DNA from: a virus
Virus record (IMG/VR): IMGVR_UViG_3300032050_000061
Coordinates: 1-64,000 of that record
Direction: 5' to 3' (one strand)
Length of the DNA stretch: 64,000 nt
In this document: piece by piece, positions 1 to 64,000 of the stretch
Numbering within the stretch: the first letter of the stretch is position 1
Layout: each line of letters starts with the position of its first letter
Position numbers and translations under genes: made by a program
Notes under the pieces: model-generated
Told to the model about the DNA's origin: nothing
Databases searched by the model: none
Seen by the model: only the letters and a program-made list of their open reading frames with translations

Positions 1-138
1 TCCATCTTCATTTACCAACATCGCATCTATTAATTTATCACCTTCGTTAGCATAAGTTCCATCAAATAATTGCATTGATTCTGCGATTTCTGCTGTAATG
101 CTTTTGTGATTTTCTATTTTGAATTCTGAAATAGTCAT
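1..138 (-). CDS. Hypothetical protein, N-terminal part only (runs off the window)
   Basis: ATG at 138, open frame MTISEFKIENHKSITAEIAESMQLFDG... to base 1; ATATTTATA motif upstream at 161-169; absent from the ORF track. Confidence 0.6.
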   Translation of the reverse strand, partial: MTISEFKIENHKSITAEIAESMQLFDGTYANEGDKLIDAMLVNEDG

Positions 139-168
139 TTTTTGTTATTTTAGATTTATATATAAATA

Positions 169-867
169 TTAACTATTGTAAATAAAGTTATTTTCTTTGG
201 TTAATACTCCTGTAAGCACTGCAAATCTGTTATTATTTTCCGATAAATAAGGTGTCACCGAATGAGAAGGATTATGTTTAACAAAATCTAAAACCGCAAA
301 ATTACCCCATTTAGGTTGTTGTTTGAATTTATTACCTATCACTAATTCACATCCATCTCCATCTACCCAATCTTTATTTAAATATATAAGAATATTACAA
401 ACCATATTAGGATTCCCACCATCTGCGTGATTATCTATGTAACAATCTTTGGTAAAATTTGTTACATTTATTAGATTTCTATTGATTTCCCAAATTCTAT
501 CCAAAGTTTCCTCACCATAACAATATGTTATAATTTCAGAAAATAATTCTCTTATATCAGGTATCAACTCGGATAAAATTTTTGAACCTTCATTATTCTC
601 ATTATTAAATGTATAGAATATTTGCCAAACTCTATCTTTGTATTTTCTTTTTAACCAATCGTTTTTAATTATTTCGGCCTCTTTGAATGTTGAGACGGTA
701 GTACTTTCTATTTTATCGGAAGAGTTCCCAAAATAAGAATGAGTTACTCTTGTATAAAATTCTCTATTTAGGAGTGGGTTTAGTTTTTCCAACTTATTTA
801 ATAAAGATGGATTTATTTCAGATAAATGACCGAAATAACAGCCATTCTCTTCTATTTCTTTTATCAT
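169..867 (-). CDS. 2OG-Fe(II) oxygenase (prolyl-hydroxylase-like)
   Basis: HxD (HAD), ILIYLN strand, distal His (HSVTP) and Arg (RFA). Confidence 0.8.
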   Translation of the reverse strand: MIKEIEENGCYFGHLSEINPSLLNKLEKLNPLLNREFYTRVTHSYFGNSSDKIESTTVSTFKEAEIIKNDWLKRKYKDRVWQIFYTFNNENNEGSKILSELIPDIRELFSEIITYCYGEETLDRIWEINRNLINVTNFTKDCYIDNHADGGNPNMVCNILIYLNKDWVDGDGCELVIGNKFKQQPKWGNFAVLDFVKHNPSHSVTPYLSENNNRFAVLTGVLTKENNFIYNS

Positions 868-1388
868 CCTTGAACCAATTGAATCTTTTTTCTAATATTG
901 GGATACTTGTTTAATCTTCTTCTTACTGCATCAACATTTTTAGAAGAATCATCTACGAAATAAACATTATCATATCCGTGATTTTTTATTTCCCTTTCAA
1001 TCCAATCCGCTTTTGTTTCAGGATTATTATCACCTAATGCTACTACAAACACATCCTTAATACCACTATCCTTAATAAAATCATATACGGGTTTATAGGC
1101 CGCACGAGCAGTAAGGATATAAACCGCTCTTGAAGAATCTCTTACCATTCTTCTTAATAATTCAAAATAGGCTTTAATTTTAATTGGATTTTTTACTTTT
1201 TCGAAATCTCTAAAATCAAACTCATCTCCCGGCTTTTCTTTATATACTGCGTATTGTCCAGGTGTTAATTTAGATTTCTTACCATCTTTATGTGTGATAT
1301 AGATATAGGAAGATGTTTTGACGAGGGTATCATCAAAATCAAATACTCTTAACTTTTTGTCTTCTACAAATAAACTTCTTGCTATCAT
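864..1388 (-). CDS. HAD-superfamily phosphatase (polynucleotide kinase/phosphatase-like HAD domain)
   Basis: DFDDT motif I, LTAR motif II, Lys motif III, FVDDS motif IV. Confidence 0.8.
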   Translation of the reverse strand: MIARSLFVEDKKLRVFDFDDTLVKTSSYIYITHKDGKKSKLTPGQYAVYKEKPGDEFDFRDFEKVKNPIKIKAYFELLRRMVRDSSRAVYILTARAAYKPVYDFIKDSGIKDVFVVALGDNNPETKADWIEREIKNHGYDNVYFVDDSSKNVDAVRRRLNKYPNIRKKIQLVQG

Positions 1389-1699
1389 TAGCCATTAATC
1401 ACTTTTTTGGTTCTAGCCTTTTTACTCAACTCCTCATTTTCAACTCTTAAAAAATCAACTGTCACTTTAAGCTCTGCAACTTTTGATGTTAAATCTAAAA
1501 TCATTTGACGAAGTTGTTCTTTCTCCTTTGAAGATTCTGCTAAAAGTGCTTCTAATTTTGAAATTCTATCTCTGCAATCGTGCTTAATAAAATCTTCATC
1601 TTTATCTTTTTTTTCAGCTCTTTTTTCATAGTATCTCCAAGCAGATGTCCCCCCTAATACGGTAATTGCTGTGATTAATACTGAATATACGTTTTCCAT
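1388..1699 (-). CDS. Small protein with N-terminal TM helix and coiled coil
   Basis: Hydrophobic VYSVLITAITVLGG segment followed by a heptad-rich charged region. Confidence 0.6.
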   Translation of the reverse strand: MENVYSVLITAITVLGGTSAWRYYEKRAEKKDKDEDFIKHDCRDRISKLEALLAESSKEKEQLRQMILDLTSKVAELKVTVDFLRVENEELSKKARTKKVING

Positions 1700-1705
1700 A
1701 ATCGA

Positions 1706-2797
1706 TTAATATTTTGGGCCCATATTGCCCTTTTTCATTGAATCAGCCCAAATTTGAAACGTCTTCTTTAAATCGGAAGGTAATTCTTTATCTCTAATTG
1801 TTAATGAACCTTGTGGGGAAATATGTGCAATAATTTTGTAATCACCATGTTCTTCTTCCGCTCTATTCCATATTGTTAAACCGTTTCCCATATATCCAGA
1901 ACCGATGTCATATTTTTTTGCTTCCTCTACTCTAGAATGAATTGGTTTACCTATTACGGGTGTTTCTACAATTGAATGAACTATATCAGTTAATCTTCGC
2001 CCTACTGATTCTTTAAATAGTTTATTGATTACACTACCTGGTACATAATCAGGTAACATCTTATCCAAATCTTGTGGAGAAACGGCTTTTAATTTTTCAA
2101 CTTTATCCGCAAAACCTTTCGTTTCAGAATGTTTTCTCATTCTATCTGCAATAACTTTGCCATCAACTTTTTTATCAGAAAACCCGGTTTGAAATTCTTT
2201 TAGTGATTCTGATTTAAATGGGTTAAACAATCCTCTACTATTTACTTCTTTTTCAGTAGATGGTGCAACTTTTGCGTTTTGCTGATGTTTGTGTTTAATC
2301 GGATTGTATTTTTCCAATTCATCAACATTAACATTACCATCCGCATCAGTTTTTACCTCACCATACTTATCATCTCCCAATCTTACAATACCAACTGTTT
2401 TAGTTCTTTTATTGTAAACTAAATCATCTTTTTTAAATTTACCTTCTTTTAAAAATTCTTCTTTAGATAAAACTCTAATTTCATCAAACTTAATTTCGTT
2501 TGTTCCATATTCATGATAGTTTGATGATGCCTGTGAAATGAAGTTTTCTGCATTAGTAATATGGTCTTGAATCCAAGCAGGTATATCCTTTTCGTTTTCA
2601 CCCATTTTGGCTTTTAATTCAGTTGCCATCTTAATGATAGTATCCAATGAACTTTGAGCCATTGAAACTTCGTGATCTTCCTCCTCTTTTACAACGGTCT
2701 CAACTTGTGGTTGAAATGCTCTTGCATAAGGGTTAGAAACAACCTGTCCTGGCTGAACACCCATACCTTTCATCAATTCTTTAAGATTCATATTCAT
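1706..2797 (-). CDS. Modular hypothetical protein, probably head-associated
   Basis: Recurrent phage module DHEVSMAQ...IPAWIQDHIT; modules bounded by xKE/NE/EE. Confidence 0.55.
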   Translation of the reverse strand: MNMNLKELMKGMGVQPGQVVSNPYARAFQPQVETVVKEEEDHEVSMAQSSLDTIIKMATELKAKMGENEKDIPAWIQDHITNAENFISQASSNYHEYGTNEIKFDEIRVLSKEEFLKEGKFKKDDLVYNKRTKTVGIVRLGDDKYGEVKTDADGNVNVDELEKYNPIKHKHQQNAKVAPSTEKEVNSRGLFNPFKSESLKEFQTGFSDKKVDGKVIADRMRKHSETKGFADKVEKLKAVSPQDLDKMLPDYVPGSVINKLFKESVGRRLTDIVHSIVETPVIGKPIHSRVEEAKKYDIGSGYMGNGLTIWNRAEEEHGDYKIIAHISPQGSLTIRDKELPSDLKKTFQIWADSMKKGNMGPKY

Positions 2798-2801
2798 AAT
2801 A

Positions 2802-3722
2802 CTACTTATATTTGCTTAATATTTTATATGACACTTCTGCCATTTTCTTTAATCCCATTTTTAACATATTCTCCTTATTCACATTAGATAATCCATTGTA
2901 AATATGTAGAATTGCATTAGCGGTTTGAACATCCACCAACATTGTTTGTCCGGTTTTTTGGTCTTTTACTTTTGCTGCCGAATGGGAATCTACTATATTT
3001 TTTAAAGTATCAAGTATAGAACCCTCTTTATCATTTGCTTCATTTCTACCTAACTTATCCTTCATCTTATTCACATCATCTTCCGAAGGTGCTCCATTAA
3101 TATATCCATTAGGTAAAGATAATCCTGTTCCTATACCTCCTGGCAATCCTTCAGTATGCGGTGCTTTAATACCATACCCTTTTTTGTAATTTGAAAGGGT
3201 TTGTAATGCATTTTTTAATCGGTCTTGAAATAATTTTTTTTGTTCAGGTGATTTTGTAGCTGAAAGTTTACTTTGTAATGCTTTTATTCTATTATTAAGG
3301 TTTTGTATTTTATCACCTTGCTCTGATTCCTTTAGATTTTTATATCCCTCTACTACTTTATTTATCGCCTCTTTTACCTGCTCCTTATTTAATCCTATTA
3401 CCTTTATATCTCCATTTTCGTTTTGATAAAGAGCGTGTTTTAACCCAATTTCATTAAAGTAGGTCATCAGCTTTTCACCAATCAACTTCCCCTTTAATTC
3501 TTTTGTTTGTGGTAAACCTTGCGCAACATGCTGAGGTTCTTCTCCTTCGGTTTTCCAACCTCCTCCGGCCGCTTTGTATTGTTTGGCAGCCCAACCATTA
3601 GCATACGCAGATGGGTAAACATCGAATTTCTTCTTTGCCTGTGATACATAGTATTGCCACTTTGAGGGGTTAGTGGGAACATTCTTTTCCAAAAATAAAG
3701 TAATATTTTCTTTCATATTCAT
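2802..3722 (-). CDS. Modular hypothetical protein (YPSAYANGW module, DUF5872-like)
   Basis: AKKKFDVYPSAYANGWAAKQYKAAGGGW module recognised from large phages. Confidence 0.55.
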   Translation of the reverse strand: MNMKENITLFLEKNVPTNPSKWQYYVSQAKKKFDVYPSAYANGWAAKQYKAAGGGWKTEGEEPQHVAQGLPQTKELKGKLIGEKLMTYFNEIGLKHALYQNENGDIKVIGLNKEQVKEAINKVVEGYKNLKESEQGDKIQNLNNRIKALQSKLSATKSPEQKKLFQDRLKNALQTLSNYKKGYGIKAPHTEGLPGGIGTGLSLPNGYINGAPSEDDVNKMKDKLGRNEANDKEGSILDTLKNIVDSHSAAKVKDQKTGQTMLVDVQTANAILHIYNGLSNVNKENMLKMGLKKMAEVSYKILSKYK

Positions 3723-3755
3723 ATTGTATATAAATATATCTTTTTTATATTAGAA

Positions 3756-4514
3756 CTATGCGGGAGGGTTGAAATCTTTTTTACCACTTTTATCCCATCT
3801 TACTCTTATTGGCTTATCACCATCTGTCTTTTCACCGCCTTTTTTAGCATCTCCTCCGGCTTTTTGCGCGGCTCTCTTTCTATTAACAAAATTAGCTCTA
3901 CCTTTTTTACCTAATTTATCTGCTGCTGCAGAACTTAAACATGCAGCATAGGCTTCTCCTTCTTCTCCTGCACCACATTTTCCTATTCTCTCTCCTTTAC
4001 TATTATATCTATCCCAGCCTCCGCCACCTTTACCACCCCACTTACCTTTACCAAACCATTTTCTAAGGTCTTCATTTGTCGTAAGTGAATGTGATGATGG
4101 TAATATATTAATACCAACTTTCTTACCCAAATAAATTGTTATAGGAGTTATTGGAATTGGAGATGGAACAAACTTAAATGAAACTAAAAATAGTATTTTC
4201 ACAACATCTTTAGATTGTGATTTTAAAAATCTTTTTTCTGCTTCCGATACTTCCTCTCCCATAATCATTCGTTGGAATATATGTAGAGCAACTATTGTTT
4301 CTTTCTTTTCCCTATCGGTAGCACTTTTAAATTCTTCCCAATTATTTTTTACGAAATGCTTTGTTTTTTCAAGCCAATTTATCACTTTATTTTTTGTATT
4401 TGATACCAAATCTTCATTTTTTTCTCTACCTGCACAATGTGCTTTTTGAGAAAATCCTTTTGGATTATCACAATCAATACTATTTTTGTATTTGGTAGAC
4501 CAACTCATATACAT
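3756..4514 (-). CDS. Modular hypothetical protein
   Basis: WSTKYKNSIDCDNPKGFSQKAHCAGR module and EDLRKWF...CG...C module separated by NE sites. Confidence 0.55.
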   Translation of the reverse strand: MYMSWSTKYKNSIDCDNPKGFSQKAHCAGREKNEDLVSNTKNKVINWLEKTKHFVKNNWEEFKSATDREKKETIVALHIFQRMIMGEEVSEAEKRFLKSQSKDVVKILFLVSFKFVPSPIPITPITIYLGKKVGINILPSSHSLTTNEDLRKWFGKGKWGGKGGGGWDRYNSKGERIGKCGAGEEGEAYAACLSSAAADKLGKKGRANFVNRKRAAQKAGGDAKKGGEKTDGDKPIRVRWDKSGKKDFNPPA

Positions 4515-4533
4515 AAATATATGATTATCTTTT

Positions 4534-4965
4534 TTAACTTATCTGAAACGAACCTATGTTTTCGGATATAATACCTTTTAAAGGTAGATTTATTGAATCA
4601 TAATCTTCCGTCAATAATAGAGTATCCTCTAATCCTACGTCAAAAAGAGTATCGGTAATAAAATGTTCGGTATTTGTAAGTGTAGGCTCACCGGTATAAT
4701 AAAAATAATGTGGAGCTCGTTGTTCTTTTAATTTAATAAGAGTTTCAAAGTTTTTCGCATTGCACCAAAGAGCAAACATATTCAAAAATGTTGGCTTTAT
4801 TGGATAGTAGGGTTCATTAGTTCCTAAATAGAATTCATTATTATGCCACCAAACATCTACCCAACAATGTAATCCCATTCTAATTACTTCTTGTATCTGA
4901 AAAGGTTTATTTTCCTTTTTTTCTTCTACACCGAATATATTACCTCTTAAAGAAATTAAATACAT
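4534..4965 (-). CDS. PLC/GDPD-like phosphodiesterase fold protein, probably inactive
   Basis: ISLRGN in place of ISHRGN; VDVW, YLG, LWCNAKN motifs. Confidence 0.55.
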   Translation of the reverse strand: MYLISLRGNIFGVEEKKENKPFQIQEVIRMGLHCWVDVWWHNNEFYLGTNEPYYPIKPTFLNMFALWCNAKNFETLIKLKEQRAPHYFYYTGEPTLTNTEHFITDTLFDVGLEDTLLLTEDYDSINLPLKGIISENIGSFQIS

Positions 4966-6116
4966 TTGTCTAAATAATAATCAGATTTTGTACTTACTAA
5001 TTTGTGTTCGTAAGTATTTTTATTCTTTACATTAAATGTAAAATTTTGAAAATCGAATGTGCTCCCAACTCGCACTTGCTCATTAGAAATAAATGAAGAT
5101 ATATTAGCTAAAAGAGAAAAATCATCATTATTGAATTTAGTGACATCTTTAACCAGTATCATTATATCATTTTCTCTTACACAATTAATTGATTTAATTT
5201 TTTTGGATAAGTTTATTTTTGTATCTATTTGCTGCTCTCCTATCACATTAATAAAATCACAATCAACATATAAATTAGAAACGAAAGGTTCAACACTTTT
5301 CAATAATTCAGCATTACAATTTGATATAATTAACCCAACATCGTATGTGTGAGATTTCTTATCTAAACTCAATCTTCCCCATTTTCTAACTTTATTAAGT
5401 ATAGATTTATTTTCTATAATCTTTGTATTGTTCTTATGTTCTTCCGAAAATCTTGATGTCTTTGAAACAAAATGATATACAATACTATCTAAACTTACAA
5501 TAGTTTTAATACCTAATAATTCTAATCGATATAATATATCATCATCTTCACAAAACATCGGTGAATATAAATTATCCATACCACCTATTGAAAGATATAT
5601 ACCTCTATGTTGGGCTATAAAAAATGCAGAACCGTTTGATGTTTTATCTTTGTATTGAGATTGAGTTTCTTTTACAAATTTTTCTAAACCTACATAATCA
5701 ACCTCATCAAACTCTAACCCAAAATCTTTAATAATTTTACCTGGTCTATCATGTCCCGCAAATATAGGAGGTTCAATTGTTGTGTATGAAACTGCGGTAG
5801 ATTTGTTAAGGTGTTTTTCTATATTTTCTAACCAACCCCCTAACATCACTATATCATTATGACAAAATACTATGAATTCTTTTGTAGCGATTTCGGCACA
5901 CTTATTAAATGTATCCGAAAATGTTTTTTTATCATCTGAATAAAAGTATTTTAGATTAACATCGTTTAGGGAATCCAACCATTCATGTGTCCCATCGTTA
6001 GAACCATAACTTACAAAACATAATTCTTCATTAGGATATATTTCTCTAAACCTTTTGTAGAATTTTTGAGAATAATCCAAATTATTTTTTAACCCTACTA
6101 ATGTAGAAATGTTCAT
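4956..6116 (-). CDS. Glycosyltransferase family 2 (GT-A)
   Basis: GSNDGT, FCHNDIV, GGMD...EDDD, YHFVS. Confidence 0.85.
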   Translation of the reverse strand: MNISTLVGLKNNLDYSQKFYKRFREIYPNEELCFVSYGSNDGTHEWLDSLNDVNLKYFYSDDKKTFSDTFNKCAEIATKEFIVFCHNDIVMLGGWLENIEKHLNKSTAVSYTTIEPPIFAGHDRPGKIIKDFGLEFDEVDYVGLEKFVKETQSQYKDKTSNGSAFFIAQHRGIYLSIGGMDNLYSPMFCEDDDILYRLELLGIKTIVSLDSIVYHFVSKTSRFSEEHKNNTKIIENKSILNKVRKWGRLSLDKKSHTYDVGLIISNCNAELLKSVEPFVSNLYVDCDFINVIGEQQIDTKINLSKKIKSINCVRENDIMILVKDVTKFNNDDFSLLANISSFISNEQVRVGSTFDFQNFTFNVKNKNTYEHKLVSTKSDYYLDKCI

Positions 6117-6118
6117 AA

Positions 6119-6994
6119 TTACTTTTTATTTAGTATTATTTCAATTCTTTCTTCCAAAGTATATTTTGGTTTGTAGATTGAATTAAATAATGTTGGGTCA
6201 CAAACTCTATAAGATACTCCAATCGGTTTTTCTAATAAATGCTTTATTCCTTTTGATGGAGTATGGCCACTTATTTGAAACATCGTTTTTGCCAATTCAT
6301 TAAAAGGAGTTGCAATACCACACCCTAAATTTAAGGCATCTAATTCAACATCATTATCAACAACTGTCATAACTGCCTCCACTATATCATCCATATGAAT
6401 AAAATCTCTTACTTGCGTTCCATCACCCCATATTTCAAATTCATCAACCTTTCTTTTAATTCTATCAATAAATGAGGGGAATGGATATGTTAAATCTTGA
6501 TCCTCGCCATATCCACTAAATGGTCTGAATACATAAACTTTAGTTCCACTTTCTTTAACGAATTTTGCCAAGTATTCACCTGTTAATTTAGACCAACCAT
6601 AAGTGTAATCAGGTAATCTTATATCATCTAAATTAATATCGCTTTCTTTTAATCTATATTTAGAATCTGGATGTTGCAAATATGTTGGATATGCCGCGCT
6701 ACTACTAAAATATACAACTCTCTTTTGTTTTGTTTTAATCACCCAATTGAAAAATTCCGAATCAATTGATAAATCGGTAGCAACTGATAATGGTTCTTTT
6801 TCAATTGTTTCTCTTCCACCTACAATTGCAGCCAAATGTATGATTAAATCAAAGACCTCAGAAGATTGTTTAAAATAATCTCTACAATCATTTCCTTCTT
6901 TTAAATCTACTCCTATAATTTCATTTTTATCACCAAAGTATTTTAAAAAAGACCTTCCTACAAATCCTAAATGTCCAGTTATTAATATTTTCAT
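6119..6994 (-). CDS. NAD-dependent nucleotide-sugar epimerase/dehydratase
   Basis: TGHLGFVG, HLAA, SSSAAY, YGWSK, RDFIH. Confidence 0.92.
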   Translation of the reverse strand: MKILITGHLGFVGRSFLKYFGDKNEIIGVDLKEGNDCRDYFKQSSEVFDLIIHLAAIVGGRETIEKEPLSVATDLSIDSEFFNWVIKTKQKRVVYFSSSAAYPTYLQHPDSKYRLKESDINLDDIRLPDYTYGWSKLTGEYLAKFVKESGTKVYVFRPFSGYGEDQDLTYPFPSFIDRIKRKVDEFEIWGDGTQVRDFIHMDDIVEAVMTVVDNDVELDALNLGCGIATPFNELAKTMFQISGHTPSKGIKHLLEKPIGVSYRVCDPTLFNSIYKPKYTLEERIEIILNKK

Positions 6995-7863
6995 CGTATT
7001 ATTTTATTGTATAATTCAATGTGCTGTTTTGCTACATTTTTTGAATCACATAGTTCTTCTATGTTTTCAGGTTTATTTATATCAATTGAAACAATGTCAC
7101 CATTTTGATTAATAATATACATATACCCATTTACTCCACAACACCAACCTTCTAATGTTGTTCTCCCTAAAAGAATTCCCGCAGTAAAATCCATATTTTT
7201 TACTACGTTTTCAGTATCCCATCTTTTATCTATGTATTTGATGTTGGGGTGGTTAAAATTATATTTGCTTTCGCTCATCAAATATAAATCCCAATCTTTA
7301 TCTATACAGTTTTTTACTAAATGGGAGACTGCTTTAAATCTTATATTATCTAAAACTTCTCCAACAAATATTCCTGTTTTCTTACTATACTTTGATTTAT
7401 CTTTATCATTAAACCTATCTCTATCTATGGGATTATAAATTAGTGATATATCAGTTGGATTAATTTTATAATTATCTATTAATGATTTTTTAATTGGCTC
7501 TCTTATAGCGATATAGTGATTTATTCCTTTATTCAAAATAGGAGTTTCACTTCTTATTTCCGAATGTATAATGCTTATTTTCGGTATATTATTATTAAAG
7601 TATTTTAATATAAATTGGTTTACCTCTGGCTGGCTTGCTACTATTAAATCGTAATTTTGATTTACATCTATATTATGTAAGTCGCATTGTTTAACATTAT
7701 TCTCCTCTAATTTTCTTCTTACTAAATCACCCCTATCAATGTCTCTTAAAGTAAAAAGGGTTACATCGATTCCTAATAGATTTAATTCTCTGGCTAATTC
7801 ATAATGATATAATTCACTTCCCCCTAATCCATTTACATTTAAACAACTCAATAAAACTTTCAT
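6991..7863 (-). CDS. GT-B/GT4-like glycosyltransferase
   Basis: GGSE N-terminal motif, IYNPID, GRTTLEG. Confidence 0.7.
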   Translation of the reverse strand: MKVLLSCLNVNGLGGSELYHYELARELNLLGIDVTLFTLRDIDRGDLVRRKLEENNVKQCDLHNIDVNQNYDLIVASQPEVNQFILKYFNNNIPKISIIHSEIRSETPILNKGINHYIAIREPIKKSLIDNYKINPTDISLIYNPIDRDRFNDKDKSKYSKKTGIFVGEVLDNIRFKAVSHLVKNCIDKDWDLYLMSESKYNFNHPNIKYIDKRWDTENVVKNMDFTAGILLGRTTLEGWCCGVNGYMYIINQNGDIVSIDINKPENIEELCDSKNVAKQHIELYNKIIR

Positions 7864-8495
7864 AAATTTAATTTAAAAATTACATTTATCAGGTTATCAA
7901 ATATTATATCATATTTTTGATTTAGTGAATTTATAGCGTTTTGTAAAATAGGGGTATTACCATTATATTCAAATATGATAAACTTTGGGAATATATTTTC
8001 ATCTATCATCTGATTCAAAACTATTAAATCATTCCCTTCAACATCTATACTTGCTATATCAAAATCCTTATATTTTACTTTTTTAAGAATGTTTGAAAGA
8101 GTAGTAGTTTTAATTATTTCACTATTATAACGAACACCTCTATTCGTTTCCCAATAATTTTTATCAATATGGTTTAATGTAGAAATTTGATTAACACCTT
8201 CATTATGCAGAGAACCTAAATAAATTTCCTTCTCACCCTCTTCTAAATCTATTGCATAATCGAATATAGTTACTTTATCATTTTCTTTATACAATTCATT
8301 TAATTTATTAACACAATCGGTAGTAGGCTCTATCAACACCGCTTCCCACTCGTAATTCTGAATAAATAATCTTGAATTTGAATATGTTACACCATCATTT
8401 GCACCAACATCTAAAAACGTTCCGCCTCTTTCTAAATTAAATTCCTTTAAGTGTGATAAGATTAATTCATCTTCATTGTGTTGCGAGTATCCCAT
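7860..8495 (-). CDS. FkbM-family methyltransferase
   Basis: FLDVGANDG, IEP, SIDVEGND. Confidence 0.9.
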   Translation of the reverse strand: MGYSQHNEDELILSHLKEFNLERGGTFLDVGANDGVTYSNSRLFIQNYEWEAVLIEPTTDCVNKLNELYKENDKVTIFDYAIDLEEGEKEIYLGSLHNEGVNQISTLNHIDKNYWETNRGVRYNSEIIKTTTLSNILKKVKYKDFDIASIDVEGNDLIVLNQMIDENIFPKFIIFEYNGNTPILQNAINSLNQKYDIIFDNLINVIFKLNL

Positions 8496-9178
8496 TATTC
8501 TTCAATTAAATCTTTAATTTTATTTACATCATTTAAGAAATCAAATCCTCTTCTATAATCCATATATTTTTGTTGGTCAATATATGCCACCGAAGCCGCA
8601 TCAACATACTGTGAATCTCTTTCCGCTTTACCATTATCAGGATGAATATGTTCAAATACAACATCATCAAAATATTTTATAATTTGGCAACTATTACCCA
8701 AATCTAACCAGAAATTATCTGCATACATATGAATCAGAAAATTCGGCACCATAAATCCTAATTGATTAATTATGTTAGATGTTAGGCAAACTGCGGTAGG
8801 TAGTTTAGCTCCTTGTAACAAATCATTACCGTAAGCTATTCCTATATTATTATTTTCTTCAAAAAATTGTAAAAATTTTGATTCCCATTTTGTTTTAATA
8901 ATATGGTCATCTCCAAAAAATGCTATACATTTATACTGGTTGGCATATTTCAAAGCAATTTGATTAAGTGTTGGAATCATTCTAATACGTGGATTAATTT
9001 CGTATATAACACCGTCTCTAATTGGATACTGATGTGAATCATCATCATCTAATGCTATACATAAATCACTAAACCCTTCGGTATTTTCCTTCCAATTTTC
9101 TATAAACCTATCTACATTAGGGAATCTTTTGCTATCACCACTTCTAGATGGGACTACAATTAGAATTTCTTTTTTCAT
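8495..9178 (-). CDS. GT-A/GT2-like glycosyltransferase
   Basis: VPSR, LDDDD, FFGDDH, HMYADN, EHIHP. Confidence 0.75.
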   Translation of the reverse strand: MKKEILIVVPSRSGDSKRFPNVDRFIENWKENTEGFSDLCIALDDDDSHQYPIRDGVIYEINPRIRMIPTLNQIALKYANQYKCIAFFGDDHIIKTKWESKFLQFFEENNNIGIAYGNDLLQGAKLPTAVCLTSNIINQLGFMVPNFLIHMYADNFWLDLGNSCQIIKYFDDVVFEHIHPDNGKAERDSQYVDAASVAYIDQQKYMDYRRGFDFLNDVNKIKDLIEE

Positions 9179-9182
9179 ATTA

Positions 9183-9806
9183 TTAAATTTTATCGTAAAA
9201 ATCGTTTTGTTTTTCTTGTCTTTCTATTTCCTTGTGATGATATAGTGAGTAATTTTCATCTGATGGGAAATTTGTAAAAGTTGTGTATCCGGTTATTCTT
9301 TCATGCACTTTTCCATGCCATTGAACTTCTTCGGTATTTTTGTAAATACGAGTTTGATAATCAGGCCAATTTACCCAACCTTTATCATCAACTTTCCAAC
9401 CCCATTTTTGAATATGTGATTGAGTTAATCCTTCTACGGTATTCACTCTTGGAACAAAAATTATATCAACTTCATTTATAGTCAGAATTTGTTTTAATCT
9501 CTCTAATAAAATTTCCGATGGTTCTTCATCTGCATCAATTTGAAAAATGTATTTTCCTTCACAATGTTCTTTTAGATTATTTTTAAAGGATGCAAAATCT
9601 TTATTAAGAGGAAATGATATAATCTTAATTTGTTTTTGTATATCACTAATTATATTGAGATAATCCACAACTTCTTTTGTAACTGATTCACTATCATATT
9701 GAATAACAACCTCATCCTCGCTATCTATACGCACGAGGAGAAAGTTAATTAATGAGGTGAGTTCTTTTAACTCATTACAAACAGTTATAGCGTAACTTAT
9801 TTTCAT
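9183..9806 (-). CDS. Glycosyltransferase family 2
   Basis: ITVCNE, QIDADE, PDYQTR, VHERI. Confidence 0.85.
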   Translation of the reverse strand: MKISYAITVCNELKELTSLINFLLVRIDSEDEVVIQYDSESVTKEVVDYLNIISDIQKQIKIISFPLNKDFASFKNNLKEHCEGKYIFQIDADEEPSEILLERLKQILTINEVDIIFVPRVNTVEGLTQSHIQKWGWKVDDKGWVNWPDYQTRIYKNTEEVQWHGKVHERITGYTTFTNFPSDENYSLYHHKEIERQEKQNDFYDKI

Positions 9807-9808
9807 AC

Positions 9809-10267
9809 TTAATCTTCGTTGTGGTGTTTTTCAGAATGTTCTTCCGATTGAACCGGCTTATTATTTGTTGAATTTGTATAACTCCAAGCACTACCACTCG
9901 GATAACCATATGCAGTTGATGTACTTCCAAATCCAAATGGTGGATTAGAGTATGTAATAGAACCATATCCAGGCGTAGCTACAATAGTTCCACCACTACC
10001 AGATGATGTTAGTGTTGTACCATTTGTATCCGGTTGACACGTTATCCTATATGGGTGGTATGGGTCTACATAATGTGGATGTTGCCATACAGGTGTTGTA
10101 TTGGGCGTTCCCCATCCACCTTCTCCAATTGGAGTTCCTATTTTCGGTTCATCACTTACTTCTTTCAATTTATCTTTTAATAAATCCCATTGTTTCGGAG
10201 TAACATTAAATTCATGCACTCCTTCGGTAAATCCTTTTAACCAAAGGACAAATTCTTTAGATGTCAT
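9809..10267 (-). CDS. Hypothetical protein (short conserved N-terminal domain, G/S/T/P-rich tail)
   Basis: EFVLWLKGF...QWDLLKDKL; tightly packed in the operon. Confidence 0.6.
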   Translation of the reverse strand: MTSKEFVLWLKGFTEGVHEFNVTPKQWDLLKDKLKEVSDEPKIGTPIGEGGWGTPNTTPVWQHPHYVDPYHPYRITCQPDTNGTTLTSSGSGGTIVATPGYGSITYSNPPFGFGSTSTAYGYPSGSAWSYTNSTNNKPVQSEEHSEKHHNED

Positions 10268-10269
10268 AA

Positions 10270-10959
10270 CTATGTGTTTGGTTGTGATGTCTGATTAATT
10301 ACTTCTATTTTTTCCGCAATACTCTCAGGCGGTGGTTCTAAATTAATTTCTTTTTGTTTTATTATCTTTTCGACCTTCTCTTCCTTTTTTAACTCCTGTG
10401 GAGTTTGTTTAGGTTTTTCTAATTTCTTCTCCTCATCAATTTTCTCTTTATTAGTATAACCTCTAATCATTTTTGATTTTATATAAGACTTAGTTAATTC
10501 AACTTCTTCAACTGATCTTATTGAAGCCATTTTGTATTCTCTATAATTACCATCGTATATTAAAGGTTTCTTTTTTAAGATTGTAAATAGAGGTTTACCA
10601 TCTAATGGAAATTGTCTTAAAAGAAATCTAAACTCTTCTGCTTCATCAATTTTTTGTTCACTAATTGAATCAGTAGCCGCTTCTAATGCATAAAAGAAAT
10701 TACGAGGATTTACATGCTTTAATTTTAGTGCAGGAAAATAGTAATGAATCATACCTTTTTCATCTTTACCTCTAAATTTTCCTATTAAAAAAATGTAAGT
10801 AGTATCTAATCCTGCCAAAACTTTTGTTTGAGATGGGTCCGCATATTTATAAACTTGTATTTTGTAAAAATTACCAGGTTTCATAATAGTTGTCGAAACC
10901 TTTCTACTTGTCTTAAACAATTTTCCCCATAGAGGTAGATATATCCTAGATTCTGCCAT
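10270..10959 (-). CDS. Hypothetical basic protein
   Basis: 229 aa ORF abutting its neighbours; no secure family. Confidence 0.6.
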   Translation of the reverse strand: MAESRIYLPLWGKLFKTSRKVSTTIMKPGNFYKIQVYKYADPSQTKVLAGLDTTYIFLIGKFRGKDEKGMIHYYFPALKLKHVNPRNFFYALEAATDSISEQKIDEAEEFRFLLRQFPLDGKPLFTILKKKPLIYDGNYREYKMASIRSVEEVELTKSYIKSKMIRGYTNKEKIDEEKKLEKPKQTPQELKKEEKVEKIIKQKEINLEPPPESIAEKIEVINQTSQPNT

Positions 10960-10962
10960 TTT

Positions 10963-12198
10963 TTAGAATTCTGGTAGTATTAAATCAACATGCTTTGCAA
11001 CCTTTATATGTCTATCACAAATACCTTTTAGGGCCTCTGTCATTTTATTATGTGAAAACTTATTTATATTATCCCTACCTAATTTTTTAGATTCGGAGAG
11101 GTATTTATCATAATTATTAAACACATCAATTAATTTGAAAGCCGCATTACTATAATTTACATAAAACCATTGTGATTCAGGTAATAAAAATTGATTTGAA
11201 GCTGATGGGTCTACATTTTTTAATTCACCATCTAATAATACTGATTGTTTATCATTTAGAAAATCTAATTGACCACTCCAACCACTACTTATTACTGGTT
11301 TTCCTGTCATACTAAATTCTAATAGAGGTCTTCCAAATCCTTCACCATGTGTAAATGAGATAGTCGCTTTTACTTTTGGATGATTATATAACTTCCACAT
11401 ATCATCAGGTGTTAAATCACCATGTATAAGATAAATTGAAACATCACTCTTAACCTGAGATGCTACCTCTTCAACTTTTCGGAGAATTTCTTCTCTATCT
11501 CTAATTGAAAATCCCGCTGATGAGGTTTTGAGTATTAGGGCAGGTTTCTCACCCTTCGTTCTACTAAATGCAGAAAGAAATGTTTGAATCATTCCGCCTA
11601 CATCTTTTCTATCATGATAAAGATTTCCTTGTAACCAATGGCCTACGAATAAGAAACAAAAGTTTTCTTTAATAGAATCTAATTTATCCAAACCATCTAA
11701 CTCTTTGTAATCAGTTCCTTCAAATAAAACTTCTACCGGCTTTGAAACTCTATGTTCGGTTATTACCTGTTGAGTGGTTTTATCCCTTTCTGTCCATTGT
11801 GTCCCAGCTATACCTGATTTAGAATGCTGTGAAGTTGTAATAACCAAATCCATTCGGTTACACCCATCAACCCAATCCTTCGGTATTACAGTCGTTTCAA
11901 TTCCAGCGGTAACCCCTATATTAAATTTTCCTACTTGTTGAAATTCATTTGGAACTGTCATCTGAACATATACATCAGGTTGTATATTTATTTCACCAAC
12001 AATATTATCTAGTATCCATTTATGAAATTCATCGTTTGGATTAAGTTGATCCATAGGGGTTGCTCCCCATCTCGTTGAAACAATCTTAATGTCATAATAA
12101 TCTAAATCTCTAAATGATTTGAGTAAATCTCTTGCATGATCTCCATATCCACTCCTAGTCGCTATTGGAGCTTGATATAATAAAAATGGTTTAGCCAT
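10963..12198 (-). CDS. Glycosyltransferase family 4 (GT-B)
   Basis: SGYG, RKDV, GEGFGRPLLE. Confidence 0.88.
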   Translation of the reverse strand: MAKPFLLYQAPIATRSGYGDHARDLLKSFRDLDYYDIKIVSTRWGATPMDQLNPNDEFHKWILDNIVGEINIQPDVYVQMTVPNEFQQVGKFNIGVTAGIETTVIPKDWVDGCNRMDLVITTSQHSKSGIAGTQWTERDKTTQQVITEHRVSKPVEVLFEGTDYKELDGLDKLDSIKENFCFLFVGHWLQGNLYHDRKDVGGMIQTFLSAFSRTKGEKPALILKTSSAGFSIRDREEILRKVEEVASQVKSDVSIYLIHGDLTPDDMWKLYNHPKVKATISFTHGEGFGRPLLEFSMTGKPVISSGWSGQLDFLNDKQSVLLDGELKNVDPSASNQFLLPESQWFYVNYSNAAFKLIDVFNNYDKYLSESKKLGRDNINKFSHNKMTEALKGICDRHIKVAKHVDLILPEF

Positions 12199-12205
12199 TC
12201 GTAAC

Positions 12206-13591
12206 TTATTTTATTTTATATAATTCAAATCTTTCTTTTGGTTTCCAATTTTCAAAGGCCCTTTCCATCCCTTTAACCATTTCATCCGCCATTCTTTGTG
12301 AATAGAATCCGTTTTCTGAAAGGATGAACTCTCTACCTTTTAATCCCATTTCTTTCCTTTTTTCTTTCGGAATGTCATACCAATACTTAAATGCATCTGC
12401 TAATTCATATACATCTATTTTATCATCTATGATGTAAGGAGTTGGAACTGAACCGTTCATATTTTGAGCCCTTGCCCACAATGGCTTAACCCATTCTCCA
12501 TGCTCTACTTTATCTTCCCATTCTCTCCAATCATGCAAAGAACCAATCTTAACATAATCTTCTGCGGTTAATAACTTTCCATCCAATTTAAATCCACATT
12601 GGTCTTGCAAACCACCTGTCACTAATAAGATAGATGGAACACCTGCCATTATACCTTCACAAGTCGTTAGGCCAAATCCTTCATTACCGGCAATGTTCAC
12701 CGATACATCACAAAGATTTAGTAATTGATTTATTTGTTCGGTAGATAATCTATTCGTTGAAAATTTAATTTCTGCATCAGGTGCTAATCTTTTTGCAACG
12801 GCAACTAAATCAGTTCCATTTTCATCGACCGGCTGTGTATGCATCAATAACATCACCTTCTTTCTCTTTTCCTCCGGTAATTTATCTAAAAACTTTTGGA
12901 ATGCCCAAATAACATCTGATGGTTGTTTTCTACGAATGTTTCTATTTGACCAATAAACTACGAATTCGTAATCATTACCTGCAAATAGTTTTTGTTTCAA
13001 CTCATCACTACTATCTTCTAATGGTTTATACAATTTTGATACACCATGTGGAACATAACTTACTTGCCAATCTTCCAACGGCTTCCAAGTTTTCCCATTT
13101 TGTAATGCACCGGTTCTTTTAACAATGCCATAAGTTTGCTTAGAGATACAACCCAACCAATCACAACTTTCATAGTAATCTCTATTGTAGTGTGGATCTG
13201 GCAAATCATCCCAAATATGGTAGAAGAAAATTGGACAAGTTTGTCGAATTTCATGCTCCATATCATACAACCAAATCCAATAACGAGGGTCGGTAAAATG
13301 TAGGATAGCATCTATTTTGTGTTTAGATAATAGGTTTCTAATTAAATCCGCATTACCATATCCACTATTAGGATAAAGTATTACACTAGCATCTTCAACA
13401 CCACTATGCTTTTTTACATCATCGGATACATCAATTATTTTCCCAACTTCGGGATGTTGAACGGCTGCTGCAACCTGAATCCAATTGTATTTGCTTACGG
13501 AACCTAAAACTATTTCTTTTGACATAGTAGCTATACCACTATGCATTCTTAAATCATCTGATAGAAGAAGAATTGTTTTTTTATTATTCAT
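12206..13591 (-). CDS. Glycosyltransferase family 4 (GT-B)
   Basis: VPHG, NRNIRRKQ, NEGFGLTTCEG. Confidence 0.88.
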   Translation of the reverse strand: MNNKKTILLLSDDLRMHSGIATMSKEIVLGSVSKYNWIQVAAAVQHPEVGKIIDVSDDVKKHSGVEDASVILYPNSGYGNADLIRNLLSKHKIDAILHFTDPRYWIWLYDMEHEIRQTCPIFFYHIWDDLPDPHYNRDYYESCDWLGCISKQTYGIVKRTGALQNGKTWKPLEDWQVSYVPHGVSKLYKPLEDSSDELKQKLFAGNDYEFVVYWSNRNIRRKQPSDVIWAFQKFLDKLPEEKRKKVMLLMHTQPVDENGTDLVAVAKRLAPDAEIKFSTNRLSTEQINQLLNLCDVSVNIAGNEGFGLTTCEGIMAGVPSILLVTGGLQDQCGFKLDGKLLTAEDYVKIGSLHDWREWEDKVEHGEWVKPLWARAQNMNGSVPTPYIIDDKIDVYELADAFKYWYDIPKEKRKEMGLKGREFILSENGFYSQRMADEMVKGMERAFENWKPKERFELYKIK

Positions 13592-13594
13592 AAA

Positions 13595-13786
13595 TTAAAA
13601 CTGTGAACCAGAAATTTGTAATTCTGAAAATGAATCAATTTTGTTTTTAAAGTTTGGGTCTTCTACATACATTGTGAGAGAACGATTTACTAATTTTTGT
13701 AAACTCATTTTGTCATCAATTGTAACCCTTTTGAATTGCGAATAAAGATCTTTAAGAATCTTTACACTCGTTAGTTTAACATCCAT
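13595..13786 (-). CDS. Small ribbon-helix-helix-like DNA-binding protein
   Basis: LTSVKI strand followed by two helices (LYSQFK; SLQKLVNRSL). Confidence 0.55.
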   Translation of the reverse strand: MDVKLTSVKILKDLYSQFKRVTIDDKMSLQKLVNRSLTMYVEDPNFKNKIDSFSELQISGSQF

Positions 13787-13840
13787 ATTATTATCTTTTG
13801 TATATATAAATATATATATATTTTTTTTCCAAAAAGATAA

Positions 13841-14188
13841 TTATTTCCAAAAAACTTGTATCCCTAATATGGCGGAAGCCAAAATTAAGCAAATGAATGT
13901 TTTTACGGTAATAGGTTCTCTAAAAATTAGTATGCTAAGAGATACGAATACTATTATACCCACTCCAAATCCAATTAGACGGGAGGGCCATAATGCTCCA
14001 TCAAATGCGTTTACTAAATGGTTTACCGATTTTAGATAGAACCACATTCCTGGCATTGCACTTATTATAATCAATAATGGGTATTTTTGAAACCATCCAA
14101 ATTTTATACTACCTTGTAGTTGTAAAAAAGATGTAATTTGGCCAATTATTCCCCATAGTATTCCTTTAATTAACTCCACAATGAACAA
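13841..14188 (-). CDS. Small four-TM membrane protein (SMR/DMT-like)
   Basis: Four hydrophobic helices; FREPIT loop typical of DMT proteins. Confidence 0.6.
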   Translation of the reverse strand: MFIVELIKGILWGIIGQITSFLQLQGSIKFGWFQKYPLLIIISAMPGMWFYLKSVNHLVNAFDGALWPSRLIGFGVGIIVFVSLSILIFREPITVKTFICLILASAILGIQVFWK

Positions 14189-15030
14189 ATTTTTCTCTCC
14201 TTAAACTCACACCAATCACACTGCTTCCCTTTGTTAGTTGGATAATCTACATCTTTATATTTTCCCTCTTCATCAAATACACTCTCTACGAAATCCATAA
14301 ACCCTTTCCATGCTTTATTGATAGAAGGTTTACCACTCGCAGGAACGTGCTTTGAAATACGAGGAATTGGATAATCAGCATCTTCCTTAACTTTTCTTTT
14401 AAGGATATGAAATTCTACATTAACCTTATCCTCATCTATCTTATACTTTTCAGCGTAAAACTTTTTGTATAATAAGATTTGTGCGTTCTTAATCGGGTCT
14501 GCCTTTTGGTATTTATTCCAACCGGCAGTTGATGTTTTAAAATCTATGATGGTAATTTTCTTTGTAGCAATTTCTCTGATAATAATATCGACAAATCCAA
14601 TAAAGTGCACATTCTCTTTAATAGGCATATTAAGTGGTAATTCTATTGCCACCAATTCATATCCCTTTTTAGAAAAGAACAATACTAATTTACTTTTAAA
14701 GTATTGTAGTATCTTTCTACCATCACCGAAGAATTCTTCTAACTCTTCTTTTGTGCAAGGAAATTCATTCTCTCCTAACTTTTCTTTTTCTTTATTAAAG
14801 TTTTCAACTAATCTATCTTTCAACAACATATCCAAATCCATTGCCAACGCCGATGATTTAGTTGCATTATACATTACATCTAAAAACTTTTGTAAGGTTT
14901 CATGCATTGCTGTTCCGAAAATCAAATGTATGTTAGCATTTGAAATAGATAGCCCATCAATATAAGATAGCTTATATTGTTGAGGGCAAGATGTCCACAT
15001 TGAATATTGAGAAAAAGATACTCTTGCCAT
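14170..15030 (-). CDS. PD-(D/E)XK exonuclease, Cas4/AddB-like, probable Fe-S cluster
   Basis: N-terminal CP, FGTAMHE, E...GFVD...IDFKT, QILLY, C-terminal CDWC...C. Confidence 0.85.
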   Translation of the reverse strand: MARVSFSQYSMWTSCPQQYKLSYIDGLSISNANIHLIFGTAMHETLQKFLDVMYNATKSSALAMDLDMLLKDRLVENFNKEKEKLGENEFPCTKEELEEFFGDGRKILQYFKSKLVLFFSKKGYELVAIELPLNMPIKENVHFIGFVDIIIREIATKKITIIDFKTSTAGWNKYQKADPIKNAQILLYKKFYAEKYKIDEDKVNVEFHILKRKVKEDADYPIPRISKHVPASGKPSINKAWKGFMDFVESVFDEEGKYKDVDYPTNKGKQCDWCEFKERKICSLWS

Positions 15031-15488
15031 TATTTCTTTTTGGTTTTAGTTTTTGTAGATTTTTTTTCTTTTTCTACTTCTCCATACTTTGTTTTTAAGT
15101 AAGTGAAGTATTCATCACCTTCTTTGATATGAGTGAGAATGTTGTAGTAATCAATTGCTGTATTTTTTGAACAATTGTATTCTACCATAATCAATTCTAC
15201 TAATTTTTCATTAGCAGATTCCTCACTCTTTCCCTTAATATAACGAAGGTATTGCTTTCCTTTCGGTAAAACTCCTATCATAAAAAGATAGTAAAGTTTA
15301 GGCTCCATTGTTTGAGTTAATGGTTGAAATTGGGCAATGGTTTCTACAAAATCATAGTTCATAGAAAGAAATCTATGAATCATATAATTACTCCAAGTCT
15401 TTAAATCTTCTTCGGATAATTTATCGAAGTAATTAGGATCTTGGTCTTTTGTTATAGCGTTAAGATGGTCGAAAAGCGTTTTAGCCAT
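15030..15488 (-). CDS. Clamp loader small subunit (T4 gp62-like)
   Basis: LFDHLNAI, YMIHRFLS, LPKGKQYLRYIK. Confidence 0.7.
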   Translation of the reverse strand: MAKTLFDHLNAITKDQDPNYFDKLSEEDLKTWSNYMIHRFLSMNYDFVETIAQFQPLTQTMEPKLYYLFMIGVLPKGKQYLRYIKGKSEESANEKLVELIMVEYNCSKNTAIDYYNILTHIKEGDEYFTYLKTKYGEVEKEKKSTKTKTKKK

Positions 15489-16060
15489 TATCCAGCAATA
15501 TATTTGTTATAAAATTCTAATTTAAATTGAGAATACCCAATTCTGCAGTTTTTTTCCCAATCATCCATCCCACCATCATCACTTACCCATTTGTAAGAAA
15601 CTATCGGTATTTTGAACTCTTTGCAAACTCTCGTAATTGAGTATAATTCCATTTCAAATATACTACATTTATTTAACAATTCCAACTTTTTAGGGGGAAA
15701 GTTTTTAACCTTTTCCTTCGTAATAAAGGTTTCGGATGTGAAGCAGCTAACTCCTTCATTTTCAATCTCTAAATAATCCCCATCCTGGTCGAAAGGGGTG
15801 ATAGAATAGGGAACTAATGGTTCTGCATCCATATCACCATTATATACATCTTTAACCTTTAATAACATACCCTTATCCATACTAAAACTCCCACAGCTAC
15901 CAAAATTACAAACTAAATCAGGTTTGTGTTCCAATATGCCCATAGCCGTTTTATATCCAGCGTTTATCTTTCCAACGCCAGTATGAATAATCGGATAATC
16001 AAACAAAGTATCATATCCATCTGATTCTTCTTTTAATGCACAAACAAATAATACTTTCAT
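15488..16060 (-). CDS. mtnN: MTA/SAH nucleosidase (PNP/UDP phosphorylase family)
   Basis: ALKEE, TGVGKINA, NFGSCG, FEME, KWVSD. Confidence 0.8.
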   Translation of the reverse strand: MKVLFVCALKEESDGYDTLFDYPIIHTGVGKINAGYKTAMGILEHKPDLVCNFGSCGSFSMDKGMLLKVKDVYNGDMDAEPLVPYSITPFDQDGDYLEIENEGVSCFTSETFITKEKVKNFPPKKLELLNKCSIFEMELYSITRVCKEFKIPIVSYKWVSDDGGMDDWEKNCRIGYSQFKLEFYNKYIAG

Positions 16061-16066
16061 ACTCTA

Positions 16067-16381
16067 CTACAATTCTAATGTTAAATTACTTTGAGGTTCT
16101 TGTGGAGGAGGTGTCTTAACTTCTTGCTTTTCTTGTTTTGGTTTTCTAAGTTCTGCGGGTATCAACTCATCAACGGGCTTTCCACAACTTCCGCATATCA
16201 ATATATCAAATGGTAATACCGCATCTTTTGTTGTCCCGGTTACCAATTTTGAAAATTTCTTAATAATAGCTGCGGAGATAAAATACTCACCTCCACAATT
16301 TGAACAATTAAAATCCTGTGCCTGTGACCAATCTATTTTTGGCTGAGGTGGTAATTGTTGGTTTCCTAAAATTTGTGCCAT
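16067..16381 (-). CDS. Zinc-ribbon protein
   Basis: CSNCGG and CGSCG pairs. Confidence 0.65.
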   Translation of the reverse strand: MAQILGNQQLPPQPKIDWSQAQDFNCSNCGGEYFISAAIIKKFSKLVTGTTKDAVLPFDILICGSCGKPVDELIPAELRKPKQEKQEVKTPPPQEPQSNLTLEL

Positions 16382-16392
16382 AGTTTTTGTTT

Positions 16393-17295
16393 TTATTTTT
16401 TAATGTTTCTTTTTAATACTTCAAATATTTTTTCGTGTCCATTTTCATTAGGATGACACGGATCGGGAGTTCCATAAGGTCTATCCGGCATTAACCATTC
16501 TTTCCATATAGTTGTATCATTACCACTATATAATGGTTCAATTAGAACATCAGTTATTTTATTTTTTTCATCTATCTCATCGATGAAGAAAAAGTTTTCA
16601 TCTTTAAAAGTGTTATAAAAGCAATTTTTAATTTCACTTTCCTCTGTCAAAAATCTTACCATCGATTTAGCGAAAAATGTAGAATTCCCTACATAATAAT
16701 CTTTGTAATTTAGTTTATATCCCATAATAGGAATTGGTATATCAAAGAATAAGTGTTCTATCTCATTTTTTTCAAACCATTTGTGAACTAAATAAATCGA
16801 ATAACTGTTTTGTTTAAATAACTCTTTTAGATAATCAACCCATTTTGTGTGGTCAAAATCTTTTTTGTAATGCCAATACTTTCTATTGTAGAAATTTTCG
16901 TATTCAGTCCAATAACCTACCCAATCATCTATTCTTAAAATCTCTTCCTTTTCCCCATACTCTTCTCTAAAATCATCAACCCTAAAGCTATTAGAGTTTA
17001 CTTCTTTAAAAAATCTATTACCATAAAAAGGATTAGGAATAAGGTCTTTATCTATTTGTCTTTCGAAATATGTAGTCTGAAATAATACCAAACTATTCTT
17101 ATAAAATTCTATTGGTTTATTCATTAGAGTATTACTCCCTACTATATTACCTGCACCACTAATTGATAGGTTAATTAGTGGAACTCCTAACCAATCAGCA
17201 ATTCTTTGCCCATAGATTTTATCCTTATCAGCATTTAATCCATAACTGATAGAACAACCCCATAATATAACTTTATCTATTTTTCCCATATCCAT
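16393..17295 (-). CDS. SGNH/GDSL hydrolase-like protein
   Basis: WGCSISYG, NLSISGAGN, DPCHPNENGH. Confidence 0.7.
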   Translation of the reverse strand: MDMGKIDKVILWGCSISYGLNADKDKIYGQRIADWLGVPLINLSISGAGNIVGSNTLMNKPIEFYKNSLVLFQTTYFERQIDKDLIPNPFYGNRFFKEVNSNSFRVDDFREEYGEKEEILRIDDWVGYWTEYENFYNRKYWHYKKDFDHTKWVDYLKELFKQNSYSIYLVHKWFEKNEIEHLFFDIPIPIMGYKLNYKDYYVGNSTFFAKSMVRFLTEESEIKNCFYNTFKDENFFFIDEIDEKNKITDVLIEPLYSGNDTTIWKEWLMPDRPYGTPDPCHPNENGHEKIFEVLKRNIKK

Positions 17296-18506
17296 ATTGG
17301 TTCTCCAAATGCTTGATTTTTTCCTTCTTCCGCTTGCTTCTTTGAATCATCTGAATAATAATCACTTACGGCAGTTCCAGCACCTCCGCTGTTGGGTCTT
17401 TTCGTCATTTCCATGCCAATACACCCTCTATATTTTAACCCCCTAGAATGGAGGAAATCATTCATAGCGTTGGTTATATCTACATACCCACCATCAGGTG
17501 CAGAAAACACATCTGAAATGTTTACGGCTAAGATTCCACCCTTCTTCAAAGTCGGAATCATTTTCTCTAATGCCTTATGTAAAAAATTAGTATTCCAATC
17601 ATCTATTTTTTTATATCTCAAATAAGATTGAGTATCGTGATCTGAATACCTTTCAGTATTGAAGTAAGGTGGTGAAGTAAAAATTGTATCAAAATAATTT
17701 TCATATTCCGAATAATCTACATCTTCCGCCGGTTGTGGAATAAATGTAGCTCTTTTTTCACTCTCAAAAAATGTTTGATTAAACTTATAGTATTCTTCTT
17801 GCAAAAGATAGTGTTGATGATTATTTAAGTTCGGGTCTATACCAACATAATGTTTAGTATTATCACCCGCATAAAATCCTGCAAATCTATCACCCCATCC
17901 TGCCGAAAAATCTAAAATGTATTCGGATTTAAAATAATCGTAAAGTGCTTTTGCAACATTTGGTTTGAATTGAGATGCTACATATTTTCTCAAATTCATC
18001 GCCATCTTTAAGGTATTAATGCTTACATCAGTTAAAACCTTATCTAATGTAAAGAATGCTCTTACAATGGTCTTTATTCCTTCAACTGTCTGCCACGTTC
18101 TCCAACCGGATGGGCCTCTTACCCAATCAACTTTATATCGGTTCTCTACGTGGAATTTATTGGATGCTTTATTACCAACGGTATACTTTTTGAAATACAT
18201 AAACTTACCATCAAATGTAAGTGGGTATTTACTCTCTCTACCATTACGAGGAAACCAATTACCTTCAATCAATATATCAGGCCACCAAGTTCCTTTTAAT
18301 TTTTTGTAATCTTCTAATACCTCTTCATTAGTATAAACCGGTATAGGTAATGGATATGTATGACAGACTTCTGATAGGGTTTCTATAATTTCTTCTTTAT
18401 CATAAGTTTTTAAAATATATGCCCACTCCTCCTCATCAATAGTGAGGTATGGTTTCATATCATAAAACTTACTAAAGTATTCTTTTATAGTTTTCTCCAT
18501 ATCCAA
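17277..18506 (-). CDS. SAM-dependent DNA amino-methyltransferase-like protein (SPPY), paralog 2
   Basis: DFSAGWGDR motif I, FTSPPYFNTE motif IV. Confidence 0.82.
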   Translation of the reverse strand: MDMEKTIKEYFSKFYDMKPYLTIDEEEWAYILKTYDKEEIIETLSEVCHTYPLPIPVYTNEEVLEDYKKLKGTWWPDILIEGNWFPRNGRESKYPLTFDGKFMYFKKYTVGNKASNKFHVENRYKVDWVRGPSGWRTWQTVEGIKTIVRAFFTLDKVLTDVSINTLKMAMNLRKYVASQFKPNVAKALYDYFKSEYILDFSAGWGDRFAGFYAGDNTKHYVGIDPNLNNHQHYLLQEEYYKFNQTFFESEKRATFIPQPAEDVDYSEYENYFDTIFTSPPYFNTERYSDHDTQSYLRYKKIDDWNTNFLHKALEKMIPTLKKGGILAVNISDVFSAPDGGYVDITNAMNDFLHSRGLKYRGCIGMEMTKRPNSGGAGTAVSDYYSDDSKKQAEEGKNQAFGEPIWIWEK

Positions 18507-19714
18507 ATAGGTTCACAAAATCTTTTACCTTCCGCTTCCTTTGCTTTTTCTAATGCCTCTTCGGTATAACGGTCTTCATCACCTTCAATAATTGCCCCCG
18601 CTCCTGCTGAACCAGGTCTCTTTGCCATCTCCATGCCCAAACATCCTTCGTATTCCGCACCTAATGTTTGGATATAATCATTCATTGGGTTTGTAATTTC
18701 AACATAACCCTTTTCTCTATCATTTGATTTAGCATAAACATCTGCAATGTTCACTGCCAAATAACCTCCTTTACGAATAGTTGGCCATAAGTTATGAATT
18801 ACTTTATGTAAAAATTGTTCATTCCATGCATCAATAGATTTATATCTTACCCAACTTTGAGTATCATCATAAGAATACCTCTCAACATTAAAGTAAGGAG
18901 GTGATGTAAATACTATATCAAAATGGTCGGTATATTGTGAAAAATCTAAATCTTCGGCAGGTGAGCAATGAAAATCTGCTTTCTTTTCTATTTCAAAAAA
19001 TGTTCGGTGTTTTTCATACCAATCTGCTTGCTGACGATATATCGGGTGATTTTCTTTTCTAGGGTCTACGCCTACATAATGCTTTCCGGTTTCACTTGCA
19101 TAGAATCCCGCTAAACGGTCTCCCCATCCTGCTGAAAAATCTAATACATTCTCTACTTTAAGATAATCGTATAATGCCTTTGCCACATTAGGTTTAAATT
19201 GTGCACAAATGTATTTTCTTAAACCTAAACAAGTTCTCAAAGAGTTTCTATCTATCTCATCAAATTTAAGAGTATATAATCCACCCATAAGTGAAACCAT
19301 AAACTCTCTTGTTTCCCAAGTTCTTTTTGGGCCAGGTGAAACGGTACCGTCTACACTCCAACGATTTGCCTGTTGGAAAAAATTAGAGGATTCATTACCA
19401 ACATTATTTCTACTGAAGTATTGTTGTTTACCTCTAAATGTTATTGGGTATCTGCTTTCTGATGCTTTTCGTGGAAACCATTCTCCTTCTTTAAGAATGT
19501 CAGCCCACCATGTACCTTTTAATTTCTTATACGCATCTAATACTTCTGCATCAGAAATTTGTGCGTAAGGTATTGGGTATTCCATAAGAATGTCGGCCAA
19601 TGTTTCCTTAACATCATTAATATCGAATGTATTTTTTATATACGTCCACTCCTCTTTACCTATGTGTAAGTAAGGAGTCATTCCCTTAAATTTGTCGAAA
19701 TAATCTAAATACAT
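18485..19714 (-). CDS. SAM-dependent DNA amino-methyltransferase-like protein (SPPY), paralog 1
   Basis: DFSAGWGDR, FTSPPYFNVE; colinear with the downstream paralog. Confidence 0.82.
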   Translation of the reverse strand: MYLDYFDKFKGMTPYLHIGKEEWTYIKNTFDINDVKETLADILMEYPIPYAQISDAEVLDAYKKLKGTWWADILKEGEWFPRKASESRYPITFRGKQQYFSRNNVGNESSNFFQQANRWSVDGTVSPGPKRTWETREFMVSLMGGLYTLKFDEIDRNSLRTCLGLRKYICAQFKPNVAKALYDYLKVENVLDFSAGWGDRLAGFYASETGKHYVGVDPRKENHPIYRQQADWYEKHRTFFEIEKKADFHCSPAEDLDFSQYTDHFDIVFTSPPYFNVERYSYDDTQSWVRYKSIDAWNEQFLHKVIHNLWPTIRKGGYLAVNIADVYAKSNDREKGYVEITNPMNDYIQTLGAEYEGCLGMEMAKRPGSAGAGAIIEGDEDRYTEEALEKAKEAEGKRFCEPIWIWRKL

Positions 19715-20267
19715 TTCTTATAAAGTTATATTTTTTATTATCAATGATGGTTTCTATATTTTTATGAGCCGGTAATCTCAACTTATAAATTGAGCCAGAA
19801 ATAAATCCTTCTTTTTTACCATGCCACATTTCACTATTTTCATCTACTAATTCAAACCCATTTCTTTCGTAAAATTTTCTAGCTGTTTCGTTTGCAGTTC
19901 TAACTGATAGAATAATGTTTTCACATTGCTTTGATTTACAATACTCTACAAACTGATTAAATACTTTTTGAGCAGAACCATTTCTTTCTTTTGATGCTAT
20001 TTGGTGAATAATCATATCACCTTTTTTCTTTCTAGCAAATGTCTTTCTTGCAATCTTAGAATTACCCTTGCTTTTCTCAAAGGTTATAACTACGCCATCT
20101 TGCAATACTACACCACCATTAGGTTTATTAAAGTATTTTTTCAACTTAAATCCTTGTCCAGCCAAATGGGGAAATACTTTTGGATATAAATCAATTATTT
20201 CCATTGCTTCTCTGATGGCTGCATCCATTTCATCACCCTCATTTTGTATATTAAGTATTCTAACCAT
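19686..20267 (-). CDS. GNAT-family acetyltransferase, Lys-rich
   Basis: IHQIAS...NGSA, LSVRTANETARKFYERNGF. Confidence 0.85.
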   Translation of the reverse strand: MVRILNIQNEGDEMDAAIREAMEIIDLYPKVFPHLAGQGFKLKKYFNKPNGGVVLQDGVVITFEKSKGNSKIARKTFARKKKGDMIIHQIASKERNGSAQKVFNQFVEYCKSKQCENIILSVRTANETARKFYERNGFELVDENSEMWHGKKEGFISGSIYKLRLPAHKNIETIIDNKKYNFIRNVFRLFRQI

Positions 20268-21720
20268 TTATTGAGAAAAATTTATTAAGTAGTATATCAT
20301 TCTTATACGAATATAAGGATTTTAATTGAGATTTCAAAGTATCTTTACGAAGTTCCATCATATCACCGGTTCTACAGCCTTTTGCAAAGTAAACCTTAGG
20401 TCTATAAAGAAGTTCATCTGAAATCTCTCCCTTAAATGCTGCTCTTAATAAGGGTTTCATATGTCCACCTTCTTTTTGATAAAGGGGTGGAATGTTTAGT
20501 GTATATTCTACAAACGGTCTCCAACTATAAGGAGTTCTAACCTCTACGGTTCCACCCCACATAATAGATTGGTTCGTTGTTAGAAAGTTTGTTTTATGAA
20601 CATCTTCTACTAACTTTCTTCTTGCCTTATCGTAATCTTCCGGTCTCCAATGAAACGCCTGAATATGTCCATAACTTCCCCATATCTCATCTGAAAGGTC
20701 TCCACTAAACACAACTTTAAATCCTAACTCATTTATTTTTTTGGATAGGGCTATTTGTGCAATCGCTGAACCAACATTTTGCCATCTACTTTGTTCAATC
20801 ACATAAAGTGTTTCTTCAATTGCATCTTCTACATCTTTTTCAGTCAATATAATTTCATGCAACTTAACACCGAATTCTTTTGCAGCAATTCGTGCATATT
20901 TTATATCATCGTTCTTTGTATCACCATCTCCCATTGAAACTACAAATGCCTCAATGTCAGGCTTAATACGCGAAAGTATATAAGTTGTAATTACTGAATC
21001 AATACCACCGCTTAGAATTGTGCAAATGGGAACATCTGAAACCATCTTTACTTTTACGGCTTCTTCTAACATTTTTCTAATGTTATTGACAATAGTTTCT
21101 CTATCATCATTTATTATTTCAGTTGGAAGTTTGTAATAAGTTTGGGCTGAATGTTCTAATGTTTTGTAATTATATTCTAAATAAGTACCAGGATAAATTG
21201 CCTTTACTTGTGTATCATATAAATCAGTAAGTGGAAGGCCTTTCTTTTCGGAACAAAATACTAACTTACCATCGTTATCAATCCCATACCAAAGTGGAAG
21301 TTCACCTACATAATCTCTAACTACAAATACCTTATCTATTTTAGTATCAACTATTGCAAATGAAAACATACCATCTAATAACTCAAATGATTTAGTTCCA
21401 AATTCACAATATGCGTTTAAAATTATTTCAGTATCAGATTTAGTTTTGAACTTTGTTTTTAGAGATGACTTCAATTCTTTAGTTTCAACGCTATCCCAAA
21501 GTTCCCCATTATATACAATACAAACCGTCTTATCTTCATTCCACATTGGTTGATTCGCAGTTGAGGAAAGGTCTTGTATTGAAAGGCGGTTATGCCCTAC
21601 ATAGATGTCATCAATTACATCTACAATAGAAGCATCTCTACCTCTATGAATTATTTTTTGTAAATGGTCTTTGGTTTGCTTTATTGATGTAAACCAATTA
21701 CCTCCTATTATTCCGCACAT
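20260..21720 (-). CDS. asnB: Asparagine synthetase B-like glutamine amidotransferase
   Basis: MCGI Ntn nucleophile, HRG, RLSIQD, NGE, SDTE; LSGGIDS PP-loop, SGDLSDE. Confidence 0.9.
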   Translation of the reverse strand: MCGIIGGNWFTSIKQTKDHLQKIIHRGRDASIVDVIDDIYVGHNRLSIQDLSSTANQPMWNEDKTVCIVYNGELWDSVETKELKSSLKTKFKTKSDTEIILNAYCEFGTKSFELLDGMFSFAIVDTKIDKVFVVRDYVGELPLWYGIDNDGKLVFCSEKKGLPLTDLYDTQVKAIYPGTYLEYNYKTLEHSAQTYYKLPTEIINDDRETIVNNIRKMLEEAVKVKMVSDVPICTILSGGIDSVITTYILSRIKPDIEAFVVSMGDGDTKNDDIKYARIAAKEFGVKLHEIILTEKDVEDAIEETLYVIEQSRWQNVGSAIAQIALSKKINELGFKVVFSGDLSDEIWGSYGHIQAFHWRPEDYDKARRKLVEDVHKTNFLTTNQSIMWGGTVEVRTPYSWRPFVEYTLNIPPLYQKEGGHMKPLLRAAFKGEISDELLYRPKVYFAKGCRTGDMMELRKDTLKSQLKSLYSYKNDILLNKFFSING

Positions 21721-21992
21721 TAAAACTTTTCTTTTTTCTTAAAGTATTTGAGGATTATTATCTTACCAATAGAGCCAGATAAAAGAAATAGGATAATTGT
21801 AACCCAATCACCCTTTAAAAAACTATCTACTGAATACGCGGTTGATGCAATCCAAAAGGCAGTTTGTATATTAAATAATAAAACTGATTTTGTTATATCA
21901 TTTTCAACTACCCATTTTATTTCTAAAACTTTAAATACGGCTAACGCTAATTGAGAAAATACAACAAATAAATAAACTAAAAAATCATTCAC
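21720..21992 (-). CDS. Small three-TM membrane protein
   Basis: Three hydrophobic segments, basic C-terminus. Confidence 0.55.
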   Translation of the reverse strand: MNDFLVYLFVVFSQLALAVFKVLEIKWVVENDITKSVLLFNIQTAFWIASTAYSVDSFLKGDWVTIILFLLSGSIGKIIILKYFKKKEKF

Positions 21993-22936
21993 TATTTAAC
22001 TAATTGTATTACTGAAATAATAGTTGCCATAAATGTAATCTCCTTATCAACTACTAATGCATCTTTTGATGTTCCTTCCGCTAATGCAATAATAACATTT
22101 GCAGTATTTCCTTTTGCGTAATCATCCAACTTATCATATAGAAACGAATAAACATCAGTAAAATCTGAAATACGATTATCAGCTACTAATTGTCTTATTA
22201 CCATAAACTTATTCCTAACTTCATCTTTTGATTTTAGTATTTCTACTAATTTGATACGAAAATCAGAATCAACTATTGTAGCACTATCAGTTTTCAAAAC
22301 ACCATTAACACAAGCTAATTGACAGGTATTAATAATTTTTCTGATATCAGGATAATATCCATCTACAATAGGAACTAAATCAGCCGGATTAAATTGTATA
22401 TCCTCTTCTTTTAGAATTTTAGCAATTTGAACCGCTACATCTTTCTTTGTTGGGGGTACAATTTGAAATGATTGACATCTACTTTGAATTGGAAGAATGA
22501 TTTTCTCTATGTAATTACACGTCAAAATGAATCTACAATGCTTACTAAATGTTTCCATTAAGTTTCTTAACAACGCCTGTGCATTAGGTGTCATATAATC
22601 AAACTCATCCAATATAATAATCTTATATGGCTTGAATCCAACTCCACTTGCAAAGTTTTTCACTTTATTACGAACCGTATCAACATTGTTCTCATCAGAT
22701 GCGTTGATAATCATTACATCGGATTCGATATTTTTTACGATTAGTTTAGCGAGTGTTGTCTTACCTGTCCCCGCTTTACCGAAGAAAAGTAAGTGAGGTA
22801 TATCACCACTTTCGATATACCCCTTTACTTTTGCTTTGAGATTTTCATTACCTACATAATCATCTAACTTTGTAGGTCTATATTTCTCAACCCAAAGTGA
22901 GTGAACTTGTTCTTCTTGTTGTTCGAAAAAACTCAT
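21992..22936 (-). CDS. Clamp loader large subunit (RFC / T4 gp44-like)
   Basis: WVEKYRP, GKAGTGKT, DEFD, SRC. Confidence 0.95.
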   Translation of the reverse strand: MSFFEQQEEQVHSLWVEKYRPTKLDDYVGNENLKAKVKGYIESGDIPHLLFFGKAGTGKTTLAKLIVKNIESDVMIINASDENNVDTVRNKVKNFASGVGFKPYKIIILDEFDYMTPNAQALLRNLMETFSKHCRFILTCNYIEKIILPIQSRCQSFQIVPPTKKDVAVQIAKILKEEDIQFNPADLVPIVDGYYPDIRKIINTCQLACVNGVLKTDSATIVDSDFRIKLVEILKSKDEVRNKFMVIRQLVADNRISDFTDVYSFLYDKLDDYAKGNTANVIIALAEGTSKDALVVDKEITFMATIISVIQLVK

Positions 22937-22954
22937 ACTTTGAATTGTTTAAAA

Positions 22955-23671
22955 TTATGATAATTGAACTTCTACTAGGAAATATGATGAAGTGAATCCA
23001 TCAACAGAGAAATCCACATTTGCTAATCCTTCTTTCGATACTTTTAATGTTGCTTTGTTAGCCTCTTTGTTAGCAGAAAGAATCTCTTTGAAATACTTTG
23101 CGGAGAATGAAATTGGTTTTACTTCTCCATCGAAACTATCATTAACTACCAACTCAACTCTATTAGTGTTGATGTTAGAATAACCAATAACAATTTTCAA
23201 TTTACCTTTTTCCGTCAATACAGTAAAATTATCGATGTCACTCAACGCTGATTTTGCTTTGATAAACTTCTCAATAAAATTACCATCCATATCAATACTG
23301 ATACCGAACTCTGGTAATTGTTTTAAATCCGGTACATTTGGAATAACTGCTAAATCCGCTAATTGGTATTGAACGGTTGTAGCATCTGATGTTAGAGATA
23401 ATGAAATCGGCTTTTCATCAACTTTTTTCAAAGTGATGTTTACATCATTTCCTAATACACCTAATAAACTTTTTAATGTGTTTGTATTGTAAACACCGAC
23501 AGTAGAATCTTCGAAATCGAAATCTACCACACTAACTGAACCTAATACAGTCTTATCATCGGAGATAAAACGGGTTGTTAATGTTTTGTTTTCTGCTTTC
23601 CAAGAAACTGATTCAACTAATCCTGCCAAATTATACTTTGAGATAAAACGGCTTAAACGATTTTTGTCCAT
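22955..23671 (-). CDS. Sliding clamp (T4 gp45/PCNA-like)
   Basis: 238 aa between PolB and clamp loader; beta-rich with SYFLV C-terminus. Confidence 0.75.
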   Translation of the reverse strand: MDKNRLSRFISKYNLAGLVESVSWKAENKTLTTRFISDDKTVLGSVSVVDFDFEDSTVGVYNTNTLKSLLGVLGNDVNITLKKVDEKPISLSLTSDATTVQYQLADLAVIPNVPDLKQLPEFGISIDMDGNFIEKFIKAKSALSDIDNFTVLTEKGKLKIVIGYSNINTNRVELVVNDSFDGEVKPISFSAKYFKEILSANKEANKATLKVSKEGLANVDFSVDGFTSSYFLVEVQLS

Positions 23672-23704
23672 AACGATTGTTTTAATTTTTATTTTTTATT
23701 GTTG

Positions 23705-23736
23705 TAAATATATGTGTTTTATTTCGATTTTCCAAA
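23705..23736 (-). promoter_or_regulatory. Bacteroidota-type promoter for the sliding clamp
   Basis: Minus strand TTTGGA-N18-TATATTTA. Confidence 0.7.
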
Positions 23737-26277
23737 TTAAAATGAGAAAAATTTATCAGATTTTGTAATTTTTAACTGTAAATGCCCCCATCCTAATGCT
23801 TTATAAAAATCTTCTAATTTATTCTGCATTTCATGCTCAAAAATCTTATCATAATCAATGTAATTTTTGATGAAAGATTCTACCTCTTCCGGATCATCTG
23901 CTCCCTTAAAAGCTATTGTTTCTAATCCTAATGGGTTTTGTTTAAGATATACCCATTTCATTTTATCACCATTCTTCATAGGTGAGTATTTAAACCCACA
24001 ATTAAAGTGCTTCAACAATTGATTATAAGTCCAAGCAGCTTTAACATGCGCAGGAGTTCCTTTAAGGAATTGGAACATCGCGCCTTTTGCGGGAGTATAT
24101 TTTGAAAGTTCTTTTACCGAACTACTTTTAGCAATGTTATATGGTTTAACTAATGGAAGTGAACCTTTGAAATTAATAATCTTTTCATCCATAGTTTCCT
24201 TTGTTTCACCCTTTAATATATCAATAAGGGTTTGCCTCATAAAATCTTTGAATGATTGAGGAAACGATGAACGAACTACATCTAAACCTTTTACATCTAA
24301 TCTATCTACCGGAACTCCATTTTCTGCAATAATCCATTGTGCATATCTTTTCTTTGCAATCCATAATCCGGCCCTAGCAACGAATTCTTTTTTAATCTGA
24401 AAACGATGTTTATCTTTTGGAACATTTATTAATTTTTCAGATAATATATCATAAAAATTATTGAGATAATCCTGTGTTTCTCCAGCGATACCATCTACTA
24501 ATTTAGCAACTTCACTATCTTCCATTTGTTTCCAATTAGGATGCCTATGGTCTAATAATGGAACTGCGGAAAAGAATACTGAATCAGTATCAATATAAAT
24601 GTTGTAATCTGCTTCCTTTGTTCCTAACTCTTTATTGTATTTTATATTAGTCATATCGGCGGTGGATTTAATTACCGTTTGACCAGTAATCGTAACCGCT
24701 TCCGCATTATCAATATCGTAAAAACGAAATGAAGGTAATCCTAATACACCATAAAGTGAGTTAAGAAGAATTTTTTGAACCAATTGTCTTTTCTTATAAA
24801 ATGCATATTTTTCTTTATCACCCGCTTCTCCAAATTGCTTTTCTAGCTTTCGGAATTCAACCCTCTTTTGAAACCATTCATCCAATATTGCAGGAATACA
24901 ACCGATTTTATCATTCCTATAAATTACACCATTTGAAGCAATAGAGTATCCACTATCGTTGAGAAACTCTTTGAACTTTTCTTTTGTAATTTGCTTTCCT
25001 TGTATTGAATAAGAATCATCCAATCCCTTTAAGTATCTTTGTATATCCCAATTATCAACCTTACCCATTTTGGTTTCGGGTGATATATTTAAGGTCATAA
25101 TAATAGATGGATAAAGAGATGTTAAATCCAAGTCATATACCCAATCGTATTTACCAACGATAGGGTCTTTCACATACGCACCAATAAACTTTTCATCTTT
25201 TGCACTCTCATCGATTCCACCGGTTTCTCTCATAGAATCAATCATTCTATCTGAATCCTCTTTCTTCATTTTATTAGGTGCTACTAATCCTCTTTGGCGT
25301 AAGAAACATAAGAGTGCTCCCTCTAATGGTCGTGAAGTGAAAAAAACATCTTCATAGGCAACGTGTCCGGCGTGTGCAATACCTCTACACAAATCGATAA
25401 ATTGTAGCTTCTTATCCATATCTACAATCAACCTAACATCTTCCAAGTTATATTCGATAAACTTTTCTTTATCTTTTTCAAATAACTCATCCAAGTTTCC
25501 GGTGTATTCAACCTTACCTCTACCTAATTCAATCTTTGCGACCGTATCTAATCGGTAGTTGTCTAATTCAGTATAATTGTATTCTTTATATAGAACTAAA
25601 TAATCTAATGCCGATACTCCACCAATAAACCATTTTTTTCTATAAGGTGAATAGAATACCTCTCTAATCGGAGATAATCTTTTTGCTTGTCTTTCACCCA
25701 AAAGGTTTTTCAGACGATTAAATAGATAGGGAACGTCAAAGAAATCTATATTCCATCCGGTTATAATTGTTGGGGAAATAGATTCGTATATATCTAAAAA
25801 TTTATTCAGCATCTCCTTTTCAGTATCGAATGGAGCCACTAATCTATTTCCGGATTTGGATGGTTGTATTGTTCGATTCTTGTCTAATACTAATACATAA
25901 TAAAAATCTTCAACTGAATCATGAACAGCGATTGATGTAATTTCGTTTTCTGCCTTTTCAGTATCAGGTAGACCAGAATTCATTTCAACCTCAATATCAA
26001 AAGTAAGAACTTTATGCCCTTCGGAGGGTAAATCTGAATTGGTATATAAATCTACCAATACTCTGGTTATTTCAGGAACATCAGATTCAAATAAAGATGA
26101 ATCTTCTTTTTCGTATTTAAAAACCTTTGTTAATTTATCTCCATATATGGATGTCCATTCACCGTTTACCGCAGGTTTAAAAGCGTAACGTTGATATGGC
26201 ATTGTAAAGTATCCCTTTACATCATCCCATATATGGATAGTATTTGTATTTCTTTGGTAGTATATATTTTGATACAT
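23737..26277 (-). CDS. Family B DNA polymerase
   Basis: FDIEV exonuclease, DLTSLYPS, KILLNSLYG, YIDTDS; no intein seen. Confidence 0.97.
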   Translation of the reverse strand: MYQNIYYQRNTNTIHIWDDVKGYFTMPYQRYAFKPAVNGEWTSIYGDKLTKVFKYEKEDSSLFESDVPEITRVLVDLYTNSDLPSEGHKVLTFDIEVEMNSGLPDTEKAENEITSIAVHDSVEDFYYVLVLDKNRTIQPSKSGNRLVAPFDTEKEMLNKFLDIYESISPTIITGWNIDFFDVPYLFNRLKNLLGERQAKRLSPIREVFYSPYRKKWFIGGVSALDYLVLYKEYNYTELDNYRLDTVAKIELGRGKVEYTGNLDELFEKDKEKFIEYNLEDVRLIVDMDKKLQFIDLCRGIAHAGHVAYEDVFFTSRPLEGALLCFLRQRGLVAPNKMKKEDSDRMIDSMRETGGIDESAKDEKFIGAYVKDPIVGKYDWVYDLDLTSLYPSIIMTLNISPETKMGKVDNWDIQRYLKGLDDSYSIQGKQITKEKFKEFLNDSGYSIASNGVIYRNDKIGCIPAILDEWFQKRVEFRKLEKQFGEAGDKEKYAFYKKRQLVQKILLNSLYGVLGLPSFRFYDIDNAEAVTITGQTVIKSTADMTNIKYNKELGTKEADYNIYIDTDSVFFSAVPLLDHRHPNWKQMEDSEVAKLVDGIAGETQDYLNNFYDILSEKLINVPKDKHRFQIKKEFVARAGLWIAKKRYAQWIIAENGVPVDRLDVKGLDVVRSSFPQSFKDFMRQTLIDILKGETKETMDEKIINFKGSLPLVKPYNIAKSSSVKELSKYTPAKGAMFQFLKGTPAHVKAAWTYNQLLKHFNCGFKYSPMKNGDKMKWVYLKQNPLGLETIAFKGADDPEEVESFIKNYIDYDKIFEHEMQNKLEDFYKALGWGHLQLKITKSDKFFSF

Positions 26278-26293
26278 CGTAACTTTTAATTAG

Positions 26294-26325
26294 CAAATAT
26301 AATAATAATTTTTGAAATCTCCAAC
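26294..26325 (-). promoter_or_regulatory. Bacteroidota-type promoter for PolB
   Basis: Minus strand GTTGGA-N18-TATATTTG. Confidence 0.75.
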
Positions 26326-26329
26326 TGAA

Positions 26330-26590
26330 TTAGAGATTTTCATTAATTGCATTAGTATATGCTAATTTTGATTGAACTCCACTAAATCTACTTACTTCCA
26401 CACCATTTTTTTCAATAACAACAGTCGGAACTGAACGAACTCCGTATTGAGCTGCTAATTCAAAGTTTTCATCAACATCTATATCTTCGAACTTTACATT
26501 AGAATAACCACTTTTCACTTCTTCAAAAACTGGCTTTAAGGCTTTGCATGGCCCACACCAACTTGCACTAAATTTTTTTACACTAATCAT
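26330..26590 (-). CDS. trxA: Thioredoxin
   Basis: WCGPCK, VRSVPT. Confidence 0.95.
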   Translation of the reverse strand: MISVKKFSASWCGPCKALKPVFEEVKSGYSNVKFEDIDVDENFELAAQYGVRSVPTVVIEKNGVEVSRFSGVQSKLAYTNAINENL

Positions 26591-26609
26591 ATTATTTTAT
26601 TTTAATTTA

Positions 26610-28391
26610 TTAACCTTCACAACTTACACACTCTGGATCCATTGCCTTTGCCGCTATATCACCTCTTAATACCGATTCGGTTCTCATATAGTAAAGTGTT
26701 TTAACACCTTGTTTCCATGCTTCCAAATGAACTTGATTAACCCATTTTGGTTCTGCGGTTGCAGGAAATGCTAAATTTAGAGAAACTGCTTGGTCGATGT
26801 ATTGTTGTCTCACACCTGCTTGTCTTACTAAATCCAATTGATTAATTTCTTTAAATGTTTTGAATACATCTTTTACTGAACTACATCGATGTGCCCTTTC
26901 ATCAATTGATACTTCTTTACACTCAACTAATTTATCACCTGAAAAACACCAATCATCTAAAAAATCCAATCCTTGTACCGAACCTCCATCTGCAAGAATT
27001 TGATCCCATACTTCTTTATTGTTTTTACCAATCTTACGAAGCACTCTTTCCAATTCAGGATTTTTTCTAATAAATGTTCCTTTTGAAGTTTGTTCGGTGA
27101 ATACATTTGCTGCCCACGGCTCAATACCACTACTTACATTACCACTTAATTTTGAGTTTGATACAGTCGGTGCTACTGCTCTTAAATGTGTATTACGGAA
27201 TCCACTCTCTCTACACCAAAGAGGTTCTCCATATTCTGCTGCCAAATCTCTACTTGCACTCTCACTTTCTATTTTCATTTGTGAGAAAATCTTACGAGTT
27301 TCAAATTGGGCTTGTAATCCTTCAAATGGTATTCCCTTTTGTTGTAGGTAAGTATGCCACCCTAATACACCTAATCCTAAGGCTCTGCCTCTTTCTGCTG
27401 AACGAACTGAATTTTCAAAACCTTTCATATTCTTAGCTCTTTGTAAGAACTCCTCCAATACACCATCTAAGAAGATAGTAGATGTATAAACTAAATCAGT
27501 ATCTTTCCATTCATCGTACTTTGCTAAGTTTAAGGAACTCAAACAACAAACGAATGAATGTTGCTCATCGGTATGTAATACAATCTCTGAACAAATGTTA
27601 GTCATGTGAACTTTTAAACCATTCTTTTTGTACATTTCAGGATTTGCTTTGTTCACATTTCCTTTGTACATAATGTAAGGTTCTCCAGTTGCTTTTCTTT
27701 TCTGAAGTAATTTACCCCATTTTCTTCTTGCTTCCGGATCTCCTTCTTCTAATTTTTTCATAAACTTATCACTCACTACTACACATTGGTGTAAGTTAAG
27801 TGATTGACGGTTTACATCACCCTTTGGTTCTCTAATCTCTAAAAAATCATCAAAATCTTTATGTTCGATTTTTATGTTCACCGATGCCGCACCTCTACGA
27901 ACCGCTCCTTGATTAGTTGCTAAGATGGTAGAATCGTATATTTTTGCAAATGGTACAATACCATCGGATGTTCCATTACCGGTGATTTTAGAACCCGCAG
28001 GTCGTATCATATTGATTCCAATACCAACACCACCACCATGCTTTGCCAACAACATCAACTCTAAATTCTTTGAACCAATCTCATAGATACTATCACCCAC
28101 ATCAATACCAAAACATGAAATAGGCAATCCTCTATCAGTACCAGTATTTGATAGTACTGGTGTAGCTAAACACAACCATCCTTTCCAAATGTAATCAAAA
28201 AATTTTGTTGCCAATTGTGGTTTCTCTAATCTTTTGGCTACCGCAGTAGCAACTCTCCAATATGCATCTTTTGGTTTTTCTCCTGCCTGCAAATATGTTT
28301 TAGATATAGTCTTTACATAAATCTCATTATTTCCCCAAGATGGAAAATCAACATCTACCTCCCAACCGAGTTCTTCGCCGTAATTCTTCAT
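26610..28391 (-). CDS. nrdA: Class I ribonucleotide reductase alpha subunit (no ATP cone)
   Basis: ATPV, PISCF, TNICSEI, APT, C-terminal CVSCEG. Confidence 0.95.
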   Translation of the reverse strand: MKNYGEELGWEVDVDFPSWGNNEIYVKTISKTYLQAGEKPKDAYWRVATAVAKRLEKPQLATKFFDYIWKGWLCLATPVLSNTGTDRGLPISCFGIDVGDSIYEIGSKNLELMLLAKHGGGVGIGINMIRPAGSKITGNGTSDGIVPFAKIYDSTILATNQGAVRRGAASVNIKIEHKDFDDFLEIREPKGDVNRQSLNLHQCVVVSDKFMKKLEEGDPEARRKWGKLLQKRKATGEPYIMYKGNVNKANPEMYKKNGLKVHMTNICSEIVLHTDEQHSFVCCLSSLNLAKYDEWKDTDLVYTSTIFLDGVLEEFLQRAKNMKGFENSVRSAERGRALGLGVLGWHTYLQQKGIPFEGLQAQFETRKIFSQMKIESESASRDLAAEYGEPLWCRESGFRNTHLRAVAPTVSNSKLSGNVSSGIEPWAANVFTEQTSKGTFIRKNPELERVLRKIGKNNKEVWDQILADGGSVQGLDFLDDWCFSGDKLVECKEVSIDERAHRCSSVKDVFKTFKEINQLDLVRQAGVRQQYIDQAVSLNLAFPATAEPKWVNQVHLEAWKQGVKTLYYMRTESVLRGDIAAKAMDPECVSCEG

Positions 28392-28411
28392 AAATTTAAT
28401 TCTTAATTTTT

Positions 28412-29425
28412 TTAAAATATATCATCCCAATTTTCACCTTCACCTGCTTTACTATAATCAGTAGGTCTGATAGCAAAGAAATCAGTATGTGTCACACCTC
28501 CTGTTAAATGGTAGAACCAATCTAATTGAGATGCCTTTTTTTCGGTGTATTCAAAATAGCCATCGCCACCTTTAATTGGGTTATATCCTAACTCTCCTAA
28601 TTTTTCATTAATTCTTTTTGTAATGAATTCTTTTAGGTCATCTGCTTTAAGGTTTTCTAAATCACCCATTTCAAAAATCTTATCAATAAATTTGTGTTCT
28701 AAATCTCTAATTATTTCTGCTGCTTTGTAGATATCAACTTTTGCTTCTTCTAACAATTCAGGATACTCACTACACATGTGTCTGAATAATTGACAACCCA
28801 TCTTCGAATGCAGTGATTCATCTCTAACACTCCACTTCATTTGTTGTCCAATTCCTTTTAGTAAGTTTCTCATTTGGAAACTATAAAGAACTGCGAATGA
28901 AGAATATAATGCCACACCTTCTGCAAATGCCGAAAAGATGGCCAATGAACGAGCAACTTCAATTCTTGCTTTTGGATTAGTTTTTAAATCTTCCGGTGTC
29001 CAATCAGCAGTTGTATTAGTCAATAGTTCAAATCTTTCCTTCATCGCTTCATCGTGTAGGAAACCTTCGAAATCATCTAATCCTAATGTTTCATTAAGAT
29101 ATGAATATGCTACTGAATGTATTGTTTCTTGCGAACCAAACGCCATTGCCATTTGTCTAATCTCATGCTTTGGAAACCATTTGGTAACCATGCCTGTCCA
29201 ATAATCGGATACGGCACATTCGGTTTGAGCAAATCCTAAAAGGATGTTACCAACTAAATGTTTTTCTTCTTTTGTTAAATTTTCATTCCAATCCTTCACA
29301 TCCATCTGCATAGGGATTTCGGTATGTAACCAAAAAGCCTGCATTTGCTTCAACCAACCTTCGGTATAGTATTCTGGATATTCAAATGGTTTAAATGGAA
29401 TTCTTTCGGTAAATAATTTGCTCAT
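28412..29425 (-). CDS. nrdB: Ribonucleotide reductase beta subunit
   Basis: QETIHSVAY, EGVALYSSF, RDESLH, DFFA. Confidence 0.95.
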   Translation of the reverse strand: MSKLFTERIPFKPFEYPEYYTEGWLKQMQAFWLHTEIPMQMDVKDWNENLTKEEKHLVGNILLGFAQTECAVSDYWTGMVTKWFPKHEIRQMAMAFGSQETIHSVAYSYLNETLGLDDFEGFLHDEAMKERFELLTNTTADWTPEDLKTNPKARIEVARSLAIFSAFAEGVALYSSFAVLYSFQMRNLLKGIGQQMKWSVRDESLHSKMGCQLFRHMCSEYPELLEEAKVDIYKAAEIIRDLEHKFIDKIFEMGDLENLKADDLKEFITKRINEKLGELGYNPIKGGDGYFEYTEKKASQLDWFYHLTGGVTHTDFFAIRPTDYSKAGEGENWDDIF

Positions 29426-29521
29426 CTTTAAAACTTTGTTTTGTTATTAAGGTAAGAATAAATAGGATATATACCGTAAAAAATTTTAGGTTCTTTAGAA
29501 AATTTTTTCATTAATATTTCT

Positions 29522-30580
29522 TTAGTTTTTTTTGTTAAAAATAAAGATAGGTTCGTATTTTATACCCTTCCCAGCAATACTGGATAATGCAAGTTTTATT
29601 GTTTTTTCTAATACAAATCCTTCTTCTTCCGCTACTCTAATCGTTTCACTTTCTATATCTTTATGTTTAGGAGTATTTGCTATATTTAATAACATTTTAC
29701 CCCCACTTTTTAAGCCAATATGACAATTTGCCATAGTTTGTTTTAAAAATCCATCCACCCATAAATGTGGTGTAGGGTATTTTTTATATGATTGGGTTTC
29801 CTCATCACTATATTTTTCAGTATCGAAATAAGGTGGTGAAGTAAAACACAAATCTAATGAATCTTTTTCTGGTACGAATACTTCCGAACCTAATTGGTGG
29901 AGTATAACATTTTTACCATAAAAATTTAGGTCTTTATTTAATTTACCTAATCCCTCATAAGTTTTACCGCTAGGATCAGTTCCTATATACGTTTTACAAT
30001 TACTCGTTAGGAATCCAATTAATCTACCTCCCCATCCACAACTCATATCCCACACGGTCTCCCCACCATAGTTATTATATATCCATTTAGCAGCCGAAGG
30101 TCTGAAATTACTGACAGTTTGGTTGCCACCATATATTTTGAAATTTTGTCTTAAACGATTTAGGGTAAATTTACCATCACTATGTTTAAGATGCCAATTC
30201 CAAGTCTTTCTAATAATTTCTTTGAACTTACTATCATCATTCCAATAATCAATTGGTTTCATTTTACTATTACCACATTGAACATCTATCCAATGGGGAA
30301 AATAACTCCATGCCAATCCTAAACAATGCATTGTTTGGTCAATATAACCATCTTTAAATAAAGTTGATTCATCAAACTCACTTAAAGATTTCATATCACC
30401 AATCATATTATCGGTGGTTGAATGGTAGTGAGGAAATCCTTTTTTTCGATGATACTTAAAAATTATATCTAATGCTGATTGAACATCATCTATTTCTTTT
30501 ATATTTTGAGTTATTCTTTCATACTCTAAATCTAACTCATCCCATTCTATAAACTTAGCAAAAGTATTATAGTTTATCAT
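29522..30580 (-). CDS. SAM-dependent DNA amino-methyltransferase-like protein (SPPY), third family member
   Basis: NFRP, DMSCGWGGR, FTSPPYFDTEKY, EPIFIF. Confidence 0.82.
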   Translation of the reverse strand: MINYNTFAKFIEWDELDLEYERITQNIKEIDDVQSALDIIFKYHRKKGFPHYHSTTDNMIGDMKSLSEFDESTLFKDGYIDQTMHCLGLAWSYFPHWIDVQCGNSKMKPIDYWNDDSKFKEIIRKTWNWHLKHSDGKFTLNRLRQNFKIYGGNQTVSNFRPSAAKWIYNNYGGETVWDMSCGWGGRLIGFLTSNCKTYIGTDPSGKTYEGLGKLNKDLNFYGKNVILHQLGSEVFVPEKDSLDLCFTSPPYFDTEKYSDEETQSYKKYPTPHLWVDGFLKQTMANCHIGLKSGGKMLLNIANTPKHKDIESETIRVAEEEGFVLEKTIKLALSSIAGKGIKYEPIFIFNKKN

Positions 30581-30872
30581 TTAACTCATCTTCAAATTTG
30601 CTTATAATAATCGGTGATATGTCTTCCCCATCGTCATTTGTAATTTTTAATCCTATTACATTGTATGAAAGGTATTCAACTGCCAATTCTTCGGAAAGTT
30701 GGTGGTCTTTTATAAGAATATCTACCATTGATTTATAATCATATATAATTTTTTTAGAATCAACATCATATCCTAATATAGCATTATCAAAATAATCTAA
30801 TATAGCCATTCCAGCACATATTTCATCAACTAATCCAATTTTATTTTCCATATTACGTTTGTTATTATCCAA
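30567..30872 (-). CDS. Hypothetical acidic protein
   Basis: FDNAILG...IYDY...AVEYLSYN; overlaps both neighbours. Confidence 0.6.
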   Translation of the reverse strand: MDNNKRNMENKIGLVDEICAGMAILDYFDNAILGYDVDSKKIIYDYKSMVDILIKDHQLSEELAVEYLSYNVIGLKITNDDGEDISPIIISKFEDELNDKL

Positions 30873-32025
30873 AAAATTTATTTACCGTTTCTTTTAATTT
30901 AGGGGTTACTTCTACTTTTTTACCTTTTTCTTCTTTGTATGGATTGCCGATTTCGTAATCTATTCTAGTCTCTGCAATTTGAAAATATTCTTTTTCTCTT
31001 TCAATGCCAATGAAGTCAAATCCACCTCTTACTGCCGCTTTACCAGTTGAACCACTACCCATAAACGGGTCAAGAGTTGTTCCACCATTTGGTGTTACTA
31101 AACGGATTAGGTATAACATTAAATCAGTTGGTTTTACGGTTGGGTGTGTATTATCACCTCCTTCATTTCTATCACCCTTTGATGCTTTCGGGCAATAAAA
31201 GAAGCGTGATGCGGCTTCATATTGTTCATCTAATATCTTACCTGCTTCTTCATCAAAGATTACATTAGCAGGAAATCTACCAGTTGGATTATAGTTTTGT
31301 GGTTTTAACATTGAGTAATCGCCATAGATTTGGTTTGAACCCATTGTGCTACCGAAATCAGCGTGTTGGTTTTTGTTAATGCTCTCTGCTTTATCAGCTT
31401 CACTTACAAAATCAATTCTACTATCATCTATGTTTACACCACCGACACCCCATTCTAATACATTACCTGCTACGTTACCCTTGAAAGGTTTTCTTGCCAT
31501 TACTATTGGTTCGTGTGCGGGTTTTAATGCAGTTCCCCATCCCTCCCATTCGTTATTTATAATTTGTTGTGTAGTATCATTCTCTATATCTGAACTAAAC
31601 ATTCTACCTTTTTTATAATCAATTTGACCGGTTGGTTTATAATCGTTACCCATTCTTGCTTCACGTAAGGCCTTTGGATTTGATTTGCCGGTCTTTTCTA
31701 ATGCATCTACTGCTTTACCGATGTTATGTGATTTTGGAAACCCACTACCATATATCCACATAATCTGGTCTCTAATCTCAAACCCTGCATCTTCAATCCT
31801 TACTGCCATTCTGTGATAAGTTCTACTACCTGCGAATGATAATAAGTGTCCGCCTGGCTTTAATACCCTCATACACTCTTCCCATATAGCCTGTGAGGGA
31901 ACATCGTAATCCCATTTCTTTCCCATAAAGGAAAGTCCGTATGGTGGGTCTGTAACAATTGAATCAATAGAGTTATCTTCTAATTCTTTTAGTTTATCTA
32001 AACAATCTCCTAATAGTAATTTCAT
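30865..32025 (-). CDS. DNA N6-adenine/N4-cytosine methyltransferase, beta class
   Basis: TDPPY near the N-terminus, HPTVKP, DPFMGSGST near the C-terminus. Confidence 0.92.
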   Translation of the reverse strand: MKLLLGDCLDKLKELEDNSIDSIVTDPPYGLSFMGKKWDYDVPSQAIWEECMRVLKPGGHLLSFAGSRTYHRMAVRIEDAGFEIRDQIMWIYGSGFPKSHNIGKAVDALEKTGKSNPKALREARMGNDYKPTGQIDYKKGRMFSSDIENDTTQQIINNEWEGWGTALKPAHEPIVMARKPFKGNVAGNVLEWGVGGVNIDDSRIDFVSEADKAESINKNQHADFGSTMGSNQIYGDYSMLKPQNYNPTGRFPANVIFDEEAGKILDEQYEAASRFFYCPKASKGDRNEGGDNTHPTVKPTDLMLYLIRLVTPNGGTTLDPFMGSGSTGKAAVRGGFDFIGIEREKEYFQIAETRIDYEIGNPYKEEKGKKVEVTPKLKETVNKFFG

Positions 32026-32028
32026 AAC

Positions 32029-33390
32029 TTACCCCATATTATCTACATATTTTTTATGCAGTAGTTGTTTTTGTAAAAGTTCTCCATTCTTAGCTTCTTT
32101 ACTAGCGATGATTCCATTTGGAGAATTATTTGCATATACTTCTATAATACCTTTATTAGTGTTCATCTTTGCAGGAAATGTCATACCATCTTGCCCAAAT
32201 CGGTTTTTCATAATGTGAAAACGAGCCGTATCATTTAGTTTATCGGTATCCTTTCTACTAACTGATATAATTAAATCGGCATTCATTACCTTTGCGTATG
32301 AATCTGCAATCTTATCTGCCTGAATTACTTCGGAATCAATTGCACTTCTATTTGTTTGCGATGCAGTCCAAATTGGTATTTGATACTCACCACTTAAAGC
32401 TCTTAAATCAATATAAATCCCCCCCTGCTCAGCGTAATCAGAATTATTTTTTGAATTAGTTGATACCAATAAATCTGCATAATCTATAATAATTAAATCT
32501 GGTTGAAACTTTGTTTGCCTAACCATATCAACGTGCGCAGCAATTGTATTGGCGGTAATACCTTTTGGTGGATAGTATTTAATAATCAATCCTCCTTTTA
32601 GTTTATCTACCTTTTCTCTGATTTCATCTTTATGTTCTTTTAAATCAGCTGATGGTATAGATGTGAAAATAGTATCATATCTCTGCCCAACATAATTTTG
32701 TGTAAGTTCCAAAGTGTAATGTAATACATTTTTACCTTGTCTTACCGCTTCCGCTCCTATATGTGATAATACCCAAGTCTTACCAACACCGGAAGGTGCT
32801 ACAATAACTCCTAATTCACCTGGCCCCAATCCTCCATCGGTCAATTCATCAATAACATCCCAATTTGTAGCAACGGTTCTCCTATTTACTTCTTCAAAAC
32901 GAGCTTCAAGTTCTTCTTTATAATCCAATCCCAAATCAGCAGTCTGCCCAACTTTAACGGCATCCCTAACCATTTTTTCAATCTTTTCAAATTGACCGGT
33001 TTTTAATAATTCAACTGAATTTAGGATTACATTTTTAAAGTTTTGGTTTTTACAAAATGTTACAAATTCAGTTTTTACCCATTCTTTATCAGAATGTTGT
33101 GTGTTTTGATACACTGCCTTTAATTGCCCAACTACATTTTGTTGTAATGTATTATCGGATATTTTTTGAACTTCGGTTTTAAAGAAATCGGTAGTTGGAA
33201 TGTTTTTGTATTTGTGAAAATACTTCTTTGTTAAATCAACAATCCATTTATTCGTATCTGCTTCAAAATATTTTGTTTCTAATATATCGGATACTTGTTC
33301 TAAAAAAGTTCTATCAACAACTAAATTAGCTACAACCTTTGTTTGGTAACTTTGACCATATTTTGATAGATTATCTACAGCTTCACTCAT
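32029..33390 (-). CDS. dnaB: Replicative DnaB-like helicase (T4 gp41-like)
   Basis: APSGVGKT, IIDYADL, SQTNR, KNRFG. Confidence 0.92.
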   Translation of the reverse strand: MSEAVDNLSKYGQSYQTKVVANLVVDRTFLEQVSDILETKYFEADTNKWIVDLTKKYFHKYKNIPTTDFFKTEVQKISDNTLQQNVVGQLKAVYQNTQHSDKEWVKTEFVTFCKNQNFKNVILNSVELLKTGQFEKIEKMVRDAVKVGQTADLGLDYKEELEARFEEVNRRTVATNWDVIDELTDGGLGPGELGVIVAPSGVGKTWVLSHIGAEAVRQGKNVLHYTLELTQNYVGQRYDTIFTSIPSADLKEHKDEIREKVDKLKGGLIIKYYPPKGITANTIAAHVDMVRQTKFQPDLIIIDYADLLVSTNSKNNSDYAEQGGIYIDLRALSGEYQIPIWTASQTNRSAIDSEVIQADKIADSYAKVMNADLIISVSRKDTDKLNDTARFHIMKNRFGQDGMTFPAKMNTNKGIIEVYANNSPNGIIASKEAKNGELLQKQLLHKKYVDNMG

Positions 33391-33394
33391 AGAA

Positions 33395-33426
33395 CAAATA
33401 TAGAGTTTAAATTTTAAATTTCCAAA
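33395..33426 (-). promoter_or_regulatory. Bacteroidota-type promoter 4 nt upstream of the helicase ATG
   Basis: TTTGGA-N18-TATATTTG-TTCT-ATG. Confidence 0.75.
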
Positions 33427-34461
33427 TTATTTTAATATAAGATTTCCAAATGATGTTCTCAACCAATCATTAACATCTGTCCAATTTTGAAGTATCTTAT
33501 ATTTCATACCCATCCCGATAAATTTCATTTTATCTAATGGCTCAACGTCTTCTCTAAATCGTTCTACAATTTTTAATTTAGTTGTCCCACTTATATCCGG
33601 ATTATCTAATTGCATTAAATCAAAGTTTCTTTCAATAATGCTTTTGCTATCTATAATTGTTTGAAAAACTTTGTATTTATCTTTTTCAGCTTCCGCTGCG
33701 CTTAATAGTTCTTCTATTGTCACTCTCTTTTCACCTTCGAAAAGAGGTAATCTTTTTTGTAATGTTTTTAATCCACACCCCTTTACTCCATCTATATTAT
33801 CTGATTTATCGCCATCTAAAACCCTATACCAAATAAAGTTTTCAGGATGAATACCATATAATTCAACCAATCTTTCTTTTGTAATCCTTTCTTTTTTAAG
33901 TGGATTCCAAACATTTATATTATCGGAAACTAGTTGTAAAAAATCTTTATCAGATGAAAGTATCAATCCTTTTTCTTCTTCGGTTAAAACCTGCTTCGAT
34001 AAATAACCAATAACATCATCTGCTTCGATATTATCATAAACCATAGTTGTTACAGGTAAAATGCTTAATATATTACCTAACCAACTAATCTGTCGTTTCA
34101 AACTAATTTGTTCATCTTCTTCCGTCATCAAATCATCATACTGACGGTTTACTCTGAATTTTACTTTTCTATCCGCTTTGTAATTAGAAAAAGTTTGTCT
34201 TCTTTTTTGTGAACCACCTTTGCCATCAAATATAACAACCACTCTCGTTGGATTTTCATTACGAATTACCATACCTAATGATTTTAGAAACCCAACTACA
34301 CCACCTACATGCTCACCATCTTCATTCATTGTGGGGTTGGTGCTCCAACAACGAAAAAAAGTATTAAGGCCATCTACAAATAAAACTTTTGAATTTCGGG
34401 TTCTAATTATAGTATGCTCGTTACTTATTTCATTTAATAAACTTTTATATTTTTCGTTCAT
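33427..34461 (-). CDS. 5'-3' exonuclease / flap endonuclease (T4 RNase H-like)
   Basis: VDGLN, FDG, YKADR, EADD, SSDKDF, GDKSDNIDGV. Confidence 0.92.
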   Translation of the reverse strand: MNEKYKSLLNEISNEHTIIRTRNSKVLFVDGLNTFFRCWSTNPTMNEDGEHVGGVVGFLKSLGMVIRNENPTRVVVIFDGKGGSQKRRQTFSNYKADRKVKFRVNRQYDDLMTEEDEQISLKRQISWLGNILSILPVTTMVYDNIEADDVIGYLSKQVLTEEEKGLILSSDKDFLQLVSDNINVWNPLKKERITKERLVELYGIHPENFIWYRVLDGDKSDNIDGVKGCGLKTLQKRLPLFEGEKRVTIEELLSAAEAEKDKYKVFQTIIDSKSIIERNFDLMQLDNPDISGTTKLKIVERFREDVEPLDKMKFIGMGMKYKILQNWTDVNDWLRTSFGNLILK

Positions 34462-35168
34462 CTAAAATTGTTTTTGATTTGTTCAGCGATTCTATCTATT
34501 ACATCACGCGTAAAATGATGGTATTCATACTCACCAATTTCAAAATAGAATTTACTTGTTTTCAGCGTATCCGATTCATCAAAATTTAAAATATACTTTG
34601 ATAAATTAGTTTCATTTAATAACGAATGCAAACTTATTGATTCCCCATTATAATCCATATTCAAATTTTCTAATATAACAATTTTAAAATTTATTTCATT
34701 ATTATTTAAAAAATTTACAATATGGTTTAGTTGAGTAAAGAATTTGTAATAAAAATCAAATAAGTTTAATTGTATATTTTCAGCAAATACATTGAATGAT
34801 TGAATTTGCCTTTCGGTTAATTCATTTTGTAATCCATTATGGTAGTATTGTGGATGAAGAAAAAAATTATCTGAAACTGAATATAAACTCAATTCATGCA
34901 GATTTAATTCTTTGCTTTGCCTAACATCGATATATGAAAATCTATCTAAAAAAGATAATTGAAAAATTATATAATCACCTTTTTTATATTCACTCAAAAA
35001 TCTTAATAGATTTGTAAAAATATCTGGATTACTTAATCCAGAAATAGAATGATTTTTTTGTTCTAATGTTAAGTGATTAGCTACTCTATTATAGATAGAG
35101 AGAGGAGTTGAACCCCTCTCCCTATTATATGTTGAATATGAATCACCAAATACCCATAAGTTATTCAT
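34458..35168 (-). CDS. SGNH-like hypothetical protein
   Basis: VFGDSYS, SISGLSN, C-terminal His pair. Confidence 0.55.
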   Translation of the reverse strand: MNNLWVFGDSYSTYNRERGSTPLSIYNRVANHLTLEQKNHSISGLSNPDIFTNLLRFLSEYKKGDYIIFQLSFLDRFSYIDVRQSKELNLHELSLYSVSDNFFLHPQYYHNGLQNELTERQIQSFNVFAENIQLNLFDFYYKFFTQLNHIVNFLNNNEINFKIVILENLNMDYNGESISLHSLLNETNLSKYILNFDESDTLKTSKFYFEIGEYEYHHFTRDVIDRIAEQIKNNFR

Positions 35169-36286
35169 TATTCTACTTCATTCGGCAATGCACCATCAAC
35201 TTCCATATTATCGATATCATAAGTATCTTTCTTATATTGAAGAATTGTTAGTTCGCAAATTTTCTTGTAAATTTGTTCTCTCAATTCAACATTATCCATC
35301 ATCATCTTAATGAAATCTTTTGATTGAAATTTGATTATTTCACCGGTATCGGTATCAGTATATTCATACCAAGCACCACCTTGTTTAACTAATTTGTTTT
35401 CCTTCATTACTGTCAGCCAACTACCATAGTTATCAATACCTCTATCGAAGAAGATATCGAAATCAGCGGAACGCAATGGTGGCCCTAATCGGTTTTTAAC
35501 AACTTGTGCTCTCACCGATATACCTACCACTTTATCATTACCACCAACTTTCATTTTAATCTGACCAACGTTCTTCAATCTTAAACGAACCGATGCGTGG
35601 AATGCCAAAGCCTTACCACCACTCGTTGTCCAGGGGTCACCGAACATTACTCCTAACTTCTGTCTTAATTGGTTTGTGAAGATGACTGCGATTTTCTGTC
35701 TACCAATTGTATTAGTAATCTTTCTCATCGCTTTGGAAATGATAATTGCCTTATCAGTTGCGTAACCATCTTTATCATAATCCGATTCCATCTCTTTTTT
35801 AGTTGATGCCGCCGCTACTGAATCCACAACAATTGTAACCAATTTTTGTGCATCTTTTTCTCTAACCTTCTCAATAATAGTTTCAATTGTTTCAAATATA
35901 TCTTCAACTGTATCTACTGAAACATATAACAATTTGGATACATCTACTCCGATTGCATCAAAGAATTCTCTACTCACCGCAGTTTCAGTATCAATCAATA
36001 CTGCAATACCACCTTGCTTTTGAGTTTCCGCTAAAAGATGGGCAGAGAGTAATGATTTACCACTCTGCTCCAATCCCGTTAGTTCGGTAATTCTTCCAAC
36101 TGGAATACCACCATATGGTCGGTTAGAAATAGCAACATCTAACATAGCAGCTCCGGTGGATATCCAACCATTTACATTGGTTGGAGCTCCTTCGGAATCA
36201 TCATCTAAGAAAAAGGCGATTTTTTGGTCTTTTTGTTTTTTGTTCAGACTATCAACCAAAATGTCTGCTAAATCTGTTTTTGCCAT
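35168..36286 (-). CDS. recA: RecA/UvsX recombinase
   Basis: GLEQSGKS, DSVAA, NQLR, GGKALAFHASVR. Confidence 0.95.
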   Translation of the reverse strand: MAKTDLADILVDSLNKKQKDQKIAFFLDDDSEGAPTNVNGWISTGAAMLDVAISNRPYGGIPVGRITELTGLEQSGKSLLSAHLLAETQKQGGIAVLIDTETAVSREFFDAIGVDVSKLLYVSVDTVEDIFETIETIIEKVREKDAQKLVTIVVDSVAAASTKKEMESDYDKDGYATDKAIIISKAMRKITNTIGRQKIAVIFTNQLRQKLGVMFGDPWTTSGGKALAFHASVRLRLKNVGQIKMKVGGNDKVVGISVRAQVVKNRLGPPLRSADFDIFFDRGIDNYGSWLTVMKENKLVKQGGAWYEYTDTDTGEIIKFQSKDFIKMMMDNVELREQIYKKICELTILQYKKDTYDIDNMEVDGALPNEVE

Positions 36287-36294
36287 AATCTATA

Positions 36295-37176
36295 TTATTT
36301 GAATAAATCTTCGAATGCATCTGCTACTTGTTGAGTAGTTTTAGCTACCGCCGGTTTTTCATCATCCCACGGTAATTCAGATGTTTTAGGTTGTGCCTTT
36401 GGTGCTTCTACAACATCATCTAATTGATGAGGTTTAGAATCAAAATCAAACGAATCAGCAACTGATTGTTCAGATTTAGCTACAACCGTTTCCTGAGTTG
36501 CAGATGTTTCAGTATCATCAGTTGTGTTTCCACTTAACCAATTCTCTAAAATTTTCTTTAACTCATCATAAGATAATTCAGAATAAATAGATGTTATATC
36601 TTTTTGATTTTCCAACAACTCTCTAATTTTAGGATCTTCATCGTGCAATTTAGTAGAGTTAGGTTTTACTCTAATAGTTGTTGTTGGATACGATGCCCCA
36701 CCTTCTGGTGCAGTATAATCTACTACGATATCTCTACCATTTAATGGATGAGATAAATCACCATAATCAGGGTCTGCAAAATAACCTAATAATTCTTGAT
36801 AAACGGTTTTACCGAATCCCCAAAACTTAACTCCTTCATGCTCCAATCCTCTTACGATTACGGGTACAAAAGTTCTCAATTTTGGCTCCATCTTTTTAGC
36901 TTCTCGATAATCTTCTTTACCACCCATCCTTTTAAGTTTGTCTGCAAACTCTACGATTGGGTCAGGTCTTCCGAATGAAGCAGGTGAAAGATAGGATTTG
37001 TTGTTAATGTTGTAGTGAAAATACAATTCAATAAAAGGAATTTCCTTGTTGAATTTGTAAGGTACTAAACGTAATTGGTGTTTTCCGACTGAGGGTTTCC
37101 ATAGACTGTCGGCGGTCTTTTGAGTGCCTTGCAATTTGTTAAGGCGAGCTCTGATTGCATCAATGTTCGTTGACAT
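36295..37176 (-). CDS. Single-stranded DNA-binding protein (T4 gp32-like)
   Basis: LWKP, FIELYFHY, FWGFGK, GRDI, acidic tail ending AFEDLFK. Confidence 0.85.
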   Translation of the reverse strand: MSTNIDAIRARLNKLQGTQKTADSLWKPSVGKHQLRLVPYKFNKEIPFIELYFHYNINNKSYLSPASFGRPDPIVEFADKLKRMGGKEDYREAKKMEPKLRTFVPVIVRGLEHEGVKFWGFGKTVYQELLGYFADPDYGDLSHPLNGRDIVVDYTAPEGGASYPTTTIRVKPNSTKLHDEDPKIRELLENQKDITSIYSELSYDELKKILENWLSGNTTDDTETSATQETVVAKSEQSVADSFDFDSKPHQLDDVVEAPKAQPKTSELPWDDEKPAVAKTTQQVADAFEDLFK

Positions 37177-37254
37177 AATTTATAGTTTTTAAAGTTTAAA
37201 ATTTAAGTTTATGTGTTTTACGAATATAAATATTCGGAAATCAAAAACTTAGAA

Positions 37255-37286
37255 CAAATATATGAAATATCTTTCTAAGTTCCAAA
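37255..37286 (-). promoter_or_regulatory. Bacteroidota-type promoter for SSB
   Basis: TTTGGA-N18-TATATTTG. Confidence 0.75.
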
Positions 37287-37290
37287 TGTT

Positions 37291-37572
37291 TTAGGATTTT
37301 TTTACGGAATATTTTTTAGTTTCCTTTCTCCTCACCTTTACCTCTTTATACTTGTCAGCTAATCTCTTTTGTTCGTTGATTTTAGCTAATACCCAATAAC
37401 CATCCATATGATTTTCATAAAGTTCTTCCCAAAGGGTTAGGTTTTCAGAATAGGTATGTGGTTGAGATTGAGCCCACTTTTTAGCGGCATTAAAACCTTT
37501 TGGAGTTGCAGGAAATTCACCTTCTTTAAAAGGGAATAACCAATTGATAATTTGGCGTAACAGGCGTGTCAT
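37291..37572 (-). CDS. Hypothetical protein (start revised to ATG 37572)
   Basis: The ORF-track start (37611) lies upstream of the ATATTTATA motif at 37597-37605; MTRLLRQ... follows the motif. Confidence 0.55.
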   Translation of the reverse strand: MTRLLRQIINWLFPFKEGEFPATPKGFNAAKKWAQSQPHTYSENLTLWEELYENHMDGYWVLAKINEQKRLADKYKEVKVRRKETKKYSVKKS

Positions 37573-37642
37573 AAGATGGAGATAAGGAGATTCGCATATA
37601 AATATATACAAATATATTAAAACGATAATTTATTTTTTAATT

Positions 37643-38098
37643 TTACAAGTCAAAATATTCTACCACTATTCCCGCCTCTTTAAACATCTGCTCACTTCTT
37701 TTTGCGGAATCCTGCCACTTCTCATTTGTAGCTCCTCTACCCCTTCTCAACACTATTTTAGAAACACCACTATTGATAATCGCCCTCGCACAATCTGCAC
37801 AACTAATACCACACGTCATATACATTGTAGTTCCTAAAGTTGATACTCCTATTCGGGCTGCGTTGTAAATTGCATTTCTTTCAGCGTGTTCAAACCAAAA
37901 ATACTTTTCAGGTCTTTCCTGTCTTTCTGCAACATTATCATCTATACCTCGTGGAAATGAATTGTAACCGGTTGATACTATTTCATTATTCTTACCAACA
38001 ATAACCACACCAATTTGTGTTCGCTGGTCTTTTGATTTGAGCTTTACTTGCTCAGCTATATTAATGAAATACTCATCCCAATTCATTACTTCGCCCAT
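37643..38098 (-). CDS. dCMP deaminase
   Basis: GYNSFP, HAERNA, CADC. Confidence 0.92.
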   Translation of the reverse strand: MGEVMNWDEYFINIAEQVKLKSKDQRTQIGVVIVGKNNEIVSTGYNSFPRGIDDNVAERQERPEKYFWFEHAERNAIYNAARIGVSTLGTTMYMTCGISCADCARAIINSGVSKIVLRRGRGATNEKWQDSAKRSEQMFKEAGIVVEYFDL

Positions 38099-38439
38099 TT
38101 ACCTCTTTGAACTAATTGAGCGATTACACCATATACTGAAAGGTCTTCGTATGTATCTTGTATAGATTCTCCAACCTCATCTGGTTGTCCCAATACTACT
38201 AATTGTTTTAATCTTTGAACTTTATCGTTGATTCTAAACCAAAGACCTGTAAGTGAAAGTTTTATATCATCTTTTGTTTCCAAAGGTGTTCCTACCGAAA
38301 TGTTACCAGGTCCATAGTTTCTTTGCTTCTTACAAAAGGTTTCATACATTTCCGCTTGAATCTTTGCAAACTCTGCCATCGTTTCGGGATAAACTCTTTC
38401 GCAATACTCTCTTGCGGTTTCTTCGTGGATTTCTGTCAT
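38086..38439 (-). CDS. Nucleotide modification-associated domain 1 protein (Nmad1/DUF1599-like)
   Basis: KKQRNYG, RINDKVQRL, ESIQDTYEDLSVYG; start revised to ATG 38439. Confidence 0.75.
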   Translation of the reverse strand: MTEIHEETAREYCERVYPETMAEFAKIQAEMYETFCKKQRNYGPGNISVGTPLETKDDIKLSLTGLWFRINDKVQRLKQLVVLGQPDEVGESIQDTYEDLSVYGVIAQLVQRGKWAK

Positions 38440-38456
38440 TGTATATATTGTTTTCA

Positions 38457-38488
38457 CAAATATACGAAAAAATACTCAATTATCCAAA
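38457..38488 (-). promoter_or_regulatory. Bacteroidota-type promoter for Nmad1/dCMP deaminase
   Basis: TTTGGA-N18-TATATTTG. Confidence 0.75.
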
Positions 38489-38492
38489 TTAT

Positions 38493-41400
38493 TTACTTTA
38501 ATAATAATAAATTCTTTGGAGGCTCAGATTCAATATGAGATGGATTTTGGTTAGTTGGTGCAGCAGTTACACAATCATTTTCATCGGGGTCAGATGTGTC
38601 AAATCCAGGATTATGATGTGGATTCATAAAACAAGGTTTACTAACGCCATCGGCTATATCATCTCTAACTTTAGTAACAACACCTTCCTTATTTTGTGAT
38701 ACCTCTTCATTGAAATTACTGAATCGGGTATACAACATATCTCTATTATTAATTACCGCGGTCAAATGTAACATAGTATGATGTAATATAACTGCTTGCT
38801 CAAATGCTTCTCTATCAGCCCCCTCACACATTGCAACATTTTTCAATGCTCCACTTAAAGTGTTTTTCGCCTGTTTTTGCCCAATTAATCTTATCTTATC
38901 AGCCTCTTCCTGCGTAATTATGTTATTTTTTATCGCCCAATCAATCGTATCATTAAGACTTTTTTCAGCCGCAGCTATATCTTCTTTTTTAATGTTCAAT
39001 TGCCCCTTTTTATCCTTTGGATACGCTAATGAATATATAGATTGAATACCTAATAATTTTTCTTGTGTTTCAGGATTCTTATAAACTGTCTGCAAAATTT
39101 TTGAATAATTAGCAGAACCACCACCACCTTTATACTTAACACTCAATCCTCCAACGAATGTAACGGTAACGGCATAGAATTGTAAGTTCTCTGCAATAGC
39201 CTCTTCCATAGTTTGCCCATCTTTTGGCTTCACATTAAATTCATCTGGCATTACAATTATATCAGCAGTTTGAAAATTTTCTGATGCAGGGAAATAAACT
39301 TGCTTACCTTCTGATAAGAATTGTAATCCTGCTTTAATTTCCGCAAAATCTGCTACCGCATCTTTGAAATCTCTTGAATTTCCCATATCTACTAATAGTT
39401 GATTCAATAATTTCTTATACTCCTCTCTCGCGGTTTCATCGTTTTCTAAATCACTATTAGTATTTAATTCTTTTAATTTATTTAGAGTATCAAATACTTT
39501 TTTATTTTCAGGTGTATCTGGAAGATTTTCTTTACCAAACATTTTTCCATACTCTTCCAATTCAGTTGTAAAGCGTTTGATTGCACCATCTATTATATTA
39601 TTGGCGGTTTGTTTACGGCCTTCTGGATTTGTTACATCTCCGAAATTTGCCATAGGTATTTTACCTCCTGACTCTTCACCTATTTTGGCCAAATCACCTA
39701 ATTTCTGATTATAGGCCATTGTTTGTAACGCCAATAAACGGGCCTTTTTAGCAGCTTCCTGTTGAGTGAATCCTTGCTTAACTAATTGTTGTGTAAGGCT
39801 TTCTTCATCAATTTCTTTAAATCTTTTGAATTCCTTTCCACCAATATTGACTCCATTTTTTGTTGTTGAAATTTCAACCATCATTTCCGGCTCATCAGGA
39901 TTTACCGAACTCGCCATTTTCTTTGGATTCAATACCTTTTTACCAATAGCTCCTTCGGAAGATCTACCTACATTCAATCCATTTTTTAAAGCGAATGCCC
40001 TAACGGCTTCACCCATAGCTACATTCTTTTTCTTTAATTCAATACTCTTATATCCTTGTTGTGGATGCCTACCAGCTATTTTGTTAGCAACATATATTTT
40101 AACGTCACCAGATACAGTAGTAACAAATTTAAAGACTTGATTAAATGTTTCTTTTTCACCATCTGATAAATCTTCACCATTAAAAACCTTTTCTACTAAT
40201 GACTGTAAGACATCTTCTTCAATTGAAATAGGTTTCCCATCCTCACCAATTAAATTTAATTTACCATCAGTAAGCATTTGTGTAACCAATTTACTCAAAT
40301 CTTTTTTCTTCTTAGCAATAAATTCTTCACCCTTTTTTCCAGCGGTTGAACTTAATGCGGCTTTAAATGATTCGGGAGCTTCTGTTGTCACATCTTCCGC
40401 ATCCGCTTTTTGAGTTGCCTCAGGTTGATCCTCAACATCAATTGGTGTTACTCTAATTTCATCCCCACCAGGTAATTGCTTTGTAACAGTTTCTTCGAAC
40501 AATAGACCTATAAACTTTTCGTTTTGGTTTTCAAATACTTCTCTTACTACACTTTCTGATTTAACATATTGTGCAGGCCCATTAGGAGTATCTGAATAAT
40601 AGTTCCCCCCAATTGGATAAATTACTCCACCTTCTTTTTTGTTTGGTTCTTTTGGTTTTGGTTGCTCACCATCATTAGCATCTGCTTTCTTTGCTGCTAT
40701 ACCCTGCTCTTCCGCAAATTGGTTACACATTGGGATGGCATCTTTTATATCCATATCCACTACAATCACCTTCATATTGGCAGGTTTCCCAGCTTTAATA
40801 GCCGCAGATGTAACGGCTGCCCATCTATGGTGTCCATCGATTACGAATCCATCTCTACTTACATAAATTGGTGCAGTAATACCAGGATTTTGAGGGTCTT
40901 CTTCTAACGCCTTCGTCATTCCTGCTACTTTACTACCAACTAATTCACTTTGAGTTGCTTTTAATTTATCGGAAGGTAATTCGGTTTCAACGGTTTTAAT
41001 ACCCTTCTCCTTTAACATTTTTTTGAAAAGAGGTTCGGTATCTACTTCACCTTTACTATCTTTCGGAAGTTCTTCAGCGGGAGTTCCAGGTAAGGGTTTG
41101 CCTTTGAATTGTGGCATCTCTTCTCTCGGAATTCCTTGATTATCATCACAATATAAGTTTGTACCAGGAACTGTTACCTGGCAAAGGTTAAAATCTTCAC
41201 CCTTATTCGCTTTATCCGCCAACTCATCAATCTTCATAGAAATTTCTTCTCTCTTATCGGCAGGTATTTTATCTAAATCAGATTCTTTACTGAATACTTC
41301 TTTATCAGCATCGGGTAATTCTTTTTGTAAATTTCGTAAGGATTGGGGTTTAAAAGTTTCATCTTTTTTCTTATTTCTTTCTCTCCACATTCCAACGTGA

Positions 41401-42716
41401 GAATTACCCATCGTAGCAATTACAGTGTATCCTTTTTCTTCCCCTTCTTTTATTTTTCTATCTAACTCCTTTTGTCTATAATCATTAAATGCCTTTTGAC
41501 CTTTGGATAAATCAGTTTCACCATAGTTCTGATCATCTCTATAATTAAGTTGATATAGGTCTTCTTTTTGTTCTAATGTAAGGTTATTCCAATCTACATC
41601 ACCATCAAACTCTTTACTTCCACCTTTTCTCGCTTCTCCCTTAATCCATTCTTTCGTTTCATCAGTAAGGTAATCATCGGCATCCAAATCATCTCCCTGT
41701 CCAACCATATTTGTCCAAACCGATGCCATTGCCTTTTCTTTATTACCATCAAATGATTTGGCTATATCATCAAAAATAGGTGAATCGGAATTCCTTACAT
41801 CACCATTTTCATCCCAACTCTCTTCTTTGGCATTATCAAAATGTTCTAAACACGCGTCTCTTAATTCAGCCTGCTCTCCAACAAAATCAATTTTACCATC
41901 ATCACCTAAACCAACTCCACCTTCACCAACAAACATTACTTTTGCATCTTTTGGTAAGGATTTAATCTTTTCTATTGTATTCTTTGTGCTTTCATTCCCC
42001 TCACCATGCTCAACTCCGATAAGTAGAGAACCGTTTTCAGTTGTTTCAGCATCCAACATATTCCCATCACTATCCTTTTGAGATGTCAATTCTTTTGCAA
42101 TCTCCTCATTTTTTTCAGTAACCTTCTTTTTTAATTCGGCTTGAAATTCAGGATCATCCTTTTGCTTTGCTTTTAATATATCCCTTTTTCTCTTTGATGA
42201 ACCTGCTCTCGCTCTATCTCTCGCCGATGCATCAGGATTGTTTAAAACCTTTTCGGGTTCACTTTTAATTGCATCTTCTTTTTCTTTTTCTTCCGGACTT
42301 TTTTCTGCAGGTGGTTGTTCGGTTGGTTGTTTAGAATCAGTTGGCTCTTTTTCATCTCCTCCACCTAATTTTTTTTCAAACTCTGCTTTTTCTTCTGGAG
42401 TTACGGGTCTTAAATTACCGTTATCGTTTTTAAATTCTACTTCCCCACCTTCTTTGGATGAATAGTAACCACCCCCTAAATGAAACTTACCAGGAAAATC
42501 TTTTGATTCACCTTCACCATCACTCTGCGGCTTTTTTGGGGGTTCGGCTTCATTAATAAAAATTTCAGATATGATTCCCGCATATCGTCCATATCCTAAC
42601 TTGTAACAACACTCTATTAGATTCTCAACCTGCACCTTTTCTTTCAACGAAGGTATAGGGTATTTTTGAGAATGCTCTAATAAAATTTCATCTATTATTT
42701 TATTAACATCAATCAT
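38493..42716 (-). CDS. Large mosaic protein with a ParB/Srx-like domain, a possible ChaN/EreA/TIKI-like domain and a possible C-terminal PD-(D/E)XK-like domain
   Basis: IYVSRDGFVIDGHHRWAA; LIGVEHG..FVGEG..MGNSHV; ADIIV...GLSVKYK. Confidence 0.6.
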   Translation of the reverse strand: MIDVNKIIDEILLEHSQKYPIPSLKEKVQVENLIECCYKLGYGRYAGIISEIFINEAEPPKKPQSDGEGESKDFPGKFHLGGGYYSSKEGGEVEFKNDNGNLRPVTPEEKAEFEKKLGGGDEKEPTDSKQPTEQPPAEKSPEEKEKEDAIKSEPEKVLNNPDASARDRARAGSSKRKRDILKAKQKDDPEFQAELKKKVTEKNEEIAKELTSQKDSDGNMLDAETTENGSLLIGVEHGEGNESTKNTIEKIKSLPKDAKVMFVGEGGVGLGDDGKIDFVGEQAELRDACLEHFDNAKEESWDENGDVRNSDSPIFDDIAKSFDGNKEKAMASVWTNMVGQGDDLDADDYLTDETKEWIKGEARKGGSKEFDGDVDWNNLTLEQKEDLYQLNYRDDQNYGETDLSKGQKAFNDYRQKELDRKIKEGEEKGYTVIATMGNSHVGMWRERNKKKDETFKPQSLRNLQKELPDADKEVFSKESDLDKIPADKREEISMKIDELADKANKGEDFNLCQVTVPGTNLYCDDNQGIPREEMPQFKGKPLPGTPAEELPKDSKGEVDTEPLFKKMLKEKGIKTVETELPSDKLKATQSELVGSKVAGMTKALEEDPQNPGITAPIYVSRDGFVIDGHHRWAAVTSAAIKAGKPANMKVIVVDMDIKDAIPMCNQFAEEQGIAAKKADANDGEQPKPKEPNKKEGGVIYPIGGNYYSDTPNGPAQYVKSESVVREVFENQNEKFIGLLFEETVTKQLPGGDEIRVTPIDVEDQPEATQKADAEDVTTEAPESFKAALSSTAGKKGEEFIAKKKKDLSKLVTQMLTDGKLNLIGEDGKPISIEEDVLQSLVEKVFNGEDLSDGEKETFNQVFKFVTTVSGDVKIYVANKIAGRHPQQGYKSIELKKKNVAMGEAVRAFALKNGLNVGRSSEGAIGKKVLNPKKMASSVNPDEPEMMVEISTTKNGVNIGGKEFKRFKEIDEESLTQQLVKQGFTQQEAAKKARLLALQTMAYNQKLGDLAKIGEESGGKIPMANFGDVTNPEGRKQTANNIIDGAIKRFTTELEEYGKMFGKENLPDTPENKKVFDTLNKLKELNTNSDLENDETAREEYKKLLNQLLVDMGNSRDFKDAVADFAEIKAGLQFLSEGKQVYFPASENFQTADIIVMPDEFNVKPKDGQTMEEAIAENLQFYAVTVTFVGGLSVKYKGGGGSANYSKILQTVYKNPETQEKLLGIQSIYSLAYPKDKKGQLNIKKEDIAAAEKSLNDTIDWAIKNNIITQEEADKIRLIGQKQAKNTLSGALKNVAMCEGADREAFEQAVILHHTMLHLTAVINNRDMLYTRFSNFNEEVSQNKEGVVTKVRDDIADGVSKPCFMNPHHNPGFDTSDPDENDCVTAAPTNQNPSHIESEPPKNLLLLK

Positions 42717-42724
42717 TTTTTCTA

Positions 42725-43120
42725 TTAATTGAATTCAATCTTTTGGAATATTCTTGTCGGTATCTTTCTAATACCAGTCGCTCCGGTTAGAATGATTGAG
42801 TTTTTAAATTTATCCCAATCTAATGAAAAATTTGTATCTAACACTCCACCATTTTCTTCTTTAATAAGTTGGTTTAAAGCGTTAATAGTATATAGTGTGT
42901 TTGATTGTTTTTTACGATGAACTAAAATCGTATTTTCTAATTGAACCGGCGGCCTAAAATCAACATCTATATTATAAGTTATATATAACTCTTCTAACGA
43001 AGTTTTATTTTGCAGGATGTAGATATAGTTGTAAACAATTTTATAGTTTTCTCTAACTTTTTGAAGTATATCTTGTAAACTATCCGTCTCCGCAAATGTG
43101 CATAGTAACTGTGTTTTCAT
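42725..43120 (-). CDS. Conserved phage hypothetical protein
   Basis: MKTQLLCTF, VHRKKQSNTLYTINALN. Confidence 0.65.
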   Translation of the reverse strand: MKTQLLCTFAETDSLQDILQKVRENYKIVYNYIYILQNKTSLEELYITYNIDVDFRPPVQLENTILVHRKKQSNTLYTINALNQLIKEENGGVLDTNFSLDWDKFKNSIILTGATGIRKIPTRIFQKIEFN

Positions 43121-43156
43121 TTAAAAATAATTAATACTTTTTCTCACATATAAGTA

Positions 43157-44398
43157 TTAAATATTTCCATAAGTCTTACTTTTTAACACTTCAATCGGAG
43201 CAATGGTTTCCAAAATTGCTTTTATTTCATCTAAAATAGCTGTTTCCCCATCATCAACATCGAATAAAAACGAATCATAGGTATATAAAACCAATTTGGT
43301 TTCTTTGTATTTAAGTAATTTATTAATCTTTTTAATTAAAAATGCATTTGTTTCGGTTTCCAGCGATTGCAAATAATAGTTAAATACCTTTTGCGGATTA
43401 TGGTTATCAATTCTTTGGAAAGGAATTCTTTTTCCAACCTTTGTTTCCAAATAACCATTAATCAAAAACCTCTTATACATCTCCTTAATGAATACATCCG
43501 TCTTTTGGAAGAATGGTATTTCTAAATTTTCTACATCTATCCCACCATATAATTGTTGGAAAGTAAGTTTCTTACTATTAAGGTAATCCTCATCACTTAA
43601 TACGGTTTTCCCAAAATATTGTTTGCCCAACCATTCATGTGCGGAATCTTCGGGTATAGATTCTCCTACTAAATTTGCTATCAGACGGACGTGGTATCCA
43701 TCGAAATCGTATTGAACTAATTCACCCCTTTTAGAAACGATATAATCTCTACTGCCATCCGATTTATTTAGTGCGGAGTAGTTTACCCCTCCGAAAGTAT
43801 TTGAAGGTCGCCCTGTGGTTGTAAAGTTGTTGTAGAGGGAGTATTCATATCCAAATGTAGTTGGTATTCCATTCCCCTCTATCTTTTGGAATTCAGGTAG
43901 GACTAAATGATTGTAAAACTCATAACCCCCAACCCCCTTTGTATCCGCATACTTAATGTTTTCTTTTACAAAATCAGTTACATATTTAATGAGTGTGCTG
44001 ATTGGTATAAAACTTAAATCATCTCTATTCCGATACCCCTTTGTAAAAGAATTATATATCATATCATACTCAAATGTTTTGAATTCTTTAAGATGATACA
44101 ATACATCTACACTATGTGAGTTTGGTAGGTTTAACTGATGTAGAAACCATTTACTATCAAATATAAATTTAGGTGCATCGCCCGAAGTCAATGCTCCTAA
44201 TGGTGCATCTACCACATCATTATGTCCATTCGTTAAAACATAACAATCATCACCGATAAAAACAAAAGCACCCAATAGTTTATTCACTATGGGGTGCTCT
44301 TTTCTATTTTGGAATAAGGGAAATATTACACTTTTTTTAGAAGTGTATTCTTTTAGAAATTCTTTACCGCTTTGTTTGTTCTCTACGAATTTTACCAT
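43157..44398 (-). CDS. Miniature family A DNA polymerase-like protein
   Basis: TTGRPS, motif A DFDGYHVR, motif B KKLTFQQLYG, NYYLQ, motif C YTYDSFLF; start revised to ATG 44398. Confidence 0.8.
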   Translation of the reverse strand: MVKFVENKQSGKEFLKEYTSKKSVIFPLFQNRKEHPIVNKLLGAFVFIGDDCYVLTNGHNDVVDAPLGALTSGDAPKFIFDSKWFLHQLNLPNSHSVDVLYHLKEFKTFEYDMIYNSFTKGYRNRDDLSFIPISTLIKYVTDFVKENIKYADTKGVGGYEFYNHLVLPEFQKIEGNGIPTTFGYEYSLYNNFTTTGRPSNTFGGVNYSALNKSDGSRDYIVSKRGELVQYDFDGYHVRLIANLVGESIPEDSAHEWLGKQYFGKTVLSDEDYLNSKKLTFQQLYGGIDVENLEIPFFQKTDVFIKEMYKRFLINGYLETKVGKRIPFQRIDNHNPQKVFNYYLQSLETETNAFLIKKINKLLKYKETKLVLYTYDSFLFDVDDGETAILDEIKAILETIAPIEVLKSKTYGNI

Positions 44399-44404
44399 AG
44401 GAAA

Positions 44405-44436
44405 CAAATATACGAATAATTTTTAAGAATTCCAAT
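44405..44436 (-). promoter_or_regulatory. Bacteroidota-type promoter for the mini-PolA
   Basis: ATTGGA-N18-TATATTTG-TTTCCT-ATG. Confidence 0.7.
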
Positions 44437-45205
44437 ACTTTTCTTGCAAAGGTTTCAATTCGATTGGCTCTCTTTTCATATGTGAACCCTGATTGAAGTA
44501 TGCTCCTTTTTTTAAGTAACCACCTAAAAAGTTTCTTCTGAATCTCTTTGAGTCATTCGCTTCTGAACCATGCACACAATGAGAATGTAATAATACAACT
44601 TGTCCCTTTTTAAGAACTCCTTCTACTTTACGAAAATCATGTCCCTCCGGCATTACACACGGTTTACCTCTTTCGTTTCTCCAAAATGATGGGTTAGTTT
44701 TTGTTCTCTCCTCATCAACTTCAATTGGTAAGGTTGGTAATCTATGAGAACCTTCGTAATTCCATACTGCCCCATTCCCCGCGTCATGATTATCTAAAGC
44801 CAATGCAGTATTGATAATTTCGTTGTGTCCACATCCTGTATAGAATGCATTTTGGTGCATATCTCTACCCAATTGTCCCGGTGGTTTAAAGTATGCCCAA
44901 GTTTGCATACCAACTATCTCACCTTCCATTAAGAATTCACACGCCTCGATAATCTTTGGATGAACAAATAATTTTTCTAATTTTTCAGAAATCTTATGTG
45001 GATATGCAAATGGATCCCACTCACCCCAATCTTTTCCTTCTGGTGTTAGTGTTCCTTTTCTTTCCTGTCTTAATCTTTCTAATTCATCGTTGATTTCATC
45101 ACACTCTTCTTCAGTTAATAAATCTAAAGTGGTGAAACCTCTATACCTCCAATCGAAGGTCATTTGTTGGATTTCTAAATCCGATAGATGTTTAAAATTT
45201 GCCAT
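44423..45205 (-). CDS. PhyH-family (phytanoyl-CoA dioxygenase-like) 2OG-Fe(II) oxygenase
   Basis: FKPPG, HQN (Asn at the usual Asp position), GSH, HGSEAN..R. Confidence 0.85.
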   Translation of the reverse strand: MANFKHLSDLEIQQMTFDWRYRGFTTLDLLTEEECDEINDELERLRQERKGTLTPEGKDWGEWDPFAYPHKISEKLEKLFVHPKIIEACEFLMEGEIVGMQTWAYFKPPGQLGRDMHQNAFYTGCGHNEIINTALALDNHDAGNGAVWNYEGSHRLPTLPIEVDEERTKTNPSFWRNERGKPCVMPEGHDFRKVEGVLKKGQVVLLHSHCVHGSEANDSKRFRRNFLGGYLKKGAYFNQGSHMKREPIELKPLQEKYWNS

Positions 45206-45228
45206 ATAACTTTGTTGTTTATTTATAA

Positions 45229-45609
45229 CTATACTAATCTATGAAATTGTTTTGTATTTACCAAATATAAATTCAATTCTGGTATTATTTTTTCTCCTTC
45301 TATAATTGATAATGAATTTACAGTATGAACCGATGGGATATATTCACCATTTTCAGTATATGTATCTTCTAAATCACCGGTAATTTTCCAATTTATTTTT
45401 ACACCAACATAATAAGGAGTATCTGAATAATCAGCATATGTATCCTCACTTATTTCAAATATAGGTGCACCGGGTGTAGCTCTCATTTGAGTAAAATACC
45501 TTCTAATAAAACCTATTTCATAATCTCTATTATTTGGATTAGGGAAATATGCTTTAGGTGTTCTATTCTTAATAGGTATTGTTTTTAATTTTTTATAATT
45601 ATCAATCAT
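45229..45609 (-). CDS. Hypothetical protein at the end of the baseplate operon
   Basis: DYEIGFIRRYF, INWKITG. Confidence 0.6.
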   Translation of the reverse strand: MIDNYKKLKTIPIKNRTPKAYFPNPNNRDYEIGFIRRYFTQMRATPGAPIFEISEDTYADYSDTPYYVGVKINWKITGDLEDTYTENGEYIPSVHTVNSLSIIEGEKIIPELNLYLVNTKQFHRLV

Positions 45610-45612
45610 AAT

Positions 45613-47712
45613 TTACTTATAAAAAGGTCTAAAATGACTCTTAACATCCGTAACCCATTGCTTACCATCAATTTTGTGGGTTATTTCTTCTACCTGAAAT
45701 GCTCCTCTTCCAATACCATATTGTGGAGGTAACCCCTTTACACTAAATAGATGACCGACTTGGAAACCACTCATACCTAATACACTAAAATCAAATCCTA
45801 CTGGTAAAGTTCTTCCATTATAAACTTCACCCCCTCCGGTATATCCCAAATCTGCTTTTCTTATGTCGTTAAATTTTCTTTTATTTAAGAAACTACCACA
45901 TATCGCCCATTCATCCATATTACCATCTTCTATATCTGCAACTGAAATTATTTTGGGGTTTACTAATAATTTTATATTTCTTCGGAATTCAATCCATTTT
46001 TGTTTAGGGTCTTCTTCCTCCGGAGTTTTTACGGTAGAATCATATGCTTCTTTATTCAATTTTCCTAATACAACATCTTTTTTAGATGAAAATATTCCAG
46101 TCAATTCATTGGTTGATTGAACGTTATCAACTGATTTTTCCATATACACTTTACTAGCCATTTCTTTCGGAATGTCTAAATTAAAACTCGCATTTAAAAA
46201 GAAACTATTTGTCCCAAACATATCAAATACTTCAACATTTGATCCACCATTTCCACTTCTTACATTTCTTAAATTTGCATCAGCAATTCTTAATTTTGTT
46301 GTACCTGAATTATCTTCTAGTATTTGAAACGACCAAAGCCCTTCTACTGCTTCTTCCATTTTTTTTAAAACACCATCTAAAACTTCTTTTATTGGAGTGG
46401 TTTGATCCTTTAATGCCTCCATTGCCATTTCATTTTCGATATAAACATCCCCAATCCAACCATGTTTACCGGCTGGCAAAGTTACCGATTGACCTTCGAA
46501 TGTCACCGTAGTAGCACCGGTCTTTGGAAATGATCTACCATTTACTGATGTATCCAATGCAGTTCCGGATGGAGCACCGGATGGATTTAATAAAATAATA
46601 TCGTCCAAATAATTGTAACAAGTCGAATTAGGAATAAAAATTCTTTCATCGGTAGAAAAAATTCTAGAAAATCCACCAATATAAGTGTTTGAAATGTCTA
46701 TTGAGAAATCAACATTAGCCGAACTTAACTTAATTCTAGCTGCATTCATCAATTTAATAAATGCATCAAAACTCATAAATTTACCCCCATTGATTGGATT
46801 ATCAGCATCAGCTGCTTCAAAAGATTTTCCCTTAAATGTCAAATTACCACTAAACCATCCTTCACTAGTTTCCTCCTTTGCTTCAGTAACTAAACTTTCA
46901 TTATAATTTATAAAATCAGAATCATACTTAAATGTATCTTCTATTTTAAGAGTATTATTATTTCTTAATTCATCAGGTAATTGATCGTAACAATACACCC
47001 AATTTAATTTTCTATTTCTACTTTGTTCTAATGATGCTTTACCATCCGGATGGCTTAATGGTTTTATAGGTTCGGCAGTTGTTGTCGGTGTTACAGTTTC
47101 TCCACTTTTTCCCATTAAAATTTCTCCTAACGAAACCATCTTTACATCAACATCAAATTCTAATCCAGATATAGTTGATTCTCCTCCACCGATTATTCCA
47201 ACGAAATTATCATAACAACCTTGATTGGCCGCTCTTATACTATTTAATTCAGCTGCATTTCTATTGTATTTTTGAACAGTACCCGCACTTACATCAGTTG
47301 GCCCAATTGCTTTATTTGTTCTAACTGAATAATTCCAACCCCATTGAACATACACACTTATACCGGGTTCTAAAAAATTTTGTTGAATCAATCTTAATTG
47401 CTCCGGTGTAAAACATTTTATTTTTAATGTGCATCTCCTCAACGTTCCCCTACTAGCAAAATCCACAGAGAAATCCGTTATGATGGGATTAGGTCTATAT
47501 CTCCATTCAGAAGTATTACGATAAGCATCAGTTGAACTACCATCAAATAAAGTTGAATACGAATCAGTTCCTATTGAATACCTTCCTTCTAAACTTGTTG
47601 TTGCTTTAATCCAAGGCACTAATTTTGATAGCTGAACATTATTTTCTGATGATCTAGCCCTTAACTCACTTACTATATATGAATCTATACTTTTATAAAA
47701 AGGAAACGCCAT
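45613..47712 (-). CDS. Putative baseplate hub protein
   Basis: Follows the LysM/gpX-like gene; VQWGW near the N-terminus; FQVEEITHKI..WVT C-terminus. Confidence 0.6.
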   Translation of the reverse strand: MAFPFYKSIDSYIVSELRARSSENNVQLSKLVPWIKATTSLEGRYSIGTDSYSTLFDGSSTDAYRNTSEWRYRPNPIITDFSVDFASRGTLRRCTLKIKCFTPEQLRLIQQNFLEPGISVYVQWGWNYSVRTNKAIGPTDVSAGTVQKYNRNAAELNSIRAANQGCYDNFVGIIGGGESTISGLEFDVDVKMVSLGEILMGKSGETVTPTTTAEPIKPLSHPDGKASLEQSRNRKLNWVYCYDQLPDELRNNNTLKIEDTFKYDSDFINYNESLVTEAKEETSEGWFSGNLTFKGKSFEAADADNPINGGKFMSFDAFIKLMNAARIKLSSANVDFSIDISNTYIGGFSRIFSTDERIFIPNSTCYNYLDDIILLNPSGAPSGTALDTSVNGRSFPKTGATTVTFEGQSVTLPAGKHGWIGDVYIENEMAMEALKDQTTPIKEVLDGVLKKMEEAVEGLWSFQILEDNSGTTKLRIADANLRNVRSGNGGSNVEVFDMFGTNSFFLNASFNLDIPKEMASKVYMEKSVDNVQSTNELTGIFSSKKDVVLGKLNKEAYDSTVKTPEEEDPKQKWIEFRRNIKLLVNPKIISVADIEDGNMDEWAICGSFLNKRKFNDIRKADLGYTGGGEVYNGRTLPVGFDFSVLGMSGFQVGHLFSVKGLPPQYGIGRGAFQVEEITHKIDGKQWVTDVKSHFRPFYK

Positions 47713-47990
47713 TAGTATTGATTTATTATATCAAATTTATTTTTCGGAATTCTTAATTGCAATCCTGCTTCTAACCCAATATTTACACCATTCAAATTAT
47801 TAGCGGTAGCGATAATCCACCATAAGGAACTATCTTTATAAAATTCATTTGCTAATAAATCTAATCTATCAGTTTCTTGTGTAATAATGTATATATCATC
47901 ATCCTTTTTGGGAATAGTTTTGGGTATAGATGTCTTTAACACCTTTTTACCATCATCCAATCTCTTTATATTTTTTAAGTTATATCTCAT
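47712..47990 (-). CDS. LysM/gpX-like baseplate protein
   Basis: DRLDLLANEFYKDSSLWWIIATAN...GLQLRIP. Confidence 0.8.
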   Translation of the reverse strand: MRYNLKNIKRLDDGKKVLKTSIPKTIPKKDDDIYIITQETDRLDLLANEFYKDSSLWWIIATANNLNGVNIGLEAGLQLRIPKNKFDIINQY

Positions 47991-49996
47991 TACATTACTT
48001 TTTTACCGTATCCATAAAGATTGAAATCAGTAGTAGCTTTTGTTTCTATGAATGTAAGTGTTGTGGTTATACTTATAATTTTAGGTAATTTATAGTTATC
48101 CATATTATAATTACCATTACTTACCTGATTTCGTTGTATTTCAGTATTTACAATATTTGAACGTTTTAAATTTTTATCATATATCTCATTTCCCTCAATT
48201 CGAGTCGCCCTAGCTGGATACACTCCAGATGCATCAGATTGAACATCTAATCCAAGTTCACTAACCTTTGCACCTTTACCATTTTCTTTTGAATTTTCTT
48301 CACCATTTAAAGCACCACCGTAAAATTTCTTGCCAAATTCAGTATTATATGTTCCGGCTTTTGTCTTTAATAATCCACCACCTAATTCCCAAAGATTTTC
48401 TGCATCTTCTATTGAATATGATAAACTATCAACAAAACAGGCTTTTTTGTTGTAAATATTTCCATATGTAAAATATAATAAAGTAGGTTCTACTATACCT
48501 GCATTGTATTGATATGGATATGTGCAATGAGCTAAAAATTCCAATCTTCTCCACATCATTACTAATTCAGCCTGAGACATTGAATAGGCCTTTAAGTTAA
48601 AACTTACCTTTCTTTCTATTCCGCTATAATTGTAAAAACTAAATGGTGAACCTAACATTTTTGTATTTTCCCAACTCGGAGAAAATTGTTCGTTAAATCC
48701 TGTCATTGTGGCTCTGAAAAAGACAGATGCACCATCATTTACTCTTTGAAATTTTAATGGTATTAAATCAACTTCATCTAATGTTCTACCATTATATTTT
48801 ATTGTCTTTAATTCAGATTCAGCTAATCTTCCAGTTTGATTTAAAATATCTCTATCTGAAAATAAACCTCTTCTGTTATCTAATTTATTATCATATACTT
48901 TTTCAGTATTATTATGATATGATCTTTTAGTAGTATCAGTCGAGTACCTATCTTTTTTCCAATTATTTTTTAGTAAATAATTAGGTTTAATAAATCGTAG
49001 AATCTCATTTTCTTGAAACTTTTTCTTTTTTGCTTCATCGTTTAATTCACTAGCTTTTCTACCAAATGAATAACCCCTATCCGGTGTATTAAACTTATCA
49101 ATTAAATCTTTTTGTGAAGGCTCTCCTCTTTTTTGGTGAGATGTATTTTGAGATAATTGGAATCCATATACGATTTCTCTATTTGCAAATCTTCGCGGTG
49201 TTCCAAATAGACCCCCATCTACACTTCTATCTAATCCAAAAACAGGTGAAACTTTTGATATATCGAATGATTGTAAAGAACCTCCTAATGTTAAATCCTT
49301 CATCGAATCAGAATATGTTCCTCCGTTCTCATCTTCGAAGTATTTTTGATTAAAATTATCTAAACTTCCAGATGTTACGGGAATAACTCTACTACCCAAT
49401 AATGCACTTCTTATCGCACTCTTTGCTAAATTAATTCCTTTTCCGAATGATTGTTTAGCCAATTGATTCGGAGTTCCCGCACCAGTATCTTTCAAAAATC
49501 TACCTAATTGTGACCCTCTGGCATCTTTTCTGATTTCTGCTAAATCAATCATTTTATTAGGAGTTCTTCCTTCCTTAAATTCTTTTGTATTAATTACATA
49601 AGTTGGAAAAACATTCTGAGGAGTTCCTAATGTTTTATTTACAAACCCAATTCCTTTTTCTATAAACTTTCCTATTTTACCTAAACTGATTTGTTGATTA
49701 GGATTTTTAGAAAGTTTCATTGCATCAACATCAGATGTTTTTTGAGTTGTAATTCTTATTATTTCAGTTCCGTACAATGTCGGTGAATTAACTAACCTCA
49801 TAGGTCTCAATCCACTCAATTCCTGCTCTAATGCAGTTTCTCTTAAAGGATCAAATCTCTTTTCAATAGAGTTTCCTAATTTGTTTTCTCTATCAATAAG
49901 AAATTGACCTCTATCAGCAATATAAGAAGTTGCCTTATTTTGAGGTATTTGTTTATTCTCTTTAGAAGATTTAAATAATTCTAATATTGTAGGCAT
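47990..49996 (-). CDS. Putative tail tube initiator / baseplate protein
   Basis: Follows the tape measure; FRATMTGFNEQFSPSW...YSGIERKVSF tube-like domain. Confidence 0.6.
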   Translation of the reverse strand: MPTILELFKSSKENKQIPQNKATSYIADRGQFLIDRENKLGNSIEKRFDPLRETALEQELSGLRPMRLVNSPTLYGTEIIRITTQKTSDVDAMKLSKNPNQQISLGKIGKFIEKGIGFVNKTLGTPQNVFPTYVINTKEFKEGRTPNKMIDLAEIRKDARGSQLGRFLKDTGAGTPNQLAKQSFGKGINLAKSAIRSALLGSRVIPVTSGSLDNFNQKYFEDENGGTYSDSMKDLTLGGSLQSFDISKVSPVFGLDRSVDGGLFGTPRRFANREIVYGFQLSQNTSHQKRGEPSQKDLIDKFNTPDRGYSFGRKASELNDEAKKKKFQENEILRFIKPNYLLKNNWKKDRYSTDTTKRSYHNNTEKVYDNKLDNRRGLFSDRDILNQTGRLAESELKTIKYNGRTLDEVDLIPLKFQRVNDGASVFFRATMTGFNEQFSPSWENTKMLGSPFSFYNYSGIERKVSFNLKAYSMSQAELVMMWRRLEFLAHCTYPYQYNAGIVEPTLLYFTYGNIYNKKACFVDSLSYSIEDAENLWELGGGLLKTKAGTYNTEFGKKFYGGALNGEENSKENGKGAKVSELGLDVQSDASGVYPARATRIEGNEIYDKNLKRSNIVNTEIQRNQVSNGNYNMDNYKLPKIISITTTLTFIETKATTDFNLYGYGKKVM

Positions 49997-50001
49997 CTTA
50001 A

Positions 50002-52419
50002 TTAGGTTACTGGATTTTTACTTGCAACACTTGCAATTTTAGATGTAACTAATTGACCATCTATGTACACATTTCTATTTGCCATAAATGCTGCTTTTAA
50101 TTCTCTTAATTCAGCAATAACTCCTTCCATAGAAGTCCCTCCACCTTGACTCACCGTATCTGCTAATGCACCTGGATTTTTTGTTGCTATTAAGAAATCA
50201 TCCGGTGAAGTAGAAATTACATTACCACCTGGTGAAATAACACCATCTTGTACACTTTCAGCTTTTGTAGTAGCTCCTTCGGTTTGACTATTCATTGCAG
50301 CTGCTCCAGCCGCAATACCACCTATAATTGCAATTGCACCGATACCTAATGTTAATGCAGACATCGTACTAATTGCTGCGATGGCAGATGTTATTAAACC
50401 TGCTGCAAATGTCCAAACTGCTGCAATACCAGCAAACAATGCTCCTAATAATCCAATAGCCAAACTAGATACGGTTGCAATTACAGTGGGTAAAATACTA
50501 ATAACCCATATCGCTGCTAACGTACCAACTAATCCAACAATTGTAGCCATCACAGGCCCCATTTCTTGTAATTTTTTAACCATTCCTCCAAAACCATCTT
50601 CTACCAATGCCTTTACGGTACCAACCAAATATCCTATCGGAGAAAAAACAGTTTTAATTAAAGAACCTATAAAATTTAATGTTGGAACTAATACACCTGC
50701 TAAGAATTTGGCCACTTGTGATAATCCTATTAAAAACATCGATGCCATTGGTGCAAACAAATCGGTAAATGCCGTTCCGATTGCACTCATACTATTTTTG
50801 AGTGATCCCATAGCATCTTGCATCTTTTGTTGTTTAGCCAATCTTTCAGTTTGGGCTTCTAAATCTGCTTCACTTACATCTGCAATATCTTTACCACTTG
50901 CAATTAAATCATTTGCCGCTGCCAATCTTGCATCATCTAAACTACCAAACTTATTATAAATTCTTTGAGTATTCATCAAAGTATCTAATTCTTGACCGGT
51001 AGCATCTACTAATGCCTGTTTCTCATATGTAGACATCTTACTGATATCTCCAACACTTGCCAATTCTTTTGTTAGTTCTTTTTGCATTCCTAACAAATCT
51101 CCGGTAAATGCCAACTCTCTAGCTTTTGAAAAATCTAAGTTAGTTCCTAATAATGCAGATGCTTCTAATTCTTTTGATATACTTTCTTCAAAGTCTAAAA
51201 GTTTATTAGCGCTTGCGGTCATATCTTTAATAGAAGCACCCATTTTAGCTGCATAAACTGCTGCTTTTACTAATTCCTGTGGTGAACCTCTAAAATATTG
51301 ATATGCTTCTCCGGCATTTTCTGCCATATCTTTGATTACCTGATCAGGAGAAACTCCAACCATATTGGACATTTCTACCGCTGTCATGGTTAATGATGTA
51401 GCAGCTGCTTCAGAAAATCCTCCCATATTTTGGAAAACCTTATTTACTTCTGAAGCACTTTTTGCATTCACACCAAAGTTTTTACTCATTACTGCTAATG
51501 CCGCAACAGTACTTTCTGCGGGTATTGACATCCCATCCATTGCAGTAGTAAAATCACTCATTATTTTACCAACATCTTCCGCACTAACACCTAATACTCC
51601 AAACTTATTACTAACATTTTTAATAGTGTATTCAAGTTCATGCAAATCGGCAGTAGCTAATCCTGTTGTAGTTTTAAAATCGGTTGCAGCTTTTTCCAAA
51701 TCATGCATTCTATGCCATCCCAATCCAATTGCGGCACCAATGCCAATAATACCGATTGCAATAGGCCCTAACATTCCGGCAAATCTCATTGCCAATTTTC
51801 CAGCATCTCCTAATCCTGCTTTTATACCACCAAAAGTAGCCTGTGAGAAACTTTTTCCACTAACCAATGAAGATTCAAATGAACGTTTAAAACTCATTTT
51901 AAATTTATCGGCAACTAATCCAAACATTCTTTGTGATTTTTCAGCGAATGGATGAAATGCATTTTTTAATTTTTCACCGATAAATGGTATATCTCCTAAT
52001 CCATGATCAATAGCATGAAATACATCATGAAATTTATCCTTTACACCATCTACAACACTATTTACTCTTCCTAATATTTTTGCCGCATCTTGCTGCTTTT
52101 GTAATATACCCTGTAAAGCAGTTAATTGTAATTGATAATTTTTTAATAACTTTTGATTTACACCAAAATTTTGAGAAGACATATTATTTGCATTCTGTGT
52201 TAAAAGATTGATAGCTGCTTGCAAATCTTTCTCATTTTGTAAATCGCTAATTATATCTTTTGTAAGAGATATTTGTGTTGAAAGTTTTTTGTTTCTCTTA
52301 TCGGTTTGAGAATCCAATTCTGACAGGGCATCGCTCATCTTTCCCAAAAGAGATTGAGTCATTCCAAGTAATTCATTATATTCTTGTTGTGATTTATTTT
52401 GATGTCCGTGTTCTGCCAT
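50002..52419 (-). CDS. Tape measure protein
   Basis: 805 aa, helical, Ala/Gly-rich with hydrophobic stretches; downstream of tube and chaperone. Confidence 0.85.
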   Translation of the reverse strand: MAEHGHQNKSQQEYNELLGMTQSLLGKMSDALSELDSQTDKRNKKLSTQISLTKDIISDLQNEKDLQAAINLLTQNANNMSSQNFGVNQKLLKNYQLQLTALQGILQKQQDAAKILGRVNSVVDGVKDKFHDVFHAIDHGLGDIPFIGEKLKNAFHPFAEKSQRMFGLVADKFKMSFKRSFESSLVSGKSFSQATFGGIKAGLGDAGKLAMRFAGMLGPIAIGIIGIGAAIGLGWHRMHDLEKAATDFKTTTGLATADLHELEYTIKNVSNKFGVLGVSAEDVGKIMSDFTTAMDGMSIPAESTVAALAVMSKNFGVNAKSASEVNKVFQNMGGFSEAAATSLTMTAVEMSNMVGVSPDQVIKDMAENAGEAYQYFRGSPQELVKAAVYAAKMGASIKDMTASANKLLDFEESISKELEASALLGTNLDFSKARELAFTGDLLGMQKELTKELASVGDISKMSTYEKQALVDATGQELDTLMNTQRIYNKFGSLDDARLAAANDLIASGKDIADVSEADLEAQTERLAKQQKMQDAMGSLKNSMSAIGTAFTDLFAPMASMFLIGLSQVAKFLAGVLVPTLNFIGSLIKTVFSPIGYLVGTVKALVEDGFGGMVKKLQEMGPVMATIVGLVGTLAAIWVISILPTVIATVSSLAIGLLGALFAGIAAVWTFAAGLITSAIAAISTMSALTLGIGAIAIIGGIAAGAAAMNSQTEGATTKAESVQDGVISPGGNVISTSPDDFLIATKNPGALADTVSQGGGTSMEGVIAELRELKAAFMANRNVYIDGQLVTSKIASVASKNPVT

Positions 52420-52433
52420 TTATTATAAAATAA

Positions 52434-52700
52434 TTAATAGTCTAATCCTAAAAATTTTCTTACATCCGTTGGTATAGATTTTTTTACCAATTCTTTATCT
52501 CCTCCCGATATCTTTTCTATTCTATCTTTAACATCTTCTACACGCTTATCAGCATCTTCTACTGCTTTTTTTAATTCTTTATCATTTAATAAAGCACTTT
52601 TCACTCTATTTACAAAGAATTTAGCCAAAAAATTACTCTCGTTTAACCACTTACCATGAGTTTCTTTGAATAATTTCGCTTCCGTTTTTGTGATTTTCAT
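52434..52700 (-). CDS. Hypothetical protein (start revised to ATG 52700)
   Basis: ATATTTATA motif at 52722-52730 precedes MKITKTEAK... Confidence 0.55.
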   Translation of the reverse strand: MKITKTEAKLFKETHGKWLNESNFLAKFFVNRVKSALLNDKELKKAVEDADKRVEDVKDRIEKISGGDKELVKKSIPTDVRKFLGLDY

Positions 52701-52744
52701 TTTAAAATAGTTTATCTCTTTTATAAATATCATATAAAATAAAA

Positions 52745-52767
52745 TGAGAGTTATCTATTAACTCTCA
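52745..52767 (-). terminator. Intrinsic terminator overlapping the stop of the frameshift extension
   Basis: TGAGAGTTA-N5-TAACTCTCA followed by TTTTATTTTT on the minus strand. Confidence 0.65.
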
Positions 52768-52990
52768 CTTTAGATGGGGTTTTTGGCATTGATGATTTTT
52801 TTACAGCTTTATTATTAGCCTCATTTTCTTTCTTTTTAGCATCTACCAATTTGTTGTAATAAAAATTTCTCAAATGTATTGGCATATTGTAGATTTCAGA
52901 TTGAGTGAATCCACCATTACCATAATAACATATATCAAAAATTTGAGAATGTAATATTACTGAATAATTAGATGGAAGGGTAAAAAAACC
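52751..52990 (-). CDS. Unannotated C-terminal extension of the tail assembly chaperone, reached by frameshift
   Basis: Frame opens right after an in-frame TAG at GGT TTT TTT ACC; encodes TLPSNYSVILHSQIFDICYYGNGGFTQSEIYNMPIHLRNFYYNKL...VNR*. Confidence 0.75.
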   Translation of the reverse strand, partial: GFFTLPSNYSVILHSQIFDICYYGNGGFTQSEIYNMPIHLRNFYYNKLVDAKKKENEANNKAVKKSSMPKTPSKVRVNR

Positions 52991-53729
52991 CTACGCCCAT
53001 AGGAATCGGGCGTACCTCCTTTTCTCCACTCTCGGGGTCTTCATATTCATATTCCATTACTATATCTGGCTGAAAGGTTTTTATAAACTCTCTCAAAGCT
53101 CTAGTATCTCTTGTTACGAATTTATTATTAATAAAATCTATAATACTCTTTGTATCAGTTTTTCCATCAACTTCAACTATGATGAATCTATATCTAGTTG
53201 TTAATTCGGCACTTACTCCACTTTTATTCAACTTAGAAAGTGCTTTAATTTCCTCATCGATTTTTTGCTCATCACCATGTGATAACAACTTTATCACTAA
53301 ATTATAGCCCGATGGGGTTTTGAAATTATATCTATTATCTCTTCTTAATATTGATGTATCTATTTCCTTTGTTTGTACTTTTGATAAATCAATTTTTACC
53401 GTTTCCTTTTCGTCTCTACTATTTAAAATCTCAACTTCATATGAAGGACCATATGCTAAGATTCTTGTTGCTAGCATAATAGCGTTTTTATCACCAACTA
53501 TGATATCAGCTGGATTAATATCCTTATCAACGATAATTGATTCGAATAATTTATCTAAAACTATTCCTTTTTTAATTAAATTTTGTGATGCTAAAATTTC
53601 TTCTTCTTTAGCAGTCATATACTTAATTTCAACCGTTCCTTTTGATAGAGGATTAGATTCGGGATAAACTTTACCTTCTGATGGTAATGATATAACCTCC
53701 GTTGGAAAATCGTATTTTTGTTCTTGCAT
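52968..53729 (-). CDS. Tail assembly chaperone / T4 gp26-like baseplate hub assembly protein
   Basis: LPSEGKVY, YMTAKEEEIL, GDKNAIM, C-terminal GFFYP; between tube and tape measure. Confidence 0.8.
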   Translation of the reverse strand: MQEQKYDFPTEVISLPSEGKVYPESNPLSKGTVEIKYMTAKEEEILASQNLIKKGIVLDKLFESIIVDKDINPADIIVGDKNAIMLATRILAYGPSYEVEILNSRDEKETVKIDLSKVQTKEIDTSILRRDNRYNFKTPSGYNLVIKLLSHGDEQKIDEEIKALSKLNKSGVSAELTTRYRFIIVEVDGKTDTKSIIDFINNKFVTRDTRALREFIKTFQPDIVMEYEYEDPESGEKEVRPIPMGVGFFYPSI

Positions 53730-53771
53730 AATAAAACTATATTTTGTATATAGATATATATAACGTTTTTT

Positions 53772-53809
53772 AAAAATAAAAAATAGTAGAGATTACTCTC
53801 TACTATTTT
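53772..53809 (-). terminator. Intrinsic terminator closing the small gene island
   Basis: AAAATAGTAGAGA-N4-TCTCTACTATTTT perfect 13 bp stem plus T tract. Confidence 0.8.
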
Positions 53810-53834
53810 ACACATTTACTATTTTAATTCTACC

Positions 53835-54101
53835 TTATGCCGCTTCAATTAAGGAAATCGGAACGATAAACACACCCCCACTCTTTACACTTAAAGTGGC
53901 TTTGGTTCGGTTAATCTTATTAATAGATAACTCCTTACCAGCCAACTTAGGGTGATTTACCCTAACATTCATACCAACTCTCAACCCCACTTTTTTCTCT
54001 AATGAAGCAATGGTTCGTTTTTGTTTAATTAAATCCACTACTAACGAATTAATACTACGCAATTCTTCAATTGATAATTTTGATAATTCTGAATAGTTCA
54101 T
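53835..54101 (-). CDS. Small hypothetical protein (helix plus SH3/KOW-like barrel)
   Basis: LRVGMNVRV...INKINRTKA...VPISLI. Confidence 0.6.
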   Translation of the reverse strand: MNYSELSKLSIEELRSINSLVVDLIKQKRTIASLEKKVGLRVGMNVRVNHPKLAGKELSINKINRTKATLSVKSGGVFIVPISLIEAA

Positions 54102-54130
54102 ATCTTTTATATTTTAAGTTTTAAATTTTA

Positions 54131-54421
54131 TTACAAATACATATTAGCTTCAGCAGCCCAATTCTCATTTACCAAATACCAATAAGCATTGTTTAAGTAA
54201 ATAATAACATAACCACTATCATTCTCATCTAAACTAATGATTCCTTTTTTAACCAACGAACCCAACGCACCTCTAACACTTTTGGTTGAGATTCCTATAT
54301 CCTCACTTATATCTTTCGCATCTACATCGGAAAAACCCGGTTCAGCGTACAACATTGAAACATAAGATTCCATTACTTTAAGTTCCAATTCGGTTAATTC
54401 TACATCAATCATATTTTTCAT
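54131..54421 (-). CDS. Winged helix-turn-helix protein
   Basis: LTELELKV, AKDISEDIGISTKSVRGALGSLVKKGII. Confidence 0.75.
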   Translation of the reverse strand: MKNMIDVELTELELKVMESYVSMLYAEPGFSDVDAKDISEDIGISTKSVRGALGSLVKKGIISLDENDSGYVIIYLNNAYWYLVNENWAAEANMYL

Positions 54422-54445
54422 AACTTATCTCTTTTGATTACATAA

Positions 54446-54483
54446 TAAAGGTAGTAAATATATTTGGATTTTCCAAGCATTTT
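54446..54483 (-). promoter_or_regulatory. Bacteroidota-type promoter, repeat copy 1
   Basis: TTGGA-N18-TACCTTTA; 54455-54483 is identical to 54828-54856. Confidence 0.7.
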
Positions 54484-54496
54484 CTCATATTTATTT

Positions 54497-54775
54497 TTAA
54501 TCTCTGGAGTAAAATTTCAAACTCATTATAACATTATCAGGCTTTGTAGCCAATACATCCTCTATATGTTTATTAGCTCTTTCTCTCGCTCCGAAGTGTC
54601 CAAACTCCATCACATCATAATAACCAAGCGTTACCTTATAGAGGTGGGTAGGGAACTTACCACTACCATAGTGTACTCTATGTTCAATGTTACTACGTTT
54701 TACATTTGGTAGCTTCATCAACGAAGTGATTCGGTTAGAGGAAGCATTGACGGTGAAGAAATCGAAGTCGTTCAT
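54497..54775 (-). CDS. Hypothetical protein
   Basis: 92 aa ORF with its own promoter. Confidence 0.6.
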   Translation of the reverse strand: MNDFDFFTVNASSNRITSLMKLPNVKRSNIEHRVHYGSGKFPTHLYKVTLGYYDVMEFGHFGARERANKHIEDVLATKPDNVIMSLKFYSRD

Positions 54776-54818
54776 ATTTTTAGGGGGTTAGGGTTATCTC
54801 TCATCTCTTATTACATAG

Positions 54819-54856
54819 TAAATATAATAAATATATTTGGATTTTCCAAGCATTTT
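54819..54856 (-). promoter_or_regulatory. Bacteroidota-type promoter, repeat copy 2
   Basis: TTGGA-N18-TATATTTA; 29 bp direct repeat. Confidence 0.7.
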
Positions 54857-54903
54857 GTAAAATATTTTTAAAAATTTTTTATTGAAAATCAATCAGTTAT
54901 GAC

Positions 54904-54935
54904 AAAAAAAGGGATACTTTTTGAGTATCCCTTTT
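54904..54935 (-). terminator. Intrinsic terminator after the tail tube gene
   Basis: AAAAGGGATACT-N5-AGTATCCCTTTT stem with T7 tract on the minus strand. Confidence 0.85.
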
Positions 54936-54955
54936 GAAATGTATATTGAGAGTAA

Positions 54956-55447
54956 TTAGAATTCCAATATTGCGTAATCGTAAGTTAAAGTTACGGTAAT
55001 CATTGCCGGGTCAGTTGCATTCGCCCAATCTAATTCACCAAAGTTAGCTTGCGATATAAATGCTCCTTTTAATTTCCATTGTTCAATCTTATCACCTACT
55101 GGCCCTAACATATAGAAATCTACATCTTTTTTGTAAAATTCAGCATATCCATCTCTACCTGTCAAAGATTCGTGAGAAGTTCTTACCCACTCCATTACCG
55201 CCTGTGCTCCTGATGGAACAATTGGGTCATAAAGAGTGATTTCTAAATCTTGCCACTCACCTTTACCTTTTAACTGTCTTTTGATGTTGATGTGGTCTAA
55301 TGTTACCTTTTCAAATTGAATTGTAGGTCTGTTACCAGCCTTTACTAAATATGAAGGGATACCGTCAACTTCGAAGATGAAACGATTCTTCATCTTTGGT
55401 TCGAAGTTCGTATAGAACATCTCGTTAAATTCTAATACTTCTGCCAT
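54956..55447 (-). CDS. Tail tube protein (T4 gp19-like)
   Basis: EPKMKNRF, WQDLEITLYD, WKLKGAF, LTYDYA; follows the sheath. Confidence 0.9.
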   Translation of the reverse strand: MAEVLEFNEMFYTNFEPKMKNRFIFEVDGIPSYLVKAGNRPTIQFEKVTLDHINIKRQLKGKGEWQDLEITLYDPIVPSGAQAVMEWVRTSHESLTGRDGYAEFYKKDVDFYMLGPVGDKIEQWKLKGAFISQANFGELDWANATDPAMITVTLTYDYAILEF

Positions 55448-55464
55448 GTTATATTAATCTTTTA

Positions 55465-55473
55465 TATAAATAT
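55465..55473 (-). promoter_or_regulatory. Putative late promoter ATATTTATA (representative copy)
   Basis: 17 nt upstream of the tube ATG; recurs upstream of other genes. Confidence 0.5.
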
Positions 55474-55487
55474 TACTTTTATTCAAA

Positions 55488-57800
55488 TTATACATTAAAT
55501 GTTGCTCCTGTCGGTAGAATGTTGAAATCAATTGTAATGAATTCCGCAGTCTTTGCAGGTTGTAAGAAGATAGCTCCAGCTAAAATGTTTCTATCTATTA
55601 CATCTGGTGTATTATTTGTTTCATCCATAACCACTCTGAACGCGTATAAACCTTGTCTTTGTTGAACACTCTCTAAATAAGGGTTTACAGTGTTTAAGAA
55701 TTTACTTCTAGTTTGTGCAGTATTTTGTTCGAATACTAAGAATCTTGATGTTGATGCTACAAACTTCTTTAAGTTAATTAACAATCTTCTTACATTAATT
55801 CTATCTAATGCAGATGCTTTATCTTGTAAAGTTTTCTGTCCGAATGCACTAATACCTTGTCCAGGAAATGTTGCAATTGGGTTTACTTTACTTTCGTATA
55901 ATGTATCTCTTTCAGATTGCGTTAATCTATTTACTACTTGCACAGCTCCACTAATTCCACCTCTATTCAAACCTGCTGGTGCGAACCATTCTGCACCCAA
56001 TCTATCATTTTGTGCAAATGTTCCTGCCATTAATACTGAAGGTGGTACTGCTACTAATTTATTTGTATTTACATCAATTGTTTTAATCCAAGGGTAGTAA
56101 GTTCCGGCATAGTTAGTATCTTCTCCTGCTGCCTGCTCAACTACTTCAGCAATTGTCGCATCTGCTCCAGCGAAATCAGCAATATAGAATACATCTTCTC
56201 TCGTTTCACAAACATCAATTGCTTTAGTTGTTACATAAGGATGCCACTGTCTTATGATACCAGGTGTAATTAATAAGTTTATATCAAATTCATCCTGATT
56301 TGAAATGGCGTTTAATGCTTTTGCATATGATACTGAGCCTGCTGCTGTTGAGGTGGAGCAATCAAATCCTTGTGTATTAGTCCCATTTATATCTGCTCCC
56401 TTTTTAATTGTTACAGTAGGGTTTTGTCCATTAAATCCTCCCTGCAAAGCCACAACAAAGTTTCTTTCTGCGATGTGAATTGAATTATTTGTTTCCGAAG
56501 AACCTGATGTTACATTAATATTATATTCATTTGAAACTGAATTAGAACCACTACCATCTAATGCAAACACTTTATTTGAACCCGTTGTTGTATTTGCAGG
56601 AAGAGGTTTGAAATAGTTTTTATTATTTGTAATTGCGTAATCAATACCACTAGAGAATACAGTTGAGTTTAATGATGCGGAAGTGTAAGTTACAATTGGG
56701 AATCTAGAAGGAGTTGCCACATTAAATGGAACATCGTATCCAGCATGTCCAAATGGAATCGCGGTTAAAGGATAAGTTCCTTCATCCGCTGCCTGCACTC
56801 TTATGTATTTACTTCTATTTGAATAATTACCATTTTCAGTAATCTTTCCATTAGCATCGATTGTAATAGTTCTATCACCGATTCTTCTAGCTATAAAGTT
56901 TGGAGAGGTAGGATCTAAATTTAGATTATTGTATTGTTCTAATACACTCTTTCTCTTATCAGTATCAGCATAAGCTCTAATCAATAAAGAGAAAGTTCCA
57001 AAATCAGTTCCATTAGATGATTTTATATTACTGATTTGAATTTTAAATCTTGTATTCTCACCTTCGCCATCTGCTAATGTATGTACTTTAAATAAATTGT
57101 ATCTATTACCATTATATGTTTGAGATAAAATCCAAGGTGTATTTGCTCCACTATATGCAGGTAAATCAGCAGTTCCACTAAAATCTTGTGTGGATGCTGA
57201 TGCGAAACTTAAAGTAATTTGTGAAAGTGATGCCGCTCCAAAACTAGCACTTAGTGCAGAACCAGCTTCTCTTATATCGAAGAAATTATATGCATATAGT
57301 TTCTTTCCGAAAAATGGAGTTTCACCGAATATATCATCAATTGTATTTGAATCTGCTTTAATAACACTAGCACTCACTGCGGTCAATCCTGATCCCGATA
57401 CTCTAAAAGCTCCATTAACACCACCTTCTAATAAAGGTGCTACATCATTTGAACTTGTAGCTGGTGCCAAAATAGCTATCGATGCCGATGTTGAACCAGA
57501 AGAGGCAATTACTTCATAAGCAGTAGTTAATGAATAACCACTTACTCCCGCTACTCTTACTACGGTTACAGCACCTGCATCTCTAAGATAGTTTTGAACC
57601 GCATATCCGGTATAATAATCTTTAGGAGTTCCAAAAATAGCCTCATATTCTGCTTGTGTTTGGATTAGGGTTGGTTGGAATGCTGGCCCTTTTTCTGTCG
57701 GCCCAACTATCGCCGCACCTATTTGTGATATACCCTGTGGTAAGAAAGAAAGGTCGTTTTCTCTCGTAAAAACACCAGGTGATACAATTTTTTCTGCCAT
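55488..57800 (-). CDS. Tail sheath protein (T4 gp18-like)
   Basis: SPGVFTRE, YYPW, WFAPAGLNRG, FGQKT, RINVRRL, FEQN, PAKTAEFI. Confidence 0.95.
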   Translation of the reverse strand: MAEKIVSPGVFTRENDLSFLPQGISQIGAAIVGPTEKGPAFQPTLIQTQAEYEAIFGTPKDYYTGYAVQNYLRDAGAVTVVRVAGVSGYSLTTAYEVIASSGSTSASIAILAPATSSNDVAPLLEGGVNGAFRVSGSGLTAVSASVIKADSNTIDDIFGETPFFGKKLYAYNFFDIREAGSALSASFGAASLSQITLSFASASTQDFSGTADLPAYSGANTPWILSQTYNGNRYNLFKVHTLADGEGENTRFKIQISNIKSSNGTDFGTFSLLIRAYADTDKRKSVLEQYNNLNLDPTSPNFIARRIGDRTITIDANGKITENGNYSNRSKYIRVQAADEGTYPLTAIPFGHAGYDVPFNVATPSRFPIVTYTSASLNSTVFSSGIDYAITNNKNYFKPLPANTTTGSNKVFALDGSGSNSVSNEYNINVTSGSSETNNSIHIAERNFVVALQGGFNGQNPTVTIKKGADINGTNTQGFDCSTSTAAGSVSYAKALNAISNQDEFDINLLITPGIIRQWHPYVTTKAIDVCETREDVFYIADFAGADATIAEVVEQAAGEDTNYAGTYYPWIKTIDVNTNKLVAVPPSVLMAGTFAQNDRLGAEWFAPAGLNRGGISGAVQVVNRLTQSERDTLYESKVNPIATFPGQGISAFGQKTLQDKASALDRINVRRLLINLKKFVASTSRFLVFEQNTAQTRSKFLNTVNPYLESVQQRQGLYAFRVVMDETNNTPDVIDRNILAGAIFLQPAKTAEFITIDFNILPTGATFNV

Positions 57801-57867
57801 ATTAATTCTAATTTAATTTCTTGAGTTAATCTTATAATAAATATTAAAATCCACAACGAAACAACAT

Positions 57868-58122
57868 TTATTCGTCTGTTGGTCTAAATTCTCCGGTTTC
57901 CAAATCTATTGTTCCATTACCATAAATTGATTTAAGTTTTTCAAATACTTCGGTTTCTTTCAATTTCAAAGATTCTAAACTCTGGTAATAGGCTAAACTC
58001 TCCCCTTCCAATTCGTTGATTTTTACCTGAATCAAACCGATGTTAGCATACAAAGTAGTGTATTCACTTCTGATTTGATTGATTTCTTGTAACTCTTCTT
58101 GCGATAACTTTTTAACTTCCAT
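57868..58122 (-). CDS. Small coiled-coil protein
   Basis: Heptad pattern, C-terminal YGNGTIDLETGEF. Confidence 0.65.
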   Translation of the reverse strand: MEVKKLSQEELQEINQIRSEYTTLYANIGLIQVKINELEGESLAYYQSLESLKLKETEVFEKLKSIYGNGTIDLETGEFRPTDE

Positions 58123-58223
58123 TTTTGTGCGTGTTTATATAATAAAATGTATATGTATAAATATTAGGTTTTTTCACTAACCACATATTTATACCTATTT
58201 TCGGAAAATATTTCTGATTATTT

Positions 58224-59510
58224 TTATCCGTTTCCTGCTGAACCGAATGCCGTTTGTAATCCAGCGAAGTTTAACTTAGCCCTAGCATAGATTGCAGTTC
58301 CACTTTTGTAATCGTATGTATTAGAACTATATGAAGATACGTTAGCTAAGACACTTCCAAATCCACTATCTGATGCAATTTGTATTTCATAAGAATAGTT
58401 CGCGGTAATTGCAGTTGAACCAGGTGAAGTTACTGCATTATTTGGGGAAAGAGTTAATCTTCTATAAGTTTCACCCCCAATAGTTACGGTTGATACTGAT
58501 ACGGTTGGTGTGGTTGAAATAGAATACCCCGCAAATGAGTTTGCTCCCTTATTATGGGTTACGAATCCATTTACTATGTAAGTATCCACTTCTTCAACGT
58601 CTATTGAAACAACCTCTATTGTAGTGTTTTGAACGGTATTTGATACCACATTTACCTCTTCAATACTACCATCTAAATTTACTTTAATAAATCTATCGTT
58701 TTCTTGAATTAATCCTAATGGTTTAAATTTGTAAACTTCTTCGTTTATATCAAAAACCATCATAGGGTGTTCACCATTTCCTTTCACCGAACCGCTATCT
58801 GTTGTTACAATGTTCCATCTATCCACAAATGTATATGCCACATCTTTAACATATGAATCGACCATTATTCCACCTGCGGTATAATAAGTCCAATCATAAA
58901 AGTTAAAATCGGTAAGGGTATCAACATGCGGTGGGTAGTAAGAACGAACTATATCACCCTCTACTAAATCACCCGCTTTCTTTGTCGTTCCATCTGCCAT
59001 TAAAACATCTTCATCTAAATGTAAACACAATCCACTCGCACCCGCATAATCATCTACATTATAAACAGTCTTATCTTTTACGGTATCATATCCTGTTGCG
59101 TGGTCATTAAATGTATCCCTAAATCTTACCGAAAGTGTTCTCGCAGTAGGTGCCGCCAAAGTAGACGAGTTTCCTATTCCATTCGCGGTTACGGTTGGAT
59201 TATATGGAGGATTTGCTTGAATTGAAAATTCTGCACCTACTGATAAAGACCAAGTAAAGTTATTAGTTACACTACCTATACGGCTTAAAAAACGACTACC
59301 TGCATCAGTAAATCCTAATGTAAAAGTTTCACCGGTAGATTCTTTAACGTATGTAAATCCACTTATTGAATCAACCGAATCAATACCGAATTGTGACATT
59401 GCTATTGGTCCTGATGTAGTTCCTGCTGCAGAAGATAGTGAACTTGCAGCCGCTGCTGTTGCCACTTTAAGATTTCCTAATGAAAGGGTATTTCCATTTA
59501 CTCTAGGCAT
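58224..59510 (-). CDS. Probable virion protein with an internal Hint (BIL-like) domain, C162-N320
   Basis: CLHLDEDVLMADG..., NGEHP, IDVEEVDTYIVNGFVTHN followed by K. Confidence 0.85.
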   Translation of the reverse strand: MPRVNGNTLSLGNLKVATAAAASSLSSAAGTTSGPIAMSQFGIDSVDSISGFTYVKESTGETFTLGFTDAGSRFLSRIGSVTNNFTWSLSVGAEFSIQANPPYNPTVTANGIGNSSTLAAPTARTLSVRFRDTFNDHATGYDTVKDKTVYNVDDYAGASGLCLHLDEDVLMADGTTKKAGDLVEGDIVRSYYPPHVDTLTDFNFYDWTYYTAGGIMVDSYVKDVAYTFVDRWNIVTTDSGSVKGNGEHPMMVFDINEEVYKFKPLGLIQENDRFIKVNLDGSIEEVNVVSNTVQNTTIEVVSIDVEEVDTYIVNGFVTHNKGANSFAGYSISTTPTVSVSTVTIGGETYRRLTLSPNNAVTSPGSTAITANYSYEIQIASDSGFGSVLANVSSYSSNTYDYKSGTAIYARAKLNFAGLQTAFGSAGNG

Positions 59511-60516
59511 TGTATATATTTAATAATTTTGTTTTCCAATTTGTGCTATCACTAAACTTATTTATGAGTTGCGATTTTAAAGAATTGAACTCTTCAACTT
59601 TTTCCTCATAAGATAATTGTATGATACTCTTATAAATATTTACAAATTCTCTTTTACTATCAGCTCTGAATTTATAATTTATATCAACACACCAATCCTC
59701 ACTTAAAATAGGTAACTTTCCCCAATCCACATTCTGAAATATAGAATACCCAAATGGTTCAGCATTAAAAGCAGAGTGTGAAATTCCCCAATCCATTTCA
59801 TAATACCTATCACTATATTCGCTCTCAAATTGAATCTTTTTTAACTTCGAAAAATCTAAATCGTATTCCTTTTTCCAAGTTTTTTGAAAAGGTCTTATAT
59901 TCGTAAACATAAAACCTTCTAATCCATCTAAATAATGTGGATTTTTTCTTACTTCACATCTTGAAGTAAATCCTATTTTATTTGAATTTGATAACTCTTT
60001 ATTTTGGATAAATTGGTAATAAGATGGTATCGAAACATATCCTTTAAACACATCTTCATGCAATTCATACAATCCTACCCACATTTTATTTTTAGCACCA
60101 ACTAAAATTTTATTTTCCCATTCCTTCGAATAATGTGGTATCCAACCAAATTGTAAATCCGATAATCCACTTTGAACATAAACTTTAGATAAATCATTAT
60201 GAATTACATAACTCCATAATTTATCTAAATTTTCTTCTATTAATTCTAATGGTGTATAATGAGCATGTAGAATATTTAATCTTCTACATTCTCTAAATTT
60301 TTCTTCAAATATATCTTTATGATTCCCACTTTCATCGTTATACCAATAATGTTCTATCGGTATTTCAAAATTAAAATCAATTGGTTTGTTTCTATAAATA
60401 AGTAAAACCGGTTGAGTGTCTAAGTCTTTACTTATTTCACTCAACCAATTATTTACCCAAATATCTACTCCGGTATTGATTTTACCTATTCCTGTGGTAA
60501 AATATACATCAAACAT
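59503..60516 (-). CDS. GT-B glycosyltransferase-like protein
   Basis: TGVDIWV, SRCEVRKN, AEPFGYSIFQ..DWGKLP. Confidence 0.65.
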   Translation of the reverse strand: MFDVYFTTGIGKINTGVDIWVNNWLSEISKDLDTQPVLLIYRNKPIDFNFEIPIEHYWYNDESGNHKDIFEEKFRECRRLNILHAHYTPLELIEENLDKLWSYVIHNDLSKVYVQSGLSDLQFGWIPHYSKEWENKILVGAKNKMWVGLYELHEDVFKGYVSIPSYYQFIQNKELSNSNKIGFTSRCEVRKNPHYLDGLEGFMFTNIRPFQKTWKKEYDLDFSKLKKIQFESEYSDRYYEMDWGISHSAFNAEPFGYSIFQNVDWGKLPILSEDWCVDINYKFRADSKREFVNIYKSIIQLSYEEKVEEFNSLKSQLINKFSDSTNWKTKLLNIYNA

Positions 60517-60519
60517 TTA

Positions 60520-63500
60520 TTATAAACCTTTTTGTTTCTTCAAATTTTCAATTTCAACTTTCATATCGTTGATTTGAATTTGCTGTTCTTTTATACCTTC
60601 AATCAATAAAGCGACTAACTTATCATATTTAACTGCCTTATATCCACTTTCTCTTGTTTGAACTAATTGTGGTAATACTGCTTCAATTTCCTGTGCGATA
60701 ACACCTACATCATTTCCTTCATAACCATGTTCTATTTTATTTTCCTCTTTCCAATCAAATGTGTTACCACTAATTCTATTAATTTTTTCTAATGGATTTT
60801 CAATAGGTTTTATGTTATCTTTAAATCTCTTATCTGAAGATGAATAAGCCACAACATCGTTTGTTGCATCAATTCTACCAGCGGTAGCAGATGCGGCCAT
60901 CCCAACTCCTAATGAGTTAAACTGAACGTTTGATGAAGTTCCTACTGCTTGTCCAATTGAAATTGTTACGGCACCGGTTCCTGCGCTTACACCAACTCCC
61001 GTCCCAGCTACTGCTGAAGTAACACCGGTATTTGTAATTGTTACTGCTCCGGTTGCACCACTTACTGAAATACCTGTTCCGGCAACATTAGAGGTTACAC
61101 CCGCATTTGATAAAGTTACTGAACTTCCTAATGATACGGCTCCTCCACCACTTAATCCCGTTCCTGCGGTTACAGTCACCGAAGAGTTAGTAAGAGAACC
61201 ATTACCTATATTTGAAAGTGTATTCGATGCTCCACTAATTGTTTTATTAGTAAGAACTTGTGCCCCAGTCAAAGTAGCAACAGTTGAATCGATTGAAAGA
61301 GTTCTTGTTGTAGTTATATCACCCCCTCCTGTCAAACCTGTTCCTGCACTAATAGAAACCGCACTATGGTCAATGTGTCTATTCGCTTCATATCCCGTTG
61401 TTGAGTTATGAGCCACTTGTGATGAACCACTAAATGCCCCAATCGCATTACCAATTGTTGCCGCAGTAATCGTTCCACCCAATGATGTTGATTGCCCCGC
61501 GATTGTGATTGAGTTATTAGTTAATCCAATTGTAGGAGTTGCTCCCTCACCACTATTGTTTGAAAGAGTTATATTTGTTCCCGCTACCAAACTTGCTACA
61601 TAATCACCGGTTGTATCACTACCCAATGCTACTGAATTCGCTTGAATTGTCGCAACACCATTTGATGCAATTAAAACGTCACCACTAATTCCAGAGAAAA
61701 CTTGTGAAGAACCTGATAACACATTATCAGCATTCAATTTAGTTTTTACTCTTGTATCAGTATAGTATTTGTTTGTTACACCTTCAACCAAATCATCAGT
61801 ATCTACCGATGGTAAAGTTGTTATTTGTGCTGAACCAGAGAATACACCTGTTCCACTTAATATAGTAGCCGCGGTTATACTTCCACCTAATGCAGTTGAA
61901 TTTCCTGCTATTGTAATCGTATTGTTTGTGATTTGAGTACCATTGATTTGAGAAGAACCTGATACTAATGGTGTTACAGTTGAAACTATTGATCCTGTTA
62001 TCTCAGTATTTGAATTTATAGAAACTTTTGTTCCGGTATCACTAATATTACTATCTCCTAAATGTTCAGCGTTTACCGATTTTACTAATCTATTTGTGGT
62101 AGGATATAATTCTGAACCTAAAGAATCGTATGATTGAGGCCCCATTAACAATACTGAAGAAGTAATTGATGCCCCAGCTACTGCCTGATGAACATATATC
62201 CATTGGTCATTTATCGAATCAAATAATAATGAACCAGAAACTTGTGGTGATGACCCACTATCAATTACTGATAATCCACCAAAACGAATAGATGGATTCA
62301 ATGCATTTACTTTTACAATATTTGTCCCAACATTTAATTCAGATGAACTAATATTTTGAATTGAAGATGAACCTGCAACAACTAAATCTTGTGAAATATA
62401 TAATGAACCGGTAATTACTTGATTACCCTGAAATATATTACTTCCGGTTGTTGCATAGCTTCCACTTACCCCTTCAATAGAATTTAATCTACTATCTTGC
62501 GAAGCATTTGTTACAGCAACTGAACTACTTAATGCATTTGGTATAGCGGCAATAGATGAACTAAATGCTGAATACCCTGTTGTATTTGAAATAGTTACTT
62601 GCGAAGAACCACTTATTACACTATCAGCATCTAATTTACTTTTAATAGTAGTGTTGATAGATGATGTGAATGAGTTTAATGAAGCAGTTGAGGTATGAAT
62701 AGCACTAATATTTGTATTATTAGATGCGGTATATGAATTTAAACTTGCAGTTGAGGTATGAATCGCACTAATGTTTGTATTATTGGATGCGGTATATGAG
62801 TTCAACGAAGAAGTTGCAGTAAATAATAAAGTATTTCTACTATCCTGTGATGCAGTATAAGAATTCAAACTTCCACTTGCAGTTTCTAATGCATTAATTC
62901 TCAAAGATTGACTATCGTTAGTTCCTGCATTAGAAGAAGTAAATGAATTAAAATCACTTCTTATACTTCCGCTCGCAGTTTCTAATGAACTTAATCTATT
63001 ATTTTGTGTATTATTATTTGAATCATTAGATGCAGTATAAGTGTTTAAACTTCCCGTTGAAGTTTCCAAAGCATTTAATCTTACATTTTGTGCATTTTGT
63101 GCTATTTGTTGAGATGCAGTTGTGCTATTTACACTCGCTGAAAAACTTTCTAATCCATCTAATCTACCATTTTGTGATGTGTTAGTTGTATTGTTAGAAG
63201 ATGTGTAAGTATTAAATTCATTTGCCAATACTAATCTGTCTTCGTTTCCAACTGCTCCTGCTTTCCAATAATCATTTGTAGTATCCCATAATAAAGAACC
63301 TGATGTTGTTGTTCCACCAGTAGCATCTCTTACGATTATACCACCATTTGTAGCACCTGTTCCATTTAGGGAGATTATATTATCTCCTATGTCTACGGTT
63401 GTAGAGTTGATTGAAGTAGTTGTTCCCTTAACTAAAAGGTCTCCTTTCAATGTTACTGAAGAACCAGTAAATTCAATTGCATTTGCTACTGATGAAGAAA

Positions 63501-63999
63501 AAGTTAATAGGCTACTACTAACACTTTCTAATGAACCTAACTTATTATTTTGAGTTGTATTAGTAGCATCGTTTGAAGCAGTATAAGTGTTTAAACTTGC
63601 TGTCGTAGCTTCGATTGCAGTTAATCTACTATTTTGAGTATTATTAGTTGTATTATTAGATGCGGTATAAGTGTTTAATGAAGAGGAATAAGTATGGAAT
63701 GATTGTTCTAAACTTCCACTCTTTGTTTCTAATGAATTTACTCTTCCTATTAAAGAAGCAGTTGTAGTTTGAATACTATCTAATCTACTATTAACCGAAG
63801 AACTATATTGTTGAGCATTTCCCAATCCTGCAATTGTCGAACCACTTACTTCACCACTTACTTTAAAATCACCACTAGCATTTGATGTTAGAGTTCCAAC
63901 AACTGTGTTTGTTCCTGGATTAACAATTTTGATTGAACCAGTTGAGATATAAAGGTCTCTCCACGCTTTTGTTTCACTACCTAAATCAAAAGTGTTTGT
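60520..63999 (-). CDS. Tail fibre with C-terminal peptidase S74 intramolecular chaperone; start lies beyond the window
   Basis: Frame stays open past 63825 to the edge (TNTFDLGSETKAWRDLYISTGS...); SSDKRFKDNI, GVIAQE, VKYDKLVALLIEGIKE. Confidence 0.9.
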   Translation of the reverse strand, partial: TNTFDLGSETKAWRDLYISTGSIKIVNPGTNTVVGTLTSNASGDFKVSGEVSGSTIAGLGNAQQYSSSVNSRLDSIQTTTASLIGRVNSLETKSGSLEQSFHTYSSSLNTYTASNNTTNNTQNSRLTAIEATTASLNTYTASNDATNTTQNNKLGSLESVSSSLLTFSSSVANAIEFTGSSVTLKGDLLVKGTTTSINSTTVDIGDNIISLNGTGATNGGIIVRDATGGTTTSGSLLWDTTNDYWKAGAVGNEDRLVLANEFNTYTSSNNTTNTSQNGRLDGLESFSASVNSTTASQQIAQNAQNVRLNALETSTGSLNTYTASNDSNNNTQNNRLSSLETASGSIRSDFNSFTSSNAGTNDSQSLRINALETASGSLNSYTASQDSRNTLLFTATSSLNSYTASNNTNISAIHTSTASLNSYTASNNTNISAIHTSTASLNSFTSSINTTIKSKLDADSVISGSSQVTISNTTGYSAFSSSIAAIPNALSSSVAVTNASQDSRLNSIEGVSGSYATTGSNIFQGNQVITGSLYISQDLVVAGSSSIQNISSSELNVGTNIVKVNALNPSIRFGGLSVIDSGSSPQVSGSLLFDSINDQWIYVHQAVAGASITSSVLLMGPQSYDSLGSELYPTTNRLVKSVNAEHLGDSNISDTGTKVSINSNTEITGSIVSTVTPLVSGSSQINGTQITNNTITIAGNSTALGGSITAATILSGTGVFSGSAQITTLPSVDTDDLVEGVTNKYYTDTRVKTKLNADNVLSGSSQVFSGISGDVLIASNGVATIQANSVALGSDTTGDYVASLVAGTNITLSNNSGEGATPTIGLTNNSITIAGQSTSLGGTITAATIGNAIGAFSGSSQVAHNSTTGYEANRHIDHSAVSISAGTGLTGGGDITTTRTLSIDSTVATLTGAQVLTNKTISGASNTLSNIGNGSLTNSSVTVTAGTGLSGGGAVSLGSSVTLSNAGVTSNVAGTGISVSGATGAVTITNTGVTSAVAGTGVGVSAGTGAVTISIGQAVGTSSNVQFNSLGVGMAASATAGRIDATNDVVAYSSSDKRFKDNIKPIENPLEKINRISGNTFDWKEENKIEHGYEGNDVGVIAQEIEAVLPQLVQTRESGYKAVKYDKLVALLIEGIKEQQIQINDMKVEIENLKKQKGL
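62684..62809. repeat. 63 bp tandem duplication in the tail fibre (SLNSYTASNNTNISAIHTSTA x2), within a longer degenerate coiled-coil repeat array
   Basis: Copies start at 62684 and 62747 and differ only at synonymous positions. Confidence 0.85.
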
Positions 64000-64000
64000 A

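What the first reader, a model, noticed from the sequence alone, without database searches (positions are those of the whole stretch)
15488..21720. Candidate new DNA hypermodification pathway: AsnB amidotransferase, GNAT, tandem SPPY methyltransferases and MTA/SAH nucleosidase
Seen: asnB-like, a Lys-rich GNAT and two DNA amino-MTase-fold paralogs overlap one another in a continuous run, followed closely by an MTA/SAH nucleosidase. The block lies between the two clamp-loader subunit genes. Known: AsnB-family enzymes amidate carboxylates, and GNATs acylate amines (phage Mu Mom is a GNAT that modifies adenine). Some SAM-fold enzymes transfer 3-amino-3-carboxypropyl (acp, releasing MTA) or carboxymethyl groups instead of methyl. 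Inference: the MTase-like proteins may attach an acp or carboxymethyl group to a base, AsnB amidates the carboxyl, GNAT acylates the amine, and the nucleosidase removes the inhibitory MTA/SAH. That would be diphthamide-like chemistry on DNA. Simpler alternatives are plain methylation plus unrelated auxiliary genes, or AsnB/GNAT acting on glycans.
Basis: partly seen in the sequence, partly recalled or inferred. Interest (0 to 1): 0.85.

Follow-up and report, generated by a model that had tools for sequence, protein, structure and literature searches.

The report
Phage DNA hypermodification cassette candidate
A widespread uncultured freshwater T4-like phage carries, inside its DNA-replication genes, an asparagine-synthetase-like amidotransferase and an acetyltransferase locked onto virus-specific methyltransferase-like genes; they probably build an undescribed amide-bearing decoration on the phage's DNA bases, but no chemistry has been measured.

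Summary
On the minus strand, between clamp-loader genes gp44 and gp62, lie overlapping genes for an AsnB-like glutamine amidotransferase, a GNAT and two 409-aa SPPY methyltransferase-like paralogs (53% identical).

Comparative genomics supports a functional unit. In all 33 AsnB-bearing viral contigs long enough to show it, AsnB is followed by GNAT and then the MT gene, in at least three genome arrangements. In close relatives a PLP enzyme fills the same slot. That enzyme is homologous to the proven phage M6-type decarboxylase of DNA-bound amino acids, and elsewhere it is fused to an MT-family domain.

The best cultured-phage AsnB homolog sits in a CmoA/CmoX-type carboxymethylcytosine cluster. 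This phage group has no CmoA, C5-MTase, thymidylate-synthase homolog or amino-acid:DNA transferase, so the MT family is the only candidate installer.

Verdict: probably (about 0.5) a new variant of the "SAM-dependent transferase plus AsnB-like amide former" type of DNA hypermodification. The group transferred (aminocarboxypropyl is favoured, then carboxymethyl or methyl) is inferred, not shown. Plain methylation plus unrelated accessory genes remains possible. The scan has flagged this same cassette before on other DNA.

The parts
20260..21720 (-). AsnB-like glutamine-dependent amidotransferase (486 aa); predicted to amidate a carboxylate other than free aspartate
   Evidence: Pfam GATase_7/Asn_synthase. 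1ct9 E. coli AsnB 2.3e-49. Alignment A3: Cys2, the Gln-site residues and SGGIDS are kept, while E. coli TTxR, D384 and R387 are replaced. Always followed by GNAT and MT.
19686..20267 (-). GNAT acetyltransferase (193 aa), always paired with AsnB
   Evidence: PF00583 6e-6, phrog_1249. Weak RimI/Naa50/PseH likeness. Present in 29 loci of the same cluster, directly upstream of the MT gene.
18485..19714 (-). MT_A: virus-specific SAM-dependent amino-alkyltransferase-like protein (409 aa); anchor gene of the cassette and a core gene of the phage clade
   Evidence: Motifs X-I-II-III-IV in gamma-like order. AF2 pLDDT 93.5. Best folds are TrmN/Trm11/Trm14/METTL5/RsmC/D at Z 15-16. Profile match to a Thermus DNA methylase over motifs IV-VI. 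4634 clusters in the protein library. All nearest Atlas clusters are viral.
17277..18506 (-). MT_B: tandem paralog of MT_A (409 aa, 53% identical), variably present in relatives
16393..17295 (-). SGNH/GDSL-like hydrolase candidate (300 aa), found only in the closest relatives
   Evidence: No Pfam hit. Conserved GCS...GAGN...DxxHPNExGH blocks in A2. Weak match to the GDSL end of the phage 80alpha tail lysin, E 0.096. Present in 15 loci.
16067..16381 (-). Zn-ribbon protein (104 aa); a core gene between gp44 and gp62 across the clade and probably not part of the cassette
   Evidence: Two CxxC pairs. Present in 62 of 80 loci next to gp44/gp62.
15488..16060 (-). Short MTA/SAH-nucleosidase-like protein (190 aa)
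   Evidence: PF01048 36.9 bits, above the 25.1 cut-off. PDB MTANs 8e-8, with EME and SD catalytic motifs aligned. NF004168 'nucleosidase' 1e-14, below its cut-off. Paired with a phosphoribosyltransferase in L038, L069 and L077.
29522..30580 (-). Third MT-family paralog (352 aa) beside the ribonucleotide reductase small subunit
   Evidence: Same blast cluster as MT_A/B. PF01555 6e-5.
21992..22936 (-). gp44-type clamp-loader large subunit (upstream flank)
   Evidence: phrog_168 4.2e-85.
15030..15488 (-). gp62-type clamp-loader small subunit (downstream flank)
   Evidence: PF16790 2.6e-10, phrog_225 1.5e-16.

Best explanation
The block is a DNA base hypermodification cassette built into the replication module of an uncultured freshwater T4-like phage. 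The virus-specific SPPY proteins (MT_A, MT_B and a third paralog) are SAM-dependent transferases that alkylate an exocyclic amino group of a DNA base. In this phage the accessory pair AsnB-like plus GNAT then tailors the attached group. AsnB adenylates a carboxylate on it and turns it into a primary amide with glutamine-derived ammonia, and GNAT acetylates an amine. Close relatives carry, in the same slot, a PLP decarboxylase homolog that would trim the same handle differently. The nucleosidase-like enzyme removes the SAM by-product (MTA or SAH). Shown here: gene content, intact catalytic motifs, conserved linkage, slot swapping and the fusion. Inferred: DNA as the substrate, the target base and the group transferred. 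The favoured group is 3-amino-3-carboxypropyl from SAM, because it offers both the carboxylate and the amine that AsnB, GNAT and a PLP enzyme each need and requires no extra cofactor synthase.
For: 1) Linkage. All 35 viral contigs recovered with AsnB have GNAT next to it. The 33 that extend far enough have the MT gene next, in at least three genome arrangements. Of 80 MT-centred loci, 26 have AsnB+GNAT, 12 have a PLP gene, 3 have AsnB-like plus PLP, and 18 have neither. 2) Slot swap. In L007, L008, L010 and L011 (MT_A 87-92% identical to the window) a 255-aa PALP gene replaces AsnB+GNAT. It is homologous to the M6/PAE1-type PLP enzyme (E 5e-11 to 5e-9). In PAE1 that enzyme lies between the amino-acid:DNA transferase and the radical-SAM gene, and the M6 enzyme gp52 is an experimentally shown decarboxylase of amino acids attached to DNA (PMC8989533). 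3) Fusion. P0240 joins an MT-family domain to a PALP-like domain. The same PALP type is 45% identical to a domain inside the Erythrobacter phage R6L 'DNA modification methylase'. 4) AsnB context. The closest cultured-phage AsnB homolog, TurkishDelight gp124 (30% identity, 1e-46), lies between a C5-MTase homolog and a CmoA-like gene. That is the Gln-dependent variant of the CmoX/CmoY system described in PMC12783734. In phage Motura the homolog lies between QueC and the DNA transglycosylase. 5) AsnB keeps the glutaminase and PP-loop sites but lacks residues needed for aspartate in E. coli AsnB (the residue roles are from my own knowledge). 6) Other installers are absent. No thymidylate-synthase homolog was found in the 100%-complete relatives G002 and G003 or in the incomplete records G000, G001 and G005. 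No C5-MTase or CmoA was found in G000 and G002-G005. No amino-acid:DNA transferase was found in G000-G004, and that search had a working positive control. 7) In other relatives MT-family genes lie beside a TET-associated glycosyltransferase and a GmrSD/HNH protein, or are fused to a second N6_N4 methylase or to homing endonucleases. 8) MT_A is more conserved than the DNA polymerase across the clade, 62-65% against 47-49%. 9) Exact pieces of the block occur in four metatranscriptome runs.
Against: No chemical or sequencing-signal evidence exists, and all runs holding the phage are contigs only. The MT fold is closest to RNA and protein amino-methyltransferases, and no classical DNA methylase appears in the top 50. 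The N-terminal domain has no recognisable nucleic-acid-binding fold. About half of the relatives with readable flanks carry the MT gene with no tailoring gene next to it, so the basal product could simply be a methyl group, which offers no handle for AsnB or GNAT. AsnB scores above the TIGR01536 'asparagine synthase' cut-off. An AsnB homolog in cyanophage S-SCSM1 lies in a glycosyltransferase cluster, and this window has a large glycan cluster 1.5 kb downstream. The nucleosidase also occurs in relatives with no tailoring genes near the MT gene. Many of the loci are related to one another, so the counts overstate the number of independent events.
Confidence: 0.5

Rival explanations
1. Plain methylation plus unrelated accessory genes. 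The SPPY paralogs are ordinary orphan DNA N4-cytosine or N6-adenine methyltransferases with different specificities that protect against restriction. The nucleosidase relieves SAH inhibition. AsnB, GNAT and the SGNH protein serve another purpose, such as tailoring the sugars made by the nearby glycosyltransferase cluster or a host metabolite. They sit here because the region tolerates insertions.
For: SPPY and FxGxG motifs and weak PF01555 matches. MT genes stand alone in many relatives. A glycan cluster with GT4, GT2, epimerase and FkbM genes lies downstream. The S-SCSM1 AsnB homolog lies among glycosyltransferases. The GNAT has a weak PseH-like match. The nucleosidase also occurs in MT-only relatives.
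Against: The glycan cluster is conserved in relatives that lack AsnB/GNAT. AsnB/GNAT never sit inside it and stay glued to the MT gene even when about 9 kb of replication genes separate them from it. The alternative occupant of the slot is homologous to a DNA-adduct decarboxylase and is fused to an MT domain elsewhere. An MT gene more conserved than the polymerase is unusual for an orphan methylase.
Confidence: 0.22
2. Carboxymethyl route. The SPPY enzymes use carboxy-SAM supplied by the host's CmoA to make N-carboxymethyl-adenine or -cytosine. AsnB converts this to the carbamoylmethyl amide, a Mom-like product reached by a different route. This would be the amino-transferase counterpart of CmoX/CmoY.
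For: Published precedent for an MTase homolog plus an AsnS homolog acting on DNA, including a glutamine-dependent ligase cluster (PMC12783734). E. coli's own CmoA sufficed for CmoX in that study. The nearest cultured AsnB homolog lies in such a cluster. An invariant Arg follows the glycine loop of motif I in the MT family.
Against: No CmoA was found in this genome or in complete relatives. A carboxymethyl group offers no amine for the GNAT or for a PLP enzyme (inference). The authors of the precedent found no N6/N4 carboxymethyltransferase candidates associated with CmoA.
Confidence: 0.12
3. The targets are not DNA. The MT family methylates host or phage RNA (m2G- or m6A-type) or a protein, and AsnB/GNAT modify the same macromolecule or a small molecule.
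For: The best structural matches are TrmN, Trm11, Trm14, METTL5, RsmC/D and PrmC. JGI annotations read 'RsmD'.
Against: The gene sits in the replication module throughout the clade. It is fused with DNA methylase domains and homing endonucleases. Its neighbours include TET-associated glycosyltransferase, GmrSD/HNH and a DNA-adduct decarboxylase homolog. The sequence profile is closest to a DNA methylase. There are no tRNA genes in the window.
Confidence: 0.08

Closest known systems
CmoA/CmoX/CmoY pathway of Synechococcus phage S-B43 and its glutamine-dependent variant (TurkishDelight type); Yang et al. 2025, PMC12783734
   Same: A methyltransferase homolog installs a carboxyl-bearing group on a DNA base, and an adjacent asparagine-synthetase homolog turns it into an amide. 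Our AsnB's best cultured-phage hit is the amidotransferase of such a cluster.
   Different: There is no CmoA and no C5-MTase. The transferase is a virus-specific SPPY amino-transferase-like family with a novel N-terminal domain. A GNAT is always present. The AsnB shares only about 30% identity. The target is likely an exocyclic amine rather than C5.
Thymidine hypermodification pathways of phages M6, ViI and PaMx11 (Lee et al., PMC8989533)
   Same: Amino-acid-like groups on DNA are sculpted by swappable tailoring enzymes, namely a PLP decarboxylase or an acetyltransferase. The PLP gene that replaces AsnB+GNAT in close relatives is homologous to the M6-type decarboxylase.
   Different: No dUMP/dCMP hydroxymethylase and no amino-acid:DNA transferase were found; a 5-hmdU kinase was not searched for. 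The GNAT has no detectable similarity to phage acetyltransferases.
Diphthamide biosynthesis and tRNA acp modifications (Dph2/Dph5/Dph6; TYW2, a Trm5-like acp transferase)
   Same: By analogy only, from my own knowledge: SAM donates 3-amino-3-carboxypropyl, MTA is released, and the carboxylate is later amidated by an ATP-dependent PP-loop enzyme.
   Different: Those targets are a protein histidine or tRNA bases. No homology to Dph or TYW2 proteins was tested or seen here, and acp on DNA is unknown.
Phage Mu Mom (N6-carbamoylmethyl-adenine)
   Same: The end product could be an amide-bearing N-alkyl purine, and a GNAT-fold protein is involved.
   Different: tblastn of the GNAT against the cultured-phage collection, which should contain Mu, found nothing at E <= 0.01. 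Mom works alone, without an AsnB or MT partner.

Membership tests
CmoA/CmoX/CmoY DNA carboxymethylation system | Phage-encoded carboxy-SAM synthase CmoA | tested here: not met
   TIGR00740 has no match at E <= 0.01 in G000, G002, G003, G004 or G005. TurkishDelight gp125 scores 2.6e-25 with the same model. G000 is only 46% complete, but G002 and G003 are 100% complete.
CmoA/CmoX/CmoY DNA carboxymethylation system | Cytosine-C5 methyltransferase homolog (SPPC motif, Arg for the carboxyl group) | tested here: not met
   PF00145 is absent from the same five records. The transferases here carry SPPY, not SPPC.
CmoA/CmoX/CmoY DNA carboxymethylation system | Asparagine-synthetase homolog encoded beside the transferase | tested here: met
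   AsnB-like gene lies one gene upstream of MT_A in 33 of 33 informative contigs. It is 30% identical to TurkishDelight gp124.
Asparagine synthetase B (true Asn-forming enzyme) | N-terminal Cys nucleophile and glutamine-site residues; PP-loop SGGxDS | tested here: met
   Cys2, the R49, N74-G-E76 and D98 equivalents and SGGIDS are kept in A3.
Asparagine synthetase B (true Asn-forming enzyme) | Residues tied to beta-aspartyl-AMP formation and aspartate binding (E. coli TTxR 321-324, E348, D384, R387; roles from my own knowledge) | tested here: not met
   Replaced by QNVG, D, N and T respectively.
Asparagine synthetase B (true Asn-forming enzyme) | Curated family score | tested here: inconclusive
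   TIGR01536: 288.1 bits against a cut-off of 267.1, passes. NF006949 AsnB: 289.3 against 499, fails.
N6/N4 DNA amino-methyltransferases (PF01555) | Motif IV (S/D/N)PP(Y/F) and SAM motif I | tested here: met
   FTSPPYF and FSAGWGDR; P273 and G196/G198 are invariant, and S271, P272 and Y274 are nearly invariant (90% or more), in 71 diverse members.
N6/N4 DNA amino-methyltransferases (PF01555) | Pfam gathering score | tested here: inconclusive
   MT_A 24.2 bits and MT_B 26.7 bits against a cut-off of 26.7. Only the first 60 of 221 profile positions match.
N6/N4 DNA amino-methyltransferases (PF01555) | Methyl transfer to DNA | not testable with these tools
   Needs an enzyme assay or nucleoside mass spectrometry.
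MTA/SAH nucleosidase (MtnN/Pfs) | PNP_UDP_1 fold with catalytic Glu/Glu/Asp | tested here: met
   PF01048 36.9 bits, above 25.1. The EME and SD motifs and an N-terminal acidic residue align with Vibrio and E. coli MTAN.
MTA/SAH nucleosidase (MtnN/Pfs) | Curated equivalog score and full length | tested here: not met
   All NCBIfam MTAN models are below their cut-offs; the best is NF004168 at 54.7 against 129. The protein is 190 aa against about 230.
Thymidine hypermodification (5-hmdU route) | Thymidylate-synthase-family hydroxymethylase and amino-acid:DNA transferase (PF18724) | tested here: not met
   PF00303 is absent from G000, G001, G002, G003 and G005. PF18724 is absent from G000-G004, with PAE1 as a positive control at 2.4e-48.
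GNAT acetyltransferases | Acetyl-CoA-binding core (Pfam PF00583) | tested here: met
   27.0 bits, above 20.7, over residues 95-138.
SGNH/GDSL hydrolases | Blocks I, II/III and V (Ser; Gly/Asn; Asp-x-x-His) | tested here: inconclusive
   The motifs are invariant in 9 homologs. There is no Pfam hit and only an E 0.096 match to a GDSL domain in the PDB.

The most novel reading that the evidence does not exclude
The virus-specific SPPY family would be the first DNA 3-amino-3-carboxypropyl (acp) transferases. They would move the amino-acid part of SAM onto an exocyclic amine of a DNA base and release MTA. Lineages then diversify this handle: amidation plus N-acetylation in this phage (AsnB+GNAT, a diphthamide-like side chain on DNA), decarboxylation to an aminopropyl group in its close relatives (PLP enzyme), or further decoration elsewhere. 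Because the family is a core replication-module gene of abundant freshwater and marine T4-like phages, this would be a major, globally distributed and so far unseen class of DNA modification.
Probability: 0.2. Interest if true: 0.92.

Novelty: new variant of a known kind. Interest (0 to 1): 0.72.

Why it matters
If the cassette does what the gene logic suggests, SAM-dependent hypermodification of DNA extends beyond cytosine C5 carboxymethylation (described only in late 2025) to a different and much larger transferase family. That family has thousands of clusters, all viral, and its members would probably act on exocyclic amines. It would add amidotransferase-plus-acetyltransferase tailoring to the known toolkit.

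The phage is near-identical in freshwater, river, lake, estuary and wastewater metagenomes from at least eight studies. Such DNA would affect how aquatic viromes are sequenced and how restriction and CRISPR defences act on them. It would also offer new enzymes for site-directed DNA functionalisation. The hypothesis can be tested directly with three to four synthetic genes in E. coli and nucleoside mass spectrometry.

Tried and rejected
- blastn of 15000-22000 against cultured phages: no match.
- The Atlas tool was busy twice. It then answered and showed only viral PF01555-like clusters.
- Foldseek on the full MT_A model gave only generic class I methyltransferases.
- The N-terminal 170 residues, folded alone (pLDDT 83.9), matched nothing: best Z 3.8 and Foldseek E about 0.9. 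The domain gives no clue to the substrate.
- The promoter and terminator scan found no more sites than shuffled sequence.
- Not found in the records searched: thymidylate-synthase family, C5-MTase, CmoA and amino-acid:DNA transferase.
- GNAT tblastn against cultured phages found nothing, so no link to Mom or PaMx11 gp48 could be made.
- No tRNA genes in the window.
- Sequencing runs are available only as assembled contigs, so no modification signal, transcript ends or expression levels can be read.
- I considered AsnB/GNAT/SGNH as part of the adjacent glycan pathway. I ranked this lower because their position follows the MT gene, not the glycan cluster.
- I considered the nucleosidase as a marker of MTA release. 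I rejected it as a discriminator because it also occurs in MT-only relatives.
- No complex-prediction job was sent, because no protein-protein binding claim is made.

Full report
**What is there**

The window is part of an 88-kb IMG/VR viral contig, estimated 46% complete, with about 32% G+C and essentially all called genes on the minus strand. It is a T4-like phage. Its PolB is 50% identical to that of Microcystis phage Mel-JY01 and about 31-34% identical to those of the cyanomyophage and marine-virus records listed.

The gene order from 23.7 kb down to 15.0 kb is:
- sliding clamp;
- gp44 clamp loader;
- a 90-aa membrane protein;
- AsnB-like amidotransferase;
- GNAT;
- MT_A;
- MT_B;
- a 300-aa SGNH-like protein;
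- a 104-aa Zn-ribbon protein;
- a 190-aa MTA/SAH-nucleosidase-like protein;
- gp62.

The AsnB, GNAT, MT_A, MT_B and SGNH genes overlap one another by 8 to 29 nt. A consensus scan found no more promoter- or terminator-like sites than in shuffled sequence.

The window also holds a third MT-family paralog (29522-30580) and a classical N6_N4 DNA methylase (30865-32025), both next to the ribonucleotide reductase genes.

**The proteins**

*AsnB-like protein.* It has the N-terminal Cys nucleophile, all glutamine-site residues and the SGGIDS PP-loop, so it should make a primary amide from a carboxylate using glutamine-derived ammonia. Several positions that I know to be needed for beta-aspartyl-AMP formation or aspartate binding in E. 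coli AsnB are changed: TTxR, E348, D384 and R387 read QNVG, D, N and T. It passes the broad TIGR01536 cut-off but is far below the AsnB equivalog model.

*MT_A and MT_B.* Both carry motifs X, I, II, III and IV in gamma-like order. There is an invariant G-W-G-D-R glycine loop and the motif TSPPYF. The AlphaFold model is confident (pLDDT 93.5). Its catalytic domain is closest to amino-methyltransferases of RNA and protein: TrmN, Trm11, Trm14, METTL5, RsmC/D and PrmC, at Z 13-16. The family profile is closest in sequence to a Thermus DNA methylase across motifs IV-VI. The N-terminal 170 residues have no structural match.

The family is very large (4634 clusters at E <= 0.001), and all of its nearest Atlas clusters are viral. 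Some members are fused to a second N6_N4 methylase, to HTH domains or to LAGLIDADG endonucleases.

*Nucleosidase-like protein.* It aligns with MTANs through the catalytic EME and SD motifs, but it is short and falls below the equivalog cut-offs.

*GNAT.* It is a generic GNAT with weak RimI/Naa50 likeness.

**Comparative genomics**

I fetched 80 IMG/VR loci centred on MT_A homologs and 35 centred on AsnB homologs. I mapped the window's proteins on them and clustered all their ORFs.

MT_A is a core gene of a large aquatic clade. In the marine branch it is typically ordered pol, clamp, MT, gp44, Zn-ribbon, gp62. It is more conserved than the polymerase (62-65% against 47-49% identity).

AsnB and GNAT are accessory, but they are never apart from each other or from the MT gene. 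All 35 AsnB loci have GNAT next, and all 33 that extend far enough have the MT gene next. This holds in at least three arrangements:
- between gp44 and gp62;
- upstream of clamp, MT paralog and pol;
- upstream of pol and clamp.

AsnB alleles have a history of their own. The window's AsnB is about 90% identical both to that of a near-identical relative (pol 97%) and to that of a distant one (pol 58%), whereas GNAT is 96% identical in the near relative and 50% in the distant one. The pair is therefore kept together despite gene exchange.

**The slot is variable in a telling way**

In four close relatives (MT_A 87-92% identical) AsnB+GNAT are replaced by a 255-aa fold-type-II PLP enzyme. Related PLP genes lie beside MT-family genes in about 15 loci in several arrangements.

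This PLP enzyme is homologous to the PLP gene of Pseudomonas phages of the M6/PAE1 group. In PAE1 that gene lies between the amino-acid:DNA transferase (PF18724, confirmed) and the radical-SAM gene. The M6 enzyme gp52 was shown experimentally to decarboxylate amino acids attached to DNA (PMC8989533).

The same PLP type is 45% identical to a domain inside the 'DNA modification methylase' of Erythrobacter phage R6L. One library protein, P0240, is a natural fusion of an MT-family domain and a PLP-like domain.

A more distant relative (L038) strings together MazG, a thymidylate-synthase-like gene, an AsnB-like gene, a PLP-like gene, a large unknown, two MT genes and pol. It also has a phosphoribosyltransferase-nucleosidase pair before gp44. 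Another group (L069 and related loci) has phosphoribosyltransferase, nucleosidase, MT, PLP, a GT1-like gene, a TET-associated glycosyltransferase, a GmrSD/HNH protein and two more MT genes. These neighbours are the kind seen in DNA-modification islands.

**Link to published systems**

A literature search found Yang et al. 2025 (PMC12783734). In Synechococcus phage S-B43, CmoA makes carboxy-SAM, the C5-methyltransferase homolog CmoX makes 5-carboxymethylcytosine, and the asparagine-synthetase homolog CmoY ligates glycine to it. A second large ligase cluster has a glutaminase domain and is predicted to make the amide.

The best cultured-phage hit of the window's AsnB is TurkishDelight gp124. It lies between a C5-MTase homolog and a CmoA-like gene, next to two ParB genes, which is exactly that architecture. 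In Achromobacter phage Motura the homolog lies between QueC and the DNA transglycosylase of a 7-deazaguanine cluster. In cyanophage S-SCSM1, however, it lies among glycosyltransferases.

The present phage group has none of the other candidate installers:
- no CmoA and no C5-MTase;
- no thymidylate-synthase homolog in the two complete relatives;
- no amino-acid:DNA transferase.

If AsnB, GNAT and the PLP enzyme act on DNA adducts, the SPPY family is the only candidate installer. Yang et al. state that they found no N6/N4 carboxymethyltransferase candidates.

**Mechanism proposed**

An SPPY transferase alkylates an exocyclic amine of a DNA base with a SAM-derived group that carries a carboxylate and probably an amine. 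AsnB amidates the carboxylate, and GNAT acetylates the amine. In sister phages the PLP enzyme decarboxylates instead. The nucleosidase, with a phosphoribosyltransferase in some relatives, clears and salvages the adenine-containing by-product.

The 3-amino-3-carboxypropyl group of SAM fits all three tailoring chemistries and needs no extra cofactor. This is inference. Carboxymethyl transfer from host carboxy-SAM is the main chemical alternative.

The nucleosidase does not discriminate between these options. It is found in complete AsnB-bearing relatives away from the cassette and in two of five fragmentary MT-only relatives.

**Weaknesses**

There is no chemical evidence. All public runs that hold the phage are available only as contigs. 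These show that the phage is widespread in fresh waters and that exact pieces of the block occur in four RNA libraries, but nothing about modification.

The MT fold resembles RNA enzymes most. Many relatives have the MT gene alone. A large glycan cluster lies just downstream, so a sugar-tailoring role for AsnB/GNAT/SGNH cannot be excluded. It is disfavoured because their position tracks the MT gene and not that cluster. Loci are phylogenetically related, so counts overstate independence.

**Earlier notes of this scan**

The same cassette was flagged on other DNA several times, with follow-up verdicts like mine. I found the CmoX paper independently.

**Verdict**

This is most likely a new variant of SAM-transferase-plus-amidotransferase DNA hypermodification (confidence about 0.5), with plain methylation plus unrelated accessory genes as the main rival.

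Noticed in passing
window 29522-30580 and 30865-32025 (minus strand): A third MT-family paralog (352 aa) and a classical N6_N4 DNA methylase (386 aa, PF01555 5e-36) lie next to the ribonucleotide reductase small and large subunit genes. The window therefore holds four amino-methyltransferase-like genes, not two.
   Followed up: partly
window 4534-13591 and 169-867: A glycan cluster lies 1.5 kb downstream of gp62, behind a PD-(D/E)XK nuclease gene. It holds GT4 genes (one with a weak 'GT4 in conflict systems' match), GT2 genes, an NDP-sugar epimerase and an FkbM methyltransferase. A 2OG-Fe(II) oxygenase gene lies at its far end. The first GT4 is conserved across the clade, including relatives without AsnB/GNAT. 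Whether the cluster glycosylates virions, host surface or DNA is open.
   Followed up: partly
window 16067-16381: The Zn-ribbon protein between gp44 and gp62 is a core gene of the whole clade (62 of 80 loci), which suggests a replisome accessory role.
   Followed up: no
window 20260-21720 versus L002, L017, L023: AsnB is about 90% identical to both near and distant relatives, while the flanking genes track genome divergence. The AsnB allele seems to be exchanged between lineages independently of GNAT.
   Followed up: partly
L069:1-12500 (also L074, L075, L077): These relatives carry phosphoribosyltransferase, PhoH, nucleosidase, a 536-aa MT paralog, a PLP enzyme, a GT1-like gene, a TET-associated glycosyltransferase (PF20691 1.8e-9), a GmrSD_N+HNH protein, an HD-like protein and two MT genes. 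This is a richer candidate modification island.
   Followed up: partly
L038:4569-12417: A distant relative has MazG, a thymidylate-synthase-like gene (TIGR03283 4e-20, below cut-off), an AsnB-like gene, a PLP-like gene and a 543-aa unknown protein upstream of the two MT genes. This hints at a pre-replicative pyrimidine branch in that lineage.
   Followed up: partly
P0129, P0149 (library proteins): These MT-family members carry an N-terminal LAGLIDADG endonuclease domain. That is typical of homing elements, which target conserved and important phage genes.
   Followed up: no
window 16572 to 21776 (run X15, tables 2 and 5c): One contig from an RNA library joins position 16572 to 21776 with two extra letters, and depth is very high at 16338-16671. 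It may come from an abundant relative that lacks the whole SGNH-MT-GNAT-AsnB stretch. The contig was laid at 90% likeness in a metagenome, so this is unverified.
   Followed up: no
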